This document shows, piece by piece, positions 1 to 40,896 of a stretch of DNA of 40,896 nt. The notes beneath the pieces are model-generated. The model ran no database searches and was not told the DNA's origin. It worked only from the letters and a program-made list of their open reading frames with translations. Location of the stretch: positions 1 to 40,896 of IMG/VR virus record IMGVR_UViG_3300015188_000003; one strand, written 5' to 3'. Made by a program: the position numbers and the translations under genes. Numbering within the stretch: position 1 is the stretch's first letter; every line of letters begins with the position of its first letter. Origin of the DNA: a virus (lineage: Duplodnaviria; Heunggongvirae; Uroviricota; Caudoviricetes).

Positions 1-141
1 CTGTTGTTAGCGGCCCCCGACGCCTCCATCGGGGTGGGTTCGAATGTGATAGTTTCGCCGGTTTCCAGTGTCGCCGTAAGTTCCTGTAGCCCACGAACAA
101 GATAGTACGTCTTTGACAACAACGGGTGGCTGATTTGCAAC
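1..141. repeat. 141-bp terminal direct repeat, identical to 40756..40896 (circular-closure overlap)
   Basis: First and last 141 nt of the window are the same sequence. Confidence 0.95.
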
Positions 142-218
142 GTGATGTAGTCCATCTCGCCGTCGGGATTTGAGGCCAGCTTACGGCGATAGGCGGCTTC
201 TACAGATTCCTGGCTCAT
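1..218 (-). CDS. minor tail protein (lambda L-like position), N-terminal part of a gene that crosses the circular junction
   Basis: ATG at 218..216 just after the stop of the upstream gene; reads MSQESVEAAYRRKLASNPDGEMDYITLQISHPLL in frame into track ORF 40458..40895; joined length 171 aa. Confidence 0.6.
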   Translation of the reverse strand, partial: MSQESVEAAYRRKLASNPDGEMDYITLQISHPLLSKTYYLVRGLQELTATLETGETITFEPTPMEASGAANN

Positions 219-221
219 AAA

Positions 222-1619
222 TTAACCGTCCACATTAAAATCAATACGAGTGATGTACTTACTACCCCACGCCGAATCCGCTTGGGGTATGGAGGCGTAA
301 CCGTCAACAGCCTGAACGTTTATCACGGAGCCGTCTGAATAGGTAATGTCGATGCTTGTTGCGCCGTTCATTGCTACTTTTGCCGATGCCATAGGGCGTG
401 CAGATGGTGATGCGTCAGTTACTATTGGCGACGTGGCAAATGGTGATTTTTCTATTTGCATCGCGCACACTAATATCCCACTAACCCCGTCGCCGACAAA
501 TGAGTCACCGGCGGAGTTTTTGTACACCCATGACGCTAAAAGCAGAGAAGACGCACCACCCTGGCGTATAGTTACCGTTTCTGTAAATCGATACCAACCA
601 TCGCCAAGCTCTGCTATATCGCTGCCGGGGGCGCCTATGTAAATAACCCCTGTCGATAAGTTAGCAACACAATCCGCGATAAACCCAGCATCATCAGCGG
701 CGCGAAGTCTCGCATAATTATAACCATAGGCCTTAGCAACGTAACTGAGAGTGTATACATCACCCTCCGCAAAAGCGGAAGACACCGATTGATATACGAG
801 ATGGCTGCCGTTTGTCTGGGTCGGGACTAGTGAGAACGTACCGCCGTTTAGAAATCCGTCAACTGCGTCAGACACTGTTGCTTTGGTTTTAATCCACGAT
901 GCGTCAGATAATTTCGACGATTTAATCAGGATATTACTGGACGCGGATTCCGGCGGCACACGCCCGACAGCAACCCCGTCAATAAACGTAAGGGGCCATT
1001 CATTGGCGGCGGACTGTACAAGATTACCATTGCGGTTGATGTAGTAAATCTGCGGCCCGTCGTAAATAATCCGGCTATCAAGCGTGGATGACAGCATGTT
1101 AATCGGCGGGTATCCTGCAGGCCCCTCATTGCTCCAGATGCGCGGGAACGTTGTCTCATAGTTAGCATATATTTTCAGGAAACTACCAAGGCAGTCACCA
1201 TAGCAGCCGTACAAATCCGGCAGATTATTGACAAGGCACTGGTTCTCGAGGTCCTGGAACGGTGATTTCTCAGCGGTTGCCGTGAAAGTAATCGTCCAGT
1301 TAATCCCGTCTTCAGTGGACTCCGCAATGGTGGACGTGATTGTCACCTGGTAGTCCTCAATACCCATGCCGAAGTCGTGCGCCATCCAGAAACTCGACGC
1401 ACCACCGTCGACTTTCTCAAGGAACGACAGAAACGCCTGCCGACCCAGCGCCGATGTAATCAGGGTTACGCTTATCGGGAACACGTCGTAATACGTGTCA
1501 CGGCCCTGACGCACCCCGCCACCGGCTAAATCTACACTCCAGACGTTGTTGCGTCTGGTCATTGAGTAGCCTTTCGATACCACCGGCTTAAGGCTACGTG
1601 GGAAATATAAGTCGCTCAT
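222..1619 (-). CDS. minor tail / distal tail protein (465 aa), first gene after tape measure
   Basis: Track ORF; start overlaps tape-measure stop at 1619; position-based call. Confidence 0.7.
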   Translation of the reverse strand: MSDLYFPRSLKPVVSKGYSMTRRNNVWSVDLAGGGVRQGRDTYYDVFPISVTLITSALGRQAFLSFLEKVDGGASSFWMAHDFGMGIEDYQVTITSTIAESTEDGINWTITFTATAEKSPFQDLENQCLVNNLPDLYGCYGDCLGSFLKIYANYETTFPRIWSNEGPAGYPPINMLSSTLDSRIIYDGPQIYYINRNGNLVQSAANEWPLTFIDGVAVGRVPPESASSNILIKSSKLSDASWIKTKATVSDAVDGFLNGGTFSLVPTQTNGSHLVYQSVSSAFAEGDVYTLSYVAKAYGYNYARLRAADDAGFIADCVANLSTGVIYIGAPGSDIAELGDGWYRFTETVTIRQGGASSLLLASWVYKNSAGDSFVGDGVSGILVCAMQIEKSPFATSPIVTDASPSARPMASAKVAMNGATSIDITYSDGSVINVQAVDGYASIPQADSAWGSKYITRIDFNVDG

Positions 1620-3931
1620 TATTTAAACCCCGGCGCGTTTCTTGTGGCCTTGCGGGCCTTGCTAATCTTACTGTTGCTGTTCTGCAAAGATGCAGCAACT
1701 TGCTCTTCTATGATGATACGCAGACGGCCTTCATCATCTTGCTCAGTGGACACGTTGCCAATCTGACTCGATGTATTATTTACAATGGTAACATTAGATG
1801 GGCCGGAAGAAGACCCGTTTTGCCCCATAATTTCTTTCATCTGCTGTGCGGTGCGTACACGTGACGCACCAGCGGGCATGATAACTTCTGGTTTACCACG
1901 TTCAGCGATGGTGGAAGCCTGCCCGGCTGATAACTGTCCGCCCTGTTCACGTGCGGACCTGATAGCGGAAATCTGCGCCATACCCGCCCCAACGGCAGCG
2001 GCGGCAGCTACAGGAGCCAGGAACGGACCAACTACAGGGATAGCCGCTGTGGACTTGTACGCCTCGATAGCCGCGGTGTACGTGGCGATAGTGGCCTGTA
2101 CGATAGCGAATGCCTTATACGCGCCAGAAGCCTCGCCCAAAGCCGAACCGATGTTTGAAGCCATGTTACCGAAGGCGGTTGCCGTTGCGTCGGCACGCTT
2201 CGTAGCATACTGCTCATTGATGGCGTTAAGCGCCGCCTGGTACTGCTTCTCACTAATAAGCCCCTGCTCACGGTACTTATCCGCTACCTCCAGTTTCTGC
2301 TGTTCCTGGATGTCGAGAAGCTCAAGCTCAGTAGCGTTCTGACCCATAATCTGTGCCATGAAGTCCTCGCCTTTCTGCTGCTTTTCCTGCTGCTCTTTTC
2401 TTTTCTTATCCAGTTCTTCCTGTCTGGCCTGCTCGGCTGTGAGCATAATTTGAGTTTTGGCGTTTTCATACTGCTGCTGGCTTATCGTTCCGGTGCGGTT
2501 GAACTCCTCCAGTTTCGCCAGTTTCTGTTCTTCCGCAGCGGTAATGCGCGAAATCTCATCTCCGGTTGTGCGGTCGACAGTAGCCAGGAAATCTTCCGCC
2601 GCTTTTTTCTGTCGTTCAGCCGCCGTTTCTTCGCGTTTGGCTTGTGCCGCCAGCCGTTTCTCGTTCGATTTGGCCTCGCGGTCGGCCTTCGCTTTTTCGG
2701 TAGCGTCGATGCGAGCGATGTCTTGTTGTGCTTCCGTGTCACGCGCAGCATTATACGCGGCGATCTGTTCTTTGGTGACAGCTTCACGTTTAGCGAACGC
2801 CTGCTTATCCAGTTCAGCTTGCGCACGGATACGCTCGCGGTCACTTAAGATAGCGATTTGCTGGTTTTTGACGATAGCTTCGTTCTGTTCCTGGAATCTC
2901 TGCGTTGTTGAGTTGACGTTACGACCAAGATTCTTTTGGGCCTCCGCCGCCGCGTTTGCGGACTTCTCCGCGTTCTCCAGTGCCGTGGCGTTCTTGTTGG
3001 CATTGTCGGTCAGGCGGATAAGTTCCGGGTTCAACTGTTTTGTATTACCGAGCCAGTCGGTAAACACATCGGCGATGCGACGGGCATTCTCGGCGGTTGG
3101 CTCTTTGTTAAACGCACTCTGCGCCGCTATCATCTCCAGCGCCTGGTCACGGTTAACCCCAAACTTACTGCTAAGCTCTGCGATATTCTGCGCCAGCATG
3201 TTGACGCCTACGATGTTACCCTCGTAAGTGCCACCGAGTTTTTCTAACGTGTCGCCTACATCCGCACCTTTAGAGACCAATGCATCGTACTGGCTGATAG
3301 CTGATGCTGTGGATGCCTTCCATGTCTCCCATGATTCTGCGTCCTCACGAACAGCTTTAGCTGTTTGCTGTGCGATAAGGTCCGCGTTAGCCTTAGCCAG
3401 CGCAAGCTGAGTCTCCGCCGCTTCTCTGCTGATTTGGGTAAGCTGGATAAGGCCGTCTGTCAGTTCGAGAGAGCCGGACGCCGTTTGCTGGAAAGTATCT
3501 TTTAGCTGTTTCTGTGCGGCTTCGAGGTCTTTTGAACTGCCTTCTGCTTCGGTTAACGATTTATACAGGACACCACCGATTGCTGACGCAAGAGCAATTA
3601 CGGCCCCAAGCACCGCGCCACCAGGGCCGAAAGCACCCGCAAGCTGAGAGCCTTGTTGCCCGATTGCTACGAATGCAGACGTGCCGGACTGCAACTGGAC
3701 GACCATGTCCTGCACCTGGAAGCCTACCTGCCCGGCGGCGTTACGGAATTTAGCGAAACCGTCAGAAGCCGCTTTAGACGTAGCGGAGTTTACTTTATTA
3801 ACATCCGGCGTTAGTTTGTTTACGGATGTGTCCGCACGGTCTGCGGATGCCGCCATAGCGTCAAGCTGTTTAGCGGCTACATCAGCGCCTTCTGTTTTTA
3901 CTCTGGCAATTAGGGAAGCCGTATCAGCCAT
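1619..3931 (-). CDS. tail tape measure protein
   Basis: Long Ala/Gln/Lys-rich coiled-coil ORF with Gly/Ala-rich hydrophobic segment, directly after G/G-T; ATG at 3931 with GAGGG SD (track start 3946 is TTG). Confidence 0.85.
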   Translation of the reverse strand: MADTASLIARVKTEGADVAAKQLDAMAASADRADTSVNKLTPDVNKVNSATSKAASDGFAKFRNAAGQVGFQVQDMVVQLQSGTSAFVAIGQQGSQLAGAFGPGGAVLGAVIALASAIGGVLYKSLTEAEGSSKDLEAAQKQLKDTFQQTASGSLELTDGLIQLTQISREAAETQLALAKANADLIAQQTAKAVREDAESWETWKASTASAISQYDALVSKGADVGDTLEKLGGTYEGNIVGVNMLAQNIAELSSKFGVNRDQALEMIAAQSAFNKEPTAENARRIADVFTDWLGNTKQLNPELIRLTDNANKNATALENAEKSANAAAEAQKNLGRNVNSTTQRFQEQNEAIVKNQQIAILSDRERIRAQAELDKQAFAKREAVTKEQIAAYNAARDTEAQQDIARIDATEKAKADREAKSNEKRLAAQAKREETAAERQKKAAEDFLATVDRTTGDEISRITAAEEQKLAKLEEFNRTGTISQQQYENAKTQIMLTAEQARQEELDKKRKEQQEKQQKGEDFMAQIMGQNATELELLDIQEQQKLEVADKYREQGLISEKQYQAALNAINEQYATKRADATATAFGNMASNIGSALGEASGAYKAFAIVQATIATYTAAIEAYKSTAAIPVVGPFLAPVAAAAAVGAGMAQISAIRSAREQGGQLSAGQASTIAERGKPEVIMPAGASRVRTAQQMKEIMGQNGSSSGPSNVTIVNNTSSQIGNVSTEQDDEGRLRIIIEEQVAASLQNSNSKISKARKATRNAPGFK

Positions 3932-4702
3932 CTTCTCTGCCCTCAAATATTCCGTCTAAGCCCATGATAACCTCGGCTTCGAACAAACTTATGCCGTAAC
4001 CGGCGACATCACGAAACGCTACCAAATCTTGCCATTTGAGCGCATCGCGCGGGATTATAACGATGGTATCATCTGTTTCGCGCTGTAGGAATTTAATGGC
4101 ACGGTATTTCTCGAACACGTCGATAAGAGAAACGGGGCATTCAGGCCCCGTCGTTTCTTTTATCTGCGGTTCTTTAATCACGCCCATTGCAATCAAAGCC
4201 GCCTGGTGGCCCGCCGCGATGTCGTCGAATTGCTTACGTTTGTGGCGGTCGACAAAGCACCATTGCGCAAATTCATACAGCGCTTTTACTTTTCCGAAAG
4301 TTTCTCGCGGCTATCGGTGTGGTGCTTAACTACGGCTTCTGCCAGTCCGCTGTACTGGTCAAACAGGTTAGCCAGCGCCTCTTTGCTGAACGGTTCGTCG
4401 AACGACCAACCGGTGACGATTTCCACGGCAAGCTGCTTGTTCAGGTCCATCACCCGCCAGCCCTTCTCATCATTATAACGCGCCCAGTTATTCAGTGCCT
4501 CGCACTCTTTATCTAAGGGCGCAAGTTCTTCCGTAAGGCGTCGAATTGCCGTTGTGTAGGCGCGGCCTGCACGAACACCCGCATCACAATCAGGGCCAAT
4601 GACCTGCAGCCATTCGCCGGAGTCTTTACCACTCGGCAGAAGGATAGGCATTTTAGTACCAGCAGCGTGGCGGTCGGCAAAATAAAAATCAGAAAGTTTC
4701 AT
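3924..4702 (-). CDS. tail assembly chaperone G-T fusion via programmed -1 frameshift (inferred)
   Basis: -1 frame is open from 4310 to 3924 and overlaps the last 8 codons of G; mRNA ends GAA-AAG-TAA where tRNA-Lys can slip AAG to AAA; T frame stops 8 nt inside the tape-measure start. Confidence 0.55.
4286..4702 (-). CDS. tail assembly chaperone (G-like)
   Basis: 138-aa ORF immediately upstream of tape measure; overlapping -1 frame open to 3924. Confidence 0.7.
   Translation of the reverse strand: MKLSDFYFADRHAAGTKMPILLPSGKDSGEWLQVIGPDCDAGVRAGRAYTTAIRRLTEELAPLDKECEALNNWARYNDEKGWRVMDLNKQLAVEIVTGWSFDEPFSKEALANLFDQYSGLAEAVVKHHTDSREKLSEK
4289..4295 (-). other. candidate -1 ribosomal slip site (mRNA G-GAA-AAG just before G stop)
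   Basis: Only position where G and T frames overlap with a Lys AAG/AAA slip option. Confidence 0.4.
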
Positions 4703-4809
4703 TCTTTAATCCTTTGGTTAAGAGGTTACAGGTTAAGGTTAATGCGCCAGACGGGAACCACCCGCTTTTCGTGTGCGACACTAGGCGCAAACTTATTCTA
4801 ACACACTAC

Positions 4810-4838
4810 TTGCGCGCCCCAATATAATAGGGTACTAT
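4810..4838 (+). promoter_or_regulatory. sigma70-like promoter TTGCGC-N17-TACTAT with embedded operator-like 18-mer (4824..4841)
   Basis: Near-identical to the block at 13046..13074; sits upstream of + gene 4867. Confidence 0.45.
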
Positions 4839-4866
4839 TCACCAGTAACTTACTGAGGGTATAATT

Positions 4867-5193
4867 ATGCGTAAATTAGTATTAGCTCTGGGGTTTATGT
4901 CTTTTGCTACTTTTGGAGCCCCGTGCGAACAGGTATTTAGTGAATCTGTTCTTATGACTTCTGGTGTGCTTGATAAAGCCGACCCTACTATTGTAAAGGC
5001 ATTTAAGGACTCCACAGTCCGTGAATGCGAGGCCGCCGTAGATGTCGGTAAATCGGGCCTACCTCCGCAAGCCGTAACATACACGGTAATACGTTCGGTA
5101 GAGAAAACCGGAGACGCGTTTTACAGCCTTCTGACAGCCACCCGTCTGCAAATGGTAATGACTGGATGGGCAATAGGCGCAGAAAGTAAATAG
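4867..5193 (+). CDS. secreted/periplasmic small protein (108 aa), function unknown
   Basis: N-terminal signal peptide MRKLVLALGFMSFATFGAP; GAGGG SD 7 nt upstream; AT-richer than flanking genes; opposite strand to surrounding tail genes. Confidence 0.75.
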   Translation: MRKLVLALGFMSFATFGAPCEQVFSESVLMTSGVLDKADPTIVKAFKDSTVRECEAAVDVGKSGLPPQAVTYTVIRSVEKTGDAFYSLLTATRLQMVMTGWAIGAESK

Positions 5194-5257
5194 TTGCCTT
5201 TATTTAAAGGAATCCACTGTGGTTAAATAGGACAAATCCTAAGCACGAGGAATAAGC

Positions 5258-6388
5258 ATGGCCCGGAAGAAAATAACCGACGAACAGTTACAGGAAGAAT
5301 TGAACGCCGGTATGAAGAATATCGACATCGCCCGTAAATACGGCATCTCAGACCGCGTTATTCGTATCCGTAAAGCGAAGCTGGCTAAGAAAGGCGTAGG
5401 CCACGGGCGCGACGTCAGCCACCTTGTGCCAGATGGCTACAAGATTAAAGGAACGTCGTCACTTGTGGACGAATACGGCAACACTAAGCTGCAATGGGTT
5501 AAGACCGACACCGATGCCGAACGTCAGGTCGAGTTGATGAAAGCCGTAATCGAGGGCATGAAGTCAGAGATTACGCCCGTTGCGCCTGTTAAAGCCGTTC
5601 GAGCCAAACGCGACGATAAACTGCTCAATCTTTACACTGTATCTGATTTCCATCTCGGTATGCTGGCGTGGGCCGACGAGAGCGGCGACGACTGGGACAT
5701 AAAGATTGCGGAAGACCTGTTCTCCCGCTGGTTCGATGCGGCGTTTAAGAAAGCACCGGACGCGGGGACAGGTGTTATTAACCTGCTGGGTGACCTTGCG
5801 CACTTCGATAGTCTGGATGCCGTTACACCAGCGAGTGGTCATATCCTTGACGCGGACACGCGCTACCAGAAACTTGTCCGCTACATGATTCGTATGGTAC
5901 GTCGTGTCGTTGATATGGCTCTTGTTAAGCATAAAACTGTTCGCTTGCTTATCGTGCAAGGGAACCACGACGAAAGCGGAATGATTTGGTTAGCTGAGAT
6001 GTTCAGTACGCTATACGACAACGAGCCTCGTGTGTTCGTCGATACGTCGCCGGATGTTTACAAGATGGTGCAACACGGCAAAACGACGTTGTTCTTCCAT
6101 CACGGGCATAAGGCACGCTTCGACGCTATCGAACCGGTTATGATTGCCAAGTTCCGCAAAGCGTTCGGTGAGAGTGTTTACAGCTACGCCCACGTAGGCC
6201 ACCTGCACCACCAGAAGATTGTAGAAAGCCGTAACATGATTGTTGAGCAACACCGCACCTTAGCGGCGAAAGACGCCTACGCCTCGCGCGGCGGATGGAT
6301 GTCTGGGCGTAGCGCAAACGTAATTACTTATAGCGCCGAATATGGCGAGGTCGCACGTTTAACTATTTCACCGGAGATGCTGGGATGA
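5258..6388 (+). CDS. HTH-domain protein fused to calcineurin-like metallophosphoesterase
   Basis: N-terminal HTH-like NIDIARKYGISDRVIRIRK; phosphoesterase motifs SDFHLG, GDLAHFD, GNHDE, HHGH, GHLHH; GAGGA SD. Confidence 0.8.
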   Translation: MARKKITDEQLQEELNAGMKNIDIARKYGISDRVIRIRKAKLAKKGVGHGRDVSHLVPDGYKIKGTSSLVDEYGNTKLQWVKTDTDAERQVELMKAVIEGMKSEITPVAPVKAVRAKRDDKLLNLYTVSDFHLGMLAWADESGDDWDIKIAEDLFSRWFDAAFKKAPDAGTGVINLLGDLAHFDSLDAVTPASGHILDADTRYQKLVRYMIRMVRRVVDMALVKHKTVRLLIVQGNHDESGMIWLAEMFSTLYDNEPRVFVDTSPDVYKMVQHGKTTLFFHHGHKARFDAIEPVMIAKFRKAFGESVYSYAHVGHLHHQKIVESRNMIVEQHRTLAAKDAYASRGGWMSGRSANVITYSAEYGEVARLTISPEMLG

Positions 6389-6615
6389 CTTCAAAATACA
6401 ACCGCACAATGACAAATACTCACGGCAGCACTATGACAGTAGACGTTTATGATGTGCTCCGCGCTTTCGACATCCGCGACCCGGCGTTACAGCACGCATT
6501 GAAGAAGCTATTGTGCATGGGTTTACGTGGACACAAGGACACCGGAACCGACTTAGCGGAAGCAATTGAAAGTCTGGAAAAGTTACGGGAGTACAGGAGT
6601 AACATTGATGAGTAA
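6385..6615 (+). CDS. hypothetical protein (76 aa)
   Basis: ATGA start/stop overlap with upstream gene; followed by terminator. Confidence 0.6.
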   Translation: MTSKYNRTMTNTHGSTMTVDVYDVLRAFDIRDPALQHALKKLLCMGLRGHKDTGTDLAEAIESLEKLREYRSNIDE

Positions 6616-6647
6616 TAAAAAAGGCCCCTTTCGGGGCCTTAGTTTTA
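6616..6647. terminator. bidirectional rho-independent terminator (AAGGCCCC-TTTC-GGGGCCTT flanked by A-run and T-run)
   Basis: Perfect 8-bp GC stem with U-tracts on both strands between convergent genes. Confidence 0.75.
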
Positions 6648-7811
6648 TGCGTAGGTGATACGCTGAATAACAATAGACGACTGGTACTGGTTGCCAGTAG
6701 CCTGGCCTTCAATGGACTGAGTGATTGACTCAGGTCCGCCAATCTCTGGGGTAACTGCCGTAAGCTCCGCACGTTTCAAACTGAAAGACATAGCCCCGTT
6801 TACCCCCGCCAGAATAGAGTTAATCTCTACCTGCTGCTCGTTGATAAACTTCTGAATCATCGCCATGTCATACAGCTTGCCGGAGATGGAGAAGGTGTTA
6901 GCCGCGCGGCTACGTTCTACAAACGCTACGTTAGTGTTGCCGAGTTCGAACTGCGCGGATGCGCTGTTGTCGTTGGTGATGGTCAGGCTGTCGCAACGCA
7001 ACGGCGTATAGCCGTCAAACACAGAAACGTCAACCGAGGAGAATGGCTCATCACCAAACGTGACAGAGGAGAAGTTGGAACCAGACGGCGGCGTAGTAAG
7101 AATCTCCTGGCTGCGCCCGATGAACGGGAAGCTACCTGTAACCATCGCGTTAACGGCCTGCTCAACGGTGAAACCGGAAACTTCCACACCTTTGGTTAGT
7201 GTGTATGCGTAAGTCCCGCCGCACTGTCCTTTGTACCAGGTGAGAATAGAGAACGTCTTACATGTGTTACCGGTTTCCAGCGTGTCGCCAGTTTTAGCCT
7301 TACTAGTTTTTGTCTCGGTGGTCAGGGTGTGTTGGATGCCTGCACCAGTAACAACGGTAGCCGTTACTGCGGTAACAATAAATGGTTTTGCGTTATCGCC
7401 TGTTAAGTCGGTAAACGCAATCAGGTCGCCTACCTCAACTCCGTCAGTGATAAAACTGCCGGTAGCGCGTGTGAACGTCTTGCCCGCGGGTGCGACGGTG
7501 ATCGATAGTCCTGGCAGAGAAACACCGGATTGCCACGTAGAGCCTAAAGCACCTGCCAACCAGTCATCCTGGCTTTTAGAGCTAAGCTCAATTGCGTATT
7601 CACCGCTAACCTGTTTGTTACCGGTGCGGATGGATGTAGTTTCACGGCTGCCGTCGAGTTCGTTGGAGGTCAGTGTGTCACGGGTAATGGCAGGAACACC
7701 GCCCGTGTTACGTAATGGTGACCAGACCGGGTTAGTCGGTGTTACACCCGGGGTCACTTCCGCCACATAGAATTGCGCGGTATTCGCGCCCTTAAAAGGA
7801 GTTGTAGCCAT
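6645..7811 (-). CDS. major tail protein (candidate)
   Basis: 388-aa ORF, last large gene before the chaperone position, followed by strong terminator; ATG at 7811 with AAGAGG SD (track start 7817 is GTG). Confidence 0.65.
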   Translation of the reverse strand: MATTPFKGANTAQFYVAEVTPGVTPTNPVWSPLRNTGGVPAITRDTLTSNELDGSRETTSIRTGNKQVSGEYAIELSSKSQDDWLAGALGSTWQSGVSLPGLSITVAPAGKTFTRATGSFITDGVEVGDLIAFTDLTGDNAKPFIVTAVTATVVTGAGIQHTLTTETKTSKAKTGDTLETGNTCKTFSILTWYKGQCGGTYAYTLTKGVEVSGFTVEQAVNAMVTGSFPFIGRSQEILTTPPSGSNFSSVTFGDEPFSSVDVSVFDGYTPLRCDSLTITNDNSASAQFELGNTNVAFVERSRAANTFSISGKLYDMAMIQKFINEQQVEINSILAGVNGAMSFSLKRAELTAVTPEIGGPESITQSIEGQATGNQYQSSIVIQRITYA

Positions 7812-7813
7812 AT

Positions 7814-8227
7814 TCACAGCCTCTTGGTGAATGCTATAAAGTTAATTGACAATGGCCGTTTGGCCCATCCGTTTTCTACAATCAGCGGCCCCAGGCTAAC
7901 CGATTGAACCTCGGCGCAGATGTCGTTACGTGAAAATGACTTACCTGCTTTAAACGCCGTGTTAAGTAAGTCTGCCATTTTATTGATTTCCGCGCTACCT
8001 TTCGCCGATGCGTAGTTAATGTCGACCTGATAAATACCAGAGCGTTGTTCCGTGAAGAACAAATCCGCCTGCTCGGTATCCGCCAGTAACATGTAACTTG
8101 CAAGATACGGCGTATCGGTTGACGTCGGCGCGTCGATGTTTTCAAGCGCGACTTTGATGCCGTTGGTGGTTCCGAAGGCCACCAGCGGCACATCAAACGC
8201 TTTGGTTAAGTCCTCAAAGTAGCCCAT
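7814..8227 (-). CDS. tail terminator / tail completion protein (position-based)
   Basis: 137-aa ORF immediately upstream of major tail gene. Confidence 0.55.
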   Translation of the reverse strand: MGYFEDLTKAFDVPLVAFGTTNGIKVALENIDAPTSTDTPYLASYMLLADTEQADLFFTEQRSGIYQVDINYASAKGSAEINKMADLLNTAFKAGKSFSRNDICAEVQSVSLGPLIVENGWAKRPLSINFIAFTKRL

Positions 8228-8727
8228 TATTTATACTTCCTCGCTTCTTCTTCCAGCAGTTTATTGAACCGCTGAACGTTAACCCGGACAACACCTTGCG
8301 GGGCCTGAAGGGAATACCCGTCTGTGGTTGTTCTGCTGGGTGCTTTCGGCCTCAATGGCCCAACAAATTTAGAGCCTAAGTTAGAAGGACGCTTAGGGCC
8401 ATGGAAGCCGGTAGCGTAACCCCCGAACTCTATAACTTCCGCATACGGCAGATTATTTGTCAGGGTGAACTCGCTCCAGTCGGGTAAACCAGACACGGTA
8501 GAAACCATGGCACTTATTGCGTTCGCCCCGCTAGGGTCAGTACCGCGGCTTGTACCGGAAGCGGGGGTACTGCCAGAGGCCATCCAGTTCATTCGGAACC
8601 GGCCTGTATCTACCGGACTCGCCTTTATAATAGCGGAAAACAGCTTGATAGACACCTGACGCATCACCTTCTCGGGGTTCTTCTTCGCCTTTTCCACGAA
8701 CTTAGAGACATCAAGCGCGAAACTCAT
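8227..8727 (-). CDS. head-tail joining protein, HK97 gp10-like (tentative)
   Basis: 166-aa ORF with PVDTGRFR-type motif; 1-nt overlap with next gene. Confidence 0.55.
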   Translation of the reverse strand: MSFALDVSKFVEKAKKNPEKVMRQVSIKLFSAIIKASPVDTGRFRMNWMASGSTPASGTSRGTDPSGANAISAMVSTVSGLPDWSEFTLTNNLPYAEVIEFGGYATGFHGPKRPSNLGSKFVGPLRPKAPSRTTTDGYSLQAPQGVVRVNVQRFNKLLEEEARKYK

Positions 8728-9083
8728 TTTCTCACCTGAATAAAGTATGCCACGACATCACCATTAACCATCTTCTTCTCGATGGCTACGACAGACCATT
8801 GCCCGCCGTCGAATTGCACCTTGTCTTCCATCTTCGGAACGACACTGCAATCGGCTTTAACAATCACATCACCGGCCTGAATCGTCGTACCGTTTACCAG
8901 TCCAGCGTTTACCGGAACCGGAACCGCTTTCAACGGCAACACTTCATCCGCAGACCAGACGTATTCACCGAGAACTTCATCCCACACTTTCGAGCCAGCG
9001 CGGACGAGAGATACCGTGCTGCCGAACTTGGTTAGCAGGCGTGTACCCACGCCTTGCATACGTTTACTGAAAGCGGTGCTCAT
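8724..9083 (-). CDS. head closure / head-tail adaptor protein (position-based)
   Basis: 119-aa ORF; ATGA overlap downstream. Confidence 0.55.
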   Translation of the reverse strand: MSTAFSKRMQGVGTRLLTKFGSTVSLVRAGSKVWDEVLGEYVWSADEVLPLKAVPVPVNAGLVNGTTIQAGDVIVKADCSVVPKMEDKVQFDGGQWSVVAIEKKMVNGDVVAYFIQVRK

Positions 9084-9193
9084 TCTAACCCTCTCTTGGT
9101 CGAAAGAATGTTGGCTAATTCCTTACTTGCATCAGACAACCGCTTCTTATAACCGTAACTACGTTTTATTACTAGGCGTTTTTTAACCTCCAT
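9080..9193 (-). CDS. small basic peptide (37 aa), not on ORF track
   Basis: ATG overlaps upstream stop (TAATG), own stop overlaps downstream ATG (ATGA), GGAGG SD 7 nt upstream; MEVKKRLVIKRSYGYKKRL... Confidence 0.45.
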   Translation of the reverse strand: MEVKKRLVIKRSYGYKKRLSDASKELANILSTKRGLE

Positions 9194-9807
9194 TACGCGG
9201 CCTCCAGTCTCGAGATAACCAGTAGCGCGGATGGTGCTGTACCCCATGCGGTTACGGTAGCTACTTGCGGGTATACACCACCGAAGTTAGTTCCGACGCT
9301 ATCCCGCATAATCTGAACGGCAAACGTCTGGCCTGCTGTTGGGTTAATAACGACGCGGGGTTCAATCGGGATTGTTACATCGGCGCTTACCAGTTTCGTG
9401 GCAGCTGGTGAGCCGTATTGAGCTCCGTTAAGAAGAATGCGCGATAACAGGATGGACGTGCCGCTGGCCCCTGTGCGCCCCGCCTGTAACTTGATGCGAA
9501 CGGCGTAGTTGCCAGCGGTGTTAAATGTAACCAGGCCAGCGGCATTAATCATTACCGGGCCGGATGCACTACCCTGCGCAGCGCCGAAAGTTAACTGCAA
9601 TGCTGTATCTACCGCGGTAGGCGCTTGTATTACGGTAGACGCAGCGCGGAGAACTTCAACCTCTTTAAACCCCGGAGTGGCGTAAATAGGCGAGTCAGCC
9701 ATCTGCGTCATTACTTCGCGTAATTTCGCGGGGGTGATAAGCCCGGTAGTGTTATCGGGAAGATTCGCTCCGATAAGGGTAAACATCTCTGACTTAGTCT
9801 TCGCCAT
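9193..9807 (-). CDS. virion structural protein (204 aa), function unknown
   Basis: Track ORF within head-tail gene string. Confidence 0.7.
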   Translation of the reverse strand: MAKTKSEMFTLIGANLPDNTTGLITPAKLREVMTQMADSPIYATPGFKEVEVLRAASTVIQAPTAVDTALQLTFGAAQGSASGPVMINAAGLVTFNTAGNYAVRIKLQAGRTGASGTSILLSRILLNGAQYGSPAATKLVSADVTIPIEPRVVINPTAGQTFAVQIMRDSVGTNFGGVYPQVATVTAWGTAPSALLVISRLEAA

Positions 9808-9809
9808 TT

Positions 9810-10322
9810 TTAACCCCGGTACACGTTAAACGAGAATCCATTGTTAAGCCCACCACACAGTAACGGGCGTAAGGCGTCGTCCGCAGCGGTAATAGAAGTT
9901 GTAGTGCCACTGTTGCCGTTGTTGAAGTATGTTACTGTTACCGCACCCTCAACACGCTCAGTCTGCACGGAACGCCCATCTGAGTTAGCCCGAACATCAG
10001 TACCCGCCCCGTACGTGGTGGACGCGATTACCTGCGCAAGAATCACCTGTTTTGGGATGGCATTGTTCGATACAGGGAACCCATTCAACGTCACGCCAGT
10101 GCGAGGGTATGCAAGAGACTGTTCGGCGGATACACGGCGACCGCACATCTGCGGTTCTGCAAGCCCGACATAAGTAGCACCGTTGCGCAAGGCCGCCTCT
10201 GCAGCGGTATCGTCTTCCGGTAGCTCAAGGCCATAATTAGCCGCTAACGCGCGGGCGTCAGCCAGACTAACGTAACTGTCGGCATTCGGGACTATTGCCC
10301 CCGTTTCCACGATTAACGGCAT
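9810..10322 (-). CDS. head-tail connector/adaptor protein (position-based)
   Basis: 170-aa ORF downstream of capsid gene. Confidence 0.6.
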   Translation of the reverse strand: MPLIVETGAIVPNADSYVSLADARALAANYGLELPEDDTAAEAALRNGATYVGLAEPQMCGRRVSAEQSLAYPRTGVTLNGFPVSNNAIPKQVILAQVIASTTYGAGTDVRANSDGRSVQTERVEGAVTVTYFNNGNSGTTTSITAADDALRPLLCGGLNNGFSFNVYRG

Positions 10323-10325
10323 AAA

Positions 10326-10493
10326 TTATTCCTCTGATTTCGCCCGGCGCTGGCGGCGTGGTGTCTCTTCTTTAGTCGATTCTACCACGGTGCCTTCTGG
10401 TGCGAAACGAGCATCTACCACACGGAACCCCTGACGGTTATACTCGCGCTTCTGCTCGATGGTAATCGGCATTGGTACGTATTTAATTTCCAC
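10326..10493 (-). CDS. small protein (about 55 aa), not on ORF track
   Basis: GTG start with AGGAG SD 8 nt upstream; sits between capsid terminator and next gene. Confidence 0.3.
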   Translation of the reverse strand: MEIKYVPMPITIEQKREYNRQGFRVVDARFAPEGTVVESTKEETPRRQRRAKSEE

Positions 10494-10510
10494 TTTAATT
10501 TCTCCTAGTA

Positions 10511-10537
10511 AAAAGGGGCCGTAGCCCCTTTGTTTTT
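10511..10537. terminator. rho-independent terminator after major capsid gene (AGGGGC-CGTA-GCCCCT + T-run)
   Basis: GC hairpin with flanking A/T runs directly after capsid stop. Confidence 0.7.
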
Positions 10538-10549
10538 ACTCCAACCGTA

Positions 10550-11518
10550 TTACTTGTCCGCGTCGGCGATTGCCAGAGTACCGAGGGTGTGTTTGTTCTC
10601 AGCAACAGCTTTGTCCCAGTTTGTCGCGGTGAACAGTTCTGCGTCCAGTGGAGATTTACCGCCGTTGGCAACATCCCAGCTATAGCCTTTCAGTTTCAGG
10701 CCGAAGCTGTAATCCGCCTGCCAGGTGGTCTGGATGCGGGTGTTACCGTTGCTGGTGTCAATGTTGCTGATAATGTCAGAAGCATTGTCAACGATGATGC
10801 CGTTTGCAACTACGGACAGGACCTTAGTCTTGTTCGGAGTACCGGCCCCGTACAGCGCAGGAATGTCAGAGATTACGTAACGCTTGCCGAGAACATCGAC
10901 AACCATAACGTTACCAGCAACGAACAGCTGGTTTGCGTTAGTCAGCGCTTTATCTACCAGCGTGTGATAAGCAGCACCAGTCATGATGTCGGTAATCAGC
11001 AGCTGAGACTGGTCGCCGAATTTAGCGTGGCTGTTGTTCAGCACGTTCAGGGACAGACCCGCGGTTGCAGATACGTCGTTAACCAGCGCGGCCTGACCAG
11101 ATACCGCCGCAACAGCTGCGCCAACAGCGGTGTTGAGCTGGTCCGCTAACAGTGCGTCAGAGAAGCCTTCGGAAATAGCACGAATCGCGCTTGCCGGGTC
11201 TTCGTTAAGCCAGGTCATTTGCGCAGGCTCGAACAGTACCGGTCCGAAGCCGCCAGCGACTTTAACGCCTACATGCTCGCCCTGAGTCAGCGCGGTAGCT
11301 GCCTGAGACGCGATAGCGGCGTAACGGTCAACGCGGCGTTTAGCGGAGGCAATCTGGTTAAAGAAAGACTCACGGGAGAAGTCACCGCGCCATGAAGCGG
11401 TAGACAGTACAATTGCGCCACCGGAGGCTGCGTTAAACTGGTCAGTTTTCTGGCCAAGCAGTTCGATAGTGGTACCGACGATATCGTCGTTATAAACCTT
11501 CATATCTGACAGAGACAT
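10550..11518 (-). CDS. major capsid protein
   Basis: 322-aa ORF directly after scaffold gene, followed by strong terminator. Confidence 0.75.
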   Translation of the reverse strand: MSLSDMKVYNDDIVGTTIELLGQKTDQFNAASGGAIVLSTASWRGDFSRESFFNQIASAKRRVDRYAAIASQAATALTQGEHVGVKVAGGFGPVLFEPAQMTWLNEDPASAIRAISEGFSDALLADQLNTAVGAAVAAVSGQAALVNDVSATAGLSLNVLNNSHAKFGDQSQLLITDIMTGAAYHTLVDKALTNANQLFVAGNVMVVDVLGKRYVISDIPALYGAGTPNKTKVLSVVANGIIVDNASDIISNIDTSNGNTRIQTTWQADYSFGLKLKGYSWDVANGGKSPLDAELFTATNWDKAVAENKHTLGTLAIADADK

Positions 11519-11524
11519 ATTCTG

Positions 11525-12151
11525 TTATCCTCGTTTGCCGTATTTGGCGTTAAGTTTTTGCTGGATTACGTCCGCACCACCGGCCCCGCCAGTAGAATTT
11601 TTGTTACCGGAAGCCCCGCCGCCGGTTGCTGCATCTGCTTTAATCAGATGCGAAAATGCTTTGTGCTCACGCAGATACTTTTTAAATTGCTCTGCGTCGG
11701 TGGTGATGACATTACCGTCTGCACCTGTGAACTTGGTCACAACATCATCGCCGTCAAATTCGGTCTTGACCATCATAGCGATGATATCCGCTGCACTCTC
11801 ATCAATCAACATGCCAGACAACTGGCTGATAACTGATTTACGTTCTGCGCCGAGGATACGCTCAGCCATTTTGCTAATCTTACCGTCTTTCTCGGCTAGT
11901 ACGGGCTCATACTGACTACGCAACGTTTTCTCGAATGCCTCAAGTTCGCCGTTCTGTTTCGCGCGTTCCTGTTCGGCTTTCAGCTTCGCATCTGCGGCTT
12001 CTTTAGCGGCAGCGGCAGCAGCTTTCTTTTCAGACAAGAGTTTCTCGTTGTTAGCTTTAAGACCTGATACCAGCGCGTCAACTTCTTCTTTGGTAAACGT
12101 GGTCTTAGTCTCTTGTTGTTCGATAGTTTCGTCTTTCACTTCTTCGCTCAT
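11525..12151 (-). CDS. scaffolding protein
   Basis: Coiled-coil Lys/Glu/Ala-rich protein just upstream of capsid gene; ATG (MSEEVKDE) with AGGGGA SD; track start 12202 is TTG. Confidence 0.7.
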   Translation of the reverse strand: MSEEVKDETIEQQETKTTFTKEEVDALVSGLKANNEKLLSEKKAAAAAAKEAADAKLKAEQERAKQNGELEAFEKTLRSQYEPVLAEKDGKISKMAERILGAERKSVISQLSGMLIDESAADIIAMMVKTEFDGDDVVTKFTGADGNVITTDAEQFKKYLREHKAFSHLIKADAATGGGASGNKNSTGGAGGADVIQQKLNAKYGKRG

Positions 12152-12230
12152 CAGTATGTCCCCTGGACGTTGGAATCCGGGCCACCCGGATTTACATGTC
12201 AAGAATAAATTATTCCAACATACAAGGCAA

Positions 12231-12494
12231 CTATTCCAGAATATTCCTCACATAATCCTGCAACATGAACACTTTCAGCCTTAGCTGCCGTACGCATTCA
12301 GCGTTCTGAACGTCGATAGCTAAATCCTCGTCAGCGTCGCTACTTGGCGCTGCCAGTTTGCACGGAGGCTGCATCATCGTCGTATCCGGTAATGGAATTA
12401 GCGTTTGCGACGGCGTGGGACTTGAGCAGGACGCGAGCATCGTCGAAAGTGCACACGCTGCGACCCGGCGTTTTAATGTATTTAACAACTTCAC
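12231..12494 (-). CDS. o-spanin (Rz1-like outer-membrane lipoprotein)
   Basis: GTG start with AGAGGTGA SD; lipoprotein signal ending lipobox LASC; Pro-rich; starts inside the i-spanin gene in another frame and extends past its stop. Confidence 0.6.
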   Translation of the reverse strand: MKLLNTLKRRVAACALSTMLASCSSPTPSQTLIPLPDTTMMQPPCKLAAPSSDADEDLAIDVQNAECVRQLRLKVFMLQDYVRNILE

Positions 12495-12726
12495 GGGTAA
12501 TCACCTCTGATTTCGTCTTGCCTTCGTTGTCAGCGGCGGCGGCCTTTGATTCGTCCTGCTGCTGCCGTTGTGTTTTCTTCGCTAACTCAGCCTGCGCTTT
12601 CTGCTGTTGCTGCGAAACGAGATTCGCCCGGCCTTCGCTCCAGCCGCTGCGATACTGGTAAATGCCGTGGGCGTAAGCCAGGATGATGAAACATGCTCCT
12701 GCTACGACAGTTGCTTTAAGATTCAT
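12340..12726 (-). CDS. i-spanin (Rz-like)
   Basis: N-terminal TMD ATVVAGACFIILAYAHGIY followed by Gln/Lys/Glu-rich coiled-coil. Confidence 0.6.
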   Translation of the reverse strand: MNLKATVVAGACFIILAYAHGIYQYRSGWSEGRANLVSQQQQKAQAELAKKTQRQQQDESKAAAADNEGKTKSEVITREVVKYIKTPGRSVCTFDDARVLLKSHAVANANSITGYDDDAASVQTGSAK

Positions 12727-12740
12727 GTTTCCCCTTTCTC

Positions 12741-12770
12741 GATAAGTAAAGCCCCGCCATAAAGCGGGGC
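12741..12770 (-). terminator. GC hairpin (GCCCCGC-CATAAA-GCGGGGC) plus U-tract; possible 3' end of leftward transcript from repeat element A
   Basis: 7-bp GC stem followed on - strand by TTTACTTAT. Confidence 0.4.
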
Positions 12771-12849
12771 GCTAGTCCTTATCATTTAAACATAGAAACG
12801 GCGTAATCTCAGTAAACCAGTTACTTTTTACACAAGCAATAGAGTATGG

Positions 12850-12979
12850 CCCTTCCGAACGCGTCAGCGTAACTACACTCAGGACTTACGTCCCGCTCCG
12901 TTACCTGCCCGCGCCGCGGTCGCTTGTTCATACTTCACAAGCTCAGGTGGAGCTTATCATATTTTTAGTGAAAAGTCAA
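12850..12979 (-). repeat. conserved ~130-bp intergenic element, copy A (candidate sRNA/leader; paralogue of 23858..23988)
   Basis: Long blocks identical to copy B with indels in the central part; contains candidate - strand promoter and an AAGCTC...GAGCTT hairpin. Confidence 0.6.
12951..12979 (-). promoter_or_regulatory. candidate leftward promoter TTGACT-N17-TAAGCT inside element A
   Basis: Conserved with identical spacing in copy B. Confidence 0.35.
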
Positions 12980-13045
12980 CTATTCGAATAGTTTATTCCA
13001 ACATTTACAATTCGGTGGAATAACTGGAATACGTAAATAAATAGT

Positions 13046-13074
13046 TTGCACACCCCAATATAATAGGGTACTAT
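13046..13074 (+). promoter_or_regulatory. sigma70-like promoter TTGCAC-N17-TACTAT with operator-like 18-mer (13060..13077)
   Basis: Same architecture as 4810..4838; precedes strong SD and + gene 13102. Confidence 0.45.
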
Positions 13075-13101
13075 TCAGTTAACTTAAACAGGAGGTGAAA
13101 A

Positions 13102-13305
13102 ATGTATGCAATTTGCGAAGTAGTTCAAGAGTTCGATGAAGAGTTCGACGGTGACTTGTGCCGGGTTAAAAAGGTTCTGCAGGTTTTCCCTGACGCAATG
13201 TCTGCTTACAAGGCATTAGATATATTTGAACCTGGAAGATACGGGGATTATGACACTGTTCTGAGGGTTGTCCATGAGCAGGATTTAAACACAAGATTCC
13301 GTTGA
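13102..13305 (+). CDS. small acidic protein (67 aa), accessory gene on opposite strand
   Basis: AGGAGGTG SD; own promoter and terminator; embedded between leftward head genes and spanins. Confidence 0.7.
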   Translation: MYAICEVVQEFDEEFDGDLCRVKKVLQVFPDAMSAYKALDIFEPGRYGDYDTVLRVVHEQDLNTRFR

Positions 13306-13335
13306 AAACTAAGGCCCCTTAATGGGGCCTTTTAT
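13306..13335. terminator. bidirectional terminator (AAGGCCCC-TTAAT-GGGGCCTT + T-run)
   Basis: GC hairpin between convergent genes. Confidence 0.7.
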
Positions 13336-13796
13336 CATTCTGGTTTAGCGACCTTCGCCGCTTTACTGACGGCCTCTACGCCACCGGCATCGGTAACTTT
13401 AACGAAGTATTCACCAACTGCATTAACCGTCAGAGACAAGGCCTCTTCCGGGGCGTTTACCACTTCCTTACCGTCTTTGTACCAGGTCAGAGCATACGGT
13501 GCTTTACCTGCCTTAACTTCGACAGTGATAGTTGCGCTGCCATCTGTAAGTTCAGTGTCTTTCGGTTGCACAGAGAAATACACGTCACCAGCGTCCGCCA
13601 GATACGGAATTTCATAAAGCATACCAGCGGCAGAGAGTGCGATACCTGTCTTGTCTGCGTACGGCATCTCGTCTACAGGTGTACCTAGTACACTTTCATC
13701 CTCAACGTAGGTTACGTTCTCACCGGAGCCAGACACACGAGCGTACTGGACTACGCGACGTGACGGCACATCAGTTACTTTGAAAAAGCCCATCAT
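13335..13796 (-). CDS. virion-associated protein with Ig-like C-terminal region (153 aa)
   Basis: Translationally coupled to upstream head morphogenesis gene. Confidence 0.6.
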   Translation of the reverse strand: MMGFFKVTDVPSRRVVQYARVSGSGENVTYVEDESVLGTPVDEMPYADKTGIALSAAGMLYEIPYLADAGDVYFSVQPKDTELTDGSATITVEVKAGKAPYALTWYKDGKEVVNAPEEALSLTVNAVGEYFVKVTDAGGVEAVSKAAKVAKPE

Positions 13797-14872
13797 TAAT
13801 CCCCTTTCAGATAATCAGCAACACGTTTATCGAGTTCCGCCATCTGCTTAAGCGTGAGCGGATTCCCGAAACCATCTACAGATATTACGCGAAACTCTTC
13901 CGGCGATATACCGCTGTTACGGAAAATCTTACCGCGAACAGGACCGAGCGCCTGGTCCTGAAACCATGCTGGTTGTTGTTTCAGGAACTCGTAATAGGTG
14001 GTGTCTGCGCTTACCTGAGTACCGCCGTCCGCACCCTTAGCCGCACGTTTTGCGCCTTTATCAAGGAAGTCGAACTCTGAACTGATTACCGGTGCAGTGG
14101 TACTTCGGCAATTAGGATGGGCTGGTGGCATCGGACCTTTACCGATTTCCCACGTCATTCCGTCTCTGGCCCTGCAAATCGTGCTGGTACGGCTGTCCAA
14201 AGTTGACACCCACTCATATTTCTCGATGATGTCGTCGTTCTGGCGGTACGTCTCGTTACGGGCCTCGTTGGATACGTGGGACAGCGCGGTGCGGATTACC
14301 GTAGTCGCGTTACGTTCTGAGATGTCGGCTAGTCCACCAGCGCCAACAACATTCTTAACAATCTGCCGTGTGGTTTGACCTTGCACAAAGCCCATCTTAA
14401 CTCCAGTTACAAGACGTGCTACTTCCGTTTCACCCCAGCCGTCCATCAGCTTAGTGAAATCAACGGGCTTGTCGCTCAATGATAATGGTTGAAACTCGGC
14501 AGCGGCCCATACCTGCTCAGCGGTAGGCGTAACAAATTCCGCGTCTATGTTGGCGGTCAGTGTCTTTACGTTCCACTCAGCCTCGTACGCCGCCAGTTCC
14601 TTAAGGTCGTCTGTTAGCTTTGTTTGCCAGTCACCCGTAATACCGGTTAGTGCTTCTTCCAGGTCGCGTAACAGTTTATTCAGTCGCGCAGTGCTGCGAC
14701 CGTCGTCACCGAATAACAGCACCTGCCGTTTGATTTCATCCCTTATCTCCTGAATGAACGGCGTGAGGTCTTTCACTTCACCGGATGCGGTGCGTTGCAG
14801 CCATATCTGATGGCTGATTAGGGATGTAAGTAAGCTCATAGATAAACCCTGTGGCGCTAAAGTTAATAGCAT
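13796..14872 (-). CDS. head morphogenesis / minor capsid protein (Mu F / SPP1 gp7-like, tentative)
   Basis: 358-aa ORF immediately after portal gene, the canonical position. Confidence 0.65.
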   Translation of the reverse strand: MLLTLAPQGLSMSLLTSLISHQIWLQRTASGEVKDLTPFIQEIRDEIKRQVLLFGDDGRSTARLNKLLRDLEEALTGITGDWQTKLTDDLKELAAYEAEWNVKTLTANIDAEFVTPTAEQVWAAAEFQPLSLSDKPVDFTKLMDGWGETEVARLVTGVKMGFVQGQTTRQIVKNVVGAGGLADISERNATTVIRTALSHVSNEARNETYRQNDDIIEKYEWVSTLDSRTSTICRARDGMTWEIGKGPMPPAHPNCRSTTAPVISSEFDFLDKGAKRAAKGADGGTQVSADTTYYEFLKQQPAWFQDQALGPVRGKIFRNSGISPEEFRVISVDGFGNPLTLKQMAELDKRVADYLKGD

Positions 14873-14877
14873 ACTAT

Positions 14878-14900
14878 AAGAAAGCCCCTTTCGGGGCTAT
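14878..14900 (-). terminator. hairpin AGCCCC-TTTC-GGGGCT with U-rich tail (partial terminator)
   Basis: Between portal and head morphogenesis genes. Confidence 0.4.
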
Positions 14901-14908
14901 AGGTGAAC

Positions 14909-16402
14909 TTACTGCTGAGTGGTGTCCTGTTGCTGCGCCGACTGCGGAATCTCTCCCGCTACCTGAGCAACAGAACCCAACGGCAGAGGTGCGTCTTCAA
15001 TAGCGTTCTGAATGTCCTCATCTGTCCAGTCAGTCACACCTGCCTTGCGCAACGCAGCATAGTAAGCGGTGGCGGGTAGCAGGCCAGCGTTAATATCCGC
15101 CATCCACTGAGCGCGGTCCTGAGCTGTCATAGGTTGCAGGAAGAATTCCATATTCAGCTTGAACTCAATCTCAGTATCTTCACTAAGCCCAAGCATACCC
15201 GCAACCCAGCGCAACGCATCGGTATACGCCATGCTTACATTACGTGCTATTGTTGCCATGACTGACGTGTCGGCGCCGCGTTGCAGCCGTGCCGATTCAG
15301 CGGTGATTTGCTGCGTCGGGGTGATAAGCTGCGCGCCAATCTGGATGGCCTGATTCTCTTTATCCAGCATATTCTGTTTGGCGAGGTTAGTTTCCGCCGC
15401 CTGAACCAGAAACGCATTGCCGCCGGAGCCGATGTTGTGGCCTGAACGCGACCCCATGCGTATGCCGTGTGGGTTGGCTTCTTTCCACTGCTCCATGCTC
15501 ATGTTCTCGCCGGGGGCAATGAACAGTGTCGGTTGACCTACTATAAAGCTGGCCTCTTCCACATCGGCCGAATTTCTGAAGTGTCCTATATTTAGCTCAG
15601 CTAACGGCAGTAAAGGCGCATCGTCTATAGTGGCGTCGTTGTTGCTTGCGCCGATGAACGTGAACGGAATCACCCCTACAGGAATATTACCGAGTTTCGG
15701 GAAGATTTCGATATAGCCTCCTTCCATCAGTGCGCCTTTCTGGTTAAAGCGGTACAGACGCTGGCGATACTGGCCTTCGAAGATGTCAAGGACGCGGTAT
15801 TGTTCACCATAGTTAGGGCTGAACTCATCCGTGCCGTCGGTGTACTCGTATTCTTCACGCAATACAACCATAACCACACGATTGACCGACCCGACGCGCT
15901 GAAGACGCCAGTTGATGATGTTCTCTGCGGTGTAGAAAGCGATTGTCGGGTTAAGTAATCCCTCGTTTTGCTCCGCCATAGTAGCGACTTCTACCGCAGG
16001 CGCGTCCACCAGCAAACCGCCACGACCAACAGCATCAATCTCATACAGGGTATCCTGCGCGTGCTGCCACAGACCAACGCCCGACCCATCGCAGTTAGTG
16101 GTCAGGTACTCCATCTGAGACGGAATAATCATCTCAGGGTCTTTGCGCATTACGCTACCTACCATGCCGGAAAGCGTTCTTTTGGTGAAGTTATAGCAAA
16201 TAGCCCCCGCTTCATATTCAGCCTGACGCTGGCGACCGTAAACTGGATCCGGCTCGTTCTTACCGACGTCACGTAAATATGATGTCAGGTCACCAGAAAG
16301 TGCGTGGCGTACCTTCTGCCATTTAGGAAAATATTCTTCGTACTGGCGGTGGCGGGTTTTAACGTTCTGCCCTTGCCCTGCGTTAATATTTGCGGAAACC
16401 AT
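14909..16402 (-). CDS. portal protein
   Basis: 497-aa ORF directly downstream of large terminase; AAGAGGA SD. Confidence 0.8.
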   Translation of the reverse strand: MVSANINAGQGQNVKTRHRQYEEYFPKWQKVRHALSGDLTSYLRDVGKNEPDPVYGRQRQAEYEAGAICYNFTKRTLSGMVGSVMRKDPEMIIPSQMEYLTTNCDGSGVGLWQHAQDTLYEIDAVGRGGLLVDAPAVEVATMAEQNEGLLNPTIAFYTAENIINWRLQRVGSVNRVVMVVLREEYEYTDGTDEFSPNYGEQYRVLDIFEGQYRQRLYRFNQKGALMEGGYIEIFPKLGNIPVGVIPFTFIGASNNDATIDDAPLLPLAELNIGHFRNSADVEEASFIVGQPTLFIAPGENMSMEQWKEANPHGIRMGSRSGHNIGSGGNAFLVQAAETNLAKQNMLDKENQAIQIGAQLITPTQQITAESARLQRGADTSVMATIARNVSMAYTDALRWVAGMLGLSEDTEIEFKLNMEFFLQPMTAQDRAQWMADINAGLLPATAYYAALRKAGVTDWTDEDIQNAIEDAPLPLGSVAQVAGEIPQSAQQQDTTQQ

Positions 16403-16413
16403 TTGTTGTCCTC

Positions 16414-17685
16414 TTAAAGTGCGAAAGTCACCGGGATGTTGATTACTGGTTTGCGAATCGGCATTTCATACGCGATGGGATATGTGGTCCCGTCATTCTG
16501 GTGGTCCACACCACCCGATTTATCCGGTTCGCCGTTCTTGTCGTAAGCCTGTTGCTCCAGGCATCGCGCGGTAACCGGGCAAGCCTGCTCATTAATCATG
16601 ACCATACCAGATTCAAGCGCCTTATTCATCGCCGCTACGCGGTCTTTAACCGGTGGGTTTGTCGATTTAGCGCGCACTTCGAAGCCGGCCTGCTGTAACT
16701 GGGCAATATCAGATGTGCTGGCGTTGTTACTTTTACGGTTTTTACCGCTTGCGTCGGGGTACATAACGATATAGTGGCCCTTACTTTTCCAGCGCTCTGT
16801 TACGGCTCTCACCACATCGGGCGTATCGGACATATCCACCAACTCGGCGACTGCATGCCAGACTTTGCCACGTTGCACGTAAACTGTACTAGCCATGTGG
16901 CCTACGTTAAAGTCCTGCCCGATATACAGAGTCTCGCCTGGTTTTATTGTTTCGCGGCTGCTGTTTTTCCTGCGGTCATAGGCGTAATAGACAGTCCCCG
17001 CCGTCAGGTTGACGAACTCGCCGTTGATGTAGGCGTCAATCAACTGACCTGGGTATGTGTCGCGTAACGACTGCACATAATCTTCTGGCAGGAACGGGTT
17101 AGACAGGGTGGACGCCTGAATCATCTCGTAGCCTGGATTCTTTTTGACTACCCAGCGGTCATGTACGAAACGGAATCCTTCCGGGGTAGTGAACACGGAA
17201 ACGGTATTAGCAGGTTTCGGTGTAATAGGTTTATATGTCCGCGGCAACTGGCGGTTACGGGCGATGACTTTGTTCCACGCGTGCTCGGCGTGCTCCATGT
17301 TAAGGGTGTCCAACTCGTCGATTTTCGCACGAAACGATTCGTAGCCAACGATTCGTGCTGGATTATCAAGTGTACGCAGAACAAAATCCCCAAATTGTCC
17401 GGAAGACGTATAGATTATGTTGTCAGACTTGTTGTATTTGTACCGGATACCCCAGTCGGTGAGCTTTTCTTCCATACGCGGTGCAAGGATGAGGCGCACC
17501 AGGTCATAAGTCGGCTCATACATGGCGATGATAGAATCGCTACCACCTTCCATGCTGTCGAGTAGTGCAGAGTTGCACATAACTTCGGATTTACCCGTAC
17601 CGAAGCCAGCTACGAATGCCGGAAACTTGCAATGCATACCGAGAAACGCGCCTTGCGGCTCCGTTGCCGTGATATTAACGTTCAC
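16414..17685 (-). CDS. terminase large subunit
   Basis: Walker A-like GFGTGKS near N-terminus; GTG start with AAGGTGG SD; overlaps small terminase. Confidence 0.85.
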   Translation of the reverse strand: MNVNITATEPQGAFLGMHCKFPAFVAGFGTGKSEVMCNSALLDSMEGGSDSIIAMYEPTYDLVRLILAPRMEEKLTDWGIRYKYNKSDNIIYTSSGQFGDFVLRTLDNPARIVGYESFRAKIDELDTLNMEHAEHAWNKVIARNRQLPRTYKPITPKPANTVSVFTTPEGFRFVHDRWVVKKNPGYEMIQASTLSNPFLPEDYVQSLRDTYPGQLIDAYINGEFVNLTAGTVYYAYDRRKNSSRETIKPGETLYIGQDFNVGHMASTVYVQRGKVWHAVAELVDMSDTPDVVRAVTERWKSKGHYIVMYPDASGKNRKSNNASTSDIAQLQQAGFEVRAKSTNPPVKDRVAAMNKALESGMVMINEQACPVTARCLEQQAYDKNGEPDKSGGVDHQNDGTTYPIAYEMPIRKPVINIPVTFAL

Positions 17686-18184
17686 CGGACACCACCTTAA
17701 TTGTTACTTCGCTGATTGGCTCGTCGCGTACTTCTTCGGCGACAACTGTTTTATTCAGGCCCAGTTTCGCGGCAGCAAACGTAGCAGAGATGCCCGCGGC
17801 CCCCGTTTCAGTGAAGTATGCCTCTTCCAGCGCCTGTGCTGTCTCCCAGGCTTCTGCAAATGCGGGAATCTCACGCAGCCAAAGCTTAATAATCGGGATA
17901 GTGACTCCGATGTGTAAGGCGAAGCGGGCCAGTGACGGTGGTTTATCCTGAATCAGCGGGCGTTCGTCACCCTTAGACGTTGGCACAAGCTCCCACGACG
18001 TGCGGTCGAAGAACTCGATTAACGCGTCACAGTAGTCCGGGTCCCACAATGCCGCAGAATTACGGGATGATTGATAAAGGCTCTGTTTACCGCGCGGTCG
18101 TTTACGGCGACGGTTTGCGCTAACAGCTTCTTCATGTGCAGCTTGTACCACCTCTGGCGATGGCTGCTTAAGTTTCAGCTTCAT
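17675..18184 (-). CDS. terminase small subunit
   Basis: Basic N-terminal region, immediately upstream of and overlapping large terminase; ATG (MKLKLK) with AAGGGGA SD; track start 18223 is GTG. Confidence 0.7.
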   Translation of the reverse strand: MKLKLKQPSPEVVQAAHEEAVSANRRRKRPRGKQSLYQSSRNSAALWDPDYCDALIEFFDRTSWELVPTSKGDERPLIQDKPPSLARFALHIGVTIPIIKLWLREIPAFAEAWETAQALEEAYFTETGAAGISATFAAAKLGLNKTVVAEEVRDEPISEVTIKVVSGER

Positions 18185-18280
18185 AGAATCCCCTTGCATA
18201 TGCGTCTGACCATCAGAGCGCACCAGACGCGCCCTACGCGTCTAAATGGATTATATAAGGGGATTGGGCGGGATGTACAG

Positions 18281-18301
18281 AAAAGCCCTCCGTAGAGGGC
18301 T
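18281..18301 (-). terminator. terminator separating the early microgene string from the packaging operon (AGCCCTC-CGTA-GAGGGCT + U-tract)
   Basis: GC hairpin followed on - strand by TTTCTGT. Confidence 0.5.
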
Positions 18302-18311
18302 TGTGGGTTGG

Positions 18312-18467
18312 TTATTCTGTTATATCGCCGCCGTCTACCAGTGCGATTGGTATTCTCACTTCACCGTTGAATGTTTCGGCATACCAGAACTTTTCACACT
18401 GCGTTACGCTGAAAACATCGAGTTCTGACGTAGCCCCTGTTTTCCAGTAGATAGTTAACTTTTTCAT
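18312..18467 (-). CDS. small protein (51 aa), not on ORF track
   Basis: ATGA overlap with upstream gene; AGGAG SD. Confidence 0.4.
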   Translation of the reverse strand: MKKLTIYWKTGATSELDVFSVTQCEKFWYAETFNGEVRIPIALVDGGDITE

Positions 18468-18700
18468 TCTCCACTCTCCTCTTTAGCAATACGTTGCTCA
18501 GTTTTAGTGATACCACGGCGCGTGAATAACACCGGGCTAGTCTTAACGTGCGTCATCAGACGATTGTTATAAATTACGTGGCGCTCACAATCAACGTCTT
18601 TACTGTACTTAGCAATCGTCATTTCGTTGATACCGGTTTGTCGGCATGTCTCCGCCATCGTACCAAATTCTTTAATCAGGTTAGGAATGCTGGTAATCAT
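18464..18700 (-). CDS. hypothetical early protein
   Basis: Track ORF 18464..18724; likely ATG at 18700 (MITSIPNL) via ATGA coupling to upstream ORF. Confidence 0.6.
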   Translation of the reverse strand: MITSIPNLIKEFGTMAETCRQTGINEMTIAKYSKDVDCERHVIYNNRLMTHVKTSPVLFTRRGITKTEQRIAKEESGE

Positions 18701-18867
18701 CCTAAGAAATTCCTCGTTGTCCACATCGCATTCGGATATTTGTTATCGCGGTCCTGCACCACGGCGACCATGTTACCACGTTGCACCAGGCAGAAGTGAC
18801 GCTGTTGCTCGCCGTTGTAACGGCGCCAGATTGCTTCTTCGATTGCTGCGTTGATGTCGCTGAACAT
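18697..18867 (-). CDS. small protein (56 aa), not on ORF track
   Basis: Coupled by ATGA downstream and TAATG upstream. Confidence 0.35.
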   Translation of the reverse strand: MFSDINAAIEEAIWRRYNGEQQRHFCLVQRGNMVAVVQDRDNKYPNAMWTTRNFLG

Positions 18868-18950
18868 TAGTATCTACCCCACAGAAAACCGACCAATAGC
18901 CCAATGAAGTAACTAAGACCAACCAGACTTATAACAACCTCAAGACTCAT
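18867..18950 (-). CDS. hydrophobic 27-aa peptide (single TM helix), not on ORF track
   Basis: MSLEVVISLVGLSYFIGLLVGFLWGRY; stop overlaps next ATG. Confidence 0.3.
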   Translation of the reverse strand: MSLEVVISLVGLSYFIGLLVGFLWGRY

Positions 18951-18954
18951 GCTC

Positions 18955-19152
18955 TCACCCCACTATCTCATCGCCAAGCCACGCCGTTTCTCGTATATCG
19001 TCTACTACACACGCAGCGTGCTCGCGGCTAATCGCAAAAATGTAGAAACTGAACTTCTTCCCATCGGCGTCGATGTGGTTAACCGAGTAAGGTTTCCACA
19101 GGACGCCATCGATAACTACCGGCTCAGGCGTGCTCATCTGGCGCCTCAACAA
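18955..19152 (-). CDS. hypothetical early protein (65 aa)
   Basis: Track ORF in tightly packed leftward string. Confidence 0.55.
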   Translation of the reverse strand: MLRRQMSTPEPVVIDGVLWKPYSVNHIDADGKKFSFYIFAISREHAACVVDDIRETAWLGDEIVG

Positions 19153-19432
19153 GACAACTCAGCATGTCAGTAATCTCCGTCTCAAGCCGTTTTCCTAACG
19201 CCGATTTAGTGCAGTGTTCGGCCCACTCCCCGGATTGCAACAATCCAATCATATTTTCTATGTCAGACGCGATGGCTTGTAGCTCTTTAAACGCCTCTAG
19301 AAGTTCTTTATACGCCTCCAGTTGAAACTCACCGTTAATTGACAGTTGCCCGCCTAACGTCTGTTTCTCCGACTCAAGCACCATAATACGGCGCTCGAGC
19401 GATGCAATTGTGATTTTAGGCATTGGTGTCAC
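19124..19432 (-). CDS. hypothetical early protein, coiled-coil (102 aa)
   Basis: Track ORF. Confidence 0.6.
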   Translation of the reverse strand: MTPMPKITIASLERRIMVLESEKQTLGGQLSINGEFQLEAYKELLEAFKELQAIASDIENMIGLLQSGEWAEHCTKSALGKRLETEITDMLSCLVEAPDEHA

Positions 19433-19601
19433 CTTTGTTCAGGTTGAAGCGGTTAATCAGTTCGCGGCGCGTCTCATAAAGCGACTCCACCATTTGCTCG
19501 GCTACCGCGATTTTATTATTCAGGACGCACATCACGTGGCTAATGTCTACGCCGCCGTTAACGGCCTCTACCATCATCTTTTCATATTCACGGTCAGTCA
19601 T
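19416..19601 (-). CDS. hypothetical early protein (61 aa)
   Basis: Track ORF. Confidence 0.55.
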   Translation of the reverse strand: MTDREYEKMMVEAVNGGVDISHVMCVLNNKIAVAEQMVESLYETRRELINRFNLNKGDTNA

Positions 19602-19755
19602 TTTTACGCTCTCCCCACATGCGGTTGAGATACTTGTTCTTGTCCGGCCCAGGGAAACTGTTACGTTTCATCAGTTCCTCGCGTGTCGGGAACGGGGTGT
19701 GACTCACCTTACGGCCTACTCGTAATGGTTGGCTTACTTGACCTTGTTCGCTCAT
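19594..19755 (-). CDS. small protein (53 aa), not on ORF track
   Basis: ATGA overlap with upstream gene and GGGAGG SD 7 nt upstream. Confidence 0.45.
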   Translation of the reverse strand: MSEQGQVSQPLRVGRKVSHTPFPTREELMKRNSFPGPDKNKYLNRMWGERKND

Positions 19756-19949
19756 TCTACAACCTCCCATTTAACGCCGTGGAAACCATCACCGTCATCG
19801 TTACCAAAGTCTATGAAAATATGGCAGTCGTCGTCGGAGTCTATATAACCGAAACCAGTAGCTGTCGGGTTGTATACATCATACACTTTACCCTCTGTGA
19901 CATAGTCAAGGGCGGCTAACCAGAGAATTTTAGCGGCTTTAACTTTCAT
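19752..19949 (-). CDS. hypothetical acidic early protein (65 aa)
   Basis: Track ORF; ATGA overlaps both sides. Confidence 0.6.
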   Translation of the reverse strand: MKVKAAKILWLAALDYVTEGKVYDVYNPTATGFGYIDSDDDCHIFIDFGNDDGDGFHGVKWEVVE

Positions 19950-20194
19950 TTCTTCTCTCCTGCATAAGCTGCTTTCAGTGTCTGCATAGCAGCGAACCAG
20001 AACGCATCCGCAGGGATATTGCGGCTCAGGTTACTAACGGCGATACGCGCCATCAGTTGTGCGTCTTTGAATGCTTCGGTATCTGTGATTTTCATTGGAA
20101 ATTTACGCATAGCAACCGGGTCATTACCCATAGTCCATGCGATACATTTGGCTTCAAGTTCCTCGGTTATTGCGATTGTCTGTACGTTACTCAT
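19946..20194 (-). CDS. hypothetical early protein (82 aa)
   Basis: Track ORF, first gene after promoter 20228..20256. Confidence 0.6.
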   Translation of the reverse strand: MSNVQTIAITEELEAKCIAWTMGNDPVAMRKFPMKITDTEAFKDAQLMARIAVSNLSRNIPADAFWFAAMQTLKAAYAGEKK

Positions 20195-20227
20195 CTTCTC
20201 TACTCCGTTCTCGTTGTCGATGGAGTA

Positions 20228-20256
20228 AATATAATAGGGTCGTAGGTAATAGTCAA
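20228..20256 (-). promoter_or_regulatory. sigma70-like promoter TTGACT-N17-TATATT (leftward)
   Basis: Immediately downstream of terminator 20277..20310; shares ATAATAGGG with the operator family. Confidence 0.4.
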
Positions 20257-20276
20257 CTAGTCATTGCAGAAAATAG

Positions 20277-20310
20277 ATAAAAAAAATCCCGGCTGGGTCA
20301 GGGCCGGGAT
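20277..20310 (-). terminator. rho-independent terminator after lysis cassette (ATCCCGGC-loop-GCCGGGAT + 9-nt U-run)
   Basis: Perfect 8-bp stem followed on - strand by T9. Confidence 0.8.
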
Positions 20311-20374
20311 AAAACTGGAGAGCAGAGGTATGGAACAGGAGGTGATTTAAGTATCGTCGGATTAGTCTCAGGTG

Positions 20375-20860
20375 TCAACCTTTCACCGCGCGCCCGATAG
20401 CCTCTGCCTCTTGCCACGGTTTACCGTCGAACAGCGCCAGACGACCGGCAGTACGGCGGCGCAGACCAAGTAACGGTCTGCCGTTCTGGTTGATGAACAG
20501 TGTCAGCTTAGCCCGCAGCGTTGCAATATCACCAGAACGCAGTGCCTTACCCGTGCCGGTAGTAGCAGCAATCACACCAGCACCTGCGTTGTATACCAGG
20601 TCGCACACTGCATCGAACTGTGCCTGTGTCAATGAATGGTGTGCTGCTGCGTCAACCGCAGCTACGGCCTTAGCCATATCACGATTCAGTAACAGGAGGC
20701 CTTGTCCCGGGGTGATGGTCTTGCCTGGCGTTACGTCTGGCCCATAATGACCGTACCCAATAGTCAGGTACTTCTCATTTGGCGTAGCACGATACGCAGT
20801 TCCGCGGAATCCCTCGAACGCGGCGGTGAATTTGATGCCATTGTTGCTAATGTTTCTCAT
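20375..20860 (-). CDS. endolysin, GH24 lysozyme-like
   Basis: FEGFRGTAYR...TIGYGH and GL..RR...LF motifs typical of phage lysozymes. Confidence 0.8.
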   Translation of the reverse strand: MRNISNNGIKFTAAFEGFRGTAYRATPNEKYLTIGYGHYGPDVTPGKTITPGQGLLLLNRDMAKAVAAVDAAAHHSLTQAQFDAVCDLVYNAGAGVIAATTGTGKALRSGDIATLRAKLTLFINQNGRPLLGLRRRTAGRLALFDGKPWQEAEAIGRAVKG

Positions 20861-20950
20861 AAAGCACCTTCCCGTAATTTATGGTTCGCGAAAACTCCGG
20901 TATCGGGGTCGTAGTGTAAAACCTCGCGCAGCTTATCTGCGGTAAGTCCA

Positions 20951-21223
20951 TTATCTGAAATATTTCGAGACACGCTTATGTCCTCCGTATGACAGCCACG
21001 CCTGACGAATCTGGCGCAGCGCAACTAATGTGATTAATGTCTCAGGCAGCGTCGGAGACATGCTGCCCTGTAACAGGTGGATACATCCTGCGGCGCAGAC
21101 AATAGCAGTCAGGATATAGAGCACCCGGCCAAATAGCCCGTCGTCAACGCTGGGATGATACACATTAAACAGCGATGTGCCTCCGATTGCCAGCATACCG
21201 CAGAACCAGAATAACTCATTCAT
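20951..21223 (-). CDS. membrane protein with 2 predicted TMDs (second holin/antiholin-like)
   Basis: ATG (MNELFWF) overlaps holin stop as ATGAATGA; two hydrophobic helices; track ORF 20951..21403 has a spurious N-extension. Confidence 0.5.
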   Translation of the reverse strand: MNELFWFCGMLAIGGTSLFNVYHPSVDDGLFGRVLYILTAIVCAAGCIHLLQGSMSPTLPETLITLVALRQIRQAWLSYGGHKRVSKYFR

Positions 21224-21524
21224 CCGGGCCTCCTCGACGTGCGATGTATTCTCCGGCGACGATACCGGACAGACGGGAATAGATAGGCATCCAGAGAATA
21301 GCGATAATGAAGCCCAGGCCTGCGATTTCACGGTCGCCCGTGATTCCAAACCATTGAGCTGCGAGAGGTGCGCCAAATACGGCGCAAGTGAAGCCAGTTG
21401 CAATAAAGCAGAAGCCGTCGATAGGGCCGGAAATAGCGGACTTATGTTGCCTTAGTCCGATTACCCCTCCGGCTAGTGCGGCAGCGAGAAGCCACCCCGT
21501 CACAGTTTCAGTAAATTTATCCAA
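21216..21524 (-). CDS. holin (3 predicted TMDs)
   Basis: TTG start with GGAGG SD; three hydrophobic segments and charged C-terminus; adjacent to endolysin. Confidence 0.65.
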   Translation of the reverse strand: MDKFTETVTGWLLAAALAGGVIGLRQHKSAISGPIDGFCFIATGFTCAVFGAPLAAQWFGITGDREIAGLGFIIAILWMPIYSRLSGIVAGEYIARRGGPDE

Positions 21525-21583
21525 GATGAATCCTCCAGGTGCGTATTAAGTATGCAGTAACTGGAGGATAGCACGGGTAGGAA

Positions 21584-22024
21584 TTATCCTAATAGTTGTT
21601 TGGTAATAATCTTGCCGCCGGTGTCAGGGTCGAACTTCGATGCAACTGCTACACCACCTTGCGCCGAATACCCACATTCCATAGCCGCTAGGGCATAAGG
21701 GGCGCCTGAACCAACGGCGGAAAAGCTGTCCGCAATCTGAATAACCAAACTAAGAGCACAATCCCAAGATTTATAGAACTCCACCCTACACAACGTTTCG
21801 ATGTCTTTAACCCACACCAAGGCAGAGAAATCAAAATCGTAGTGCTTAGGCACTAAAATACTATCGTCCTCCACTAAAAGGATACCAACCCCTGCATCGC
21901 CAGCCGCCCCAATAACAACAAATTCGTTCTCGTATATCTTTGTGTCTGTGTTGTAACAGTTACTCCCGCACACAACACGGGTATCACAGGCCATTGTCTT
22001 TCCGTCAAACGCGATAGTAGTCAT
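21584..22024 (-). CDS. HslV/proteasome beta-like Ntn-hydrolase homologue (146 aa, truncated relative to HslV)
   Basis: Starts MTTIAF (Thr right after Met as in HslV MTTIVSV); VIGAAGDAG and VGSGAPYALAA resemble HslV AGFAGG and IGSGGPYAQAA. Confidence 0.6.
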   Translation of the reverse strand: MTTIAFDGKTMACDTRVVCGSNCYNTDTKIYENEFVVIGAAGDAGVGILLVEDDSILVPKHYDFDFSALVWVKDIETLCRVEFYKSWDCALSLVIQIADSFSAVGSGAPYALAAMECGYSAQGGVAVASKFDPDTGGKIITKQLLG

Positions 22025-22314
22025 TTATGTCTCCAGATGTATTGTCGTCTCTGTGGTTTCGTCGGAATATCATCGTACCCCAGCGATTTCCAGTAATTAA
22101 ATAGCCGGTTCGCGATAGCTGCGCGTTCCTTTGTTTTAAACTCACCGAGATTCACGGCCTTTCCGTTCTGGAATCCACAGGCGCGGATAGCTTTACGCCG
22201 TTCTTGTATCTCTGGGTACAGCACGTTACGGCGACGCTTGTGTATACGTGTCTTCGCTCTCGGTGACAGCGGCGCAAGGCCGCTTCGTTTCAGGATGTCA
22301 GTTGCTAACGACAT
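22021..22314 (-). CDS. small basic protein (97 aa) coupled to HslV-like gene
   Basis: Track ORF 22021..22359; likely ATG (MSLATDILKR) at 22314; ATGA overlap with downstream gene. Confidence 0.55.
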   Translation of the reverse strand: MSLATDILKRSGLAPLSPRAKTRIHKRRRNVLYPEIQERRKAIRACGFQNGKAVNLGEFKTKERAAIANRLFNYWKSLGYDDIPTKPQRRQYIWRHK

Positions 22315-22583
22315 CACTCCACCCCCTCCACATGTGTAACCGACCCGCAGTTCGCGCACTCGACGTAATCAGGGTACTGGTCTTTGTATTTCTGTAGCTC
22401 GGCGTTTACTTCTGCCAGTCTCGACACAAGCCCTTCTATTTCCTTGTCGGCGTCGGCTAGACGTTCCTGGTAATAGTCGTCCAGTTCCTTATAGCTGTCG
22501 TACTCTACATAATCGCCGTATGCGTACTCAGCCATCTCAGGCTCTGGCAGGCCCCACGCTTTTACCTCATATCTCTGTACCAT
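22314..22583 (-). CDS. hypothetical acidic early protein (89 aa)
   Basis: First gene after promoter 22613..22641. Confidence 0.6.
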   Translation of the reverse strand: MVQRYEVKAWGLPEPEMAEYAYGDYVEYDSYKELDDYYQERLADADKEIEGLVSRLAEVNAELQKYKDQYPDYVECANCGSVTHVEGVE

Positions 22584-22612
22584 ATTATCTCTCCTCTCGT
22601 TTGTGTAAATGA

Positions 22613-22641
22613 ATAGTAGCCTATTCTATCTTAGTGTGCAA
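22613..22641 (-). promoter_or_regulatory. sigma70-like promoter TTGCAC-N17-TACTAT with operator 18-mer (22610..22627), leftward
   Basis: Reverse complement matches the 13046..13074 block. Confidence 0.45.
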
Positions 22642-22758
22642 GTAAATTTTATTGGTGTTTGTATTGTTGCATCTCCTGCAATAGCCGCTTCGATTGTTGC
22701 GTTTGGTGAAATAGAACAAAAATGAGAAAAATGATACGCTGCTGTGTAGCAGCGTAGG

Positions 22759-22998
22759 TCACTCAGTAAAATCCCAAACTATTGTTACAGTATAACATAA
22801 CACTTCTGGTGGCTCGGGTAACGGCATCCAGTGCGTCACGTACTTATCGTAGTTATTCCAGAAAGGCTTTCTCCCGTCATCAGGAACGATGTAATAATCG
22901 TGTTGAACTGCGTTATTTAACGTTTCATACACCAGGAACTCTTTATCCGTATACCCATTACCTGGCAGCATCTCACTACACTTAATCCACTCGCCCAT
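22759..22998 (-). CDS. DUF551-like phage protein
   Basis: MGEWIKCSEMLPG... and THWMPLPEPPE resemble the DUF551 signature. Confidence 0.55.
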   Translation of the reverse strand: MGEWIKCSEMLPGNGYTDKEFLVYETLNNAVQHDYYIVPDDGRKPFWNNYDKYVTHWMPLPEPPEVLCYTVTIVWDFTE

Positions 22999-23001
22999 AA
23001 A

Positions 23002-23145
23002 TCACCCCTTATTCATCACAGCTTGCGCACCAGCTTTCCACGCCCGCCACGCAAGACGCGTCTTAACGTTCAGGTACTCTTTCTTCGAACCCTTGTTAAC
23101 CGGCAGACCCTCGACTACGGCCCATCGTTCGAATGCTTCTCTCAT
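23002..23145 (-). CDS. small protein (47 aa), not on ORF track
   Basis: GGAGG SD 8 nt upstream; stop 3 nt before next ATG. Confidence 0.4.
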   Translation of the reverse strand: MREAFERWAVVEGLPVNKGSKKEYLNVKTRLAWRAWKAGAQAVMNKG

Positions 23146-23148
23146 AAC

Positions 23149-23349
23149 TTAGTCCTCCAGAACTTCGCATTCACTTGCATACACAACTACATACCCCGCG
23201 TCACGTTCAATAATGAACATAGCGGAACCGGCGTGTGTAACCTCAAACTCATCTCCTACTGCAACGCCCCAGTAACTAAGCGGCAAATCGTCACCATCGC
23301 GCGGGTCCACATAATCAATATCAGTTATACGAATTCTTATTAACGGCAA
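23149..23349 (-). CDS. hypothetical acidic early protein (66 aa)
   Basis: Track ORF. Confidence 0.55.
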   Translation of the reverse strand: MPLIRIRITDIDYVDPRDGDDLPLSYWGVAVGDEFEVTHAGSAMFIIERDAGYVVVYASECEVLED

Positions 23350-23397
23350 CCTCCCTCAGAGTCGTCGGCACTGGCGCCATGATTCGGCGCCGTGGGT

Positions 23398-23616
23398 TTA
23401 TTTAAAGTAGATAGCGAATTTCTTGTAACCCGCAGGCTCATTACGAAGCCCCTTACCGATAGCGAAACGTTGTACGTTGTTAAAATCGTTTCCATCCATA
23501 CCGTCGGTGCCGAACGTAAAGAAGTTGCGTTTGTTCCCGATAATTACGCGCTCTGAAATATCGATGCCGTAAACTTGTTTGATTGCGGAAACTACGCTTG
23601 CGGTCGCTTTGTTCAT
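23398..23616 (-). CDS. hypothetical early protein (72 aa)
   Basis: First gene downstream of promoter 23651..23679. Confidence 0.6.
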   Translation of the reverse strand: MNKATASVVSAIKQVYGIDISERVIIGNKRNFFTFGTDGMDGNDFNNVQRFAIGKGLRNEPAGYKKFAIYFK

Positions 23617-23650
23617 TTCTAAATTCCTTATGTCTCGTTTCGATAAGTGA

Positions 23651-23679
23651 ATAGTAACCTATTATGTTGGGGTGTGCAA
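23651..23679 (-). promoter_or_regulatory. sigma70-like promoter TTGCAC-N17-TACTAT with operator 18-mer (23648..23665), leftward
   Basis: Reverse complement near-identical to 13046..13077. Confidence 0.45.
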
Positions 23680-23714
23680 GAGAATAGTTACGTTGCCGTT
23701 GTGATTCTTTCGTT

Positions 23715-23777
23715 TCTTAAAAGAGTACGCAACGCAGTGGGTGGGCGTTAGCCCACCCCAGCGGAGTGAAGTACTCT
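23715..23777 (-). terminator. two-tier hairpin (outer AGAGTAC/GTACTCT, inner GGGTGGGC-GTTA-GCCCACCC) with U-rich tail; possible 3' end of transcript from element B
   Basis: Inverted repeats read directly; weak U-tract after outer stem on - strand. Confidence 0.35.
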
Positions 23778-23857
23778 CTACCTTGCTCACGGCAACTATA
23801 GAAACTTTTAATTATCAGTGACTTGGATATTTAGGCGGGATTAACAATAGACTTTGA

Positions 23858-23988
23858 CCCTTCCGAAAGCGTCAGCGGAACTACACTCAAGTGCCTAATG
23901 GCACGCGTTGCGTTCCCTGCCGCTCCGCGGTCGCTTGCGATATCTCACAAGCTCAGTGAAGCTTAGCATATTTTCAAGTAAAAGTCAA
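23858..23988 (-). repeat. conserved ~130-bp intergenic element, copy B (candidate sRNA/leader)
   Basis: Aligned with 12850..12979; shared blocks include CCCTTCCGAA.GCGTCAGCG.AACTACACTCA, CCGCGGTCGCTTG and TCACAAGCTCAG...AAAAGTCAA. Confidence 0.6.
23960..23988 (-). promoter_or_regulatory. candidate leftward promoter TTGACT-N17-TAAGCT inside element B
   Basis: Same boxes and spacing as in copy A. Confidence 0.35.
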
Positions 23989-24035
23989 TACCAGTAGCAT
24001 CTTTTGTATTTTAGTAACTTTGTGTGGTGTTTTGG

Positions 24036-24064
24036 TTGCTTTTACATTCACGCTATCCTATACT
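24036..24064 (+). promoter_or_regulatory. candidate rightward promoter TTGCTT-N17-TATACT for the replication block
   Basis: Only good -35/-10 pair upstream of the first + gene. Confidence 0.4.
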
Positions 24065-24095
24065 CGGTTTCACCAAACAAACAGGAGATATAAAA

Positions 24096-24278
24096 ATGCA
24101 GCATTACATGACACAGAATGAAGTAGCTGAACGTATAGGGGTGACACGTCAGACAATTAATAACTGGTTGCGCAGTGGTAAATTCCCGGATTGTTGTATT
24201 AAGGTTATGGGTCGCCGTTTACCAGGAACATTTGACCGTAATAAAGTTGAAGCATGGATTAAGGAGAACGTGAAATGA
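24096..24278 (+). CDS. small HTH DNA-binding protein (AlpA/excisionase-type fold, regulator)
   Basis: MTQNEVAERIGVTRQTINNWL helix-turn-helix; ATG with AGGAG SD (track start 24024 is GTG). Confidence 0.7.
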   Translation: MQHYMTQNEVAERIGVTRQTINNWLRSGKFPDCCIKVMGRRLPGTFDRNKVEAWIKENVK

Positions 24279-24487
24279 TTGGACGTATGGGTTGTTACTT
24301 TGAAAACTGTAAAGTTAAATACTGGTTTAAGTTTGCGTCGGAAATTACTGACAGCGGATTCTATGTGGAAATATGTAAGCCTAATAATTTGTCGGAACCT
24401 ACGCGCATTATTAAGATGTCAGCAGACGTGTTAAGTAAATGCCGCTTCTATGATTCCGAGCACGCGTGGTTTTCTGGTTGTAAATAA
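24275..24487 (+). CDS. Cys-rich hypothetical protein (70 aa)
   Basis: ATGA overlap with upstream gene; AT-rich. Confidence 0.6.
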   Translation: MIGRMGCYFENCKVKYWFKFASEITDSGFYVEICKPNNLSEPTRIIKMSADVLSKCRFYDSEHAWFSGCK

Positions 24488-24555
24488 AAGAAACCCCAAC
24501 GCCAGAACGTCGGGGCTAAAGTACAAATCATCAAAGTAAGCATAAGGATTATACA

Positions 24556-24684
24556 ATGACAAAGTTAATAGTTCCACAGCTACGCCGCCAGAAACACGGC
24601 GCTGACTTCTTCGCACCGGTAAAGATGAACCGCGCAATGCGCCGTATGCAGGAAGCCTTAGAACGTGCGGAGAAAAAGAAATGA
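24556..24684 (+). CDS. small basic protein (42 aa), not on ORF track
   Basis: AAGGA SD; stop overlaps primase ATG (ATGA). Confidence 0.4.
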   Translation: MTKLIVPQLRRQKHGADFFAPVKMNRAMRRMQEALERAEKKK

Positions 24685-26933
24685 ATATTGTTTTTGCAAC
24701 GCTGCGTAACACATTCGATAAAAACCCTGTAGCGCGTGAGATGCCGCTCGAGCAGTTTGTGGAGTATGTCTGCGATACATCGAAGCGTTTATCCGTGGAC
24801 CCGTCATGGACTAAGGAAGAGTACGACGCGGCCAAGATTAAACAGAAAGCTATTGCGCCTGTTGGCGGTCGCCGTAAGAACGCTATTCTGGAAGACAGTG
24901 TGGTTAAGTTCGATTTTGACCATCTCAACCGTACTCAGTACCGCGACCTTACCCGCAAATTCAAGAACGCACCGTTCTTCAATATTCTGCATACAACGGC
25001 ATCGCATCAGCATGTGTGTAAAAACGGTGATTACGCCTTCCGCGTTCTCGTACCGGCTCGCACGCCGTTTAACTCTAACGACGCGTGGATGGTCCAACGG
25101 GCTATTTGTGCAGAGTTAGAAATAGATGAAGCCTTGCGTGACCACTGCACGGAAGACGGCAACCGCCTTATCTATCTGCCACATAGAGAGTCAAAGATAA
25201 CGGTTACAGAAGGGCGCGTTATCCGTGCCGAGCGGTACATCAAGAAAGCCGAAGAGATGGGGTTGAGTAAACGTGAAGTTAAGACACTTGCCGCCGATGA
25301 GTATGGGCTTAACGCTGATATAGCGCATTTCTGCGAAGCCGAGCTTGGCCTTGACGCTTTATCTTCCGGGCGCGGGTACGAAGTCCCATGTCCTAACGAA
25401 CATCTGCATACAGGCAAAGGCTCCACAAGCATCATGCTTGATGGTAAAGAAGTGCGCTTTGTGTGCCAGCATACAAACAACGGCGCTTGCACCGAGCTTA
25501 ACCGCCGACAGCATTTGGCCCTGCGTATGTGCGGCCTGCCAGACGAGCTTAACGTAGACAAGCAACCTATCAGTATTAACAGCATTCGTGCGGCTCTGCC
25601 TGATTTACCGGATGAAGAGATTGAAGAACTGCACCGCACAGAGAACGAGGAGCCTGTAACTTGCACGCTGGAAGACCTTGAAGAAGAGGACGAGTTACCA
25701 GAACCGGTAAAGGCTGATTTCGTCGTTGAGGGGTACATGCCGTCGGATTGTATCTGGGATATTGTCGGGGAATCCGGCACGTACAAATCATTCTATACGC
25801 TGGGGATGATGTACCTGAGCGCCGCCGGGTACCGGTTTGCGGGGGCTGACACCCAACGTTGCCACCATTTCTATATTGACGGCGAGGGTGGTGCAGCTAC
25901 ACGAACACGTATTGATGCACTCGCGGCTAAATATGGCGAGGAAGGTAAAGATTATGTACATGTCATCGATATGGGCGAAATACTCGCTACGCATGGTGAT
26001 AAAAAAATTCCAGCTCTAATCCGCAGGATGCGCGAAACCGCAGGGGATGAACCTATTGGCATGGTTGCCTTCGACACCCTTAACCAGACGCTGGCCCTGA
26101 CGATTGATAAGTTCGACGAGAACAGTTCATCAACGGCAATCGGTATGGGTAAAGTTATCGCCATCCTGAAAGAAGTGCGCGATGCAACTAAAGCCGCTGT
26201 CGGTGTCGTTCACCATACTCCGAAGGGCGGAAAGAAAGCCCGCGGCAGTGGAGCATTGTATGCGGGTGTCGACGTGGAACTGACAATCGAACGCGCTACC
26301 GACCGTCAGATAAACGTATACCACTCTAAATTTAAGCACGGTCCGCAACAGAAGACGGTTGGCATGGTACTGGAGTCTGTACAGTTCCGTGAAGCACCGC
26401 CGCCGAAAGAGTACCGCGCGGTTGAGTTCCTCGGTAGCACAGAGGAATACGGCACAATAGTAAACCTCGACCTGCCTGAGCCGCACAAGGCGCTTGTATT
26501 GATGCCGTGGGGCTTCGAGCCATTCAAGACCGACGAGGAGAAAGAGAGGGAAGAAGGGTTAACTAACGAAGGTAAACAAAATGTACGTAAAACCATAGAG
26601 AACGCCGTCAACAGTTCCGAGGCCACGATACTCGCGGCGTTTGAACTGGCGGAGGGGACCTACAACGGCAACGAGGGCATCACGGTATCCGCAGCGAATA
26701 AGCTCGCGCAGTCTGACCCCAACGCAAAGGCGTTTAACTCCAAAGAAGCCATAGAACGCGGGAAGATTAAGAAAATGGTTGAGGCTGGGTATCTTGTTCC
26801 GGGTACTGACGAAAACAATCAGATAATCACAGGCCGTTACAGGCTGAATACCCGGATAACGGATAACAAGATTCCGAAGACACTATACGAACCGAATGAA
26901 ATGCTGGTGGTGACCGAGGATGATTTGGAATAA
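24681..26933 (+). CDS. replicative primase-helicase (primase-like N-terminal region, RecA/DnaB-like ATPase C-terminal region)
   Basis: 750 aa; Walker A-like VGESGTYKS; KFDFDH acidic motif; first large gene of replication block. Confidence 0.65.
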   Translation: MNIVFATLRNTFDKNPVAREMPLEQFVEYVCDTSKRLSVDPSWTKEEYDAAKIKQKAIAPVGGRRKNAILEDSVVKFDFDHLNRTQYRDLTRKFKNAPFFNILHTTASHQHVCKNGDYAFRVLVPARTPFNSNDAWMVQRAICAELEIDEALRDHCTEDGNRLIYLPHRESKITVTEGRVIRAERYIKKAEEMGLSKREVKTLAADEYGLNADIAHFCEAELGLDALSSGRGYEVPCPNEHLHTGKGSTSIMLDGKEVRFVCQHTNNGACTELNRRQHLALRMCGLPDELNVDKQPISINSIRAALPDLPDEEIEELHRTENEEPVTCTLEDLEEEDELPEPVKADFVVEGYMPSDCIWDIVGESGTYKSFYTLGMMYLSAAGYRFAGADTQRCHHFYIDGEGGAATRTRIDALAAKYGEEGKDYVHVIDMGEILATHGDKKIPALIRRMRETAGDEPIGMVAFDTLNQTLALTIDKFDENSSSTAIGMGKVIAILKEVRDATKAAVGVVHHTPKGGKKARGSGALYAGVDVELTIERATDRQINVYHSKFKHGPQQKTVGMVLESVQFREAPPPKEYRAVEFLGSTEEYGTIVNLDLPEPHKALVLMPWGFEPFKTDEEKEREEGLTNEGKQNVRKTIENAVNSSEATILAAFELAEGTYNGNEGITVSAANKLAQSDPNAKAFNSKEAIERGKIKKMVEAGYLVPGTDENNQIITGRYRLNTRITDNKIPKTLYEPNEMLVVTEDDLE

Positions 26934-26960
26934 GTAAAAAGAAAGGGGCATTAAGCCCCT
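26931..26960 (-). terminator. terminator for the regulator gene (AGGGGC-loop-GCCCCT + U-tract on - strand)
   Basis: Hairpin overlaps stop of 26951..27166. Confidence 0.6.
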
Positions 26961-27166
26961 TCACCGAACGCCAGCCACTTGGCGTCTACTTGTAGCACTT
27001 CCGCCAGCTTGAACAGCGTCGCCGGCCGGACGTCCTGAGTTACCCCGAGCGCAAGCTGGTTAATCGCGCCCTGGGAAACGCCAGCCAGGACCGCCAGACG
27101 GCGCTGGGAGATGCCGAGTTCTTTACGGCGTTGTTCTACGCGGATACCTAGTTCAGATGGTTGCAT
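26951..27166 (-). CDS. XRE/Cro-CI-type HTH transcriptional regulator (71 aa)
   Basis: LGISQRRLAVLAGVSQGAINQL helix-turn-helix; divergent from operator-bearing promoters. Confidence 0.8.
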   Translation of the reverse strand: MQPSELGIRVEQRRKELGISQRRLAVLAGVSQGAINQLALGVTQDVRPATLFKLAEVLQVDAKWLAFGEGA

Positions 27167-27186
27167 GTCAATTATTCCTTAGTCAG

Positions 27187-27215
27187 TTGATATGTGAATA
27201 GTACCATATTAATTA
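27187..27215. promoter_or_regulatory. operator 18-mer TGAATAGTACCATATTAA (27195..27212) in divergent region with weak promoter elements
   Basis: Motif family member 25 nt upstream of the regulator start codon. Confidence 0.4.
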
Positions 27216-27230
27216 TTTTAGAAAAGCCCA

Positions 27231-27259
27231 TTGACACGTGAATAGTTCGCTATTATAGT
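27231..27259 (+). promoter_or_regulatory. strong sigma70-like promoter TTGACA-N17-TATAGT with operator 18-mer in the spacer (27239..27256)
   Basis: Consensus -35, 17-bp spacer; operator occupies the spacer. Confidence 0.55.
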
Positions 27260-27290
27260 TAACCCATACCAAACGAGAGGAGAGAAACAA

Positions 27291-27791
27291 ATGTTAGAAC
27301 AATTCTTAAAATTACTGGAACGTTTCGTAGTTGCACATGAACTGATTGCGGCGAACAGCGTTCGCCGTACGGAACTGCCGAAGGCCATTACTGCGCCGTA
27401 TGGTAAAGACGCTGACAGCGGTGATGCAGAAACCGCAACAATCGCGACGACAAAAGAACTTCCAGTAGAAGGTGAAGACGTCGTCGACACTAAACCGGCG
27501 GAAGAAGAGAAGCCGAAACGCAAGCCGCGTAAAGCTAAGGCGGAGGAGCCAGCACCAGAACCGGAAGAGGATAAAGAAGAAGTCGATTACCAGTCTCTGC
27601 GCGACCAGATTCAGGCTATAGACGATGCTATTAACGAAGGCCCGAGCGATGCCGCGTGCGACGACTCTGATGAACTGCTGGAAGAGTTCACCGGCAAGAA
27701 GATGAAGATTGCCGCGATTAAAGACGAAGACCTGGCTGAATACCTGGAGCGCCTGACCGCGATTAAGAACAAGTATTTCGAAGAAGAATAA
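27291..27791 (+). CDS. highly acidic early protein (166 aa), function unknown
   Basis: AGGAG SD; Glu/Asp-rich with PEK-rich linker; first gene after operator-controlled promoter. Confidence 0.75.
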   Translation: MLEQFLKLLERFVVAHELIAANSVRRTELPKAITAPYGKDADSGDAETATIATTKELPVEGEDVVDTKPAEEEKPKRKPRKAKAEEPAPEPEEDKEEVDYQSLRDQIQAIDDAINEGPSDAACDDSDELLEEFTGKKMKIAAIKDEDLAEYLERLTAIKNKYFEEE

Positions 27792-27796
27792 TTTAT

Positions 27797-27817
27797 CGGC
27801 GGCCTTCGGGCCGCTTT
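27797..27817 (+). terminator. weak terminator/attenuator hairpin (GCGGCC-TTCG-GGCCGC + TTT)
   Basis: Tetraloop hairpin right after stop at 27791. Confidence 0.35.
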
Positions 27818-27834
27818 AACAGAGGGTCGGAAAT

Positions 27835-28107
27835 ATGATTTACCAACTCTACCGCGGCATCGACCGACGGGATAACACAGAGGCGTTGTGGCTGTTGCGT
27901 GCGCCGACAGGTGCACACCAGATGGAGGAGATGGCCTACCTCGGAAAAGTACCGAAGCCGAAAGATATAGGCCGTCACCTGTCGCAGATTAAGCGTACGA
28001 CTTTCGTTAAAAGTGACTTTTATGTCTTCGAGTCTATGTATAGCTGGGCGATGCATTGCCAGCACAAAACTCGGCATTTAATTGACCAGTGGGAGGTCAG
28101 GGTATGA
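27835..28107 (+). CDS. hypothetical protein (90 aa)
   Basis: AGAGGG SD; ATGA overlap with nuclease gene. Confidence 0.65.
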   Translation: MIYQLYRGIDRRDNTEALWLLRAPTGAHQMEEMAYLGKVPKPKDIGRHLSQIKRTTFVKSDFYVFESMYSWAMHCQHKTRHLIDQWEVRV

Positions 28108-29345
28108 TTTTGAAAGAACGCGGTGGCAATAACGATGTGCACGCTCTGCTGTCGCCGTCTGGTGCTAAGAAATGGTTGGCGTGCAGTGCATCGCTGGCAT
28201 GTGAAAAAGACATTCCTAACACGTCAGGTAAAGCCGCCATATCAGGCACGGCTATGCACACGATATCTGAGATTCACCTGAATCAGTACATCAAAGGAAC
28301 TGCTTTGCCGTTAGAACGAGAAGTCGGCGCTTACGTGCTGGATGAGGGTAAAGGTCAGATTAAGGCGCTAATCAGTCCGATGAAAGGTGCGGTACTTATT
28401 ACGGCTGACATGATTGAGCAGGTACGCAAGTACACCGACTACTGCAAAGCGATTATTGACGTGGCGACTTACGCTAAGCTGGAGATGCGCGTAAATCTTA
28501 CTGAGGTGCTGCATCCGGGTTACGAAGGCGTTGAGACGTTCGGAACCGCCGACCTTGTAGCCGTGCAGGAACTGGCTAACACCGACGGGCACATGCTCAT
28601 TATCGGTGACCTGAAAACCGGGCGACATCGTGTCGAAGCGAAAGAAAACAAGCAGCTTATGCTTTACGCTCTCGGTGTTTATCGCCGACTCAAGAGACGC
28701 TATAACATCACCGTGGTTCGTCTGGTCATCTTCCAGCCGTATGCTGGAGGCGCGTCGGAATGGGACATCTCGGTTGAAGGTCTGGAGCTGTTCGCTAAGT
28801 TCGCGCGGAAACGAGCGCTGTTAGCCCTTGATGCTTATTCCCGTGGCAAGAAGAACCTTAAAGCGTCGGACTTCAAGCCGTCGGTAGATGGTTGTCAGTG
28901 GTGTCGTTTCTCGGAACAGTGCGCAGCTCGTACAAAAACCGTTAACGCGGTACTGGCGGAAGAACTTGAGGACGACTGTGCGCTGGAACTTACGCCAGAG
29001 CAACTCGTCGCTGAGTATGAGAAGCTGCCGTTGTTGCGCCAGCACATCGACAAGGTTGAGAAAGCGATGGCTGCTGCTTTGCATTCAGGTAAGAAAGTGC
29101 CAGGATACAAACTGGTTGAAGGTCGCCCCGGTAATCGTGCGTGGAAAGATACCGACGCAGTATTCGAGAAGTACGGTACTATGCTGCAAAAGGTAGTTCT
29201 TATGACACCGACCGAAGCGGTTAAAATTGTACCGGAAGAAGAACTGAAAGACTTCATTACCCGTAAGCCCGGTGCGCCATGCGTCGCAACGGCGGATGAC
29301 ACACGTCCTGAGTGGAATCAAGTTACAGAGGAGGATTTAGAATGA
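28104..29345 (+). CDS. PD-(D/E)xK nuclease, Cas4/RecB-like with Cys cluster (DUF2800-like)
   Basis: GDLKTG and QLMLYALG nuclease motifs; C-terminal CQWCRFSEQC; ATG 28104 (track start 28089 alternative). Confidence 0.7.
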   Translation: MILKERGGNNDVHALLSPSGAKKWLACSASLACEKDIPNTSGKAAISGTAMHTISEIHLNQYIKGTALPLEREVGAYVLDEGKGQIKALISPMKGAVLITADMIEQVRKYTDYCKAIIDVATYAKLEMRVNLTEVLHPGYEGVETFGTADLVAVQELANTDGHMLIIGDLKTGRHRVEAKENKQLMLYALGVYRRLKRRYNITVVRLVIFQPYAGGASEWDISVEGLELFAKFARKRALLALDAYSRGKKNLKASDFKPSVDGCQWCRFSEQCAARTKTVNAVLAEELEDDCALELTPEQLVAEYEKLPLLRQHIDKVEKAMAAALHSGKKVPGYKLVEGRPGNRAWKDTDAVFEKYGTMLQKVVLMTPTEAVKIVPEEELKDFITRKPGAPCVATADDTRPEWNQVTEEDLE

Positions 29346-29545
29346 TTCAAGTAAATGAAATGCCGACTGATAAAGATTTTTTGATGGTATGGCGCTGGGA
29401 TGGGTATCTACACTCGGAATCGTTCACGTTCTTGAACGGTACCATGATGCGATACGACCCTGTAGAGGATGAGTTCGAACCGGCCAATATGCTTAATTTC
29501 GAGAACATAATCCCTATTGCAAAATTTTATTTGACACATGAATAG
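29342..29545 (+). CDS. hypothetical protein (67 aa)
   Basis: ATGA overlap with nuclease stop; last codons overlap promoter 29531..29559. Confidence 0.6.
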   Translation: MIQVNEMPTDKDFLMVWRWDGYLHSESFTFLNGTMMRYDPVEDEFEPANMLNFENIIPIAKFYLTHE

Positions 29546-29559
29546 TTAGCTATTATAGT
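29531..29559 (+). promoter_or_regulatory. sigma70-like promoter TTGACA-N17-TATAGT with operator 18-mer (29539..29556), overlapping the 3' end of the upstream CDS
   Basis: Same architecture as 27231..27259. Confidence 0.5.
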
Positions 29560-29617
29560 TCTAATCACTGGCCGGGCAGATCCCGGAGTAAACTGAAACT
29601 GAAAAGCGAGAAATCAA

Positions 29618-30244
29618 ATGGGACTGAAATTAAATCTGCGTAAAGTAAACACTGCCTGGGTTAACGTATTCGAACGCGAAAAAGACCGTGAAAACGACGA
29701 TGGCTCAATCACTAAAGGTCAGTACAGCGCTACTATTATCCTGCCGTCCGACCACGCGCAAATCGACGCGCTCTACGACACCGTTTACGCGGTAGTCGAA
29801 GAAGCGTTAGGCGCCGCCGCTGCCGAGAAATGGATGAAGTCCAACTACGGCGAAGGTAAGCACATGGATAAATGTGCGATTAAAGACATTGCCGAGCGCG
29901 ACAATCCGTTCGAAGACTTCCCGGAAGGCTTCTACTTCAAAGCGAAGGCACAGAAACAGCCTCTGATTGTAACCTCTAAAAAAGGTGAAACTCAGGTAGA
30001 GCCTGACTTCAACGTTGAAGGCGAACAGATTGAAGGTGGACAGGTTTACAGCGGCTGCGTTGCCAACGTAAGCGTGGAAGTCTGGTTTAGCCAGAAATAC
30101 AAAGTTCTCGGTGTTAACCTGCTGGCAATTAAATACGTCGGCGAAGGTAAAGCGTTTGGTGGTTCTAAAGTTGCCGCCAGCGTCAACGACCTGGAAGACG
30201 ACGAAGAAGATGAAGCACCTCGCCGCGAACGTCGCCGCCGTTAA
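29618..30244 (+). CDS. DUF2815-like putative ssDNA-binding protein
   Basis: 208 aa with acidic C-terminal tail, between Cas4-like nuclease and DNA polymerase. Confidence 0.55.
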   Translation: MGLKLNLRKVNTAWVNVFEREKDRENDDGSITKGQYSATIILPSDHAQIDALYDTVYAVVEEALGAAAAEKWMKSNYGEGKHMDKCAIKDIAERDNPFEDFPEGFYFKAKAQKQPLIVTSKKGETQVEPDFNVEGEQIEGGQVYSGCVANVSVEVWFSQKYKVLGVNLLAIKYVGEGKAFGGSKVAASVNDLEDDEEDEAPRRERRRR

Positions 30245-30261
30245 TATCTGAATCAATTTAA

Positions 30262-30288
30262 CTAAGGCCCTTCATTGGGCCTTTTTAC
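30262..30288 (+). terminator. rho-independent terminator (AAGGCCC-TTCATT-GGGCCTT + T-run)
   Basis: GC hairpin then TTTTT after stop at 30244. Confidence 0.65.
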
Positions 30289-30303
30289 TAAGGGTCGAAA
30301 ATA

Positions 30304-32505
30304 ATGAGTTACCTGTTCTTAGACTTTGAGACATTCTCCGAAGCCGATTTAAAGAAAGTCGGCTCTTACGCTTACGCCGAACACCCAACTACAGAAGTGC
30401 TTATCTGTACATATGCTTTTGACGACGAGCCTGTTCAGGTGTGGGATTGCACCGACGGCAGCGACATGCCGGGCGATTTGCACCGCGCGCTACGTCGCCT
30501 GATTAAGCCAAACAGCCGTATTAAGATGGTGTGGCACAACGGTGGACTTTTCGATAGGCTCGTCATGAAGCACTGCTGGGGCTTTGATATTCCCGTAAGC
30601 AACACCATTGATACGATGATTTGGGCGTTTCGTCACGCGCTGCCGGGGTCACTCGATGCGCTGTGCGAAGTGCTGGGCGTGTCTGCAGACAACGCGAAAG
30701 ACAAACGCGGCAAGGCGCTGATTCAGCGTTTTTCTAAACCTACGCCAAAGAACTACAAAATCCGCCGCTATACCGCGGAAACGCACCCGGATGAGTGGGC
30801 GCTGTTTATCAAGTATGCCGTGAGTGACATCACAGCGATGCGTGAAGTGTTCCATAAGCTGCCGCGGTGGGGTAACTCCGAATTCGAAGACCGTGTACTG
30901 GAACTGGACCAGTTAATCAACGACCGTGGGTTTAAGGTTGATGTGACGCTGGCGGAAGCCGCGATTGAAGCCGTGGAAAAACACAAGGCCCAGTTACAGG
31001 AAGAAGCCCAACGCAAATACGGCGGCTCACTTACCGGTAAAGACTTTCTGCCGATTCTGCGTGAACTTGCGCCAGCGCACCGCATTCACAACGCGCAGAA
31101 GTCAACGCTTAACGACCTGCTGGCGGACGATGATTTACCGGACGACGCCCGCGCGATTATAGAAATGCGCCTCGGGGCGGCATCCACTGCGTCAACGAAA
31201 TATAGCCCTCTGCTGTTGGGCCGCTCGTCTGACGACCGTCGTCGCGGTTGCCTGCAGTACGGTGGGGCAAAACGTACTCTGCGATGGGCCGGTAAAGGCT
31301 TCCAGCCACAGAACCTGGCACGCGGTTACTATCACGATGATGAGCTGGATAAAGGCATTTCGGCGTTACTTAAGGGCCGCGCCCATCGCCGTTTCGATGT
31401 AGCCAAGCTAACAGCATCGACGGTTCGTAGCTGCATTATCCCGGAAGCAGGACATAAGTTTGTCGTCGCCGATTACTCGAACGTTGAAGGCCGAGGGCTT
31501 GCGTGGCTGGCTGGTGAAGAAACCGCCCTCGATACGTTCCGCGCTGGACTGGATATTTACTGCGTAACAGCAGGTAAGATGTTCGGTATGGACCCCGACG
31601 ATATTAAGAAAAACTTCAAGGAAATCAGGCAGATAGGCAAGGCTTGCGAACTCGGCCTCGGCTATGAGGGGGGCGTCGGAGCGTTCGTTACGTTCGCTAA
31701 AAACTTAGGTCTTGATCTTATCGAGATGACAAAAACAATGGACGGTACATTCCCCGACCACATATGGGCTGCTACCGCACGTGGCTATGAGTGGGCGCGT
31801 ATCCAGGAAGCAAAGCGACCGCCGCATCCGGGTGAAAAGGATGACCGACCATCGTATATCCTCGATAAGAAAGTGTGGCGTACTTGTGATGCTATCAAGC
31901 GTATGTGGCGCGAGTCACACCCCGAAACAGTAGCGTTCTGGCGCGACCTTAAAGACGGAATTTTAGCCGCTGTTCGTAATCCTGGTCGTGAATTTTGGGC
32001 AGGGGCACACTTGCGCAGGAATGGGGAAAGGGCTATCCGCATATGGCGTACTGTGGAATTTGATTCATCCGGTAGGAAGGTTCCGGGTTGGTGGTTGTGT
32101 ATGGAGTTGCCGTCAGGCCGTATCCTCTCATATCCGGGAATCGGCGTTAGTGTGACAAAGGAAACCGACGAAGACGGACGGGTAAATACGAATGTGCGAA
32201 TAAAATATAAGGGCGAAAACCAGTTAACCCGCCAATGGACTACCCTGTACACCCACGGCGGCAAAGCCTGCGAAAACATTGTTCAGGCGCTGTGCCGTGA
32301 TTTACTTGCGTATGCGATGATTAATGTTGAGGGTGGCGGGTATCCCATCGTGCTTTCGGTACACGATGAATTAGTGTGTGAAACTCCTGATACACCTGAG
32401 TACACGGTGGCTGAACTGGAGAAATTAATGTGTTCGCTGCCCGAGTGGGCTGAGGGGTTCCCTCTTGTAGCAGAAGGTGCGGAGATGAAGCGTTATGCCA
32501 AGTAA
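30304..32505 (+). CDS. family A DNA polymerase with 3'-5' exonuclease domain
   Basis: 733 aa; N-terminal FLDFETFS exonuclease motif; C-terminal polymerase-like region. Confidence 0.85.
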   Translation: MSYLFLDFETFSEADLKKVGSYAYAEHPTTEVLICTYAFDDEPVQVWDCTDGSDMPGDLHRALRRLIKPNSRIKMVWHNGGLFDRLVMKHCWGFDIPVSNTIDTMIWAFRHALPGSLDALCEVLGVSADNAKDKRGKALIQRFSKPTPKNYKIRRYTAETHPDEWALFIKYAVSDITAMREVFHKLPRWGNSEFEDRVLELDQLINDRGFKVDVTLAEAAIEAVEKHKAQLQEEAQRKYGGSLTGKDFLPILRELAPAHRIHNAQKSTLNDLLADDDLPDDARAIIEMRLGAASTASTKYSPLLLGRSSDDRRRGCLQYGGAKRTLRWAGKGFQPQNLARGYYHDDELDKGISALLKGRAHRRFDVAKLTASTVRSCIIPEAGHKFVVADYSNVEGRGLAWLAGEETALDTFRAGLDIYCVTAGKMFGMDPDDIKKNFKEIRQIGKACELGLGYEGGVGAFVTFAKNLGLDLIEMTKTMDGTFPDHIWAATARGYEWARIQEAKRPPHPGEKDDRPSYILDKKVWRTCDAIKRMWRESHPETVAFWRDLKDGILAAVRNPGREFWAGAHLRRNGERAIRIWRTVEFDSSGRKVPGWWLCMELPSGRILSYPGIGVSVTKETDEDGRVNTNVRIKYKGENQLTRQWTTLYTHGGKACENIVQALCRDLLAYAMINVEGGGYPIVLSVHDELVCETPDTPEYTVAELEKLMCSLPEWAEGFPLVAEGAEMKRYAK

Positions 32506-32626
32506 ACTGATTATCGCGGTACTGGCTGGATTCGCCGCCGGTGTTTACTGTCATGAGGGTCAGTACGGCATGATGGTTGCCGTATTGGGTATATTCATCG
32601 CAATTTATCTGTGGGTGCTGGAATGA
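32495..32626 (+). CDS. small hydrophobic membrane peptide (43 aa), not on ORF track
   Basis: MPSKLIIAVLAGFAAGV...; overlaps polymerase stop and next ATG. Confidence 0.35.
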   Translation: MPSKLIIAVLAGFAAGVYCHEGQYGMMVAVLGIFIAIYLWVLE

Positions 32627-32721
32627 AAATTTACTGGTTATATGAAGAAGACTGTCGAATCTGCCCTCGCTGCGGTATCGCGCATACGAAACGGGAGGGG
32701 TGTATAGATGAGTACGCCTGA
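32623..32721 (+). CDS. small Cys-rich (CxxCxxC) peptide (32 aa), not on ORF track
   Basis: ATGA overlap upstream; DCRICPRCG zinc-ribbon-like motif. Confidence 0.3.
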   Translation: MKIYWLYEEDCRICPRCGIAHTKREGCIDEYA

Positions 32722-32995
32722 GGGGCGCGTGCAGAAATACGCAAAAGAGCGATTCGAGGCCCTGGGAGGCCTCGTACGCAAATTGTCGTACGAGGGGCGT
32801 TCCGGCGCCCCCGACCTGCTGGTAATTCTCCCTGGTGGCATCATCTGGTTCGTCGAGGTTAAGAAAGACGAAAACACGAAGCCGGACCCGCACCAGTTAC
32901 GAGAGCACGAGCGGATGCGTAAACGTGGTGCAAATGTTTTTGTCGTTGGTTCGTTTAAACAGGTTGACGACCTAATAGCGGGCTATTATAGTTAA
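32708..32995 (+). CDS. VRR-NUC domain nuclease
   Basis: GAPDLLVILPGGIIWFVEVKK...PHQ resembles VRR-NUC core. Confidence 0.7.
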   Translation: MSTPEGRVQKYAKERFEALGGLVRKLSYEGRSGAPDLLVILPGGIIWFVEVKKDENTKPDPHQLREHERMRKRGANVFVVGSFKQVDDLIAGYYS

Positions 32996-33025
32996 TCACA
33001 CACCAACAATATAAGGAATTGAGAA

Positions 33026-33217
33026 ATGAAACACGAATACGACCGCAAACCAGCACGTGACATCGTACCGGGTGACATGATTTTCAACGTTAAGACACGT
33101 CAACCTGTTGCCGTTGATACGGTGTTCGTCGAGTCGAACGGTAAACTGGTTATCGAAGATGTAACGGGTAACGTTACGGCGTTCGGGCGTAAAGAGCTGG
33201 TGCTGGTGGCGAAATGA
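33026..33217 (+). CDS. hypothetical protein (63 aa)
   Basis: AAGGA SD; ATGA overlap with methyltransferase gene. Confidence 0.65.
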   Translation: MKHEYDRKPARDIVPGDMIFNVKTRQPVAVDTVFVESNGKLVIEDVTGNVTAFGRKELVLVAK

Positions 33218-34008
33218 ACTATTACAATGAATGGGATAAAGGCGCAGCCGCGTGGCTGCGTGAGTTGATAAAACAGGGTCACATACCTTTTGGAGTTGTA
33301 GATGAAAGAAGCATTACCGAAGTTAAGCCAGAAGACCTTGACGGGTTCACCCAGTGTCATTTTTTCGCGGGTATCGGCGGCTGGCCTCTCGCGCTCAGAC
33401 TTGCGGGAGTTTCTGAAGATACGCCTATATGGACGGGAAGTCCGCCTTGCCAACCGTTTAGCACGGCAGGAAAGCAACTCGGACAGTTCGACCAGAGACA
33501 CCTCGCACCTGTGCTCCTCGACCTCATCAGCGAGTGCCACCCTCCAGTCATCTTTGGGGAGCAGGTTGCGGCAGCAATTGCAAAATCGTGGATGTGCGAT
33601 TTACAAACTCACCTGGAAAGAGAAGACTACGCCGTCGGGTTTGCCGTACTCCCAGCTTGTAGCGTCGGCGCACCGCACAAAAGGAATCGATTGTTCTTCG
33701 GAGCGCAGCAACTGGCCAACACCGTGTGCGAACAACTCGGCGGGAGCAGGCCATCAGGGCAGGAACGGGGGCCACAATCTGCAAACAGAGGCATCTCTGA
33801 CACAGCCAATCCGCCTAACGGGTTCTGGTCAGATGCTGACTGGCTCGGATGCCGGGATGGAAAATTCAGGCCAGTTGAACCCAGCACATTCCCGCTGGCT
33901 AATGGGGTACCCGCCAGAGTGGGACGATTGCGCGGTTACGGCAATGCTATCGTCCCGCAAGTAGCCGCTGAATTTATAAAGGCGTTCATGGGGGCCGTAA
34001 ATGAGTAA
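33214..34008 (+). CDS. DNA (cytosine-5)-methyltransferase, compact; possible internal frame disruption
   Basis: Motif I FFAGIGGW, motif [26 protein letters not shown] in track frame; canonical [16 protein letters not shown]-type motif sits in the +1 frame (33302..33964). Confidence 0.7.
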
Positions 34009-35425
34009 GTTTCAAAGGCGCGAATACCAGAAGCTAATGACTTCGTTCATGTTGCGGCACCATCGCTGTAATATTTGGGCGAGCATGGGCGCCGGGAAGA
34101 CTGGCAGCGTACTGTGGACATTAAACCGACTGTTCCGCAACGGGCAGCTTACAGAAGAGGACCGCGTGTTAATCCTCGCCCCGTTGCGCGTTGCATCAGG
34201 CACATGGCCGGCGGAACAAACTAAGTGGAATTTCCCATGTCTGCGTGTCGTAGACGCGACCGGTTCAGAGAAGCGCCGCATCGCGGCGCTGGAGTCGGAC
34301 GCTAACGTGGTGTGCACGAACTATGAGGTAATAGAGTGGTTGATTGACTACTACGGCAAAGACGACTGGCCTTTTACCGTTATCGTTGCCGATGAAAGCA
34401 CGAAACTGAAGTCATTCCGCAGCCGTTCAGGCGGCAGCAAGCGGGCGAAGGCGCTTAGTAGAGTGGCGTTCGGAAAGGTTAAGCGTTTTATCAACCTGAC
34501 AGGTACACCATCGCCTAACGGCCTCAAGGACTTGTGGGGACAGAACTGGTTTATCGACGCGGGCGAGCGCCTCGGTTCTTCGTACACGGCATTCACCGAC
34601 CGCTGGTTTAACTCGGTGCAGAAAGGCAAATCTGCTATGGCGCGCGAATACCACGCCCGCCCGGGTGCGGATACTGAAATCCACCAGAAGATGAAGGACA
34701 TCAGTCTCACGATTGACGCCGCTGAGTGGTTCGGATGCGAAGCGCCGGTTATCGTACCTGTTGAAATCGACCTGCCGAAGAAAGCGCGTCAGGCGTACAT
34801 AGATATGGAGGAGAAGTTATTTGCGGAACTGGAGAGCGGGGAAGTCGAAGCGGCTAACGCGGCGGCGAAGACGTCGAAGTGTTTGCAGATTGCATCCGGT
34901 GCCGTGTATGTATCCGGACCAGACGGAGAAGCAACGAAAGACTGGGAGAAAGTGCACGATACGAAACTGGATGCGCTGGAGTCAATTGTGGAGGAGTTGC
35001 AGGGCGCGCCGTTGCTGGTCGCCTATCAGTTCAAGCACGAACTTGAGCGCATCCTTAAGCGATTCCCACAGGCGCAGGCGTTTTCCAAAGGCGCGAAGGG
35101 TAATAAGCAGATGGAAGCGTGGAACCGCGGCGAAATAGAAATCTTATGCGTACACCCTGCGTCAGCCGGGCATGGTTTGAATTTACAGGACGGCGGCCAT
35201 CATCTGGCGTTTATTTCACAAGGCTGGAATCTTGAGCACTATTTGCAGGTTGTCGAGCGCATCGGCCCTGTTCGCCAGAAACAAGCTGGGCACGAGCGCC
35301 CGGTGTTCCTTTATCACATAGTCGCTAAAGACACGCTGGACGAGGTTGTTGCCGCGCGTACCGACGAGAAGAAATCGGTACAGGAAGAGTTGCTTAACTA
35401 CATGAAGAGACGAGGTAAGAAATGA
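34001..35425 (+). CDS. SNF2/DEAD-like ATP-dependent helicase
   Basis: Walker A GAGKTG, DExx box VIVADEST, C-terminal helicase region. Confidence 0.75.
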   Translation: MSKFQRREYQKLMTSFMLRHHRCNIWASMGAGKTGSVLWTLNRLFRNGQLTEEDRVLILAPLRVASGTWPAEQTKWNFPCLRVVDATGSEKRRIAALESDANVVCTNYEVIEWLIDYYGKDDWPFTVIVADESTKLKSFRSRSGGSKRAKALSRVAFGKVKRFINLTGTPSPNGLKDLWGQNWFIDAGERLGSSYTAFTDRWFNSVQKGKSAMAREYHARPGADTEIHQKMKDISLTIDAAEWFGCEAPVIVPVEIDLPKKARQAYIDMEEKLFAELESGEVEAANAAAKTSKCLQIASGAVYVSGPDGEATKDWEKVHDTKLDALESIVEELQGAPLLVAYQFKHELERILKRFPQAQAFSKGAKGNKQMEAWNRGEIEILCVHPASAGHGLNLQDGGHHLAFISQGWNLEHYLQVVERIGPVRQKQAGHERPVFLYHIVAKDTLDEVVAARTDEKKSVQEELLNYMKRRGKK

Positions 35426-35559
35426 ACATCATAGCCCCGATTCCAGCATTGCAAAAACGTATCAAGGAACTCGAAGAGGAGGTTCTACGCCTACGGCAAC
35501 AGAGAGATGCCGCTAATGCGCAACTGGCGTTTGTGCTGGAGAAGTTATCGGAAGAGTAG
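35422..35559 (+). CDS. small coiled-coil protein (45 aa), not on ORF track
   Basis: ATGA overlap with helicase stop; ends at terminator. Confidence 0.4.
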   Translation: MNIIAPIPALQKRIKELEEEVLRLRQQRDAANAQLAFVLEKLSEE

Positions 35560-35560
35560 A

Positions 35561-35590
35561 GAAAAGGCCCCAAACGGGGCCTTAGTTTTA
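35561..35590. terminator. bidirectional terminator between replication block and tailspike (AAGGCCCC-AAAC-GGGGCCTT)
   Basis: Perfect 8-bp GC stem with A/T runs on both sides between convergent genes. Confidence 0.75.
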
Positions 35591-37525
35591 TGTTATTGAT
35601 GGAGTCTGACGCCAGTTAGTCCCGTCGAAGGTGTATTCAATTATATCCCCTCCGCCAAGATTTTTAGCAATATTAGCATTGTTGACAATACCGCCAATAC
35701 CCGGATTGTGGTTGAACACAACGGTATTAGCGGAGCCGTTACGAATGGCTAATCTGAACCCGGGGGACACAGGCTGCCCAATTACGTCATTAACGTTAAT
35801 ACTGCTATAAGAACTAGAAGCCGCTGCCGTGGTGATAAACACTGCTCCAGAATTGAATAATGAATCCCCGACAGTAAGGGCCTGCGCTGCTCCAGAAACC
35901 GTTACCTCTGTGTATCCAGGTCTGGGCTTGCCCGCGCCTAATACCTTAGCACGCACGCCGGATAGCCTGTTATTCGCATAGCTGTTCCCGAGCGTAAGCC
36001 CCGCAAATGCGGGCCCGTAATTCACCGCCAAATGAATATTAGACCCGACGAACAATCCAACACCACTGGAAACTTCAAAGGCAGTATCAACGGCGGCGGC
36101 ATTCGTGATTGAACCATAGAACCCATCAACGGTGAGTTGCTCGCAGAACCCAACTGAAGCTAGTTTGACACTGCTAACCGCTGATACACCATTAAGAGAC
36201 ACATTATACAGCTTACCAGAGGCCCCGCCATCGATGACAAAATCGGCGTAGGTAGCCCCACTATAGCTGACCCCGTTAACTACAATATCGTTAACAACCC
36301 CGGCAGTCGACCCGTTAATACGGCAGTTTATCGCGGAGCCTGTACTTTCAAGATTAGATACAAGAATGCGCTCCATTTGTGCTGTGGTAGCAATCAGCCA
36401 CACGCCCTGGCTGCAAACGCCGTTGCCTACGTTAACATGGCCCGTAACAACGACATTTTTGGCTGTACTGAATTCGGCGTCAGATTTGATAATCAGCCCG
36501 GTATCGCAGCTATAAGTTATAAGACCCTTAGCCACAACATTTCTACTTTTTATGGCAACACCGAACAGGTTATACGCGCCGGTAACATCAGAAATATGGG
36601 CGGCATCGTACCCCTCTACCAGACAGGCATGGAAAGCGTCAGTTGCTGCAAGACCAGCAGCTACTACATTTCTAACCCTAGCGCTAGCACCTGCCGCGTT
36701 ATCTGTTGACAACACCAGGGCGTCTCCTGGGGAGCCGGTAGGCCGCTTAAACCCCATGTTTTCAATTACAACTTGATTTCCAGAAAAACGCATGCCGCCG
36801 ATAATTCTGCTGCCGGATGTCATTGTATTTGTCGATGCGTTATAAAAAGGTACTTTATCGCCAATAATTGTAATGTTTTGAGTTACAGTCCCGCCTGTAT
36901 ACACATATGGTTTTGATGGGACCCTGAGGGGGATGTTATTGGAGGAACAGTACACAATAGCGTTAGTTATAGCGGTAGTGTCGTCAGTAGTGCCATCACC
37001 TACCGCGCCGAAATCATCGGGGGTCATATACCCTATTTTGAAATGATCAACCTCGCCCTGCACCGTGCGCCCCGAAGACGTACCAACTAACCCTGCACCA
37101 GTGCTTAGGGCCAAATCACGGCGCAATGCAGCTTCGCTAACGGCAACCCATGCGGTCTTACCTACTCCGCCCGTCGAGGCTGGCGTCGAAGATGCCGGGA
37201 TAGTTTTTGGCAGAGCACCCTTCCATGCATAATAGTTGCCGTCGCCTGATGGCCCAGGCCACAACACCGCCAGGTCAGCGTCGTTAACGCCCAACGTCCC
37301 ACCTGTTTCGAATGTGAAAGACGCAGGTCTGAACCCGGCGTCGCGCAACACGGCGGGGAGTGTCTTCTGCGTCTGCCCTGTAACCTGATTTGTTGCGTAA
37401 TCAATATCAGCACCAGTAGCAACACCACCGGATTTACCAGTAATAACCTCAGCTTCAAAAATCTGGTGCTTCTTGGCGGTCTGTAAATCCGCCAGGCTTA
37501 AAACGTCACCGCATCCGCTTGACAT
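35588..37525 (-). CDS. tailspike / receptor-binding protein (645 aa)
   Basis: Last gene of the tail operon; Gly/Asn/Ser/Thr/Val-rich repetitive body suggesting beta-helix. Confidence 0.6.
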   Translation of the reverse strand: MSSGCGDVLSLADLQTAKKHQIFEAEVITGKSGGVATGADIDYATNQVTGQTQKTLPAVLRDAGFRPASFTFETGGTLGVNDADLAVLWPGPSGDGNYYAWKGALPKTIPASSTPASTGGVGKTAWVAVSEAALRRDLALSTGAGLVGTSSGRTVQGEVDHFKIGYMTPDDFGAVGDGTTDDTTAITNAIVYCSSNNIPLRVPSKPYVYTGGTVTQNITIIGDKVPFYNASTNTMTSGSRIIGGMRFSGNQVVIENMGFKRPTGSPGDALVLSTDNAAGASARVRNVVAAGLAATDAFHACLVEGYDAAHISDVTGAYNLFGVAIKSRNVVAKGLITYSCDTGLIIKSDAEFSTAKNVVVTGHVNVGNGVCSQGVWLIATTAQMERILVSNLESTGSAINCRINGSTAGVVNDIVVNGVSYSGATYADFVIDGGASGKLYNVSLNGVSAVSSVKLASVGFCEQLTVDGFYGSITNAAAVDTAFEVSSGVGLFVGSNIHLAVNYGPAFAGLTLGNSYANNRLSGVRAKVLGAGKPRPGYTEVTVSGAAQALTVGDSLFNSGAVFITTAAASSSYSSINVNDVIGQPVSPGFRLAIRNGSANTVVFNHNPGIGGIVNNANIAKNLGGGDIIEYTFDGTNWRQTPSIT

Positions 37526-37537
37526 ATAGAGTCCTCT

Positions 37538-40105
37538 TTAATTAAAACCATTGCTGAATCCATCGGAGAAACCGCTGCCGTATGGCGCGACGCCGTCGTA
37601 TTTATAGAATCCGTCGTCATAGTTGTAGCCAGTAATCTTGACCGTGCGGTCGTCGCCCGGGTCGATTGAAGAAACAACTATCTTCTGAGCATTATGCCTT
37701 GCTTCGTTGCCGAATGAAAACTCAGTTTTTAGCGCGCTATTCCCCGTGTAGATTGCTTCTTCCGGCGCGGAGAGCATAATCACCTCGCGGTCGTGGCTTC
37801 CTTTGATAACCGAGATACTCTGCACAGAGCCATCGCGCTTCTTGAGGATGATGGAGTGGTCGTCTCCGGGGGTAAACGTAACTGGCTGAGACAGCGTAAG
37901 CGTAAGCCCGTTAACGGCAACAACATAACCATCCTGCGGCGCGATGCGTGAGCCTTTAACCACGCTGATTACGCCGCCCGGTGTAGCGAGTGCCCCCTCT
38001 TCGGTAGCTTCGAACTCTACGACAACTTTACTTAACGCGTTGCGCTGGTAGCGACGCCACGCCAGCCAATATGCCTGCTGATAGTTACGTACGCCCTTCG
38101 ATTCATATTCCTCGGTGTTTGCTCCGAGTTCTTCCGGGATATAAATCGTTTCCTGTACGTTAGTATCCGGGTCGATGTATGAGAACGACAGGCTATCATA
38201 GGTTGTCGAATCGTTGAACGTGCGCGTCCATTTCTCTGTACCAGTAGTTTTGCTGCGGTGGGTGAACACCATCTCAGGCCCAGCAACCGGACGGTCGAAT
38301 CGCAGCATAATATCCGCACCTTTACGGTACGCAGTACAGAACACGGCTTCCGCTATAGTCTGAACGATGTCCTGCATCGTGGTGTCGTAGTCGTCGAACG
38401 TGTAGCAGAATTGTCCCGCTAATTCACTGCCGAAATAGGACTCAATTTCTTCCTGCACAGCGAGTAACTTGTCCATGTTTGCGGTTGTCAGTTCTAAGTT
38501 ACCTACCGCCGGGTCACGGGCCAGTCTGATTAGCGACTGCACCGCCTGAGTATTTGTGGTCATTACAGTATCGAATATGCCGTTACCTAAGTATTTGTAA
38601 CACATCTCGGTTGCTATCATGCGTAGTTCCGGTTCTGACACCTCCGCGGCACGTGGCGTTTGTTTACGAGCGCAGTGTACGGTGGTTCTGTTGCCGTAGT
38701 GTGGGGTTGTGTCCAGAGACTGCCCGTACATATTAGTGAAAGTAACCTCATCACTAACAGTACCTTCAAAATCTTTATCGGTGTCGGAAACACGACGCAT
38801 ACGGGCGCGGAATCTGGAAGCAGTTGGTAAACTTCCGTAAAGAGTAATACCTGTGTAATCCGTGTTCCGGCCTGTTACGGTTCCTTGTACAGTAAATATA
38901 TCACCTACAGGCTGTTTCAGCGCATCAACCATCTGGTATTGCAGTTCCACTGTCACTGAAGCGCGGTTATAGCCGCCGTTGTATTTATACATGCCGTTGC
39001 TGGCGGCGACATTGGCTACAACACGGTCGACAGTACCGCGGGTGATGTACGCCCATTCAGAGAGAGAAGCCGCGTAAGTGTCCGCCGGGCCTATAAGATG
39101 GTTACCCTCTTCACCTATAAACCACACAGACGCCCCTAGCTGGTTCCATACTGATTGATTTGTACTGACGTCCACAATAAGGGTGGTTTCACTAACCGAA
39201 AGAACAGTGTACCTCCCGTCTAAGTTAACCTCATTACCTAAAGACCCAGGAGTTGTGTCCGCATATACGTTATCGAAATATGCCAGGTCTCCGACAGCCA
39301 AAAACTCATCGAAACCAGCGTCATCGCCTATTACAACACCTGTTGTTCCCTGCCGCTGGACAGTGTAGTCCTGCACGTCTATAGCGATGTCATTAGGTGC
39401 GGGAAGAACAGCGCCATCGACATCGGCGTTTTTAAATGTAACGTACAATTTCTGGTCTATAGGGTCGCCGATATGCAATTGTGGGGTGCTGGTGTTATTT
39501 GGCGAAGTGTAAGGAGAATACACCGTCACCGACGAGCCGGTTATCTCGCTGATTCTGGTATCTGCCTCAGTTACACCGTCTTCCTCAATATGCAGATACC
39601 CTCGACCGGCGTCATAGTACGCATATTCAATAAGCGCACCCGCGGCATTAAACACCTTATATGTCTGCATCAGGTCATTGGGGATGGTCTGCACTGTCCC
39701 GCAGATATCATAGGAACGCTCATAAGGTCGTGGCTTGTTTGAGCGGTCGGTGAGACTGTTGTTAGGCGACGTAGCCTGATTGTTGGTAGCGGAATAATTA
39801 GCGTTAGCCGCTGTGTTTAGCCCGAACAATTTGGCGATTGGCTTAAGGATGAAACTGAATACACTCCCGATGGCGTCGCCAATGCCGCCGCCAGCGCCCT
39901 CAATAATGTGGTACACGGCGTCCTCGTCTTTGAGCGCGTCGAAGTCGTCTGTAACATCAGTATCATCACCAATCTCGCCAAGATAGACGCGTACCGGAAC
40001 GCCGTCCGGGATACGGTTAACGACAAACCCCATCGGCATCCCGACGTGTTTTGTACGGTTGAAAGCGCCATCAGCGTTTCGCGTGTAGTGCAGGATTATC
40101 GCCAA
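37538..40105 (-). CDS. tail-tip / central fibre protein (855 aa, lambda J-like position)
   Basis: Large ORF after NlpC/P60-like gene; Gly-rich C-terminus; true start may be MPMGFVV. Confidence 0.55.
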   Translation of the reverse strand: MAIILHYTRNADGAFNRTKHVGMPMGFVVNRIPDGVPVRVYLGEIGDDTDVTDDFDALKDEDAVYHIIEGAGGGIGDAIGSVFSFILKPIAKLFGLNTAANANYSATNNQATSPNNSLTDRSNKPRPYERSYDICGTVQTIPNDLMQTYKVFNAAGALIEYAYYDAGRGYLHIEEDGVTEADTRISEITGSSVTVYSPYTSPNNTSTPQLHIGDPIDQKLYVTFKNADVDGAVLPAPNDIAIDVQDYTVQRQGTTGVVIGDDAGFDEFLAVGDLAYFDNVYADTTPGSLGNEVNLDGRYTVLSVSETTLIVDVSTNQSVWNQLGASVWFIGEEGNHLIGPADTYAASLSEWAYITRGTVDRVVANVAASNGMYKYNGGYNRASVTVELQYQMVDALKQPVGDIFTVQGTVTGRNTDYTGITLYGSLPTASRFRARMRRVSDTDKDFEGTVSDEVTFTNMYGQSLDTTPHYGNRTTVHCARKQTPRAAEVSEPELRMIATEMCYKYLGNGIFDTVMTTNTQAVQSLIRLARDPAVGNLELTTANMDKLLAVQEEIESYFGSELAGQFCYTFDDYDTTMQDIVQTIAEAVFCTAYRKGADIMLRFDRPVAGPEMVFTHRSKTTGTEKWTRTFNDSTTYDSLSFSYIDPDTNVQETIYIPEELGANTEEYESKGVRNYQQAYWLAWRRYQRNALSKVVVEFEATEEGALATPGGVISVVKGSRIAPQDGYVVAVNGLTLTLSQPVTFTPGDDHSIILKKRDGSVQSISVIKGSHDREVIMLSAPEEAIYTGNSALKTEFSFGNEARHNAQKIVVSSIDPGDDRTVKITGYNYDDGFYKYDGVAPYGSGFSDGFSNGFN

Positions 40106-40461
40106 AATTCAATCTCCGTGTACGTGTCTCTGAGATCCGCCAGCCTGTCAAGCCGTACCTGACGGGAAGCAAGCTCGCAATGGCTCACCATCCCGTCGAA
40201 GTAAACTCCTGCGTGCCACACGATACGACCGCCGCGGCGATACCCCATAAGCACCGCACAGAAGTTTTCAGGCTTATCAATTTTTGTAAGTCCCTTCGTG
40301 TTGCGATGTCCTTCGTCGAACGCTTCGTTAATCGCCGTTGGGCTTGCAACGTCGAACGCTGGGGTTTCTAACCCGGCATCCGCGCGGACAATGCGCACGT
40401 GATGCCAGCAATTACGTTTGCGAAAGTCGTAAGGTATTCCCGTGTAGTCGTTAATATTCAT
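40096..40461 (-). CDS. NlpC/P60-like tail assembly protein (lambda K-like position)
   Basis: Cys in RKRNCWHHV and downstream HAGVYFDG...SHCE resemble NlpC/P60 catalytic elements. Confidence 0.5.
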   Translation of the reverse strand: MNINDYTGIPYDFRKRNCWHHVRIVRADAGLETPAFDVASPTAINEAFDEGHRNTKGLTKIDKPENFCAVLMGYRRGGRIVWHAGVYFDGMVSHCELASRQVRLDRLADLRDTYTEIEFWR

Positions 40462-40896
40462 GTAGTCAACAGGCCGCGTAATAACGGTATCTCTTTAGGT
40501 GTCATCAGTATACCAGTGCTTCGTTGGTTCAGCATAGGTGTACCGACATCCGCAGAGAACTCGCCCTTCTCCTGGTTGATGGCCTGTAACTCGTACACGA
40601 CAGGGCCGTCCGCCGGATAAGACAGGTCGGTGCTGACGTAACGGCGAAATACGAACTTCGGCAACTCCGTATTGCCCATTGGGATTTTATCCATCTCATC
40701 ATCAAGTTGATTGAGGATATCCGGTAAAGTAAACGTGGTCGTCTGGTCCATATCACTGTTGTTAGCGGCCCCCGACGCCTCCATCGGGGTGGGTTCGAAT
40801 GTGATAGTTTCGCCGGTTTCCAGTGTCGCCGTAAGTTCCTGTAGCCCACGAACAAGATAGTACGTCTTTGACAACAACGGGTGGCTGATTTGCAAC
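40458..40896 (-). CDS. minor tail protein (L-like position), C-terminal part of the junction-spanning gene
   Basis: Track ORF 40458..40895 appears to start at the window edge (TTG); frame continues into 1..218; ATGA overlap with next gene at 40461. Confidence 0.6.
   Translation of the reverse strand, partial: LQISHPLLSKTYYLVRGLQELTATLETGETITFEPTPMEASGAANNSDMDQTTTFTLPDILNQLDDEMDKIPMGNTELPKFVFRRYVSTDLSYPADGPVVYELQAINQEKGEFSADVGTPMLNQRSTGILMTPKEIPLLRGLLTT
40756..40896. repeat. 141-bp terminal direct repeat, second copy
   Basis: Identical to 1..141. Confidence 0.95.

What the first reader, a model, noticed from the sequence alone, without database searches (positions are those of the whole stretch)
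21584..22314. Truncated HslV/proteasome-like Ntn-hydrolase coupled to a small basic protein
The 146-aa ORF starts MTTIAF, with Thr directly after Met as in bacterial HslV, and shares the glycine-rich core segments (VIGAAGDAG, VGSGAPYALAA) but is about 30 residues shorter. It is translationally coupled (ATGA overlap) to a 97-aa basic protein and lies in the early region next to the lysis genes. A phage-borne HslV-like peptidase without HslU could hijack host HslU, act as a decoy, or have a different hydrolase role.
Basis: partly seen in the sequence, partly recalled or inferred. Interest (0 to 1): 0.75.

Follow-up and report, generated by a model that had tools for sequence, protein, structure and literature searches.

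The report
Known phage mini-proteasome homolog (PPH)
The 146-residue gene is a genuine but already described phage-borne relative of the proteasome/HslV protease (the "PPH" family); its role in infection is still unknown, and the small basic gene in front of it is only a lineage-specific neighbour.

Summary
On the minus strand, a 146-aa ORF (21584-22024) starts MTT and overlaps a 97-aa, pI 11.2 ORF (22021-22314) by ATGA. The window is a Kagunavirus-like coliphage. The ORF is 100% identical in protein to phage Bas73's gene annotated "peptidase HslV family protein", and it hits PHROG 1040 at E 1e-33.

It is not a truncated HslV. It belongs to a large family (at least 1,194 clusters at 50% identity) of proteins about 135-155 aa long. 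A family profile matches proteasome beta5, BPH and HslV at E about 1e-10. The equivalents of Thr1, Asp17, Lys33, Gly47, Ser129 and Asp166 are invariant or at least 90% conserved. An AlphaFold model (pLDDT 94) has the proteasome-beta fold without helix H2. [quoted passage not shown] 2021.

The link to the 97-aa gene is not functional. Bas71 and Bas74 keep that gene at 94-95% identity but lack PPH through a clean indel. The gene is absent from PPH loci outside Guernseyvirinae. 4-nt overlaps occur in 20 of 74 same-strand gene pairs.

No unfoldase is encoded. The part of HslV that holds two cited HslU-tail pocket residues is missing. The most likely role is a stand-alone, accessory Thr-peptidase with unknown substrates. 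Already known; modest interest.

The parts
21584..22024 (-). [quoted passage not shown] Predicted active-site set: T2 (Thr1 after Met removal), D14 (Asp17), K29 (Lys33), G42 (Gly47), G105-S106-G107 (Gly128-Ser129-Gly130), D132 (Asp166), T135 (Ser169).
   Evidence: ORF. PHROG 1040 at E 1.2e-33. Protein 100% identical to Bas73 'peptidase HslV family protein'. Family conservation. Profile against PDB. AF2 model, pLDDT 94. Foldseek against HslV, BPH and beta5. dN/dS 0.15.
22031..22034 (-). GGAG Shine-Dalgarno-like motif 6 nt upstream of the PPH ATG, embedded in the last codons of the 97-aa ORF (TGG AGA CAT AAA TGA).
   Evidence: Read directly from the sequence. Relatives without PPH have TGG CGT CAT AAA TAA at the same place, with no GGAG.
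22021..22314 (-). 97-aa very basic protein (pI 11.2), PHROG 9632, function unknown. Syntenic neighbour of PPH in Guernseyvirinae only. Predicted beta-hairpin (residues 43-59) plus helix (62-77), possibly AP2-like DNA-binding (weak evidence).
   Evidence: Retained without PPH in Bas71 and Bas74.
22314..22583 (-). Upstream small ORF (89 aa as listed; annotated as 67 aa in Bas73). It is joined to the 97-aa ORF by a TGATG overlap. Context only.
21216..21524 (-). Holin (PHROG 2359), first gene of the lysis cassette, 59 nt downstream of PPH. Context only.
20375..20860 (-). Endolysin (Phage_lysozyme PF00959). Context only.

Best explanation
[quoted passage not shown] 2021). PPH is a compact proteasome-beta/HslV-superfamily N-terminal-nucleophile hydrolase carried by tailed phages and prophages.

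Shown here:
- Translation starts at the ATG at 22024, which has its own GGAG motif upstream.
- The protein carries the complete proteasome-type active-site constellation: T2, D14, K29, G42, S106, D132 and T135.
- It is predicted with high confidence to adopt the beta-sandwich fold. Helices H1 (short), H3 and H4 are present, and H2 is absent.
- The gene is under purifying selection.
- It is a dispensable accessory cassette with no conserved partner gene.

Inferred:
- Host methionine aminopeptidase removes Met1 and exposes Thr as the nucleophile, as in propeptide-less E. coli HslV.
- Subunits assemble into ring-type homo-oligomers through the retained H3/H4 ring-ring helices.
- The particle acts as a stand-alone, ATPase-independent peptidase, like the 'uncapped' role proposed for BPH. 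It would act on unfolded or specific host or phage polypeptides during the stage of infection just before lysis and packaging genes are expressed.
- The 97-aa basic protein upstream is an independent, possibly DNA-binding gene. It merely shares the operon.
For: Identity:
- PHROG 1040 at E 1.2e-33.
- 100% protein identity to the annotated Bas73 gene.
- 1,194 representative clusters at E<=1e-3. Of the 146 listed representatives that are 125-210 aa long, 140 begin M-T.
- T2, G105 and G107 are invariant, and D14, K29, G42, S106 and D132 are at least 90% conserved, in both 132 representatives and 113 further homologs.
- The family profile matches beta5, BPH and HslV at about 1e-10, with T2 aligned to Thr1, D14 to Asp17, K29 to Lys33, G42 to Gly47, S106 to Ser129 and D132 to Asp166.
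- hhalign against E. coli HslV gives 97.3% probability.
- The AF2 model has pLDDT 94 and pTM 0.88, with a single short helix (46-51) between the strands and H3/H4 at 108-116 and 121-131.
- Foldseek finds HslV, BPH and beta5 at TM about 0.7.
- The published PPH definition is about 140 residues, lacks H2, has no propeptide, and occurs in Caudovirales and prophages (PMC8665760).

Functional gene: median dN/dS is 0.15 over 62 pairs.

Accessory and partner-less:
- There is a clean PPH indel in Bas71 and Bas74.
- No shared neighbour family appears in 43 diverse viral loci, and no AAA+ gene appears among those neighbours. None is annotated in the Bas73 genome either.

Stand-alone action rather than HslU dependence:
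- The HslV segment of about residues 60-85 has no counterpart. It includes Ala79 and Lys80, which PMC6429459 names as HslU-tail contacts.
- H3/H4 are the main beta-beta ring contacts, and they carry no insertion here (PMC8665760).
Against: - No biochemical or genetic data exist for any PPH. Activity, oligomeric state and substrates are all inferred.
- Loss of H2 could equally mean a non-ring quaternary structure. Connectase, which lacks H1 and H2, is a monomeric ligase.
- All cultured-phage hosts seen here are Proteobacteria that possess HslU, so host distribution does not exclude HslU use.
- Direct sequence comparison with the published PPH representative (WP_042125023.1) could not be made.
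Confidence: 0.55

Rival explanations
1. PPH hijacks host HslU. PPH rings dock onto the host AAA+ unfoldase HslU (or another host unfoldase) and form a hybrid ATP-dependent protease that redirects host proteolysis.
For: - PPH is a homolog of HslV.
- It has no propeptide and starts MTT, like E. coli HslV.
- The phage encodes no unfoldase of its own.
- All cultured hosts seen are Proteobacteria, which have HslU.
Against: - Helix H2 and the end of H1 are missing. In HslV this region lies on the H1/H2 side, which I recall faces HslU (established knowledge, not tested here), and it holds HslU-tail pocket residues Ala79 and Lys80 (PMC6429459).
- The protein scores 11.6 bits against a cut-off of 157.75 for the HslV equivalog model.
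- D132 matches proteasome Asp166. E. coli HslV has Cys at that position. The active-site periphery is therefore not HslV-like.
Confidence: 0.12
2. PPH is a non-proteolytic Ntn enzyme. It uses Thr1 for a different reaction, for example transpeptidation or ligation as in connectase, or hydrolysis of a non-protein amide.
For: - Within the proteasome-like superfamily, connectase is a monomeric ligase, not a protease. It also lacks the first helix pair (PMC8665760).
- PPH has lost H2.
- No PPH has a known substrate.
Against: - PPH keeps the full proteasome protease set, including Asp166 and Ser169 equivalents and Gly47.
- It lacks the connectase-type two-helix insertion.
- Its nearest structural and profile neighbours are proteases.
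Confidence: 0.13
3. PPH and the 97-aa basic protein form a two-gene functional module, for example as regulator, substrate, adaptor or inhibitor, as suggested by their translational coupling.
For: - The genes overlap by ATGA, and the PPH Shine-Dalgarno motif lies inside the 97-aa ORF.
- The 97-aa gene sits directly upstream of PPH in 15 of 17 Guernseyvirinae loci.
- The two proteins carry opposite charges, pI 11.2 and 4.3.
Against: - Bas71 and Bas74 keep the 97-aa gene at 94-95% identity without PPH.
- No homolog of the 97-aa protein lies next to PPH in any of the non-Guernseyvirinae loci analysed.
- The 97-aa family is confined to these phages, with 42 clusters, against at least 1,194 clusters for PPH.
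- 4-nt overlaps are common in this genome.
Confidence: 0.05
4. PPH is a catalytically irrelevant decoy or poison subunit that titrates HslU or co-assembles with host HslV to block host proteolysis.
For: Phages are known to inhibit host proteases. T4 PinA and T7 Gp4.5 against Lon are examples recalled from established knowledge, not tested here. PPH is homologous to HslV.
Against: - Invariance of the nucleophile and conservation of the acid/base residues over more than 240 diverse homologs, and low dN/dS, indicate selection for catalysis.
- The HslU-contact region is missing.
Confidence: 0.04
5. The ORF is a decaying, truncated remnant of a captured host hslV gene, that is, a pseudogene.
For: It is 30 aa shorter than HslV, and it is absent from many sister phages.
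Against: - The same length and architecture hold across at least 1,194 clusters.
- dN/dS is 0.15.
- The gene has its own Shine-Dalgarno motif.
- The fold is predicted with high confidence.
- The family is distinct from HslV.
Confidence: 0.01

Closest known systems
[quoted passage not shown]
   Same: - Length about 140-150 aa.
- Thr directly after Met, with no propeptide.
- Catalytic Thr1/Asp17/Lys33 and Gly47 equivalents.
- H2 is missing.
- No S12/H5 elements.
- Encoded by tailed phages and prophages.
- Nearest relatives are BPH and HslV.
   Different: Nothing essential differs. The Guernseyvirinae subgroup is a divergent branch, about 30-40% identical to typical PPH. It lacks the family's usual Trp in H1: column 53 is at least 90% Trp in the family and Asp here. 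Direct clustering with the published representative was not possible.
HslV (ClpQ), peptidase subunit of HslUV (TIGR03692 / NF003964)
   Same: Same superfamily fold. Thr1 directly after Met. Asp17, Lys33 and the Gly-Ser-Gly motif are shared. hhalign probability is 97.3% and Foldseek E is 1e-7.
   Different: - 30 aa shorter, with no H2 and no counterpart for HslV residues of about 60-85, which contain HslU-tail pocket residues.
- Far below the equivalog cut-offs: 11.6 against 157.75 bits.
- No adjacent hslU gene.
- Has the Asp166 equivalent where E. coli HslV has Cys.
BPH (Betaproteobacteria proteasome homolog; PDB 5OVS/5OVT)
   Same: It is the best single-sequence PDB hit and a top structural hit. 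It belongs to the same 'group I' of proteasome-like proteins. It has no known unfoldase partner, and an uncapped-proteasome-like role has been proposed for it (PMC8665760).
   Different: BPH is about 200 aa with H1 and H2 and a long acidic pore loop. It is chromosomal in bacteria and forms heptameric double rings. The oligomeric state of PPH is unknown.
20S proteasome beta subunit (PF00227; for example beta5)
   Same: It is the best profile hit, at E 4.8e-11, aligned from Thr1 through Asp166/Ser169/Gly170. PPH has the same complete active-site constellation.
   Different: There is no propeptide and no alpha-subunit partner. PPH is about 55 residues shorter and lacks H2. This protein is below the Pfam gathering score, at 15.1 against 22.4 bits.

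Membership tests
PPH (Fuchs et al. 2021) | Proteasome-like beta-sheet core with the catalytic triad Thr1/Asp17/Lys33 and the oxyanion Gly47 | tested here: met
   T2, D14, K29 and G42 align to these residues in the profile-PDB alignment. They are invariant or at least 90% conserved in the family. The fold is confirmed by AF2 and Foldseek.
PPH (Fuchs et al. 2021) | Compact size of about 140 residues, without a propeptide | tested here: met
   The ORF is 146 aa and starts MTT. Homologs are about 135-155 aa, and 140 of 146 start M-T.
PPH (Fuchs et al. 2021) | Lacks helix H2 (shared only with RPC) and lacks the C-terminal S12/H5 elements | tested here: met
   The AF2 secondary structure has a single short helix (46-51) followed by a loop before strand 66-72. 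H3 is at 108-116 and H4 at 121-131, and the last strand is 139-143. The gap relative to HslV covers residues of about 60-85. There is no C-terminal extension, so the protein is not RPC.
PPH (Fuchs et al. 2021) | Encoded by tailed phages, or by prophage regions of bacteria | tested here: met
   The window is a Kagunavirus-like phage. Homologs occur in 340 phage records, in 352 IMG/VR stretches and in a Variovorax prophage. One chromosomal, non-phage context was seen in Falsiroseomonas.
PPH (Fuchs et al. 2021) | Sequence clustering with the published PPH cluster (representative WP_042125023.1) | not testable with these tools
It was not among the accessions returned.
HslV (HslUV peptidase subunit) | Scores above the NCBIfam equivalog cut-offs (TIGR03692, NF003964) | tested here: not met
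   11.6 bits against 157.75, and 11.3 bits against 137.
HslV (HslUV peptidase subunit) | H1/H2 helices that form the inter-subunit pocket for the HslU C-terminal tail (for example Ala79, Lys80) | tested here: not met
   The region has no counterpart in PPH. Pocket residues are taken from PMC6429459.
HslV (HslUV peptidase subunit) | Cognate hslU gene in the same operon or genome | tested here: not met
   No AAA+ unfoldase is annotated in the 81 genes of Bas73. None appears next to PPH in 43 diverse viral loci.
HslV (HslUV peptidase subunit) | N-terminal Thr nucleophile exposed by Met removal | tested here: met
   The protein starts M-T-T, and the ORF has no alternative upstream start. Actual Met removal was not tested.
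20S proteasome beta subunit (PF00227) | Passes the Pfam gathering threshold | tested here: not met
   15.1 bits against 22.4. At E<=0.01, 70 of 132 family representatives match PF00227. The superfamily relationship therefore holds, but family membership does not.
20S proteasome beta subunit (PF00227) | Extended active site: Ser129, Asp166, Ser169 | tested here: met
   S106, D132 and T135 align to these positions. S106 and D132 are at least 90% conserved.
Any self-compartmentalising Thr protease | Ring or double-ring oligomer and measurable peptidase activity | not testable with these tools
   Only monomer prediction is available, and there is no biochemistry.
AP2/ERF-like DNA-binding domain (considered for the 97-aa neighbour) | Three-stranded sheet packed on a helix; significant profile or fold match | tested here: inconclusive
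   There is no Pfam hit and no PDB profile hit. AF2 gives pLDDT 68, with a hairpin at 43-59 plus a helix at 62-77. AP2 structures recur only at non-significant E values of 1.2 to 6.7.

The most novel reading that the evidence does not exclude
PPH is a catalytically active, unfoldase-independent viral 'mini-proteasome'. Phages would deploy it as an exchangeable host-takeover or counter-defence factor that destroys particular host regulators or immune proteins shortly before lysis and packaging. That would make it the first functionally defined viral member of the proteasome family. A more exotic variant is that it still plugs into a host AAA+ unfoldase through a non-canonical interface.
Probability: 0.25. 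Interest if true: 0.65.

Novelty: already known. Interest (0 to 1): 0.27.

Why it matters
Nothing new is added at the level of identification. The gene is annotated in GenBank for a phage with the identical protein, and the family was named and described in 2021.

The open matter is biological. No PPH has been characterised, although the family is very widespread: at least 1,194 clusters at 50% identity, found in hundreds of cultured phages.

This scan adds practical leverage:
- The Kagunavirus members of the public BASEL collection include natural PPH-plus (Bas73) and PPH-minus (Bas71, Bas74) relatives. They differ at this locus by a clean cassette indel.
- The conserved neighbour can be discounted as a partner.
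- The canonical HslU docking region is absent.

Together these points make direct tests of stand-alone peptidase activity, and a search for substrates, the sensible next experiments.

Tried and rejected
- Single-sequence Pfam, NCBIfam and PDB searches gave only sub-threshold proteasome/HslV hits. A family profile was needed.
- PADLOC found no defence-system model for either protein.
- A search for a conserved partner found none. I clustered all-vs-all BLAST hits for ORFs from 86 loci and scanned the immediate neighbours in non-Guernseyvirinae loci against PHROGs. Downstream genes are often terminase or lysis genes, and upstream genes are heterogeneous.
- The 169-aa ORFs upstream of PPH in L002 and L004 looked similar in size but are unrelated.
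- The 106-aa ORF that overlaps PPH in the Variovorax prophage is unrelated to the 97-aa protein.
- The promoter and terminator scan of 18000-25000 found no more sites than shuffled sequence.
- The 97-aa protein gave no significant Pfam, PDB-profile or Foldseek match, so the AP2-like idea stays a weak lead.
- BASEL phenotypes do not track PPH. By the text, Bas70-73 plate on regular K-12, and that group includes both PPH-plus (Bas73) and PPH-minus (Bas71) phages. No defence-sensitivity difference could be tied to PPH.
- The K1B4 transcriptome paper does not mention the gene.
- A look-up of NCBI accessions did not recover the published PPH representative.
- Rfam and tRNA scans of the window were empty.
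Full report
**1. The observation**

Both ORFs lie on the minus strand.
- The 146-aa ORF runs 22024 to 21584 and begins MTTIAFDGKTMACDTR. No other in-frame start lies upstream within the ORF.
- The upstream ORF is best read from the ATG at 22314, giving 97 aa. PHROG 9632 has 97 positions and matches residues 1-97. The protein has pI 11.2, with 24 K/R against 7 D/E.
- The stop of the 97-aa ORF and the start of the 146-aa ORF share ATGA. A GGAG motif sits 6 nt before the ATG.
- Downstream, after 59 nt, come two holins and a lysozyme-type endolysin.

The description is accurate.

**2. Where the window comes from**

Megablast finds 232 phage records. The best are Escherichia Kagunavirus-like phages: 590B, GertrudWoker_Bas73 and NTEC3. 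The 146-aa protein is 100% identical to Bas73_0068, deposited as "peptidase HslV family protein". Other records call the gene "ATP-dependent protease" or "protease".

In Bas73 the gene lies in an operon that starts at a divergent control region next to the replication genes. The operon runs through about a dozen small unknown genes, then the 97-aa gene, this gene and the lysis cassette. More small genes, the terminase and the structural genes follow. "Early region" is therefore plausible from gene order, but it is not shown. A consensus scan for promoters and terminators found no more sites than shuffled sequence.

**3. What the protein is**

Single-sequence searches are weak.
- Pfam Proteasome scores 15.1 bits against a cut-off of 22.4.
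- The NCBIfam HslV models score 11-12 bits against cut-offs of 137-158.
- The best PDB hit is BPH at E 0.11.

The family evidence is strong.
- PHROG 1040 matches at E 1.2e-33.
- An exhaustive HMMER scan of 1.84 billion representatives found 1,194 clusters at E<=1e-3. Almost all are 135-155 aa and align from residue 1. Of the 146 listed representatives that are 125-210 aa long, 140 begin Met-Thr.
- In an alignment of 132 representatives, T2, G42, G105, G107 and A111 are invariant. D14, K29, S106, D132 and G136 are at least 90% conserved.
- An independent set of 113 homologs gives the same picture.
- A profile of the family hits proteasome beta5 (E 4.8e-11), BPH (7.6e-11) and HslV (8.5e-11).
- That alignment pairs T2 with Thr1, D14 with Asp17, K29 with Lys33 and G42 with Gly47. 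It also pairs G105-S106-G107 with Gly128-Ser129-Gly130, D132 with Asp166 and T135 with Ser169.
- hhalign against E. coli HslV gives 97.3% probability. My typed HslV sequence was verified against PDB 5ji3.

The structure prediction agrees.
- AlphaFold2 with a 113-sequence alignment gives pLDDT 94 and pTM 0.88.
- The model has the proteasome-beta strand order. There is only one short helix (46-51) where H1 and H2 normally sit. H3 is at 108-116 and H4 at 121-131.
- Foldseek returns HslV (6kui, 1m4y), BPH (5ovt), ClpQ and many beta5 chains at E 1e-7 to 1e-5, with TM about 0.7.
- Forty-two viral models in BFVD share the fold at E<=1e-3.

**4. It is an already described family**

Fuchs et al. [quoted passage not shown]
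- It has about 140 residues.
- It occurs in Caudovirales phages and in bacterial loci flanked by phage genes.
- It belongs to group I, with BPH and HslV.
- It has no propeptide.
- PPH and RPC are the only proteasome-like proteins besides connectase that lack part of the first helix pair; they lack H2.
- It has no S12/H5 elements.

Every one of these features was tested here and met. Only direct clustering with their representative sequence could not be done. I found no later paper on PPH in the library, and no solved structure is closer than BPH, HslV or beta5.

So "truncated HslV" is not the right description. The short length is the family's normal architecture. The gene is under purifying selection within Guernseyvirinae, with median dN/dS 0.15 over 62 pairs.

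**5. The neighbour**

In 15 of 17 Guernseyvirinae loci a homolog of the 97-aa gene lies immediately upstream of PPH. None of the non-Guernseyvirinae loci analysed has such a gene. A database search finds only 42 clusters of the 97-aa protein, all close relatives.

Bas71 and Bas74 carry the 97-aa gene at 94-95% identity directly in front of the holin, with no PPH. The DNA alignment shows a clean cassette indel of about 420 nt.
- The PPH-less phages still contain the last about 13 nt of the PPH gene (TTATTAGGATAA).
- They read TGG CGT CAT AAA TAA where the window reads TGG AGA CAT AAA TGA.
- The GGAG motif and the ATGA overlap therefore exist only when PPH is present.

This has two consequences. 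PPH is dispensable for growth on E. coli K-12 derivatives. The 97-aa protein does not depend on PPH. By name counts, only about 30 Escherichia phage records carry PPH by tblastn. By contrast, 102 Escherichia records share DNA across this region. Most Salmonella Jerseyvirus-type records carry PPH.

Overlaps of 4 nt occur in 20 of 74 same-strand gene pairs of Bas73. The ATGA overlap is therefore ordinary packing.

The 97-aa protein itself has no Pfam or PDB match. Its model (pLDDT 68) shows a beta-hairpin plus helix in residues 43-77. AP2/ERF DNA-binding domains recur among the Foldseek hits, but only at non-significant E values of 1.2 to 6.7. A small DNA-binding protein is a reasonable guess and nothing more.

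**6. Context of PPH elsewhere**

- In a Variovorax prophage and a metagenomic phage, PPH sits at the end of a nin-like block (DUF1367, DUF1064, HNH, RecA-dependent nuclease, YbcO) before the late genes.
- In 43 diverse IMG/VR loci the gene downstream is often a small or large terminase, or a lysis gene. Upstream genes are heterogeneous: methyltransferase, exonuclease, NinB, HNH and others.
- No family recurs as a partner, and no AAA+ ATPase appears.
- Bas73 has no annotated unfoldase.
- One non-phage chromosomal context was seen, in Falsiroseomonas. [quoted passage not shown]
- PADLOC has no model for either protein.

**7. How it most likely works**

Shown:
- The protein has a complete proteasome-type active site behind an N-terminal Thr.
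- The fold is predicted with high confidence.
- The gene is under purifying selection.
- It has accessory status.
- It has no conserved partner.

Inferred from established knowledge of Ntn hydrolases and HslV:
- Met1 is removed by methionine aminopeptidase, because Thr is a permissive second residue.
- Thr1 then acts as the nucleophile, with Lys33 and Asp17 equivalents.

Inferred from structure:
- H3 and H4, the main beta-beta ring contacts (PMC8665760), are intact and carry no insertion. A ring or double-ring assembly is therefore plausible.
- The segment that has no counterpart, HslV residues of about 60-85, includes H2. It also includes Ala79 and Lys80, which PMC6429459 lists among contacts of the HslU C-terminal tail.
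- Canonical HslU docking is therefore unlikely.
- D132 matches proteasome Asp166, where E. coli HslV has Cys. The enzyme is closer to proteasome or BPH in its active-site shell than to HslV.

My best reading is a stand-alone, unfoldase-independent Thr peptidase, analogous to what has been proposed for BPH. Phages would use it as an exchangeable accessory factor. Substrates are unknown.

Confidence in the identity is about 0.9. Confidence in the stand-alone-peptidase mechanism is about 0.4-0.5.

**8. Rivals**

| Rival | Confidence | Main point |
|---|---|---|
| Hijack of host HslU | 0.12 | All observed hosts have HslU, but the docking region is gone |
| Non-protease Ntn chemistry, such as connectase-like ligation | 0.13 | Loss of a helix of the first pair is reminiscent, but the protease residue set is complete and there is no connectase insertion |
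| Two-gene module with the 97-aa protein | 0.05 | Contradicted by Bas71 and Bas74 and by the distribution of the two families |
| Non-catalytic decoy | 0.04 | Contradicted by the invariant nucleophile |
| Pseudogene | 0.01 | Contradicted by family size, dN/dS and the confident fold |

**9. Verdict**

The protein belongs to a family that is already named, described and routinely annotated. The proposed coupling is a lineage-specific accident of gene order.

Novelty is "already known". Interest is modest. The only real open question is what PPH does, and that question predates this scan. The useful by-products are the natural PPH-plus and PPH-minus pairs in the BASEL collection and the argument against canonical HslU docking.

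Noticed in passing
window 21584-22040, compared with L087 (Bas71) 1580-1750 and L088 (Bas74) 1690-1860: The PPH gene is a clean cassette indel of about 420 nt between sister Kagunaviruses. PPH-less phages keep the last about 13 nt of the gene (TTATTAGGATAA). They use CGT instead of AGA for the penultimate Arg of the 97-aa ORF, so the GGAG motif and the ATGA overlap exist only when PPH is present.
   Followed up: yes
window 22021-22314 (-): In the 97-aa basic protein, residues 43-77 are predicted as a beta-hairpin plus helix. The sequence GKAVNLGEFKTKERAAIANRLF looks AP2-like. AP2/ERF domain structures recur among the Foldseek hits, but only at non-significant E values (1.2-6.7).
   Followed up: partly
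window 22735-22756 (-) and 22582-22609 (-): A terminator-like hairpin with a T-run is followed by a promoter-like TTTACA-16-TAATAT just upstream of the 89-aa / 97-aa / PPH / lysis gene string. This could mark the start of a transcription unit. Such sites were no more frequent than in shuffled sequence.
   Followed up: no
L002 9244-10086 (-), Variovorax sp. PMC12 prophage: A TIR-domain gene (PF10137, CAP12-PCTIR_TIR) lies on the opposite strand, one gene away from PPH. It sits between the early region and the terminase/portal genes. It is probably a prophage-borne defence moron in the same hot-spot.
   Followed up: no
L006 8001-8450, Falsiroseomonas sp. CW058: A PPH homolog sits alone in an ordinary chromosomal neighbourhood, between a glycosyltransferase and rpsA/cmk/aroA, with no phage genes within 8 kb. 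This adds to the few non-phage contexts mentioned by Fuchs et al.
   Followed up: no
phage records (Caulobacter phages C2, J4, CcrPW, CcrBL9; Phapecoctavirus-like 150-kb coliphages): PPH-like genes also occur in giant Caulobacter phages. In two of them the gene lies inside the terminal repeat, next to the terminase. Partial matches to the C-terminal 36% of the query occur in many 150-kb E. coli myoviruses annotated 'peptidase HslV family'. These may belong to a different proteasome-like family.
   Followed up: no
window 52-65 of the PPH protein (nt about 21830-21871): The loop that replaces H2 in the Guernseyvirinae PPH is acidic (E52 D53 D54 ... D63 D65). It also lacks the Trp that is at least 90% conserved in H1 of other PPH proteins. 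This recalls the acidic pore loop described for BPH, but I did not analyse it further.
   Followed up: no

What the first reader, a model, noticed from the sequence alone, without database searches (positions are those of the whole stretch)
23858..23988. Second copy of the conserved element sits in the divergent control region between the early and replication blocks
Copy B lies in the ~480-bp region that separates leftward early transcription from rightward replication-gene transcription, flanked by promoters 23651..23679 and 24036..24064. That placement suggests a role in the early switch (antisense/sRNA regulator or transcription-factor binding platform).
Basis: inference. Interest (0 to 1): 0.5.

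Follow-up and report, generated by a model that had tools for sequence, protein, structure and literature searches.

The report
Self-promoted structured leader RNA, duplicated
The "element" is a compact cassette, a host-type promoter fused to a roughly 110-nt folded RNA read leftward, whose older copy heads the capsid-gene operon of most Guernseyvirinae phages and whose second copy was inserted ahead of the early genes; the RNA family is in no database and its job is untested.

Summary
Copy B (23845-23988) and copy A (12837-12979) are 79% identical (E 2e-26). They are the only two copies in this Kagunavirus genome.

The right-hand 29 nt of each copy is a sigma70 promoter with an extended -10 (TTGACT-17-TGnTAAGCT). 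It fires leftward on the minus strand and is invariant in every complete copy examined. The remaining ~110 nt is a transcribed RNA with a 5'-terminal hairpin, a long irregular hairpin and a single-stranded GGAAGGGCC...CUAUUG tail.

- Across E. coli-phage and diverged Salmonella-phage versions, 15 of 26 pairs covary and 93% of cells are paired (0/500 shuffles).
- G.U pairs favour the minus strand, 37 against 3.
- There is no Rfam hit, no homology to HK022 put and no E. coli match.

Copy A sits directly upstream of spanin-scaffold-capsid genes that have no other evident promoter. Copy B occurs in about a quarter of genomes that carry the element. It replaces an unrelated promoter-leader cassette found in K1G and Jerseyviruses.

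Best reading: a cis-acting promoter-plus-5'-leader cassette. The mechanism is unresolved between transcript protection, put-like read-through and a protein operator. It is a new RNA family of a known general kind and moderately interesting.

The parts
23983..23988 (-). -35 hexamer TTGACT of the element's own promoter (P_B)
   Evidence: Invariant in all 47 complete copies first collected. Also invariant in 67 copies / 40 distinct upstream sequences when anchored on the RNA motif. A/B homology starts exactly here.
23960..23968 (-). Extended -10 of P_B: TG-c-TAAGCT, 17-nt spacer from the -35; predicted start at A23953/G23954
   Evidence: TG and TAAGCT are invariant, while the 'n' and six spacer positions vary. 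The homologous site of copy A is annotated 'Host promoter1' in the fBC-Eco01 GenBank record.
23845..23954 (-). Copy B transcribed structured RNA domain: P0 5' hairpin, long P1-P2-P3 hairpin, GGAAGGGUC...CUAUUG tail
   Evidence: CM R1 95.3 bits. MFE -45.2 kcal/mol, z -3.55. Covariation.
23778..23844 (-). AT-rich linker after copy B (GC 0.37 against 0.51 for the genome); the cassette boundary with K1G-type phages lies at about 23824
23719..23777 (-). Compound GC-rich hairpin (AGAGUAC...GGGUGGGC-UAAC-GCCCACCC...GUACUCU) followed by UUU; terminator-like or a processing site
   Evidence: Local fold -32.9 kcal/mol, z -3.1. 96% conserved in K1G, which lacks copy B. Not called by the strict terminator scan.
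23651..23679 (-). Repeated 'box' promoter TTGCAC-17-TACTAT with an AATAG..CTATT palindrome, directly upstream of the leftward early genes
   Evidence: Copies at 4810, 13046 and 23644-23679, plus a weaker copy at 22595-22642. The motif is reported by PHIRE in PMC9825357.
24036..24064 (+). Rightward promoter-like TTGCTT-17-TATACT ahead of the HTH gene (24096-24278) and the primase-helicase gene
   Evidence: Read from the sequence; not scored by the consensus scan.
12951..12979 (-). Copy A promoter P_A: TTGACT (12974-12979), 17 nt, TG-a-TAAGCT (12951-12959); predicted start G12944
12837..12944 (-). Copy A structured RNA domain
   Evidence: CM R1 133.6 bits. Its MFE fold equals the covariation model. 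Conservation peak of 0.99 mean pairwise identity.
12742..12770 (-). GC-rich leader hairpin GCCCCGC-UUUA-UGGCGGGGC plus UUUACUUAU, 16 nt before the spanin ribosome site (ATG at 12726)
   Evidence: Terminator-like. Sits at a fixed distance in all E. coli-class A copies, with compensatory variants. Jerseyvirus versions keep the hairpin but have a poor U tract.
12980..12991 (.). Palindrome CTATTCGAATAG abutting the -35 of P_A (centre near -41.5); absent from copy B

Best explanation
What it is (high confidence, about 0.85): copy B is a self-contained leftward transcription cassette. It consists of a sigma70 promoter with an extended -10 (TTGACT-17-TGnTAAGCT, 23988-23960) fused to a ~110-nt structured RNA (23954-23845, minus strand). 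It is a duplicate of the cassette at 12979-12837, which heads the spanin-scaffold-major capsid-tail operon.

How it most likely works (umbrella claim, about 0.6; this is the confidence given for this entry): the RNA acts in cis as the 5' leader of the leftward transcripts it starts.

My commitment within that umbrella (about 0.3 absolute) is a transcript-protecting, expression-boosting leader of the ompA-5'UTR type. Host RNA polymerase starts 2 nt before P0, so the RNA begins with a hairpin that blocks 5'-end-dependent decay. The long G-rich P1-P3 hairpin and the C-poor, AT-rich linker leave little for Rho or RNase E to grip. The single-stranded Shine-Dalgarno-like GGAAGGG plus the UUG 10 nt later loads a ribosome on a 1-10-codon mini-ORF. 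Transcription and the message then continue through the downstream GC hairpin into the genes.

This does not explain why P1 and the junctions are invariant in sequence. That suggests the core helix also docks a conserved partner; the transcribing RNA polymerase (put-like) or a protein are the candidates listed as rivals.

Shown: the two copies, the promoter-shaped conservation, the RNA fold, the strand and the gene context. Inferred: the start site, cis action, stabilisation and ribosome loading.
For: - **Cassette boundaries.** A/B homology begins exactly at the -35 hexamer and ends at CUAUUG; the flanks are unrelated.
- **Promoter.** TTGACTTTT, TG and TAAGCT are invariant, while the 'n' and six spacer positions vary, in 67 copies / 40 distinct sequences. 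Jerseyvirus versions keep the architecture as TAGACT-17-TGnTACGCT, and phage pink as TGGACT-17-TGaTAACCT. An independent predictor placed 'Host promoter1' on the same 29 nt in fBC-Eco01.
- **Fold.** 93% of cells are paired, against 30-41% when partners are slid. 15 of 26 pairs have changes on both sides (0/500 shuffles). P0 is wholly replaced, GCUUG/CAAGC becoming ACGCU/AGCGU. Four divergent versions fold to the same architecture on their own.
- **Strand.** 37 G.U cells on the minus strand against 3 on the plus strand. RNAalifold gives -25.8 against -18.2 kcal/mol.
- **Context.** Copy A lies 16 nt of hairpin tail from the spanin ribosome site. I found no other convincing promoter between the upstream bidirectional terminator (13311-13331) and the capsid genes. 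The layout is the same in Snoke, SETP7 and fBC-Eco01. The 0 to +250 stretch is a conservation peak, 0.96-0.99 against 0.83-0.95 in the downstream genes.
- **Portability.** RNA classes swap between the A and B slots (L178, L133). Copy B replaces another promoter-leader in K1G and SP-101.
- **Leader features.** The hairpin starts at +3. The SD-like GGAAGGG resembles the phage's own spanin ribosome site AAGGGG. UUG is invariant in all but one version.
Against: - There is no transcript data, so the start site, RNA ends and stability are all predictions.
- P1 and the internal loops are far more sequence-constrained than a stabiliser needs.
- In the Jerseyvirus class the predicted start falls inside P0, leaving only 3-5 bp of it in the RNA.
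- The SD-to-UUG spacing (10 nt) is long, and pse-D34 has UCG instead of UUG.
- A GC hairpin, terminator-like in the window, lies between the leader and the genes, so a discrete ~195-230-nt RNA is equally possible.
- The alignment used for the largest covariation count was fitted to the model, and the variants fall into only about six lineages.
Confidence: 0.6

Rival explanations
1. RNA-polymerase-modifying antiterminator or anti-pausing RNA (works like HK022 put). The nascent leader folds, stays bound to the polymerase that made it, and carries it through the GC hairpin 70-120 nt downstream and through later terminators in the long leftward operons.
For: Like putL/putR, there are two similar copies, each just downstream of a promoter at the head of a separate operon, with two stem-loops carrying 'indents' (put facts from PMC9378689). 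A terminator-like hairpin follows both copies. Further minus-strand terminator-like sites lie inside the leftward units, at 22756-22735 and 14898-14883. Near-invariant P1 and junction sequence across E. coli and Salmonella phages fits a conserved host partner. No Q-, N- or RinA-like protein was found.
Against: There is no homology to put: CM best 6 bits, E about 3, on the HK022 PL/PR region. The leader hairpin has a weak U tract, degenerate in the Jerseyvirus class (UUAGCGUAU), so read-through may need no help. Box-type promoters re-start transcription after internal terminators. The capsid operon has no strong internal terminator before 6640-6621.
Confidence: 0.2
2. Operator for a phage or host RNA-binding protein. 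The sequence-invariant P1/junction core and the GGAAGGGCC tail would bind a regulator that times or autoregulates expression of the downstream genes, as with nut/N or scaffold- or gp32-type autogenous control.
For: Conserved nucleotides cluster in internal loops and the single-stranded tail, while the peripheral helices (P0, P2, P3) vary freely. Strong host-type promoters in front of late genes would otherwise lack temporal control (inference).
Against: No candidate RNA-binding protein was identified. There is no boxA or boxB motif. Copy B ahead of early genes does not fit scaffold-type autoregulation.
Confidence: 0.15
3. Stand-alone trans-acting small RNA of about 195 nt (copy A) or about 230 nt (copy B), ended by the downstream hairpin and acting on host or phage targets.
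For: It has its own promoter, a structured body and a terminator-like 3' hairpin. In copy A the whole 0 to +250 unit, linker included, is nearly invariant. The B slot always holds a strong promoter whose transcript meets a hairpin before the next promoter.
Against: The capsid operon would then have no evident promoter of its own. The Jerseyvirus hairpin is a poor terminator. The U tail is too short for an Hfq-type sRNA. There is no significant complementarity within the phage and no similarity to E. coli genomes. The A and B linkers are unrelated.
Confidence: 0.15
4. Replication origin. A strong promoter would make a G-rich transcript that forms an R-loop next to an AT-rich stretch and primes the T7-like replisome (primase-helicase 24681-26933, PolA 30304-32505).
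For: Copy B sits at the main divergent junction beside the replication genes. The RNA is G-rich (37-39 G against 23-25 C) and is followed by an AT-rich linker of GC 0.35-0.37. K1G has a consensus promoter plus AT-rich DNA in the same slot.
Against: The widespread copy lies in the capsid region. Selection is on RNA pairing, which opposes R-loop formation. Copy B is dispensable in most relatives.
Confidence: 0.05
5. One reading: a plus-strand antisense or sRNA regulator, or a transcription-factor platform, for the early switch.
For: Its location is between divergent promoters. A weak plus-strand hairpin followed by a T-run lies at the right end.
Against: No conserved plus-strand promoter exists; the sequence upstream of CAATAG differs between copies A and B. 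The plus-strand 'terminator' stem is the -10/+1 region of the minus-strand promoter. G.U counts and alifold energies favour the minus strand. No transcript lies opposite. Compensatory changes indicate RNA rather than a protein-DNA site.
Confidence: 0.04

Closest known systems
HK022 putL/putR processive antitermination RNAs
   Same: Two similar copies per genome, each promoter-proximal at the head of a separate operon. Two stem-loops with bulges, and terminator-like hairpins downstream. No dedicated protein factor is evident.
   Different: No sequence or structure homology. The domain is 108-110 nt rather than about 70 nt. The host is a virulent siphovirus and both copies are on the same strand. 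The downstream hairpin is a weak terminator. Activity is untested.
Lambda PR'-6S RNA-tR' late leader (Q/qut system)
   Same: For copy A: a sigma70 promoter, then a ~195-nt untranslated leader ending in a hairpin, then lysis (spanin) and morphogenesis genes with no other evident promoter.
   Different: No Q-like gene was found. Here the leader RNA itself is under structural selection, which is not known for lambda 6S RNA. A second copy lies ahead of early genes.
ompA-type 5' UTR mRNA stabiliser (5'-terminal hairpin hp1, second hairpin hp2, single-stranded ribosome-binding segment; Belasco laboratory work, cited from memory)
   Same: A hairpin within 2-3 nt of the predicted 5' end whose sequence is free but whose pairing is kept. 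Then a second long hairpin, then a single-stranded SD-like segment. The module is portable.
   Different: The SD-like segment serves at most a 1-10-codon mini-ORF, not the main gene. A further hairpin and 60-120 nt separate it from the first gene. The core helix is sequence-invariant.
T7 early-region RNase III processing hairpins (R0.3, R1.1 and others; from memory)
   Same: Repeated irregular hairpins of about 20-22 bp with internal loops in untranslated regions of a phage that uses host polymerase for these genes.
   Different: The conserved loop sequences exceed what RNase III needs. The hairpin is fused at a fixed distance to its own promoter. Cleavage is untested.

Membership tests
HK022 put RNA | Sequence/structure homology to putL/putR | tested here: not met
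   CM R1 run with filters off over the HK022 24000-36000 region (PL-putL...PR-putR): best hit 6 bits, E 2.9.
HK022 put RNA | Two-stem RNA just downstream of a promoter, two copies heading separate operons | tested here: met
   P0 plus the P1-P3 hairpin start at +3. The copies lie at 23954-23845 and 12944-12837.
HK022 put RNA | Factor-independent suppression of terminators in cis, dependent on the beta' zinc-binding domain | not testable with these tools
   Needs in vitro transcription and rpoC mutants.
Lambdoid Q/qut late control | Constitutive promoter, short terminated leader, then late genes | tested here: inconclusive
   The layout is met for copy A. However, the hairpin's U tract is weak and degenerate in Jerseyviruses.
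Lambdoid Q/qut late control | Q-family antiterminator gene | tested here: not met
   PHROGs and Pfam scans of 20 small or unknown ORFs gave no Q, N or RinA/ArpU family.
Lambda N/nut | boxA (CGCUCUUA) plus a boxB hairpin in the leader | tested here: not met
   No boxA-like string in either leader.
Any Rfam family (riboswitch, ribozyme, sRNA, C4/CI antisense, 6S, tRNA-like) | Covariance-model match | tested here: not met
   No gathering-score hit in the window. Zero hits at E<=10 over copy B and only noise over copy A. No tRNA or tmRNA. Rfam also finds nothing at gathering score over the HK022 immunity region (locus 3500-6200), where putL/putR are expected to lie, so its silence does not exclude put-like RNAs.
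Sigma70 extended -10 promoter | -35-like hexamer, 17-nt spacer, TG at -15/-14, -10 hexamer with A at position 2 and T at position 6, conserved while the spacer varies | tested here: met
   Independent prediction in the fBC-Eco01 record. Promoter activity itself was not tested.
Hfq-type terminated sRNA | Rho-independent terminator with a long U tail; conserved single-stranded seed | tested here: inconclusive
   The hairpin is present, but the tail is UUUACUUAU (E. coli class) or UUAGCGUAU (Jerseyvirus class). No target was found.
Protein-coding gene (as annotated in several GenBank records) | Conserved reading frame | tested here: not met
   Copies differ by 1-, 2- and 4-nt indels. No ORF of 50 aa or more overlaps it. 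Substitutions are compensatory in helices.

The most novel reading that the evidence does not exclude
The leader is a second, evolutionarily independent class of protein-free antiterminator RNA that reprogrammes RNA polymerase. It would be functionally like HK022 put but unrelated in sequence and fold. It would be used by hundreds of virulent Guernseyvirinae phages to drive their capsid operon, and would be portable enough to have been copied in front of the early genes.
Probability: 0.2. Interest if true: 0.75.

Novelty: new variant of a known kind. Interest (0 to 1): 0.58.

Why it matters
Guernseyvirinae (Kagunavirus, Jerseyvirus) are among the most frequently isolated E. coli and Salmonella phages and are used for therapy and phage engineering. 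Their transcription programme is nevertheless unstudied. This cassette appears to be the entry point of the morphogenesis operon. It is more conserved than the genes it precedes. GenBank records either leave it unannotated or annotate it as a tiny 'hypothetical protein'.

If it is a stabilising or read-through leader, it is a compact, portable expression module for E. coli. It is also an obvious place to avoid, or to exploit, when engineering these phages. If it binds RNA polymerase, it would be only the second phage RNA of that kind. Either way, it is a well-supported candidate for a new RNA family.

Tried and rejected
- **Known RNA families.** Rfam at gathering and at E<=10, and ARAGORN, gave nothing.
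- **Plus-strand sRNA reading.** Rejected: there is no shared upstream promoter, the alifold result is worse, and there are 3 G.U cells against 37.
- **Coding reading.** Rejected because of frame-breaking indels.
- **A third or degenerate copy.** None in the window, or in the B slot of K1G or SP-101.
- **put homology.** None.
- **Host origin or host mimicry.** No blastn match in 5,426 E. coli genomes.
- **Q/N/RinA-like antiterminator proteins.** None found.
- **Classical riboswitch-style alternative pairing.** No conserved complementarity between the domain and the downstream hairpin in copies A and B (by eye).
- **Scans that led nowhere.** A 14-base IMG/VR pattern gave almost only chance hits. 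The promoter-only pattern found no other RNA family sharing this promoter.
- **Literature.** The Golestan, fBC-Eco01 and BASEL papers, and searches for Jerseyvirus transcriptomes, contain no description of the element.

Full report
**Identity of the window.** The 40,896-nt window is a complete Kagunavirus genome (Guernseyvirinae, a siphovirus of E. coli). The region is 96-100% identical to phiEc4, fFiEco02 and vB_Eco_K-01. The first and last 141 nt are identical. Genes run leftward from 23616 to about 1: small early genes, lysis, terminase, portal and head genes, then, after copy A, spanin, scaffold, capsid and tail genes. They run rightward from 24096: HTH, primase-helicase, SSB and PolA.

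**Check of the observation.** blastn of 23681-24100 against the window gives one significant second hit: 23845-23988 against 12837-12979, same strand, 78.9% over 147 nt, E 1.8e-26. A covariance model built later finds exactly these two copies and nothing else above 14 bits. Copy B lies in the 479-bp gap between the leftward gene start at 23616 and the rightward HTH gene start at 24096. TTGCAC-17-TACTAT at 23679-23651 on the minus strand is one of a repeated box family. TTGCTT-17-TATACT lies at 24036-24064 on the plus strand. Neither reaches the consensus-scan threshold.

**What the element is: a promoter.**
- Aligning 22 distinct copies from related phages and IMG/VR contigs shows that A/B homology begins abruptly at AAAAGTCAA on the plus strand, which is TTGACTTTT on the minus strand. 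It ends at CAATAG, which is CUAUUG on the minus strand. The flanks are unrelated.
- Read on the minus strand, the first 29 nt are TTGACT, a 17-nt spacer, then TG-n-TAAGCT.
- All 47 complete copies first collected carry this exact pattern.
- When copies are instead anchored on the RNA motif, there are 67 copies and 40 distinct upstream sequences. In these the -35, TG and -10 are invariant, while the 'n' and six spacer positions vary. That is the signature of an extended -10 sigma70 promoter.
- Diverged Jerseyvirus versions keep the architecture as TAGACT-17-TGnTACGCT, and phage pink as TGGACT-17-TGaTAACCT.
- The fBC-Eco01 GenBank record carries an independent 'Host promoter1' prediction on exactly these 29 nt of its copy A.
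- The predicted starts are G12944 for copy A and A23953/G23954 for copy B.

**What the element is: a structured RNA.**
- Downstream of the start, the first hints were compensatory differences between A and B: GGAC/GUCC against GUGCC/GGCAC, and GUAAC/GUUAC against GGAAC/GUUCC.
- RNAalifold prefers the minus strand, -25.8 kcal/mol (covariation term -1.5) against -18.2 (-0.4).
- I defined a model with four elements. P0 is a 5-bp hairpin starting at +3. P1 is 9 bp with a bulged C and two G.U pairs. P2 is 8 bp in two blocks with a bulged G. P3 is a variable apical hairpin.
- On a CM-guided alignment of E. coli-phage copies, 92.9% of cells pair, against 27-41% when partners are slid, and 7 pairs change on both sides.
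- A wider blastn search showed that most Salmonella Jerseyviruses carry a diverged version in the same slot. The CM scores these at 34-43 bits, E 1e-8 to 1e-10.
- In these, P0 is entirely replaced (UACGCU-UUC-AGCGUA), P2 and P3 are re-written, and P1 and the UUCGGAAGGGCC...YUAUUG tail are unchanged.
- With them, 15 of 26 pairs show changes on both sides, in 70 cells, with 93.0% paired. Zero of 500 shuffles reach this on each of those three measures and on the covariation score; the count of further pair types does not stand out (350/500). Slid controls give at most 4 such pairs.
- Caveats: that alignment is fitted to the model, the Golestan class uses a shifted P2 register (CGAGC/GCUCG), and the variants fall into about six lineages.
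- Four divergent versions fold on their own into the same architecture. The MFE structure of copy A reproduces the model's helices, plus one small extra 3' hairpin.
- G.U cells number 37 on the minus strand against 3 on the plus strand. One variant turns a P0 U-A pair into U.G (L174).
- Frame-breaking indels exclude a coding reading.

**Context of copy A.** The cassette lies between a bidirectional terminator (13311-13331) and the spanin gene, whose ATG is at 12726.
- After the 108-nt domain come a 66-nt AT-rich linker and a GC hairpin at 12770-12751 with tail UUUACUUAU. The spanin ribosome site follows 16 nt later.
- I found no other convincing promoter ahead of spanin, scaffold, major capsid and the tail-tube genes. 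Consensus hits in the region are at chance level.
- The layout is the same in Snoke, SETP7 and fBC-Eco01.
- Among 23 E. coli-class loci, positions 0 to +250 are a conservation peak, 0.96-0.99 mean pairwise identity. The downstream genes score 0.83-0.95 and the upstream region 0.25-0.34.
- The hairpin keeps its position and covaries (GCCCUGC/GCAGGGC, GCCCGGC/GCCGGGC, GCCCGAC/GUCGGGC). In Jerseyviruses its tail is UUAGCGUAU, which makes it a poor intrinsic terminator.

**Context of copy B.**
- After the domain come a 67-nt AT-rich linker and a compound hairpin at 23777-23722 followed by UUU. Then come the box promoter (23679-23651) and the early genes.
- Only about a quarter of the records that carry the element have a second copy: 224 places in 181 records.
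- In K1G and Jerseyvirus SP-101 the slot holds a different strong promoter (TTGACA-17-TAAAAT or TAAGTT) and an unrelated leader of about 270 nt. Homology to the window resumes at 23824, at 96%, and includes the compound hairpin and the box. The CM finds no degenerate copy there.
- RNA classes move between slots. L178 has a GZMU-class RNA in the A slot, and L133 has an A-like RNA in the B slot.
- Copy B is therefore a portable promoter-leader cassette that replaced another one.

**Mechanism.**
- Firmly supported: a leftward promoter fused to a folded RNA.
- Most probable (about 0.6): the RNA acts in cis as the 5' leader of the transcripts it starts. Copy A is the only evident promoter of an essential, highly expressed operon. 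The Jerseyvirus hairpin is too weak a terminator to make a discrete sRNA by termination.
- My commitment within cis action (about 0.3 absolute): a transcript-protecting leader.
  - The hairpin sits within 2-3 nt of the 5' end, and its pairing rather than its sequence is conserved.
  - The body is G-rich and structured, and the linker is C-poor.
  - A single-stranded SD-like GGAAGGG (GGGAGG in the Golestan class) resembles the phage's own spanin site.
  - It lies 10 nt before a UUG, invariant in all but one version, that opens mini-ORFs of 1-10 codons. These include UUG-UAA start-stop pairs.
  - This parallels the ompA 5' UTR stabiliser, which I cite from memory.
- What this does not explain: the sequence invariance of P1 and the junctions. 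A put-like polymerase-binding role (0.2) or a protein operator (0.15) therefore remain serious rivals.
- Less likely: a trans-acting sRNA (0.15) and an origin primer (0.05).

**Comparison with known systems.**
- No Rfam family matches.
- The HK022 put region gives 6 bits with my model.
- Rfam itself has no gathering-score hit over the HK022 immunity region where putL/putR should lie. Its silence therefore does not exclude put-like RNAs.
- There is no Q-, N- or RinA-like protein and no boxA.
- There is no similarity to 5,426 E. coli genomes.
- Papers on Golestan, fBC-Eco01 and the BASEL Kagunaviruses mention only PHIRE or ARNold predictions, not this RNA.

**Verdict.** The element is a new, well-supported structured-RNA family fused to its own promoter. 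It probably serves as the 5' leader of the morphogenesis operon and, in this phage, also of the early leftward operon. I rate it a new variant of a known kind (promoter-proximal structured leaders), with interest about 0.58.

Noticed in passing
window 1-141 and 40756-40896: The first and last 141 nt are identical. This is most simply an assembly overlap of a circularly permuted genome rather than a biological terminal repeat.
   Followed up: no
window 4810-4841(+), 13046-13081(+), 23644-23679(-), 22595-22642(-); also 27187, 27231, 29531, 32964 (+): Two promoter families (TTGCAC-17-TACTAT 'box' and TTGACA-17-TATTAT) both carry an AATAG-N4-CTATT palindrome between the -35 and -10. This looks like a shared operator for a phage repressor, possibly the Cro/CI-like 71-aa protein (26951-27166) or the 60-aa HTH (24096-24278). 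The fBC-Eco01 paper lists the same motif as a 'phage RNA polymerase promoter', although these phages encode no RNA polymerase.
   Followed up: partly
window 12980-12991 and 12969-12985: The palindrome CTATTCGAATAG abuts the -35 of the copy A promoter, centred near -41.5. AATAG-TTGA-CTTTT also overlaps the -35 as an imperfect copy of the operator. Copy B has neither, so the two otherwise identical promoters may be regulated differently.
   Followed up: no
window 12951-12956 / 12937-12943, and L359 371-405: The -10 hexamer and one arm of P0 are repeats of each other and change together between classes: TAAGCT with AGCTTg in E. coli phages, and TACGCT (twice) with AGCGTA in Jerseyviruses. This may be a sigma-dependent pause element, a DNA-level operator or a duplication relic. 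It is unexplained.
   Followed up: partly
window 23845-23862 and 12837-12854; L123, L157, L122 B copies: The SD-like GGAAGGG/GGGAGG plus the invariant UUG open mini-ORFs of 1-10 codons. In Golestan, KMB36 and Snoke B copies these are UUG-UAA start-stop pairs. Phage pse-D34 has UCG instead of UUG.
   Followed up: partly
L228 (K1G) 2176-2203 against window 12747-12774: K1G's alternative leader in the B slot contains a 28-nt hairpin identical to the copy A leader hairpin, but inverted relative to transcription. This is evidence that these regulatory modules are shuffled.
   Followed up: no
L365 (Salmonella phage pink) 360-480; L361 (Serratia phage Tsm2) 500-600: More distant Guernseyvirinae keep the same promoter type and a CGGAAGGGCC / AUUCGGAAAG motif upstream of the spanin gene. 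Their RNA is otherwise not alignable (10 and 4.6 bits), so further classes of the family probably exist.
   Followed up: partly
L367 213-329, L359 414-533, L122 6449-6559 and 37709-37816, L158 520-663: Several GenBank records annotate 35-47-aa 'hypothetical proteins' across the RNA domain. Given the indels and the compensatory substitutions, these are probably mis-calls.
   Followed up: partly
window 13102-13305(+): A 67-aa ORF driven by a box promoter is the only rightward gene inside the leftward late block. The same slot holds different cargo in relatives: a sliding-clamp-like gene in Snoke, two small ORFs in Golestan, and nothing in SETP7.
   Followed up: no
window 6619-6649, 14879-14909, 35562-35592, 13311-13331: A family of near-identical GGCCCC-loop-GGGGCC bidirectional terminators marks operon ends. 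The one at 14883-14898 sits inside the leftward unit, between the portal and head-morphogenesis genes.
   Followed up: no

What the first reader, a model, noticed from the sequence alone, without database searches (positions are those of the whole stretch)
26951..27215. Cro/CI-type regulator present without any recognisable integrase or lysogeny module
The genome encodes a 71-aa XRE HTH protein divergent from operator-bearing promoters, but I found no tyrosine/serine recombinase, no partition system and no protelomerase. The regulator is therefore more likely a Cro-like temporal switch of a virulent phage than an immunity repressor; a lysogenic mode using host-encoded functions cannot be excluded from sequence alone.
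Basis: partly seen in the sequence, partly recalled or inferred. Interest (0 to 1): 0.45.

Follow-up and report, generated by a model that had tools for sequence, protein, structure and literature searches.

The report
Cro-like repressor of a virulent coliphage
The window is a complete genome of an ordinary lytic E. coli phage (genus Kagunavirus), and its small Cro-like DNA-binding protein most likely turns down about eight of the phage's own promoters during infection rather than maintaining a dormant prophage.

Summary
ORF 26951-27166 (-) encodes a 71-aa Cro/C1-type HTH protein (Pfam HTH_3, E 1e-12). Its best solved relative is the 71-aa phage 434 Cro. The window closes on itself (141-nt terminal overlap), so it is a complete 40,755-bp genome, about 92% identical to Kagunavirus phages (590B, Bas70-76). 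Pfam scans of all called genes and the ten longest shadow ORFs found no integrase, resolvase, transposase, partition protein or protelomerase. Neither half of the genome matches any of 5,426 complete E. coli genomes. Every homologue of the regulator lies on a contig of 45 kb or less.

New here: the operator next to the gene, AATAG-N4-CTATT, is the most over-represented palindrome in the genome (7 exact copies; 0.06 expected). It lies inside the core of at least seven sigma-70-like promoters, including the three strongest. The sites are conserved at orthologous positions in Bas72 and in Salmonella phage Jersey. The gene is under strong purifying selection (pN/pS 0.06).

The protein is therefore probably an autoregulated, genome-wide repressor of early and middle promoters. 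Binding has not been shown. This is an ordinary, already annotated feature of Guernseyvirinae, so interest is modest.

The parts
26951..27166 (-). xre gene: 71-aa single-domain Cro/C1-type HTH protein. It is monocistronic and lies between two rightward (+) operons.
   Evidence: ORF and translation. Pfam HTH_3 E 1.2e-12. 434 Cro is the best PDB sequence hit, E 4.9e-7, aligned over residues 6-68. AF2 gives a five-helix model, pLDDT 79. Foldseek to 2cro gives TM 0.73-0.79 and 40% identity. pN/pS is 0.058 over 34 alleles.
26942..26962 (-). Intrinsic terminator of xre: GAAGGGGC-TTAAT-GCCCCTTT followed by CTTTTTACTT. It overlaps the last codons of xre. There is no T-run on the + strand.
   Evidence: Terminator scan and sequence.
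27196..27211 (.). O1: GAATAGTACCATATTA, an operator-like palindrome with one mismatch. It lies over the inferred start site and leader of xre, inside a weak rightward promoter-like site (TTGATA-18-AATTAT, 27187-27216).
   Evidence: The half-sites are invariant in 36 unique relatives.
27240..27255 (.). O2: GAATAGTTCGCTATTA, an exact AATAG-N4-CTATT palindrome, 44 bp from O1. It fills the 17-bp spacer of the rightward promoter and overlaps the -35 of the candidate xre promoter.
   Evidence: Among relatives the central 4 nt vary (CGAA, CTAA, TGAA, CAAA, CGAG, CTAG) while the half-sites are invariant.
27231..27259 (+). Class A promoter TTGACA-17-TATAGT. It drives orf166, orf90, the DUF2800 exonuclease and downstream genes.
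   Evidence: 11 of 12 matches. Downstream genes.
27215..27242 (-). Candidate promoter of xre itself: TTCACG-16-TAAAAT. Its -35 lies inside O2 and the inferred start is near 27208, inside O1.
   Evidence: 9 of 12 matches. The -10 TAAAAT is conserved in most relatives. The start site is inferred, not measured.
29531..29559 (+). Class A promoter TTGACA-17-TATAGT with operator GAATAGTTAGCTATTA (29540-29555). It lies upstream of the SSB-like gene and DNA polymerase A.
   Evidence: 11 of 12 matches. Orthologous sites in Bas72 and Jersey.
32964..32992 (+). Class A promoter TTGACG-17-TATAGT with operator TAATAGCGGGCTATTA (32973-32988). It lies upstream of orf63, the Dcm methylase and the SNF2 helicase.
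   Evidence: 10 of 12 matches. Orthologous sites in Bas72 and Jersey. The Jersey site lies within a promoter annotated by the depositors.
23651..23679 (-). Class B promoter TTGCAC-17-TACTAT. The operator (23649-23664) lies over the -10. It is the first leftward promoter, upstream of orf72 and the small-gene cluster.
   Evidence: Orthologue in Bas72.
22613..22641 (-). Class B promoter TTGCAC-17-TACTAT with operator 22611-22626. It is leftward, upstream of small genes, the HslV-like peptidase, holins and endolysin.
   Evidence: Orthologues in Bas72 and Jersey.
4810..4838 (+). Class B promoter TTGCGC-17-TACTAT with operator 4825-4840. It drives a + strand cassette (orf108, metallophosphoesterase, orf76) embedded antisense in the tail-gene block.
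   Evidence: Terminator at 6621-6640. Orthologues in Bas72 and Jersey.
13046..13074 (+). Class B promoter TTGCAC-17-TACTAT with operator 13061-13076. It drives a single + strand gene (13102-13305) embedded antisense in the head-gene block.
   Evidence: Terminator at 13311-13331. Orthologue in Bas72.
20228..20262 (-). Possible further site: GACTAGTTGACTATTA (one mismatch) overlapping the -35 of TTGACT-17-TATATT. It is leftward, downstream of the lysis genes.
   Evidence: A one-mismatch orthologue occurs in Bas72 and in Jersey, inside an annotated Jersey promoter. This site is weaker than the others.
24096..24278 (+). Second small regulator: 60-aa HTH_17 / phrog_66 ('excisionase and transcriptional regulator'). 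It is the first gene of the helicase-primase operon. Its promoter-like site (TTGCTT-17-TATACT, about 24035-24063) lacks the palindrome.
   Evidence: The promoter was read by eye and not reported by the scan.

Best explanation
The gene encodes a single-domain repressor resembling 434 Cro. It is a conserved core gene of the virulent siphovirus subfamily Guernseyvirinae.

Inferred mechanism. A dimer binds the 14-16-bp palindrome (T/G)AATAG-N4-CTATT(A/C).
- Two copies lie 44 bp apart in its own 124-bp control region.
- O2 fills the spacer of the near-consensus rightward promoter of the replication/recombination operon and covers the -35 of the xre promoter.
- O1 covers the xre start site. As the protein accumulates, it would therefore shut down both its own synthesis and the divergent operon.
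- The same palindrome lies in the spacer, or over the -10, of at least six further sigma-70-type promoters. Two more are in the replication module, two are leftward promoters of the small-gene and lysis cluster, and two drive cassettes that run antisense to the structural genes.
- The promoter-like site in front of the packaging and structural block (about 18250-18279) and that of the HTH_17/helicase-primase operon lack it.

The protein would thus act as an autoregulated, genome-wide turn-down of host-RNA-polymerase-dependent early and middle transcription during a lytic cycle. This is the role Cro plays in lambda lytic growth. It would not be a prophage immunity repressor.

Shown: the gene and its family, its conservation and selection, the motif and its enrichment and positions, and the absence of lysogeny genes and of prophage copies. 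Inferred: that this protein binds this motif, the sign of regulation, the timing, and the transcription start sites.
For: Identity of the protein:
- HTH_3 at 48 bits.
- 434 Cro (71 aa) is the best PDB sequence hit.
- The model has five helices and matches 434 Cro, the 434 and P22 repressor DNA-binding domains and SinR-N.

Operators:
- A 25-nt direct repeat occurs twice beside the gene.
- AATAG-N4-CTATT has 7 exact copies against 0.06 expected, and 13 against 1.0 with one mismatch allowed; 10 of the 13 are intergenic.
- It is the top-ranked of all 5-N(0-8)-5 palindromes in the window, Bas72, Jersey and CP088689, with a null maximum of 2-4.
- It lies inside the three best sigma-70 matches of the genome.
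- The central 4 nt vary while the half-sites are invariant in relatives.
- Orthologous sites occur in Bas72 and in Jersey, whose regulator is only about 50% identical. Four lie in promoters annotated by the Jersey depositors.

Constraint:
- The gene is intact in all 37 sequences compared, the window plus 36 IMG/VR relatives (one of them a 74-aa variant), with pN/pS 0.058.
- It is present in 568 phage records.

Virulent context:
- The genome is complete and circular.
- It has no recombinase, partition or telomerase genes.
- It has no match in 5,426 complete E. coli genomes.
- All homologues lie on contigs of 45 kb or less.
- No dif-like site was found.
- Relatives are reported as lytic (PMC9787291, PMC9409062).
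- In RNA-seq of Kagunavirus K1B4, the gene next to the AAA helicase ('specific DNA binding', 004) peaks in the middle period. Gene order suggests it is the xre orthologue (PMC12645636).
Against: - No binding, footprint or genetic data exist for this protein or any orthologue in the literature searched.
- The palindrome could be bound by the other HTH protein (24096-24278) or by a host factor.
- The intergenic region is highly conserved overall in the shallow set of relatives, so conservation of the half-sites discriminates only weakly.
- Operators at the leftward promoters that lead to the lysis genes also fit a whole-genome silencer, which is what an immunity repressor is.
- The gene sits in the cI-like position (lone and divergent), not in the Cro position.
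- Assigning K1B4_004 to xre rests on gene order alone, and that data set uses unusual time classes.
- Class B promoters have weak -35 hexamers and were read by eye; the consensus scan did not report them.
Confidence: 0.62

Rival explanations
1. Immunity-type master repressor of a non-integrative persistent state (pseudolysogeny, carrier state or unstable episomal lysogeny). By occupying operators at nearly all early, middle and lysis promoters, the protein could silence the genome in a fraction of infected cells without an integrase.
For: - Operators lie at most strong promoters, including the leftward ones upstream of the lysis genes.
- The gene occupies a cI-like divergent position.
- A complete Kagunavirus genome is deposited as a 44,086-bp circular 'plasmid', pC16EC0033-2, of a blood E. 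coli isolate.
- Serratia phage eta shares the Jersey-type structural module, lacks an integrase, and still forms unstable, mitomycin-inducible lysogens (PMC3918226).
- An excisionase-like phrog_66 gene is retained.
Against: - There is no partition system, protelomerase or recombinase.
- The protein has no C-terminal domain for cooperative oligomerisation or RecA-induced cleavage.
- Only one such record exists among 72,556 plasmids, and none among 20,395 RefSeq E. coli replicons. That record could be a phage contaminating or growing in the culture.
- Isolates are described as lytic and used for therapy (PMC9787291, PMC11990801).
- Phage eta shares only the morphogenesis cassette, and its authors report no demonstrable repressor.
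Confidence: 0.1
2. The palindrome belongs to another factor: the HTH_17 protein, a host regulator, or a promoter-intrinsic element. On this reading xre only autoregulates, or acts on host genes.
For: - No direct link between protein and motif has been shown.
- A second DNA-binding protein is encoded 3 kb away and appears to be expressed early (PMC12645636).
- Class B promoters share sequence beyond the palindrome (ACCCCAAYAT), suggesting a promoter family that arose by duplication.
Against: - Two copies flank xre's own promoter, the classic autoregulatory layout. The HTH_17 promoter has none.
- A 14-bp dyad with a variable centre is the operator geometry of 434 Cro and repressor dimers (established knowledge).
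- HTH_17/excisionase-type proteins usually bind as monomers to directly repeated or asymmetric sites (established knowledge).
- The motif and xre co-occur across both genera.
Confidence: 0.15
3. A decaying relic of an ancestral lysogeny module (Cro-like plus Xis-like genes left after loss of cI and int), with no important present function.
For: - An excisionase-like gene is present without an integrase (PMC9409062 raises the same idea for Jerseyvirus).
- Weak homologues (38-41%) occur in lambdoid and Stx phages.
- Distant head-module relatives sit in Pseudomonas and Janthinobacterium chromosomes.
Against: - pN/pS is 0.058 and the gene is intact in every relative examined.
- It is retained across roughly 470 genomes of two genera at about 50% divergence.
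- It has a conserved RBS, terminator and operators.
- An ancestral origin is compatible with the main explanation; lack of function is not.
Confidence: 0.04
4. A concentration-dependent dual regulator, like restriction-modification controller (C) proteins or phi29 p4. It would activate at low occupancy and repress at high occupancy, timing a delayed switch.
For: - C.AhdI and C.BclI are among the best fold matches.
- Two tandem operators of unequal quality lie beside the gene.
- Class B promoters have weak -35 elements that might need help.
Against: - The palindrome lies within the spacer or over the -10 of 17-bp-spacer promoters. These are positions that occlude RNA polymerase.
- Class A promoters are near-consensus and need no activator.
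- No restriction enzyme partner is present.
Confidence: 0.08

Closest known systems
Phage 434 Cro (and the DNA-binding domains of the 434 and P22 C2 repressors)
   Same: Same length (71 aa) and the same five-helix Cro/C1 HTH fold. It is the best sequence hit in the PDB, E 4.9e-7, about 40% identical over the whole chain. The putative operator is a 14-bp dyad with a non-conserved centre, like the 434 ACAA-N6-TTGT operators (established knowledge). The sites overlap core promoter elements, and the layout is autoregulatory.
   Different: There is no partner cI gene and no tripartite OR. The gene is a lone divergent unit, not the first gene of the rightward operon. The half-site differs (AATAG). 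The operators are spread over about eight promoters across the genome instead of two control regions. The host phage has no lysogeny functions.
The same gene in described Guernseyvirinae (590B 'transcriptional repressor DicA', Bas72_0050 'transcriptional regulator', Jersey gp50, SE-W112 'Cro')
   Same: Orthologous gene in the same position between the helicase-primase gene and the replication operon. It is 93-100% identical in Kagunavirus and about 50% in Jerseyvirus. These phages are reported as lytic and integrase-free (PMC9787291, PMC9409062).
   Different: Nothing essential: this is a new isolate or contig of the same kind. In the papers I could search, the gene is only annotated. Neither its operators nor a regulon are described.
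Mycobacteriophage L5 repressor gp71 with its roughly 30 genome-wide 'stoperators' (recalled from the literature, not tested here)
   Same: One small phage repressor with many copies of one short site distributed through the genome in intergenic regions.
   Different: L5 is temperate and gp71 is its immunity repressor. Its sites are asymmetric and act on elongation. Here the sites are palindromic and lie in promoter cores, and the phage shows no sign of lysogeny.
Virulent derivatives of temperate phages that keep a cro-like gene after losing the lysogeny module (for example Streptococcus thermophilus Sfi19 versus Sfi21; recalled, not tested here)
   Same: A Cro-like regulator, and here also an excisionase-like gene, is kept in a phage without integrase or CI.
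   Different: No close temperate sibling of Guernseyvirinae was found. Only the head module has distant prophage relatives at 54-69% identity.

Membership tests
Cro/C1-type (XRE) HTH DNA-binding proteins | HTH_3 domain above the curated threshold | tested here: met
   48.1 bits against a cut-off of 23, residues 11-65.
Cro/C1-type (XRE) HTH DNA-binding proteins | Five-helix globular fold as in 434 Cro and the 434 repressor DNA-binding domain | tested here: met
   AF2 model with pLDDT 79 and helices at 5-17, 21-28, 32-39, 48-57 and 62-66. Foldseek hits to 2cro, 3cro, 1pra, 3jxb and 3qq6 with TM 0.72-0.80.
Cro/C1-type (XRE) HTH DNA-binding proteins | Dimer binding to a dyad-symmetric operator near its own promoter | tested here: inconclusive
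   Two palindromes lie beside the gene and the motif is strongly enriched. Binding itself cannot be tested with these tools.
Lambdoid Cro in the strict sense (lytic arm of a CI/Cro bistable switch) | First gene of the rightward early operon, divergent from a cI gene, sharing its operators | tested here: not met
   No second repressor gene is adjacent. The gene is itself the lone divergent unit. The first rightward gene is an acidic 166-aa protein of unknown function, phrog_3127.
CI-type prophage immunity repressor | C-terminal oligomerisation / S24 autocleavage domain | tested here: not met
   The protein is 71 aa, and the HTH domain fills the whole chain.
CI-type prophage immunity repressor | Accompanying integration or plasmid-maintenance functions (integrase, transposase, ParAB, protelomerase) | tested here: not met
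   No such Pfam family was found in any gene call or long shadow ORF of the complete genome. No dif-like site was found.
CI-type prophage immunity repressor | Prophage copies in host genomes | tested here: not met
   No megablast match in 5,426 complete E. coli genomes. Homologues occur only on contigs of 45 kb or less. One extrachromosomal 'plasmid' record exists. Salmonella and other hosts were not searched at the DNA level.
Kagunavirus (Guernseyvirinae) genome | High nucleotide identity and synteny with type members | tested here: met
   90-94% identity over 74-87% of the sequence to 590B, Bas70-76, XY2 and Golestan. 66 of 82 Bas72 proteins map collinearly. Species-level demarcation was not computed.
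Type II toxin-antitoxin antitoxin (HigA/HipB-like) | Adjacent co-transcribed toxin gene | tested here: not met
   The gene is monocistronic, bounded by its promoter region and a terminator, with converging and diverging neighbours on the other strand.
Restriction-modification controller (C) protein | Location immediately upstream of, or within, a restriction-modification operon with a C-box | tested here: not met
   No restriction endonuclease was detected. The only methylase (33214-34008) is 6 kb away in another transcription unit.

The most novel reading that the evidence does not exclude
The single-domain repressor, through its roughly eight to twelve promoter-embedded operators, can silence almost the whole genome. 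This would allow Guernseyvirinae to persist as a repressed, non-integrated episome (carrier state or pseudolysogeny) in a subpopulation of cells without integrase, partition system or an inducible CI. It would explain the circular Kagunavirus 'plasmid' in a clinical E. coli assembly, and it would matter for phages now used as 'strictly lytic' therapeutics.
Probability: 0.07. Interest if true: 0.6.

Novelty: new member of a known kind. Interest (0 to 1): 0.27.

Why it matters
On its own the finding is ordinary. The phage belongs to a well-sampled lytic group, and the gene is already annotated as a repressor or Cro in many GenBank records.

Two points have practical value.

First, automated lifestyle calls sometimes flag 'repressor' and 'excisionase' genes in these therapy-candidate phages. 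The evidence here shows the flags do not indicate temperate behaviour: the genome is complete without a recombinase, no prophage copies were found, and the protein is a single domain.

Second, the conserved palindrome gives a concrete, testable transcription map for Kagunavirus and Jerseyvirus. It marks about eight promoters and predicts one small repressor that controls them. This is useful for groups that engineer these small siphoviruses, such as CM001 and the BASEL isolates.

Tried and rejected
- GTDB genome scan with the major capsid protein. It returned only 54-69% relatives in Pseudomonas and Janthinobacterium chromosomes and in some MAGs. These share just the head and neck genes at 23-57% identity. 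They are not integrated copies of this phage. The window's capsid gene is also a variant absent from Bas72, so this was a weak probe for Kagunavirus prophages.
- Exhaustive HMMER search with the XRE alignment. It was dominated by multi-repeat HTH proteins, and the family is a single 50% cluster. It gave no information on Cro-like versus CI-like relatives.
- Supplement of the K1B4 transcriptome paper. It holds only the host gene table, so the identity of K1B4_004 and K1B4_008 rests on gene order.
- Leaderless-mRNA reading of a second minus-strand promoter (TTCACA-16-AATAAT, 27198-27171). I rejected it because its -10 overlaps the conserved RBS and loses the key T in several relatives (AGTAAC, AGTAGC).
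- Toxin-antitoxin and R-M controller readings. Both were rejected on gene context.
- XerCD/dif-type integration. No dif-like site was found. The dif sequence was recalled from memory, so this test is weak.
- Rfam and tRNA scans of the window found nothing.
- Literature searches for pseudolysogeny or operators in these genera found nothing specific.
Full report
WHAT THE WINDOW IS

The first and last 141 nt of the window are identical. It is therefore a circularly closed assembly of a 40,755-bp genome. Megablast places it in the genus Kagunavirus (Guernseyvirinae). It is 90-94% identical over 74-87% of its length to Escherichia phages 590B, XY2, Golestan and the BASEL isolates Bas70-76. Of the 82 Bas72 proteins, 66 map collinearly onto the window. 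Because the genome is complete, the statement 'no integrase' is a statement about the whole genome and not about a fragment.

THE OBSERVATION

ORF 26951-27166 (-) encodes a 71-aa protein.
- It matches Pfam HTH_3 well above threshold (48 bits, E 1.2e-12).
- Its best sequence match among all solved structures is the 71-aa Cro of phage 434, E 4.9e-7, aligned over residues 6-68. The 434 repressor and P22 C2 DNA-binding domains follow.
- An AlphaFold model (pLDDT 79) has the expected five helices. It superposes on 434 Cro (40% identity, TM 0.73-0.79), SinR-N, the 434 and P22 repressor domains and R-M controller proteins.
- The chain has no room for a C-terminal dimerisation or autocleavage domain.
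- The gene is monocistronic. An intrinsic terminator at 26942-26962 (-) overlaps its last codons. The helicase-primase gene converges on it from the left.

THE NEGATIVE CLAIM

I concatenated 67 gene calls into pseudo-proteins and scanned them against Pfam. I also scanned the ten longest shadow ORFs.
- The hits are the expected ones: terminase, portal, Mu-F, capsid, tail, lysis, helicase-primase (AAA_25), DUF2800 nuclease, SSB-like protein, Pol A, VRR-NUC, Dcm and SNF2 helicase.
- There is no tyrosine or serine recombinase, no rve transposase, no ParA/ParB and no protelomerase.
One paper already notes this gene as a marker of Jerseyvirus that lacks any integrase partner (PMC9409062).

INTEGRATED COPIES

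- Neither half of the genome gives any megablast match in 5,426 complete E. coli genomes, 20,395 replicons.
- The 20 close homologues of the regulator in a 5.8-billion-protein collection all lie on contigs of at most 45 kb, which is phage size.
- All 37 IMG/VR contigs that encode it are 45 kb or shorter.
- No dif-like site was found.
- A GTDB scan with the capsid protein found only distant relatives (54-69%) in Pseudomonas and Janthinobacterium chromosomes. They share only head genes.
- The single exception in spirit is CP088689.1, a 44,086-bp circular 'plasmid' of a Korean blood isolate. It is a whole Kagunavirus genome with no maintenance genes. It could reflect a carrier culture or simple contamination.

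THE OPERATORS

The 124-bp region between xre and the next gene holds two copies of a 25-nt repeat, 44 bp apart. Each contains the palindrome GAATAG-N4-CTATTA.
- O2 (27240-27255) is exact. O1 (27196-27211) has one mismatch.
- O2 fills the 17-bp spacer of TTGACA-17-TATAGT (27231-27259), an 11-of-12 match. This promoter heads the operon of replication and recombination genes.
- On the other strand, the -35 of the best conserved candidate promoter for xre (TTCACG-16-TAAAAT, 27242-27215) lies inside O2. Its inferred start lies inside O1.
- In 36 distinct relatives the half-sites are invariant, while the four central bases of O2 and the bases between O2 and the -35 vary.

BEYOND THE STATED COORDINATES

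Searching the whole genome showed that the palindrome is not local.
- AATAG-N4-CTATT occurs 7 times exactly, against 0.06 expected. With one mismatch allowed it occurs 13 times, against 1.0 expected. Ten of the 13 sites are intergenic.
- An unbiased count of every 5-N(0-8)-5 palindrome ranks it first in the window, in Bas72, in the 'plasmid' CP088689 and in Salmonella phage Jersey. Shuffled sequences never exceed 4, and the runners-up are terminator hairpins.

The sites fall into two promoter classes.
- Class A, on the + strand in the replication module: TTGAC(A/G)-N4-(G/T)AATAG-N4-CTATTA-TAGT, at 27231, 29531 and 32964. These are the three best sigma-70 matches in the genome.
- Class B: TTGC(A/G)C-17-TACTAT with the palindrome over the -10.
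  - Two copies, at 23679-23651 and 22641-22613, drive the leftward small-gene and lysis cluster.
  - Two more, at 4810-4838 and 13046-13074, drive short + strand cassettes that run antisense inside the structural block. Each cassette has its own terminator.
- A weaker site overlaps TTGACT-17-TATATT at 20256-20228.
- Two promoter-like sites lack the palindrome. One lies ahead of the packaging and structural genes (18279-18250, just after a terminator). The other heads the HTH_17/helicase-primase operon (about 24035-24063).

Orthologous sites are present in Bas72 and in Jersey, whose regulator is only about 50% identical. Four of the Jersey sites fall within promoters annotated by its depositors.

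CONSTRAINT

The gene is intact in all 37 sequences compared (the window plus 36 IMG/VR relatives; one carries a 74-aa variant), with pN/pS of 0.058 over 34 distinct alleles. A homologue is found in 568 phage records. About 117 are Kagunavirus at 90% identity or more, and about 350 are Jerseyvirus near 50%. Only weak matches (38-41%) occur in lambdoid and Stx phages.

MECHANISM

The best-supported reading is a dimeric repressor of the 434-Cro type that binds these palindromes. Bound in the spacer or over the -10 of 17-bp-spacer promoters, it would exclude RNA polymerase. Because it also covers its own promoter, it would be negatively autoregulated. As it accumulates it would turn down early and middle transcription, including the antisense cassettes that would otherwise collide with late transcription. 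The operator-free promoters would keep running. This is the job Cro does in lambda lytic growth. With a single autoregulated repressor and no partner, there is no evident bistable switch.

- Shown: the gene, its fold class, the motif, its enrichment, positions and conservation, and the absence of lysogeny functions and prophage copies.
- Inferred: that this protein binds this motif (I put this at about 0.75), the sign and timing of regulation, and all transcription start sites.
- One RNA-seq study of Kagunavirus K1B4 classes an HTH gene (008) as early. It classes the 'specific DNA binding' gene next to the AAA helicase (004) as middle. By gene order, 008 is the HTH_17 gene and 004 is xre (PMC12645636). 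This fits the model, but the gene assignment is mine and the data set is coarse.

RIVALS

- Immunity repressor for a non-integrative persistent state. The genome-wide operators, the cI-like gene position, the 'plasmid' record and the precedent of Serratia phage eta keep this alive. Eta shares the Jersey-type structural module, has no integrase, and forms unstable lysogens (PMC3918226). Against it stand the lack of any maintenance function, the single-domain protein, the absence of prophages and the lytic behaviour reported for isolates. I give it about 0.1.
- Another factor binds the palindrome: about 0.15.
- A functionless relic is contradicted by the selection data.
- A C-protein-like dual regulator is disfavoured by the operator positions.

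COMPARISON AND NOVELTY

In fold and probably in operator geometry, the protein works like 434 Cro. It is not a member of a CI/Cro switch, because it has no partner, a different gene position and many dispersed operators. The dispersed-operator layout recalls the stoperators of mycobacteriophage L5 gp71 (from memory). Those sites are asymmetric and belong to a temperate phage.

The gene itself is already annotated in many Guernseyvirinae records as repressor, Cro or DicA. The integrase-free, lytic nature of the group is published (PMC9787291, PMC9409062, PMC11990801). I found no description of the palindrome regulon in the searchable literature. The founding paper of the subfamily, however, is not in that library.

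VERDICT

The phage is a new member of a known kind. The added value is a conserved, testable operator and promoter map.

Noticed in passing
window 1-141 and 40756-40896: Exact 141-nt terminal overlap. The window is a circularly closed assembly of a complete 40,755-bp genome, and the minor tail gene 40458-40973 runs across the junction.
   Followed up: yes
window 4826, 13062, 22612, 23650, 27241, 29541, 32974 (exact); 27197, 20248, 14865, 12971 (one mismatch): The palindrome AATAG-N4-CTATT is the most enriched palindrome in the genome. It marks two families of sigma-70-like promoters (TTGACA-17-TATAGT and TTGCAC-17-TACTAT) and is conserved in Bas72 and phage Jersey.
   Followed up: yes
window 24096-24278 (+): 60-aa HTH_17 / phrog_66 'excisionase and transcriptional regulator' with no integrase anywhere in the genome. 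It is the first gene of the helicase-primase operon, and its promoter lacks the palindrome. Its role is unknown; it could be an early activator or act on resident prophages, as PMC9409062 speculates.
   Followed up: partly
plasmid record CP088689.1 (L047): A 44,086-bp circular 'plasmid', pC16EC0033-2, of a human blood E. coli isolate is a complete Kagunavirus genome. It is 92% identical over 66% of the right half of the window and has no replicon typing or partition genes. It is either a carrier-state culture or phage contamination.
   Followed up: partly
window 10550-11518 (-) and 10326-10493 (-): The major capsid gene (Pfam Gp13-like) is a module swap relative to Bas72, whose capsid and three following proteins have no match in the window. 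Its nearest relatives in GTDB genomes are 54-69% identical genes in Pseudomonas and Janthinobacterium chromosomes and a Psychromonas MAG.
   Followed up: partly
window 21584-22024 (-): 146-aa protein starting MTTIAFDG, matching phrog_1040 'peptidase HslV family' (E 1e-33). It is absent from Bas72 and sits just upstream of the holin genes.
   Followed up: no
window 23617-24095: A non-coding stretch of about 480 bp lies between the divergent leftward and rightward early promoters. It contains a GC-rich hairpin (23738-23762) and folds more stably than shuffles (z -2.66 for 23690-24030). It has no Rfam match. It could hold an origin or a small RNA.
   Followed up: partly
window 26935-26965: The hairpin after xre has a T-run only on the minus strand. 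Rightward transcription from the helicase-primase operon may therefore read through xre in antisense, which could delay XRE synthesis early in infection.
   Followed up: no
window 4810-6640 and 13046-13331 (+): Two self-contained + strand cassettes, each with its own promoter, operator and terminator, are embedded antisense in the minus-strand structural gene block. One encodes a signal-peptide-like 108-aa protein, a 376-aa metallophosphoesterase and a 76-aa protein. The other encodes a 67-aa protein.
   Followed up: partly

What the first reader, a model, noticed from the sequence alone, without database searches (positions are those of the whole stretch)
27187..27259. Phage-wide operator-like 18-mer (TGAATAGT-N3-CTATTAT) embedded in at least seven promoters, next to a small XRE regulator
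The quasi-palindromic motif occurs at 4824..4841, 13060..13077, 22610..22627, 23648..23665, 27195..27212, 27239..27256 and 29539..29556. Each time it sits inside a -35/-10 pair with a 17-bp spacer (TTGCAC...TACTAT or TTGACA...TATAGT), and a related perfect palindrome CTATTCGAATAG lies at 12980..12991. Conservation extends well beyond the polymerase contacts, implying a dedicated DNA-binding factor. The 71-aa XRE-type HTH protein (26951..27166) is the obvious candidate, but the 24096 HTH protein or the HTH-phosphoesterase cannot be excluded.
Basis: seen in the sequence. Interest (0 to 1): 0.7.

Follow-up and report, generated by a model that had tools for sequence, protein, structure and literature searches.

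The report
Cro-like repressor operators in phage promoters
A 14-bp palindrome (AATAG-N4-CTATT) built into at least eight early/middle promoters of this lytic coliphage is most likely the binding site of the phage's own small 434-Cro-like repressor. This is an ordinary kind of switch, already listed in genome papers as "phage promoters" but never tested.

Summary
The 18-mer occurs 11 times at ≤3 mismatches against 0.72 expected, and its core AATAG-N4-CTATT occurs 7 times exactly against 0.04 expected. It is the top repeat family in an unbiased scan. The window is a Kagunavirus (Guernseyvirinae) genome.

Every strong copy sits inside a sigma-70-type promoter of a non-structural operon, but in three different registers relative to the -35 hexamer. 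The half-sites are invariant and the central 4 bp drift. Sister lineages carry their own concerted variants at the orthologous promoters. This argues for a trans-acting dimeric protein rather than RNA polymerase contacts.

The 71-aa XRE protein is the best candidate. It is a 434-Cro homologue in sequence and predicted fold, the site has 434-operator geometry, and the gene is flanked by two sites, one over its own -10. It is the only recognisable regulator present in all motif-bearing lineages.

The HTH_17 protein is effectively excluded: phages ST20 and GZMU_E2010 lack it yet keep an identical XRE and the operator set. The phosphoesterase is unlikely.

No binding data exist, and recognition-helix residues do not track the motif variants cleanly.

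Two genome papers already list these sites as PHIRE "promoters". Verdict: new member of a known kind, modest interest.

The parts
26951..27166 (-). 71-aa XRE/HTH_3 protein, a 434-Cro-like candidate repressor
   Evidence: Pfam HTH_3 at 48 bits against a cutoff of 23. The best PDB sequence match is 434 Cro, E 5e-7, with the same length of 71 aa. The AF2 model has five helices and pLDDT 79.6. Foldseek top matches are 434 repressor and Cro, SinR and P22 c2. Residues 18-46 are invariant across homologues of 77-100% identity.
26942..26962 (.). Bidirectional terminator-like hairpin between the converging helicase-primase and XRE genes
27197..27210 (.). O-xre: operator core AATAGTACCATATT (1 core mismatch). 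It overlaps the XRE gene's own - strand promoter, which has TG at 27206-27205, a -10 TACTAT at 27203-27198 and no -35.
   Evidence: The flanking 62 nt are near-identical in most Kaguna loci. Every lineage examined has a motif-like site over the -10 of its XRE promoter.
27231..27259 (+). Rightward promoter TTGACA-17-TATAGT with the operator core at 27241..27254 filling the spacer and touching the -10. It drives the operon of the 166-aa protein and the PD-(D/E)XK exonuclease.
   Evidence: 11 of 12 hexamer matches. The orthologous promoter is present in all lineages with a changing embedded site.
29531..29559 (+). Promoter TTGACA-17-TATAGT with operator core 29541..29554. It drives the SSB/annealing protein and DNA polymerase genes.
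   Evidence: Orthologues are seen in Jersey and Cornell phages.
32964..32992 (+). Promoter TTGACG-17-TATAGT with an exact operator core at 32974..32987. It drives the 63-aa protein, methyltransferase and helicase operon.
23651..23679 (-). Class-2 promoter TTGCAC-17-TACTAT with operator core 23650..23663, so the -10 lies inside the core. It drives the leftward early small genes starting at 23616.
22613..22641 (-). Class-2 promoter TTGCAC-17-TACTAT with operator core 22612..22625. It drives the leftward genes starting at 22583.
13046..13075 (+). Class-2 promoter TTGCAC-17-TACTAT with operator core 13062..13075. It drives a 67-aa gene lying antisense within the structural gene block.
4810..4839 (+). 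Class-2 promoter TTGCGC-17-TACTAT with operator core 4826..4839. It drives a cassette (108-aa protein, metallophosphoesterase, 76-aa protein) lying antisense within the tail gene block.
20228..20261 (-). Class-3 site: a one-mismatch core at 20248..20261 (ACTAG-TTGA-CTATT on the - strand) overlapping the -35 of TTGACT-17-TATATT. It lies upstream of the small genes starting at 20194.
   Evidence: It is conserved in the Kaguna and Jersey lineages, each with one imperfect half-site.
12971..12984 (.). Doubtful member: core AAAAG-TCAA-CTATT (1 mismatch) just after a terminator-like hairpin. The overlapping CTATTCGAATAG is not an operator-type palindrome.
   Evidence: It is conserved in ST20 and E2010.

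Best explanation
The motif is the operator of the phage-encoded 71-aa XRE protein, a 434-Cro-type helix-turn-helix repressor. A dimer would read two AATAG half-sites separated by four free base pairs.

Each operator overlaps the spacer and -10 (or, at one site, the -35) of a host sigma-70 promoter, so an occupied operator would block RNA polymerase. The regulon covers the XRE gene's own promoter, giving negative autoregulation. It also covers the promoters of essentially all non-structural operons: replication and recombination genes, leftward early small genes, and two cassettes antisense to late genes. As XRE accumulates it would therefore turn down the early/middle programme. Sites with imperfect cores (27197, 20248) would respond at higher concentration.

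Shown here: the motif, its statistics, its promoter context, its conservation pattern, and the fold and homology of XRE.
Inferred: that XRE binds it, that binding represses, and the timing.
For: (1) Non-randomness is strong: 7 exact cores against 0.04 expected, and 13 at ≤1 mismatch against 1.0 expected. The motif is the top repeat family in an unbiased scan.

(2) The motif is not an RNA polymerase contact. In the window the core starts 4 nt after the -35 at 3 promoters and 10 nt after it at 5 promoters, and it overlaps the -35 at one. In Jerseyvirus MA12 the offsets are +4, +7 and +11. Some Kaguna phages have a 1-nt indel between the -35 and the motif.

(3) It has the signature of a dimeric HTH operator. 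The half-sites carry about maximal information and the central 4 bp are nearly free, over 69 and 35 unique instances.

(4) Variants are lineage-specific and concerted at orthologous promoters. Kaguna and Jersey phages use AATAG..CTATT. Cornellvirus uses ATTAG..GTATW (4 exact against about 0.1-0.3 expected). Lineage L051 uses AATAC..GTATW (3 in 12.7 kb). Lineage L053 uses AATAG..GTATW (3). Cornell and Jersey phages share the host Salmonella, which argues against a host factor.

(5) XRE is a 434-Cro homologue. The 14-bp 5-4-5 site matches the geometry of 434 operators. The lambdoid homologue (45% identical) sits next to ACAA-N6-TTGT operators. The Gln that begins the recognition helix and the A at half-site position 1 are both invariant in all five aligned XRE homologues.

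(6) XRE is syntenic with a double site, one copy over its own -10, in every lineage examined.

(7) XRE is the only recognisable regulator present in all motif-bearing lineages. Its HTH is invariant across homologues of 77-100% identity.

(8) HTH_17 is removed as a rival. ST20, GZMU_E2010, L024 and L018 lack HTH_17 but keep a 99-100% identical XRE (100% in ST20, GZMU_E2010 and L018; 99% in L024) together with the operator set.
Against: There is no direct binding or expression evidence anywhere. I found no functional study.

Residue-level co-variation is not clean. Kaguna (QGAINQ) and Jersey (QSLITH) recognition helices differ at four positions yet share the same core. Jersey and Cornell (QSAISH) helices are more alike yet have different cores (discussion).

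Two XRE-bearing lineages (L067, L074) show no genome-wide motif.

The promoter hexamers and transcription starts are predictions. Class-2 sites also contain a second -10-like hexamer (TATAAT or CATAAT) 10 bp upstream, so the exact overlap is uncertain.

The published Kagunavirus RNA-seq could not be mapped onto XRE with confidence.
Confidence: 0.6

Rival explanations
1. The motif is an operator, but for a different phage protein. Candidates are the N-terminal domain of the 376-aa metallophosphoesterase (5258..6388), the syntenic 166-aa protein (27291..27791), or an unrecognised small protein.
For: The phosphoesterase has a weak LuxR/GerE-type HTH match at residues 14-45 (E 9e-4). It is present in all three genera and is itself in a motif-controlled operon. 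The 166-aa protein is syntenic with the double site in every lineage.
Against: The GerE match is below Pfam's cutoff (19 bits against 23.5). The putative recognition helix of the phosphoesterase groups Jersey with Cornell against Kaguna, the opposite of the motif pattern. Its N-domain occurs in 1,593 phage records across many siphovirus groups, which suggests a housekeeping enzyme. The 166-aa protein has no Pfam hit. Its model is low-confidence (pLDDT 55) and mostly disordered, with no HTH.
Confidence: 0.14
2. No separate factor exists. The sequence would be a promoter-intrinsic module, a family of duplicated strong sigma-70 promoters whose spacer is kept by common descent or by selection for promoter strength. 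Published genome papers treat it this way, as 'phage promoters'.
For: The motif always coincides with -35/-10 pairs. Its AT-rich arms themselves supply -10-like hexamers (TACTAT, TATTAT, TATAAT). PHIRE lists the sites as promoters.
Against: The register relative to the -35 changes (+4, +7, +10/11, or overlapping the -35) while the palindrome is preserved. The -35-proximal arm lies where sigma-70 makes no base-specific contacts, yet it is as conserved as the -10. Two-fold symmetry and lineage-specific concerted changes across paralogous promoters need a trans factor. No phage RNA polymerase gene is annotated in the relatives examined.
Confidence: 0.1
3. The 60-aa HTH_17 (excisionase/MerR-like) protein at 24096..24278 binds the motif.
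For: Its distribution (443 phage records, all Kaguna or Jersey) matches the exact AATAG..CTATT core. It is 82% identical between the two genera.
Against: Natural knockouts exist. ST20 and GZMU_E2010 (complete genomes) and L024 and L018 have the gene replaced by unrelated 47-aa and 149-aa genes. There is no HTH_17 hit genome-wide (best E 0.013 and 0.065). Yet they retain a 99-100% identical XRE (100% in ST20, GZMU_E2010 and L018; 99% in L024) and 6-7 exact operators at the same promoters. No motif copy lies next to its gene. From background knowledge, small HTH_17 proteins such as Xis and BldC typically bind direct repeats, not 5-4-5 palindromes.
Confidence: 0.03
4. A host (E. coli or Salmonella) transcription factor binds the motif.
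For: AT-rich palindromes in promoters can be host-factor sites. The left end TGAAT resembles half of an ARG box; this is from memory and was not tested.
Against: Cornellvirus and Jerseyvirus both infect Salmonella but use different variants. Kaguna phages (E. coli) and Jersey phages (Salmonella) share one. The spacing does not fit the ARG, TrpR or NrdR boxes that I considered.
Confidence: 0.04

Closest known systems
Phage 434 Cro (and the 434/P22 repressor DNA-binding domains) with the OR/OL operators
   Same: XRE is a 71-aa single-domain HTH_3 protein and 434 Cro is its best PDB sequence match (E 5e-7). The predicted five-helix fold matches 434 Cro and repressor at TM 0.73-0.76. A Gln starts the recognition helix. 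The operator is a 14-bp palindrome with 4-5 bp arms and a non-conserved centre. The sites overlap core promoter elements of divergent promoters, including the regulator's own.
   Different: There is no CI partner, integrase or lysogeny module, and the phages are reported as strictly lytic. The gene sits in the 'cI position', divergent from the replication operon. The half-site is AATAG rather than ACAA. There are two local sites 44 bp apart instead of a tandem triplet, plus at least six further operators dispersed over the genome.
Dispersed-operator repressor regulons of temperate phages (P1 C1 with more than 14 operators; mycobacteriophage L5 gp71 'stoperators'). This comparison rests on background knowledge.
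   Same: One small phage repressor has many sites scattered over the genome and controls many transcription units.
   Different: Those sites are asymmetric and bound by monomers. L5 stoperators lie within transcription units and are orientation-dependent. Both systems serve lysogenic maintenance. Here the sites are palindromic, lie inside promoters and belong to a lytic phage.
PHIRE 'phage-specific promoters' reported for Kagunavirus fBC-Eco01 (PMC9825357) and VB_EcoS-Golestan (PMC7203180)
   Same: These are the same sequences, with consensus tgAATAGTa-ccTATTat-T and seven per genome, including the pair next to the XRE/'Cro' gene.
   Different: They were interpreted as promoters, in fBC-Eco01 as promoters for a phage-encoded RNA polymerase. 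No such gene is annotated in the relatives examined, and the motif lies between canonical sigma-70 hexamers. Neither paper proposed an operator role or a link to XRE.
Restriction-modification controller (C) proteins, for example C.AhdI and C.BclI
   Same: They are close structural matches to the XRE model. They are small XRE dimers that bind palindromic boxes overlapping their own promoter to act as a timing switch.
   Different: C proteins control one local promoter pair in an R-M operon and both activate and repress. No R-M context exists here.

Membership tests
XRE / HTH_3 (434 Cro-type) DNA-binding proteins | HTH_3 domain above Pfam's gathering score | tested here: met
   PF01381, 48.1 bits against a cutoff of 23, residues 11-65.
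XRE / HTH_3 (434 Cro-type) DNA-binding proteins | Five-helix globular fold superimposable on 434 Cro and repressor | tested here: met
   The AF2 model has pLDDT 79.6 and helices at 5-17, 21-28, 32-39, 48-57 and 62-66. Foldseek matches 1pra, 2cro and 3cro at TM 0.73-0.76 and 36-41% identity.
XRE / HTH_3 (434 Cro-type) DNA-binding proteins | Conserved Gln at the start of the recognition helix (Gln28 in 434) | tested here: met
   Q32 is invariant in all five aligned XRE homologues and aligns with 434 Cro Q28.
XRE / HTH_3 (434 Cro-type) DNA-binding proteins | Dimer binds a two-fold symmetric operator of about 14 bp with a non-contacted centre | tested here: inconclusive
   The candidate site has exactly this geometry and conservation pattern. 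Binding and dimerisation could not be tested.
Lambdoid CI/Cro bistable immunity switch | A CI-type repressor with a C-terminal oligomerisation/S24 cleavage domain opposite Cro | tested here: not met
   Only one 71-aa single-domain XRE is present. The divergent partner gene is a 166-aa protein without an HTH. None is annotated in relatives.
Lambdoid CI/Cro bistable immunity switch | Integrase/lysogeny module and tandem OR1-OR2-OR3 operators | tested here: not met
   No integrase is annotated in relatives. There are two sites 44 bp apart, not a triplet.
Phage-RNA-polymerase-specific promoters (as published for fBC-Eco01) | A phage-encoded RNA polymerase, and promoters lacking host sigma-70 hexamers | tested here: not met
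   No RNA polymerase gene is annotated in Bas71, MA12 or ST20. The motif is flanked by near-consensus TTGACA-17-TATAGT.
MerR-type spacer-binding activators | Over-long (19-20 bp) promoter spacer containing the palindrome | tested here: not met
   The spacers are 17 bp, occasionally 18.

The most novel reading that the evidence does not exclude
Obligately lytic Guernseyvirinae may run their whole non-structural transcription programme through an 'orphan Cro'. This would be a single 434-Cro-like protein, sitting in the cI position without any CI partner. Its operators are fused to the -10 elements of every early/middle promoter; the half-sites themselves provide TACTAT or TATTAT. Promoter and operator would therefore co-evolve as one unit and drift in concert between genera. 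The protein would work as a genome-wide timer. It would also silence cassettes transcribed antisense to the late operons.
Probability: 0.35. Interest if true: 0.5.

Novelty: new member of a known kind. Interest (0 to 1): 0.35.

Why it matters
Kaguna- and Jerseyviruses are among the most commonly isolated therapeutic and biocontrol phages for E. coli and Salmonella, with about 470 related records. They are also promoted as small chassis for synthetic biology.

Their promoters would be operator-controlled by a single small repressor rather than being 'phage RNA polymerase promoters'. That would correct the literature annotation and explain why a 'repressor' gene is universally kept in strictly lytic phages; the gene is often flagged as a safety concern. 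It would also give a compact, portable promoter/operator/repressor set with natural specificity variants (AATAG, ATTAG, AATAC).

Mechanistically it is a conventional Cro-type system, so the conceptual surprise is small.

Tried and rejected
- A brute-force PHIRE-like scan timed out. I rewrote it by diagonals and it then worked.
- The literature search 'AATAGT + PHIRE' matched inside unrelated words and gave only noise.
- A de novo repeat search in the other XRE lineages found only coding-sequence chance families. Their variants were found only by reading the orthologous promoters.
- The K1B4 Kagunavirus RNA-seq paper calls an HTH gene (K1B4_008) early and a 'specific DNA binding' gene (K1B4_004) middle. 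The held supplement contains only host annotation, so the mapping is unresolved. Gene order suggests 004 is XRE and 008 is HTH_17, but this is an inference.
- An Rfam scan of the window gave no hits.
- The 166-aa protein gave a low-confidence model, so I did not run a fold search.
- The phosphoesterase has no PDB sequence match.
- I considered ArgR, TrpR and NrdR boxes and the phage methyltransferase target and rejected them on geometry. The methyltransferase is also absent from Jersey phages, which keep the motif.
- I considered MerR-like activation and rejected it because the spacers are 17 bp.

Full report
**What the window is.** Megablast places the window in the genus Kagunavirus (subfamily Guernseyvirinae). 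It is 92-93% identical to phages SHAK7858 and Bas71, with hundreds of Jerseyvirus relatives at 80-90%. The gene order follows annotated relatives. A replication/recombination block lies on the + strand (24.0-35.4 kb). Early small genes, lysis genes and structural genes lie on the - strand. Two short + strand cassettes are embedded antisense in the structural block (4867-6615 and 13102-13305).

**Checking the observation.**
- The 18-mer gives 11 hits at ≤3 mismatches against 0.72 expected.
- The palindromic core AATAG-N4-CTATT gives 7 exact hits against 0.04 expected, and 13 at ≤1 mismatch against 1.0 expected.
- A scan of all 18-mers against all others, with no prior pattern, returns this family as the largest in the genome.
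- The 'related' CTATTCGAATAG at 12980 has its arms in the opposite order and is not the same kind of site.

**Anatomy.** The sites fall into classes.
- Class 1 (27241, 29541, 32974): TTGAC[A/G], then 4 nt, then the core, with the last T of the core starting a TATAGT -10. The spacer is 17 bp and the hexamers are near consensus.
- Class 2 (4826, 13062, 22612, 23650): TTGC[A/G]C, then 10 nt, then the core in the other orientation, with the -10 TACTAT inside the core.
- The 27197 site is class-2-like on the - strand and points at the XRE gene. It has no -35. The single 'mismatch' in its core creates TGgTACTAT, an extended -10.
- At 20248 a one-mismatch core overlaps the -35 of TTGACT-17-TATATT.
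- All of these promoters serve non-structural operons, and none lies directly upstream of a capsid or tail operon.
- Caveat: the hexamers and transcription starts are predicted. Class-2 sites also hold a second -10-like hexamer (TATAAT, CATAAT or TAGAAT) 10 bp upstream. Either way the core overlaps a -10.

**Is it more than a promoter?** Three observations say yes.
- The palindrome keeps its sequence while its register to the -35 changes. The offsets are +4, +10 and over the -35 in the window, and +4, +7 and +11 in Jerseyvirus MA12. Some Kaguna phages have a 1-nt indel between the -35 and the motif.
- Over 69 (class 1) and 35 (class 2) unique instances from 37 Kaguna sequences (the window, Bas71 and 35 loci), both arms carry near-maximal information and the central four positions carry almost none. 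The -35-proximal arm lies where sigma-70 makes no base-specific contact.
- Sister lineages carry their own variants, used concertedly at several promoters of one genome and at orthologous positions. Kaguna and Jersey use AATAG..CTATT. Cornellvirus uses ATTAG..GTATW (4 exact against about 0.1-0.3 expected). Lineage L051 uses AATAC..GTATW (3 in 12.7 kb). Lineage L053 uses AATAG..GTATW.

Concerted change of paralogous sites needs a trans-acting reader.

**Which protein?**

*XRE (26951..27166).*
- It has a clear HTH_3 domain.
- Its best solved relative is 434 Cro, also 71 aa.
- An AF2 model (pLDDT 79.6) is a five-helix domain matching 434 repressor and Cro, SinR, P22 c2 and C proteins.
- A 45%-identical homologue in a lambdoid Klebsiella phage is annotated cro and lies next to ACAA-N6-TTGT operators. 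That is the same 14-bp 5-4-5 geometry as the motif here.
- The Gln that opens the recognition helix and the A at arm position 1 are both invariant in all five aligned homologues.
- XRE is present and syntenic in every motif-bearing lineage.
- It is always next to the rightward replication-operon promoter, and a motif-like site always lies over the -10 of its own promoter.
- Its HTH (residues 18-46) is invariant among homologues of 77-100% identity, while the termini vary. This is expected for a regulator tied to many operators.

*HTH_17 (24096..24278).*
- It is confined to the Kaguna and Jersey lineages (443 records) and is 82% identical between them. It therefore tracks the exact core and was a serious rival.
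- Four Kaguna genomes have it replaced by unrelated 47-aa and 149-aa genes: the complete isolates ST20 and GZMU_E2010, and the IMG/VR loci L024 and L018.
- In ST20 and GZMU_E2010 no HTH_17 is detectable anywhere (best E 0.013 and 0.065), XRE is 100% identical, and 6-7 exact cores sit at the same promoters.
- This is a natural knockout that removes HTH_17 as the cognate factor.

*Phosphoesterase (5258..6388).*
- It has only a sub-threshold GerE-type HTH.
- Its putative recognition helix groups Jersey with Cornell against Kaguna, opposite to the motif pattern.
- Its N-domain occurs in 1,593 phage records of many families.

*The syntenic 166-aa protein.* It has no domain hit and a largely disordered, low-confidence model.

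*Cornellvirus early region.* It has no other Pfam-recognisable HTH protein.

**Caveats.**
- Nothing here shows binding.
- The XRE recognition helix does not track the variants neatly. Kaguna QGAINQ and Jersey QSLITH share a core, while Jersey and Cornell (QSAISH) are more alike but have different cores.
- 434 Cro and 434 repressor show that divergent helices can read one operator (background knowledge). Even so, the co-variation argument is suggestive only.
- Two XRE lineages (L067, L074) have no genome-wide motif.
- In the deeper lineages the arms are degenerate, A[A/T]TA[G/C/T].

**Mechanism proposed.** XRE dimers would occupy 14-bp operators that overlap the -10 and spacer (or the -35) of at least eight sigma-70 promoters. 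This would repress the promoters by occlusion. The set includes XRE's own promoter (autoregulation) and the near-consensus promoters of the replication/recombination operons, the leftward early genes and the two antisense cassettes. The expected outcome is a Cro-like turn-down of early/middle transcription as XRE accumulates. One plausible benefit is removal of head-on transcription into late operons. The timing, and whether binding represses or modulates, are inferred.

**Relation to what is known.**
- The motif is not new as an observation. The fBC-Eco01 paper lists PP1-PP7 with consensus tgAATAGTa-ccTATTat-T and assigns them to a phage RNA polymerase. The Golestan paper lists seven PHIRE promoters that are the same sites, including two before its 'CRO' gene.
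- No phage RNA polymerase gene is annotated in the relatives examined, so that attribution is wrong.
- I found no paper proposing the operator reading or testing XRE. The searchable library covers open-access papers only.
- The system works like, and XRE belongs to, the 434-Cro/XRE family. It is not a lambdoid immunity switch, because it has no CI, no integrase and no operator triplet.
- In its many dispersed operators it resembles the P1 C1 and L5 gp71 regulons, but here the sites are palindromic, embedded in promoters and carried by a lytic phage.

**Verdict.** This is a new member of a known kind and of modest interest.

Noticed in passing
window 12838-12985 (+) and 23848-23990 (+): Two homologous non-coding elements of about 140 nt, 82% identical. 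Each ends in an invariant hairpin (AAGCTC..GAGCTT) followed by a T-run. The variable middle forms a hairpin with compensatory changes between copies and orthologues (GGAC/GTCC, GTGCC/GGCAC, GGGC/GCCC, GTGC/GCAC). There is no Rfam match. About half of the Kaguna loci have it; it was not detected in Jersey or Cornell phages. It is probably a structured small RNA.
   Followed up: partly
window 12196-12245 and 12995-13035; L004 31061 and 31704: GGAATA-type repeats abut a TTGACA that has no obvious -10 (GGAATAGTTGCC..GGAATAATTTATTCTTGACA), upstream of the scaffold/capsid genes. They are almost identical in Cornellvirus. This may be a late promoter with an activator site, distinct from the operator motif.
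   Followed up: no
L085 (ST20) 6954-7539; L086 874-1459; L024 12559-13144: In a subset of Kagunaviruses the HTH_17 plus 70-aa module upstream of the helicase-primase gene is replaced. In its place are a 47-aa CxxC..CxxC (Zn-ribbon-like) protein and a 149-aa protein with no Pfam hit.
   Followed up: partly
L001 (Bas71) 32649-32864: The XRE gene is intact in Bas71 (94% identical) but is not annotated. The record instead has a 31-aa ORF on the other strand.
   Followed up: yes
window 27260-27290, 22584-22612, 23617-23650, 20195-20228: Several motif promoters share a leader of the type (C/A)AAACGAGAGGAGAGA that includes the Shine-Dalgarno sequence. The duplicated unit is therefore promoter, operator and 5' UTR together.
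   Followed up: no
window 14865-14878: A one-mismatch core (TATAG-TATG-CTATT on the - strand) lies immediately after a terminator hairpin between the portal and head-morphogenesis genes. It is conserved in GZMU_E2010 and listed as a PHIRE promoter in Golestan. It may be an internal weak site.
   Followed up: no
L085 10505-10762; L086 4161-4340: ST20 and GZMU_E2010 carry an extra small gene, annotated Ral-like in one, inserted directly between the operator-controlled rightward promoter and the 166-aa gene. Accessory genes appear to be slotted under this promoter.
   Followed up: no
L004 (Cornellvirus) 14353-17001 versus window 24681-27166: In Cornell-like lineages XRE lies upstream of, and co-oriented with, the helicase-primase gene. 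In Kaguna and Jersey phages the two genes converge on a shared terminator. The helicase-primase module has been inverted between lineages while the divergent XRE/166-aa control region was kept.
   Followed up: no

What the first reader, a model, noticed from the sequence alone, without database searches (positions are those of the whole stretch)
27291..27791. Highly acidic early protein directly downstream of the strongest operator-controlled promoter
The 166-aa product is Glu/Asp-rich with a PEK-rich low-complexity linker and an acidic C-terminal domain. It is the first gene transcribed from the consensus TTGACA-N17-TATAGT promoter that is divergent from the regulator gene. The charge pattern resembles DNA-mimic anti-restriction proteins (Ocr/ArdA-like), but there is no detectable sequence similarity, so it could equally be a replication accessory factor.
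Basis: inference. Interest (0 to 1): 0.55.

Follow-up and report, generated by a model that had tools for sequence, protein, structure and literature searches.

The report
Conserved acidic replication-module accessory protein
The acidic 166-residue protein is real and sits behind a consensus promoter, but it is a core gene of unknown function in a common group of E. coli/Salmonella phages, and close relatives that carry it are still heavily cut by restriction enzymes, so it is most likely a partner-binding accessory of the phage DNA replication/recombination genes and not an Ocr-like anti-restriction protein.

Summary
ORF 27291-27791 (+) encodes a 166-aa protein with pI 4.46 and net charge -20. 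It lies behind TTGACA-N17-TATAGT and is divergent from a 71-aa HTH regulator gene.

The window is a Kagunavirus-like (Guernseyvirinae) siphophage. The protein belongs to phrog_3127 (function unknown), which has over 2000 homologues and is present in essentially every Guernseyvirinae genome and in Dhillonvirus. It is always the first gene of the operon that carries the DUF2800 exonuclease, the T7 gp2.5-type SSB and PolA.

AlphaFold gives three parts:
- a nearly invariant N-terminal helix (residues 1-23);
- a 76-aa disordered charged linker with two conserved short motifs;
- an acidic three-helix C-terminal domain.

Proteins with the same layout lie directly upstream of the DUF2800 exonuclease in Paenibacillus, APSE and gut Firmicutes phages.

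The Ocr/ArdA reading is not supported. There is no profile or fold match. Published plating data show that Bas70 and Bas71 are restricted about 10^5-fold by EcoKI, and Bas71 was checked here to carry a 166-aa orthologue.

Best reading (confidence about 0.5): a non-enzymatic adaptor or hub of the replication-recombination module. The function is inferred, not shown. Its layout closely parallels PopZ.

The parts
27231..27259 (+). Sigma-70-type promoter TTGACA-N17-TATAGT that drives the acidic gene
   Evidence: 11 of 12 consensus positions. The same architecture recurs at 29531-29559 and 32964-32992.
27241..27254 (.). 14-bp palindrome AATAGTTCGCTATT in the promoter spacer; candidate operator of the HTH regulator
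   Evidence: 13 matches with at most 1 mismatch in the window, against 1.09+-1.01 in shuffles..
27197..27210 (.). Second, imperfect copy of the palindrome, inside the upstream repeat unit TTGATATGTGAATAGTACCATATTA
   Evidence: direct repeat D1, 44-bp spacing.
26951..27166 (-). Divergent 71-aa Cro/CI-type HTH regulator gene
   Evidence: PF01381 HTH_3, E=1.2e-12..
27278..27282 (+). Shine-Dalgarno sequence AGGAG, 8 nt before the ATG
   Evidence: Read directly from the sequence.
27291..27791 (+). CDS of the 166-aa acidic protein (phrog_3127 family)
27291..27359 (+). Codons 1-23: nearly invariant amphipathic N-terminal helix MLEQFLKLLERFVVAHELIAANS
   Evidence: AF2 helix at residues 2-22. Mean top-residue frequency 0.91 over 255 family members. 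R11, A15, E17 and A20 are invariant.
27360..27587 (+). Codons 24-99: disordered charged linker
   Evidence: pLDDT is below 50 for most of residues 35-95. Linker length is 61-97 aa across the family, median 76.
27456..27500 (+). Conserved short motif ELPVEGEDVVDTKPA (residues 56-70) inside the linker
   Evidence: Top-residue frequency 0.82, against 0.30 in the flanking linker; alignment.
27504..27539 (+). Conserved basic block EEKPKRKPRKAK (residues 72-83) inside the linker
   Evidence: A similar EEKPKRQKK occurs in Paenibacillus phage WildCape gp58.
27588..27788 (+). Codons 100-166: acidic three-helix C-terminal domain (net charge -11), with invariant R104 and a KY[FY]-x-E-acidic end
   Evidence: AF2 helices at 100-116, 120-134 and 145-164, pLDDT about 90.
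27798..27815 (+). GC-rich hairpin (7-bp stem, UUCG loop) 7 nt after the stop codon, followed by TTTAA; candidate attenuator or mRNA-stabilising end
   Evidence: A hairpin stands at the same place with different stem sequences in JL1 (followed by a T-run), L006 and L007.
27835..28107 (+). Co-conserved 90-aa gene (phrog_4965, function unknown) that overlaps the exonuclease start
   Evidence: Homologues lie at the same place in L004, L006 and JL1.
28104..29345 (+). DUF2800 / PD-(D/E)XK exonuclease, the downstream gene of the operon
   Evidence: PF10926, E=7.8e-67; phrog_69.

Best explanation
The gene encodes a non-enzymatic, partner-binding accessory protein (an adaptor or hub) of the phage's T7-type replication-recombination module. 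That module comprises the helicase-primase, DUF2800 exonuclease, gp2.5/Enc34-type SSB-annealase and family-A polymerase.

The protein is made first, and probably in excess, from an operator-controlled consensus promoter. A hairpin just after its stop codon may attenuate transcription into the enzyme genes.

Proposed mode of action:
- The invariant N-terminal amphipathic helix docks onto a conserved partner.
- The roughly 76-residue disordered linker acts as a flexible tether. It carries two conserved short motifs, an acidic PVEGEDVxDTKP motif and a basic EEKPKRKPR patch.
- The acidic three-helix C-terminal domain provides a second interaction or self-association surface.

What is shown: the gene, its conservation, its position, its predicted architecture, and the absence of any enzyme or known-family signature.

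What is inferred: that it acts by binding module proteins, and which ones.
For: **Core gene**
- tblastn finds it in 485 phage records. The neighbouring exonuclease is found at 60% identity or more in 456 records.
- The collections hold over 2000 homologues, nearly all on contigs of 41-46 kb.

**Fixed position, even at 30-36% identity**
- It is always the first gene of the operon that runs through small ORFs to DUF2800, the Enc34-type SSB and PolA. The operon is divergent from an HTH gene and/or an AAA_25 helicase-primase gene.
- The same holds in Dhillonvirus JL1 gp18, which matches phrog_3127 at E=1.5e-50.

**Layout typical of interaction hubs**
- AF2 predicts an N-terminal helix, a disordered linker and a three-helix bundle.
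- Conservation is concentrated in the helix (0.91) and in two linker motifs (0.82 and 0.74), against 0.30 for the rest of the linker.

**Same layout next to the same exonuclease in very distant phages**
- An HMM of the C-terminal domain alone was run against 488 six-frame ORFs from five distant loci. It ranks the ORFs directly upstream of DUF2800 in Paenibacillus phage WildCape (E=0.001) and APSE-7 (E=0.0011) first and second. The next hit has E=0.33.
- WildCape gp58 hits phrog_3127 at E=3e-5, and APSE-7 at E=0.0059.
- The Firmicutes-prophage family (phrog_408-like) folds into the same helix pattern.
- The Foldseek viral hit lists of the two models share six proteins.
- Hosts this diverse argue against a host-specific target.

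**Possible link to the module's own proteins**
- Helicase-primase and exonuclease both end in an [ST][DE][DE]DL tail. These are the only 2 of 489 stop-to-stop segments in the window that do so. The tail is conserved in L005, L006 and JL1 (both proteins) and in TS6 (exonuclease, the only one of the two read there).
- The SSB ends in a conserved Arg-rich tail.
- The acidic protein carries similar GEDV and DEDL motifs and a basic patch. A charge-based docking network like the one known for T7 gp2.5, gp4 and gp5 is therefore plausible. The T7 network is established knowledge and is summarised in PMC5686142.

**No competing signature**
- There is no match in Pfam, NCBIfam, PADLOC or PDB sequences.
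Against: - No interaction was tested or predicted here, because no multimer modelling was available.
- The homology to the distant upstream-of-exonuclease proteins is weak. hhalign gives E of 4e-4 to 5e-3 with low probabilities, and the Xfas53 and Dulem proteins are not recovered by the C-terminal-domain HMM.
- A three-helix bundle is a generic fold.
- In the window the ORF directly abutting the exonuclease is the 90-aa gene, not this one.
- Being first behind a strong promoter and highly acidic is also what a stoichiometric inhibitor of a host protein would look like.
- Conservation within Enterobacterales phages alone cannot separate a phage partner from a host partner.
Confidence: 0.5

Rival explanations
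1. Inhibitor of a host nuclease, working like lambda Gam or T7 gp5.9. An abundant acidic early protein would block RecBCD so that the phage's linear DNA and its own exonuclease/annealase recombination system can operate.
For: - The gene order (acidic protein, exonuclease, annealase) parallels lambda gam-bet-exo (lambda gene order from my own knowledge; one search shows only that gam adjoins bet).
- No Gam, Abc2 or gp5.9 homologue is annotated in the fully annotated relative phiSD1.
- Kagunaviruses show variable sensitivity to the P2 Old system: Bas71 EOP 0.04-0.29, and Bas73 forms no plaques (PMC11990801).
- In lambda, Old depends on Gam-mediated RecBCD inhibition (the Spi phenotype; own knowledge).
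- The protein is acidic, first in its operon, and followed by a hairpin that could raise its level relative to downstream genes.
Against: - hhalign against lambda Gam gives E=0.47. There is no Pfam Gam match.
- The same layout lies next to DUF2800 in phages of Paenibacillus and gut Firmicutes, which I understand to use AddAB rather than RecBCD (own knowledge). This makes a conserved RecBCD-specific role unlikely.
- The N-terminal helix differs between Kagunavirus and Dhillonvirus although both infect E. coli.
- The Old phenotype cannot be assigned to this gene.
Confidence: 0.12
2. Ocr/ArdA-type DNA-mimic anti-restriction protein that blocks type I R-M enzymes.
For: - The protein is acidic (pI 4.46, net charge -20).
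- It is the first gene behind a consensus promoter.
- Its length is similar to that of ArdA.
- The window has 3 EcoKI sites, against 7.3 expected, a mild depletion that is not significant.
Against: - Bas70, and Bas71, which carries a 166-aa orthologue, plate at about 1e-5 on EcoKI and about 2e-4 to 1e-3 on EcoCFT_I. Both are type I systems. The two phages are equally sensitive to type II and type III systems (text).
- There is no Pfam hit. hhalign against Ocr gives E=0.22.
- The fold search returns only generic bundles.
- 14% of residues are basic, including a KPKRKPRKAK block, against 5% in Ocr.
- Only 67 residues form the acidic folded domain.
Confidence: 0.03
3. A regulatory or host-takeover factor unrelated to replication. 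Examples are a partner or antagonist of the divergent HTH regulator, a binder of RNA polymerase or sigma factor, or an inhibitor of another defence system.
For: - The gene is adjacent to, and divergent from, the regulator gene in most lineages.
- It is controlled by the same palindrome that marks about 13 sites genome-wide.
- Modular proteins rich in disordered sequence are common among phage takeover factors (general knowledge).
Against: - In L004 the HTH gene is absent while the acidic gene keeps its place at the head of the exonuclease operon.
- In distant phages the analogous ORF overlaps the exonuclease start, not a regulator gene.
- There is no match in PADLOC or in any Pfam DNA-binding or anti-sigma family.
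- Being a core gene is atypical for accessory anti-defence genes.
Confidence: 0.15

Closest known systems
phrog_3127 (records often name it '13.88 kDa late protein', a name traced to Salmonella phage MB78, UniProt Q9T1Z8)
   Same: - Full-length match at E=7.5e-66.
- Same length, layout and genomic position in Jerseyvirus, Kagunavirus, Dhillonvirus JL1, Serratia phage Tsm2 and Pantoea phage AH01.
   Different: Nothing essential. The window copy is an ordinary member, with a 100%-identical protein already in the collection (P0001). The family has no assigned function, and I found no evidence behind the 'late protein' name.
Small charged proteins directly upstream of DUF2800 exonuclease genes in other phages (phrog_408, 3709, 18562, 33976; some records name them 'rRNA biogenesis protein rrp5')
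   Same: - Short N-terminal structured element, K/E/P/A-rich disordered linker, and a C-terminal domain of about 50-65 aa with the same helix pattern.
- Position at or overlapping the exonuclease start.
- Cross-hits in PHROGs and with the C-terminal-domain HMM.
- Overlapping Foldseek hit lists.
   Different: - Sequence similarity is marginal (hhalign E=0.004 between the two family profiles).
- The N-terminal elements are unrelated.
- Their C-terminal domains are roughly neutral, whereas here the domain has net charge -11.
- In the window a 90-aa gene lies between this gene and the exonuclease.
PopZ, the polar organising hub of Caulobacter (an analogy of layout only)
   Same: - PopZ has an N-terminal client-binding helix (1-23), an acidic Pro-rich disordered region (24-101) and a three-helix C-terminal oligomerisation domain (PMC9512792).
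- Here the parts are a helix (1-23), a disordered region (24-99, family median 76 aa) and a three-helix domain (100-166).
- Both proteins are strongly acidic and about 170 aa long.
   Different: - No Pfam match to PopZ.
- The linker here is less acidic (net charge per residue -0.11, against -0.28) and holds a basic block and a conserved motif.
- Oligomerisation and condensate formation are untested.
T7 Ocr (gp0.3) and ArdA DNA mimics
   Same: Acidic, small, and encoded first behind an early promoter.
   Different: - No sequence or fold match.
- Three times the fraction of basic residues.
- Nearly half of the protein is disordered.
- Close relatives that carry the gene are fully restricted by type I systems.
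Acidic C-terminal tails of T7-type replication proteins (gp2.5, gp4), which dock on partner proteins
   Same: - The module here has a gp2.5/Enc34-type SSB.
- Helicase-primase and exonuclease carry conserved acidic tails.
- The acidic protein carries similar acidic-hydrophobic motifs.
   Different: - Here the acidic elements sit in a separate protein with its own folded domain.
- The SSB tail ends in an Arg-rich stretch instead of an aromatic residue.
- No binding data exist.

Membership tests
phrog_3127 (uncharacterised phage family) | Full-length profile match | tested here: met
   E=7.5e-66, residues 1-166 against profile positions 1-177 of 178.
phrog_3127 (uncharacterised phage family) | First gene of the operon carrying the DUF2800 exonuclease, Enc34-type SSB and PolA | tested here: met
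   Window; L004-L007; JL1.
Ocr (T7 gp0.3) | Sequence or profile similarity to Ocr | tested here: not met
   No Pfam family at E<=0.1. hhalign of A3 against T7 Ocr gives E=0.22 over 6 columns.
Ocr (T7 gp0.3) | Compact all-folded acidic DNA-mimic fold with very few basic residues | tested here: not met
   - Residues 23-99 are predicted disordered.
- Basic residues make up 14%, against 5% in Ocr.
Ocr (T7 gp0.3) | Protects the phage from type I restriction | tested here: not met
   Published EOP values, read here: Bas71 (78%-identical orthologue) plates at 0.9-3e-5 on EcoKI, and Bas70 at 0.5-1.3e-5 (PMC11990801). The window phage itself was not tested.
ArdA | Profile match to the ArdA family and its three-domain fold | tested here: not met
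Lambda Gam / T7 gp5.9 (RecBCD inhibitors) | Sequence or profile similarity | tested here: not met
   hhalign against lambda Gam gives E=0.47. No Pfam hit. gp5.9 was not compared directly.
Lambda Gam / T7 gp5.9 (RecBCD inhibitors) | Inhibits RecBCD | not testable with these tools
   The only indirect hint is the variable Old sensitivity of Kagunaviruses.
PopZ-like hub proteins | Sequence membership in the PopZ family | tested here: not met
   No Pfam family at E<=0.1.
PopZ-like hub proteins | Layout of an N-terminal helix, an acidic disordered region of about 78 aa, and a three-helix C-terminal domain | tested here: met
   AF2; family linker median 76 aa; PopZ boundaries from PMC9512792.
PopZ-like hub proteins | Self-oligomerisation, condensate formation and client recruitment | not testable with these tools
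   No multimer modelling or experiment was available.
Superfamily of ORFs upstream of DUF2800 (phrog_408 / 3709 / 18562-like) | Homologous C-terminal domain | tested here: inconclusive
   **For**
- The C-terminal-domain HMM ranks the WildCape and APSE-7 upstream ORFs first and second of 488 (E about 1e-3).
- PHROG cross-hits at 3e-5 and 5.9e-3.
- Same helix pattern.
- Shared Foldseek hits.

**Against**
- hhalign probabilities of 7-36%.

The most novel reading that the evidence does not exclude
The protein, and the wider set of 'helix, charged disordered linker, three-helix domain' proteins encoded next to DUF2800 exonuclease genes, is a phage-encoded PopZ-like hub.

In this reading the C-terminal domain self-associates. 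The charged linker sets the material properties. The invariant N-terminal helix and the linker motifs recruit the helicase-primase, exonuclease, SSB and polymerase, possibly through their conserved [ST][DE][DE]DL and Arg-rich tails. The result would be a replication-recombination compartment inside the infected cell.

This would be a previously unrecognised, widespread organiser of phage DNA replication in small siphophages.
Probability: 0.12. Interest if true: 0.7.

Novelty: new variant of a known kind. Interest (0 to 1): 0.35.

Why it matters
- Guernseyvirinae and Dhillonvirus phages are among the most commonly isolated E. coli and Salmonella phages, and they are used in therapy and biocontrol. 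This is a core gene at the head of their replication operon, and it has no assigned function.
- If it is an adaptor or hub of a T7-type replisome-recombination machine, it would explain how the module's proteins, with their conserved charged tails, are brought together.
- It would also give a function to a set of similarly built 'hypothetical' proteins that sit next to DUF2800 exonucleases in phages of Proteobacteria and Firmicutes.
- For annotation, the result argues against labelling such acidic early proteins as anti-restriction factors on charge alone. It also flags the names '13.88 kDa late protein' and 'rRNA biogenesis protein rrp5' as uninformative.

Tried and rejected
- **Sequence searches for the acidic protein.** Pfam, NCBIfam and PADLOC scans, PDB sequence searches with the single protein and with the family profile: nothing beyond phrog_3127.
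- **Foldseek against AFDB50.** The library was unavailable.
- **Direct profile comparison** with T7 Ocr and lambda Gam: no similarity.
- **Origin of replication inside the gene** (by analogy with lambda O). There are no iterons or tandem repeats in 26900-27900, and GC skew simply follows the direction of transcription. Dropped.
- **Transmembrane or membrane-anchor reading of the N-terminal helix.** It has six charged or polar-ionisable residues and specific invariant residues (R11, E17), so a protein-protein contact is more likely. Not pursued.
- **Expression timing from the K1B4 transcriptome paper.** The orthologue is vB_Eco_K1B4_003, judged from its coordinates, but its temporal class is not given in the text or the held supplements.
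- **Literature searches** on Guernseyvirinae or Jerseyvirus with RecBCD or anti-defence, and on MB78: nothing on this gene.
- **Truncated 'N-helix only' proteins** (P0132, P0138, P0143, P0144). They look like frameshifted or chimeric gene calls, and I did not use them.
Full report
**1. Observation**

The ORF at 27291-27791 (+) is present as described. It starts at ATG and encodes 166 codons. An AGGAG Shine-Dalgarno sequence lies 8 nt upstream. The product has 44 Asp+Glu and 24 Lys+Arg, net charge -20 and pI 4.46.

The consensus scan finds TTGACA-N17-TATAGT at 27231-27259, matching 11 of 12 positions. The 71-aa gene on the opposite strand (26951-27166) is a Cro/CI-type HTH protein (PF01381, E=1.2e-12).

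A 25-nt unit that contains the -35 hexamer plus GTGAATAGT...TATTA is repeated 44 bp upstream. Its core is a 14-bp palindrome, AATAG-N4-CTATT.

Two details need correction:
- The promoter is not unique. The same promoter with the same palindrome stands at 29531-29559 (before the SSB gene) and, with TTGACG, at 32964-32992.
- The protein is not an orphan (section 2).

**2. What the window is, and how common the gene is**

The region is 86-90% identical at the DNA level to Kagunavirus phages of the Guernseyvirinae, such as Bas71, Bas76 and NTEC3.

The protein matches PHROG family 3127, of unknown function, over its full length at E=7.5e-66. It has no match in Pfam, NCBIfam, PADLOC or PDB sequences.

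The 5.8-billion-protein collection holds over 2000 homologues, including an identical one, nearly all on contigs of 41-46 kb. At 50% clustering the family collapses to 26 representatives.

tblastn finds the protein in 485 phage records: Salmonella and Escherichia Guernseyvirinae plus Serratia, Pantoea and Enterobacter relatives. The adjacent exonuclease is found at 60% identity or more in 456 records. The gene is therefore core, not accessory.

Many records call it '13.88 kDa late protein'. That name traces to Salmonella phage MB78, UniProt Q9T1Z8. I found no supporting data for it.

**3. Anatomy**

AlphaFold2 with a 33-sequence alignment predicts:
- a helix at residues 2-22 (pLDDT about 79);
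- no structure from residue 23 to 99 (pLDDT mostly below 50);
- a three-helix domain at 100-116, 120-134 and 145-164 (pLDDT about 90).

Conservation across 255 family members, as mean top-residue frequency:

| Segment | Residues | Frequency |
|---|---|---|
| N-terminal helix MLxKFLxLLERFVVAHELIAANS | 1-23 | 0.91 |
| First half of the linker (many indels) | 24-54 | 0.30 |
| Motif ELPVEGEDVxDTKPA | 55-69 | 0.82 |
| Basic/acidic linker segment (contains EEKPKRKPR) | 70-99 | 0.74 |
| C-terminal domain | 100-166 | 0.64 |

In the N-terminal helix R11, A15, E17 and A20 are invariant. In the C-terminal domain R104 is invariant and the end is KY[FY]xE-acidic.

Linker length ranges from 61 to 97 residues, with a median of 76. 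All members are net acidic, from -9 to -24. Two representatives (P0129, P0145) carry a duplicated C-terminal domain.

**4. Genomic context**

In relatives at 30-36% identity the gene is always the first gene of an operon that continues with small ORFs, a DUF2800/PD-(D/E)XK exonuclease, an Enc34/T7 gp2.5-type SSB-annealase and a family-A polymerase. The operon is divergent from an HTH gene and/or the AAA_25 helicase-primase gene.

Dhillonvirus JL1 has the same arrangement. Its gp18 is a clear family member once the mis-annotated start is moved to Met61 (phrog_3127, E=1.5e-50). Its gp19 is homologous to the window's 90-aa gene.

A GC-rich hairpin with a UUCG loop lies 7 nt after the stop codon, at 27798-27815. 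A hairpin occupies the same place with unrelated stem sequences in JL1 (followed by a T-run), L006 and L007. This suggests attenuation or mRNA stabilisation, which would favour this protein over the downstream enzymes.

**5. Wider relatives**

In five very distant phages that share the DUF2800 / DUF2815 / PolA module, the ORF directly upstream of the exonuclease, and usually overlapping it, has a similar layout. It has a short N-terminal element, a K/E/P/A-rich linker (WildCape even has EEKPKRQKK) and a C-terminal helical domain with the pattern [FY]xV[KR]x[IV]xx[IL]x[DE]E....[FL].

Statistical support is moderate:
- An HMM of the window family's C-terminal domain alone was run against 488 six-frame ORFs from those five loci. 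It ranks the upstream ORFs of Paenibacillus phage WildCape (E=0.001) and APSE-7 (E=0.0011) first and second, and the next hit has E=0.33.
- WildCape gp58 hits phrog_3127 at E=3e-5, and APSE-7 at E=0.0059. These proteins also hit phrog_408, 3709 and 18562, the families of the Dulem virus protein.
- hhalign gives E of 4e-4 to 5e-3, but with low probabilities.
- AlphaFold2 of the Firmicutes-prophage family (alignment A5, named 'rRNA biogenesis protein rrp5' in UniRef) gives the same layout and the same helix pattern.
- The Foldseek hit lists of the two models in BFVD share six proteins.

I regard a common superfamily as likely but not proven. All members are uncharacterised.

**6. The anti-restriction reading**

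Ocr has 34 acidic and 6 basic residues (5% basic). This protein is 14% basic, with a KPKRKPRKAK block, and only 67 residues form the acidic folded domain.

The strongest evidence comes from the completed BASEL collection paper. It reports that its Kagunavirus isolates 'display a high sensitivity to RM systems' (PMC11990801). Values from its S1 Data:

| Phage | EcoKI (type I) | EcoCFT_I (type I) |
|---|---|---|
| Bas71 (4 EcoKI sites and 3 EcoCFT_I sites) | 0.9-3.1e-5 | 1.6-7e-4 |
| Bas70 | 0.5-1.3e-5 | 1e-4 to 1e-3 |

Sensitivity to type II and type III systems is similar. Bas71 encodes a 166-aa orthologue with 78% amino-acid identity (H36).

A functional Ocr/ArdA-type inhibitor should largely abolish type I restriction, so this reading is effectively refuted for close relatives. 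The caveats are that the window phage itself was not tested and that the R-M systems were expressed from plasmids.

**7. Most likely function**

The following features all point to a non-enzymatic, partner-binding component of the replication-recombination module:
- core status and a fixed position at the head of the exonuclease / SSB / polymerase operon;
- a possible attenuator after the gene;
- a 'helix, disordered linker with short motifs, small helical domain' layout;
- analogous ORFs next to the same exonuclease in phages of unrelated hosts.

A host-specific inhibitor fits these features less well.

A further observation suggests how the protein might connect. Helicase-primase and exonuclease both end in an [ST][DE][DE]DL tail (VVTEDDLE and QVTEEDLE). 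These are the only 2 of 489 stop-to-stop segments in the window with such an end. The tail is conserved in L005, L006 and JL1 (both proteins) and in TS6 (exonuclease, the only one of the two read there). The SSB ends in an acidic run followed by a conserved Arg-rich tail, APRRERRRR.

In T7-type systems acidic tails are the docking elements between the SSB, helicase-primase and polymerase (background in PMC5686142). The acidic protein carries GEDV and DEDL motifs and a basic patch, so it could plug into such a network. This step is inference. No interaction was modelled or measured.

**8. Rivals**

- **Gam-like RecBCD inhibitor.** It remains possible. The gene order resembles gam-bet-exo, no known RecBCD inhibitor is annotated in a relative, and sensitivity to Old is variable. 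However, there is no similarity to Gam. The wider distribution across hosts that I understand to lack RecBCD argues against it. The N-terminal helix also differs between Kagunavirus and Dhillonvirus, although both infect E. coli.
- **Regulatory or takeover role.** It cannot be excluded. The link to the exonuclease operon persists where the HTH gene is absent.

**9. Comparison with known systems, and novelty**

By membership, the protein is an ordinary member of an uncharacterised family (phrog_3127).

By layout, the closest characterised analogue I can name is PopZ:

| Part | PopZ (PMC9512792) | This protein |
|---|---|---|
| N-terminal helix | 1-23, client-binding | 1-23 |
| Disordered region | 24-101, acidic | 24-99 |
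| C-terminal domain | three helices, oligomerisation | 100-166, three helices |

There is no sequence relationship. The linker here is less acidic and carries a basic block. Self-association is untested. A phage-encoded PopZ-like organiser of replication is the most novel reading not excluded. I give it about 0.12.

**10. Verdict**

- The anti-restriction interpretation is not supported.
- The 'replication accessory' alternative is favoured, at a confidence of about 0.5.

The finding is a well-conserved hypothetical gene, not an oddity. Interest is moderate to low (0.35). It is raised somewhat by the possible superfamily tied to DUF2800 modules, by the conserved tail motifs, and by the PopZ-like layout.

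Noticed in passing
window 4826, 12971, 13062, 14865, 20248, 22612, 23650, 24841, 27197, 27241, 29541, 32974, 38434 (each 14 bp): The palindrome AATAG-N4-CTATT occurs 13 times with at most 1 mismatch, against 1.09+-1.01 in shuffles (0 of 100 shuffles reach 13). Most copies lie in promoter-like intergenic DNA. It is probably the operator of the 71-aa HTH regulator, which would make that protein a genome-wide regulator and not a local one.
   Followed up: partly
window 27231-27259, 29531-29559, 32964-32992: Three near-identical rightward promoters, TTGAC(A/G)-N17-TATAGT, each have the palindrome in the spacer. They split the replication region into at least three operator-bearing units. A second motif class, GTGAATAGTAmCCTATTATrTTGGGGTG, occurs at 23650 (+), 4826 (-) and 13062 (-).
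   Followed up: partly
window 26910-26933 and 29322-29345 (the C-terminal codons of helicase-primase and exonuclease): Both proteins end in a shared acidic tail, [ST][DE][DE]DL (VVTEDDLE and QVTEEDLE). These are the only 2 of 489 stop-to-stop segments with such an end. The tail is conserved in L005, L006 and JL1 (both proteins) and in TS6 (exonuclease, the only one of the two read there), but is absent from APSE-7, Xfas53, WildCape, Bacuni_F1 and Dulem virus. It is probably a docking motif for a common partner.
   Followed up: partly
window 30190-30244 (C-terminus of the SSB): The gp2.5/Enc34-type SSB ends in an acidic run followed by an Arg-rich tail (DLEDDEEDEAPRRERRRR). The tail is conserved in L006 and JL1, and is unlike the aromatic-ended acidic tails of T7 gp2.5 or the Firmicutes-phage homologues.
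   Followed up: no
window 27798-27815: A 7-bp GC stem with a UUCG tetraloop stands directly after the acidic gene and is followed by only TTT. A hairpin at the same position with different sequences occurs in JL1, L006 and L007, but not in TS6.
   Followed up: partly
L012 (Xylella phage Xfas53) 6933-6968: gp11 is the ORF that overlaps the exonuclease start. Near its C-terminus it carries ERIEGFYIAHER, which resembles the invariant N-terminal helix core LLERFVVAHEL of the window family (hhalign E=0.009 over 12 columns). This could be a shared partner-binding helix or chance.
   Followed up: no
L010 (Escherichia phage JL1) 3769-4491: The annotated start of gp18 is about 60 codons too early. The family-type N-terminus MFEQIVNLITRGVVALETIA begins at Met61 (locus position 3949).
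   Followed up: yes
window 27835-28107 and its homologues in L001 and L002: The co-conserved 90-aa gene (phrog_4965) has no match in Pfam, the PDB or NCBIfam. phiSD1 labels it 'phosphoheptose isomerase', and EM1 labels an inserted neighbouring gene 'NinX'. Neither label has support. The gene overlaps the exonuclease start (ATG at 28104, stop at 28107), which suggests translational coupling.
   Followed up: partly
P0129 and P0145 (L005 5158-5784): Two family representatives carry a tandem duplication of the C-terminal three-helix domain. This fits a modular interaction or valency-tuning domain.
   Followed up: no
window 15822, 21168, 40204: The window has only 3 EcoKI sites (AAC-N6-GTGC), against 7.3+-2.6 expected. 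This is a mild depletion at most, and 98 of 100 shuffles have 3 or more sites.
   Followed up: no
window 23617-24023: A non-coding stretch of about 400 bp lies between the leftward gene block and the rightward early genes. It coincides with the minimum of cumulative GC skew and carries one perfect palindrome copy. It is a candidate control or origin region.
   Followed up: no
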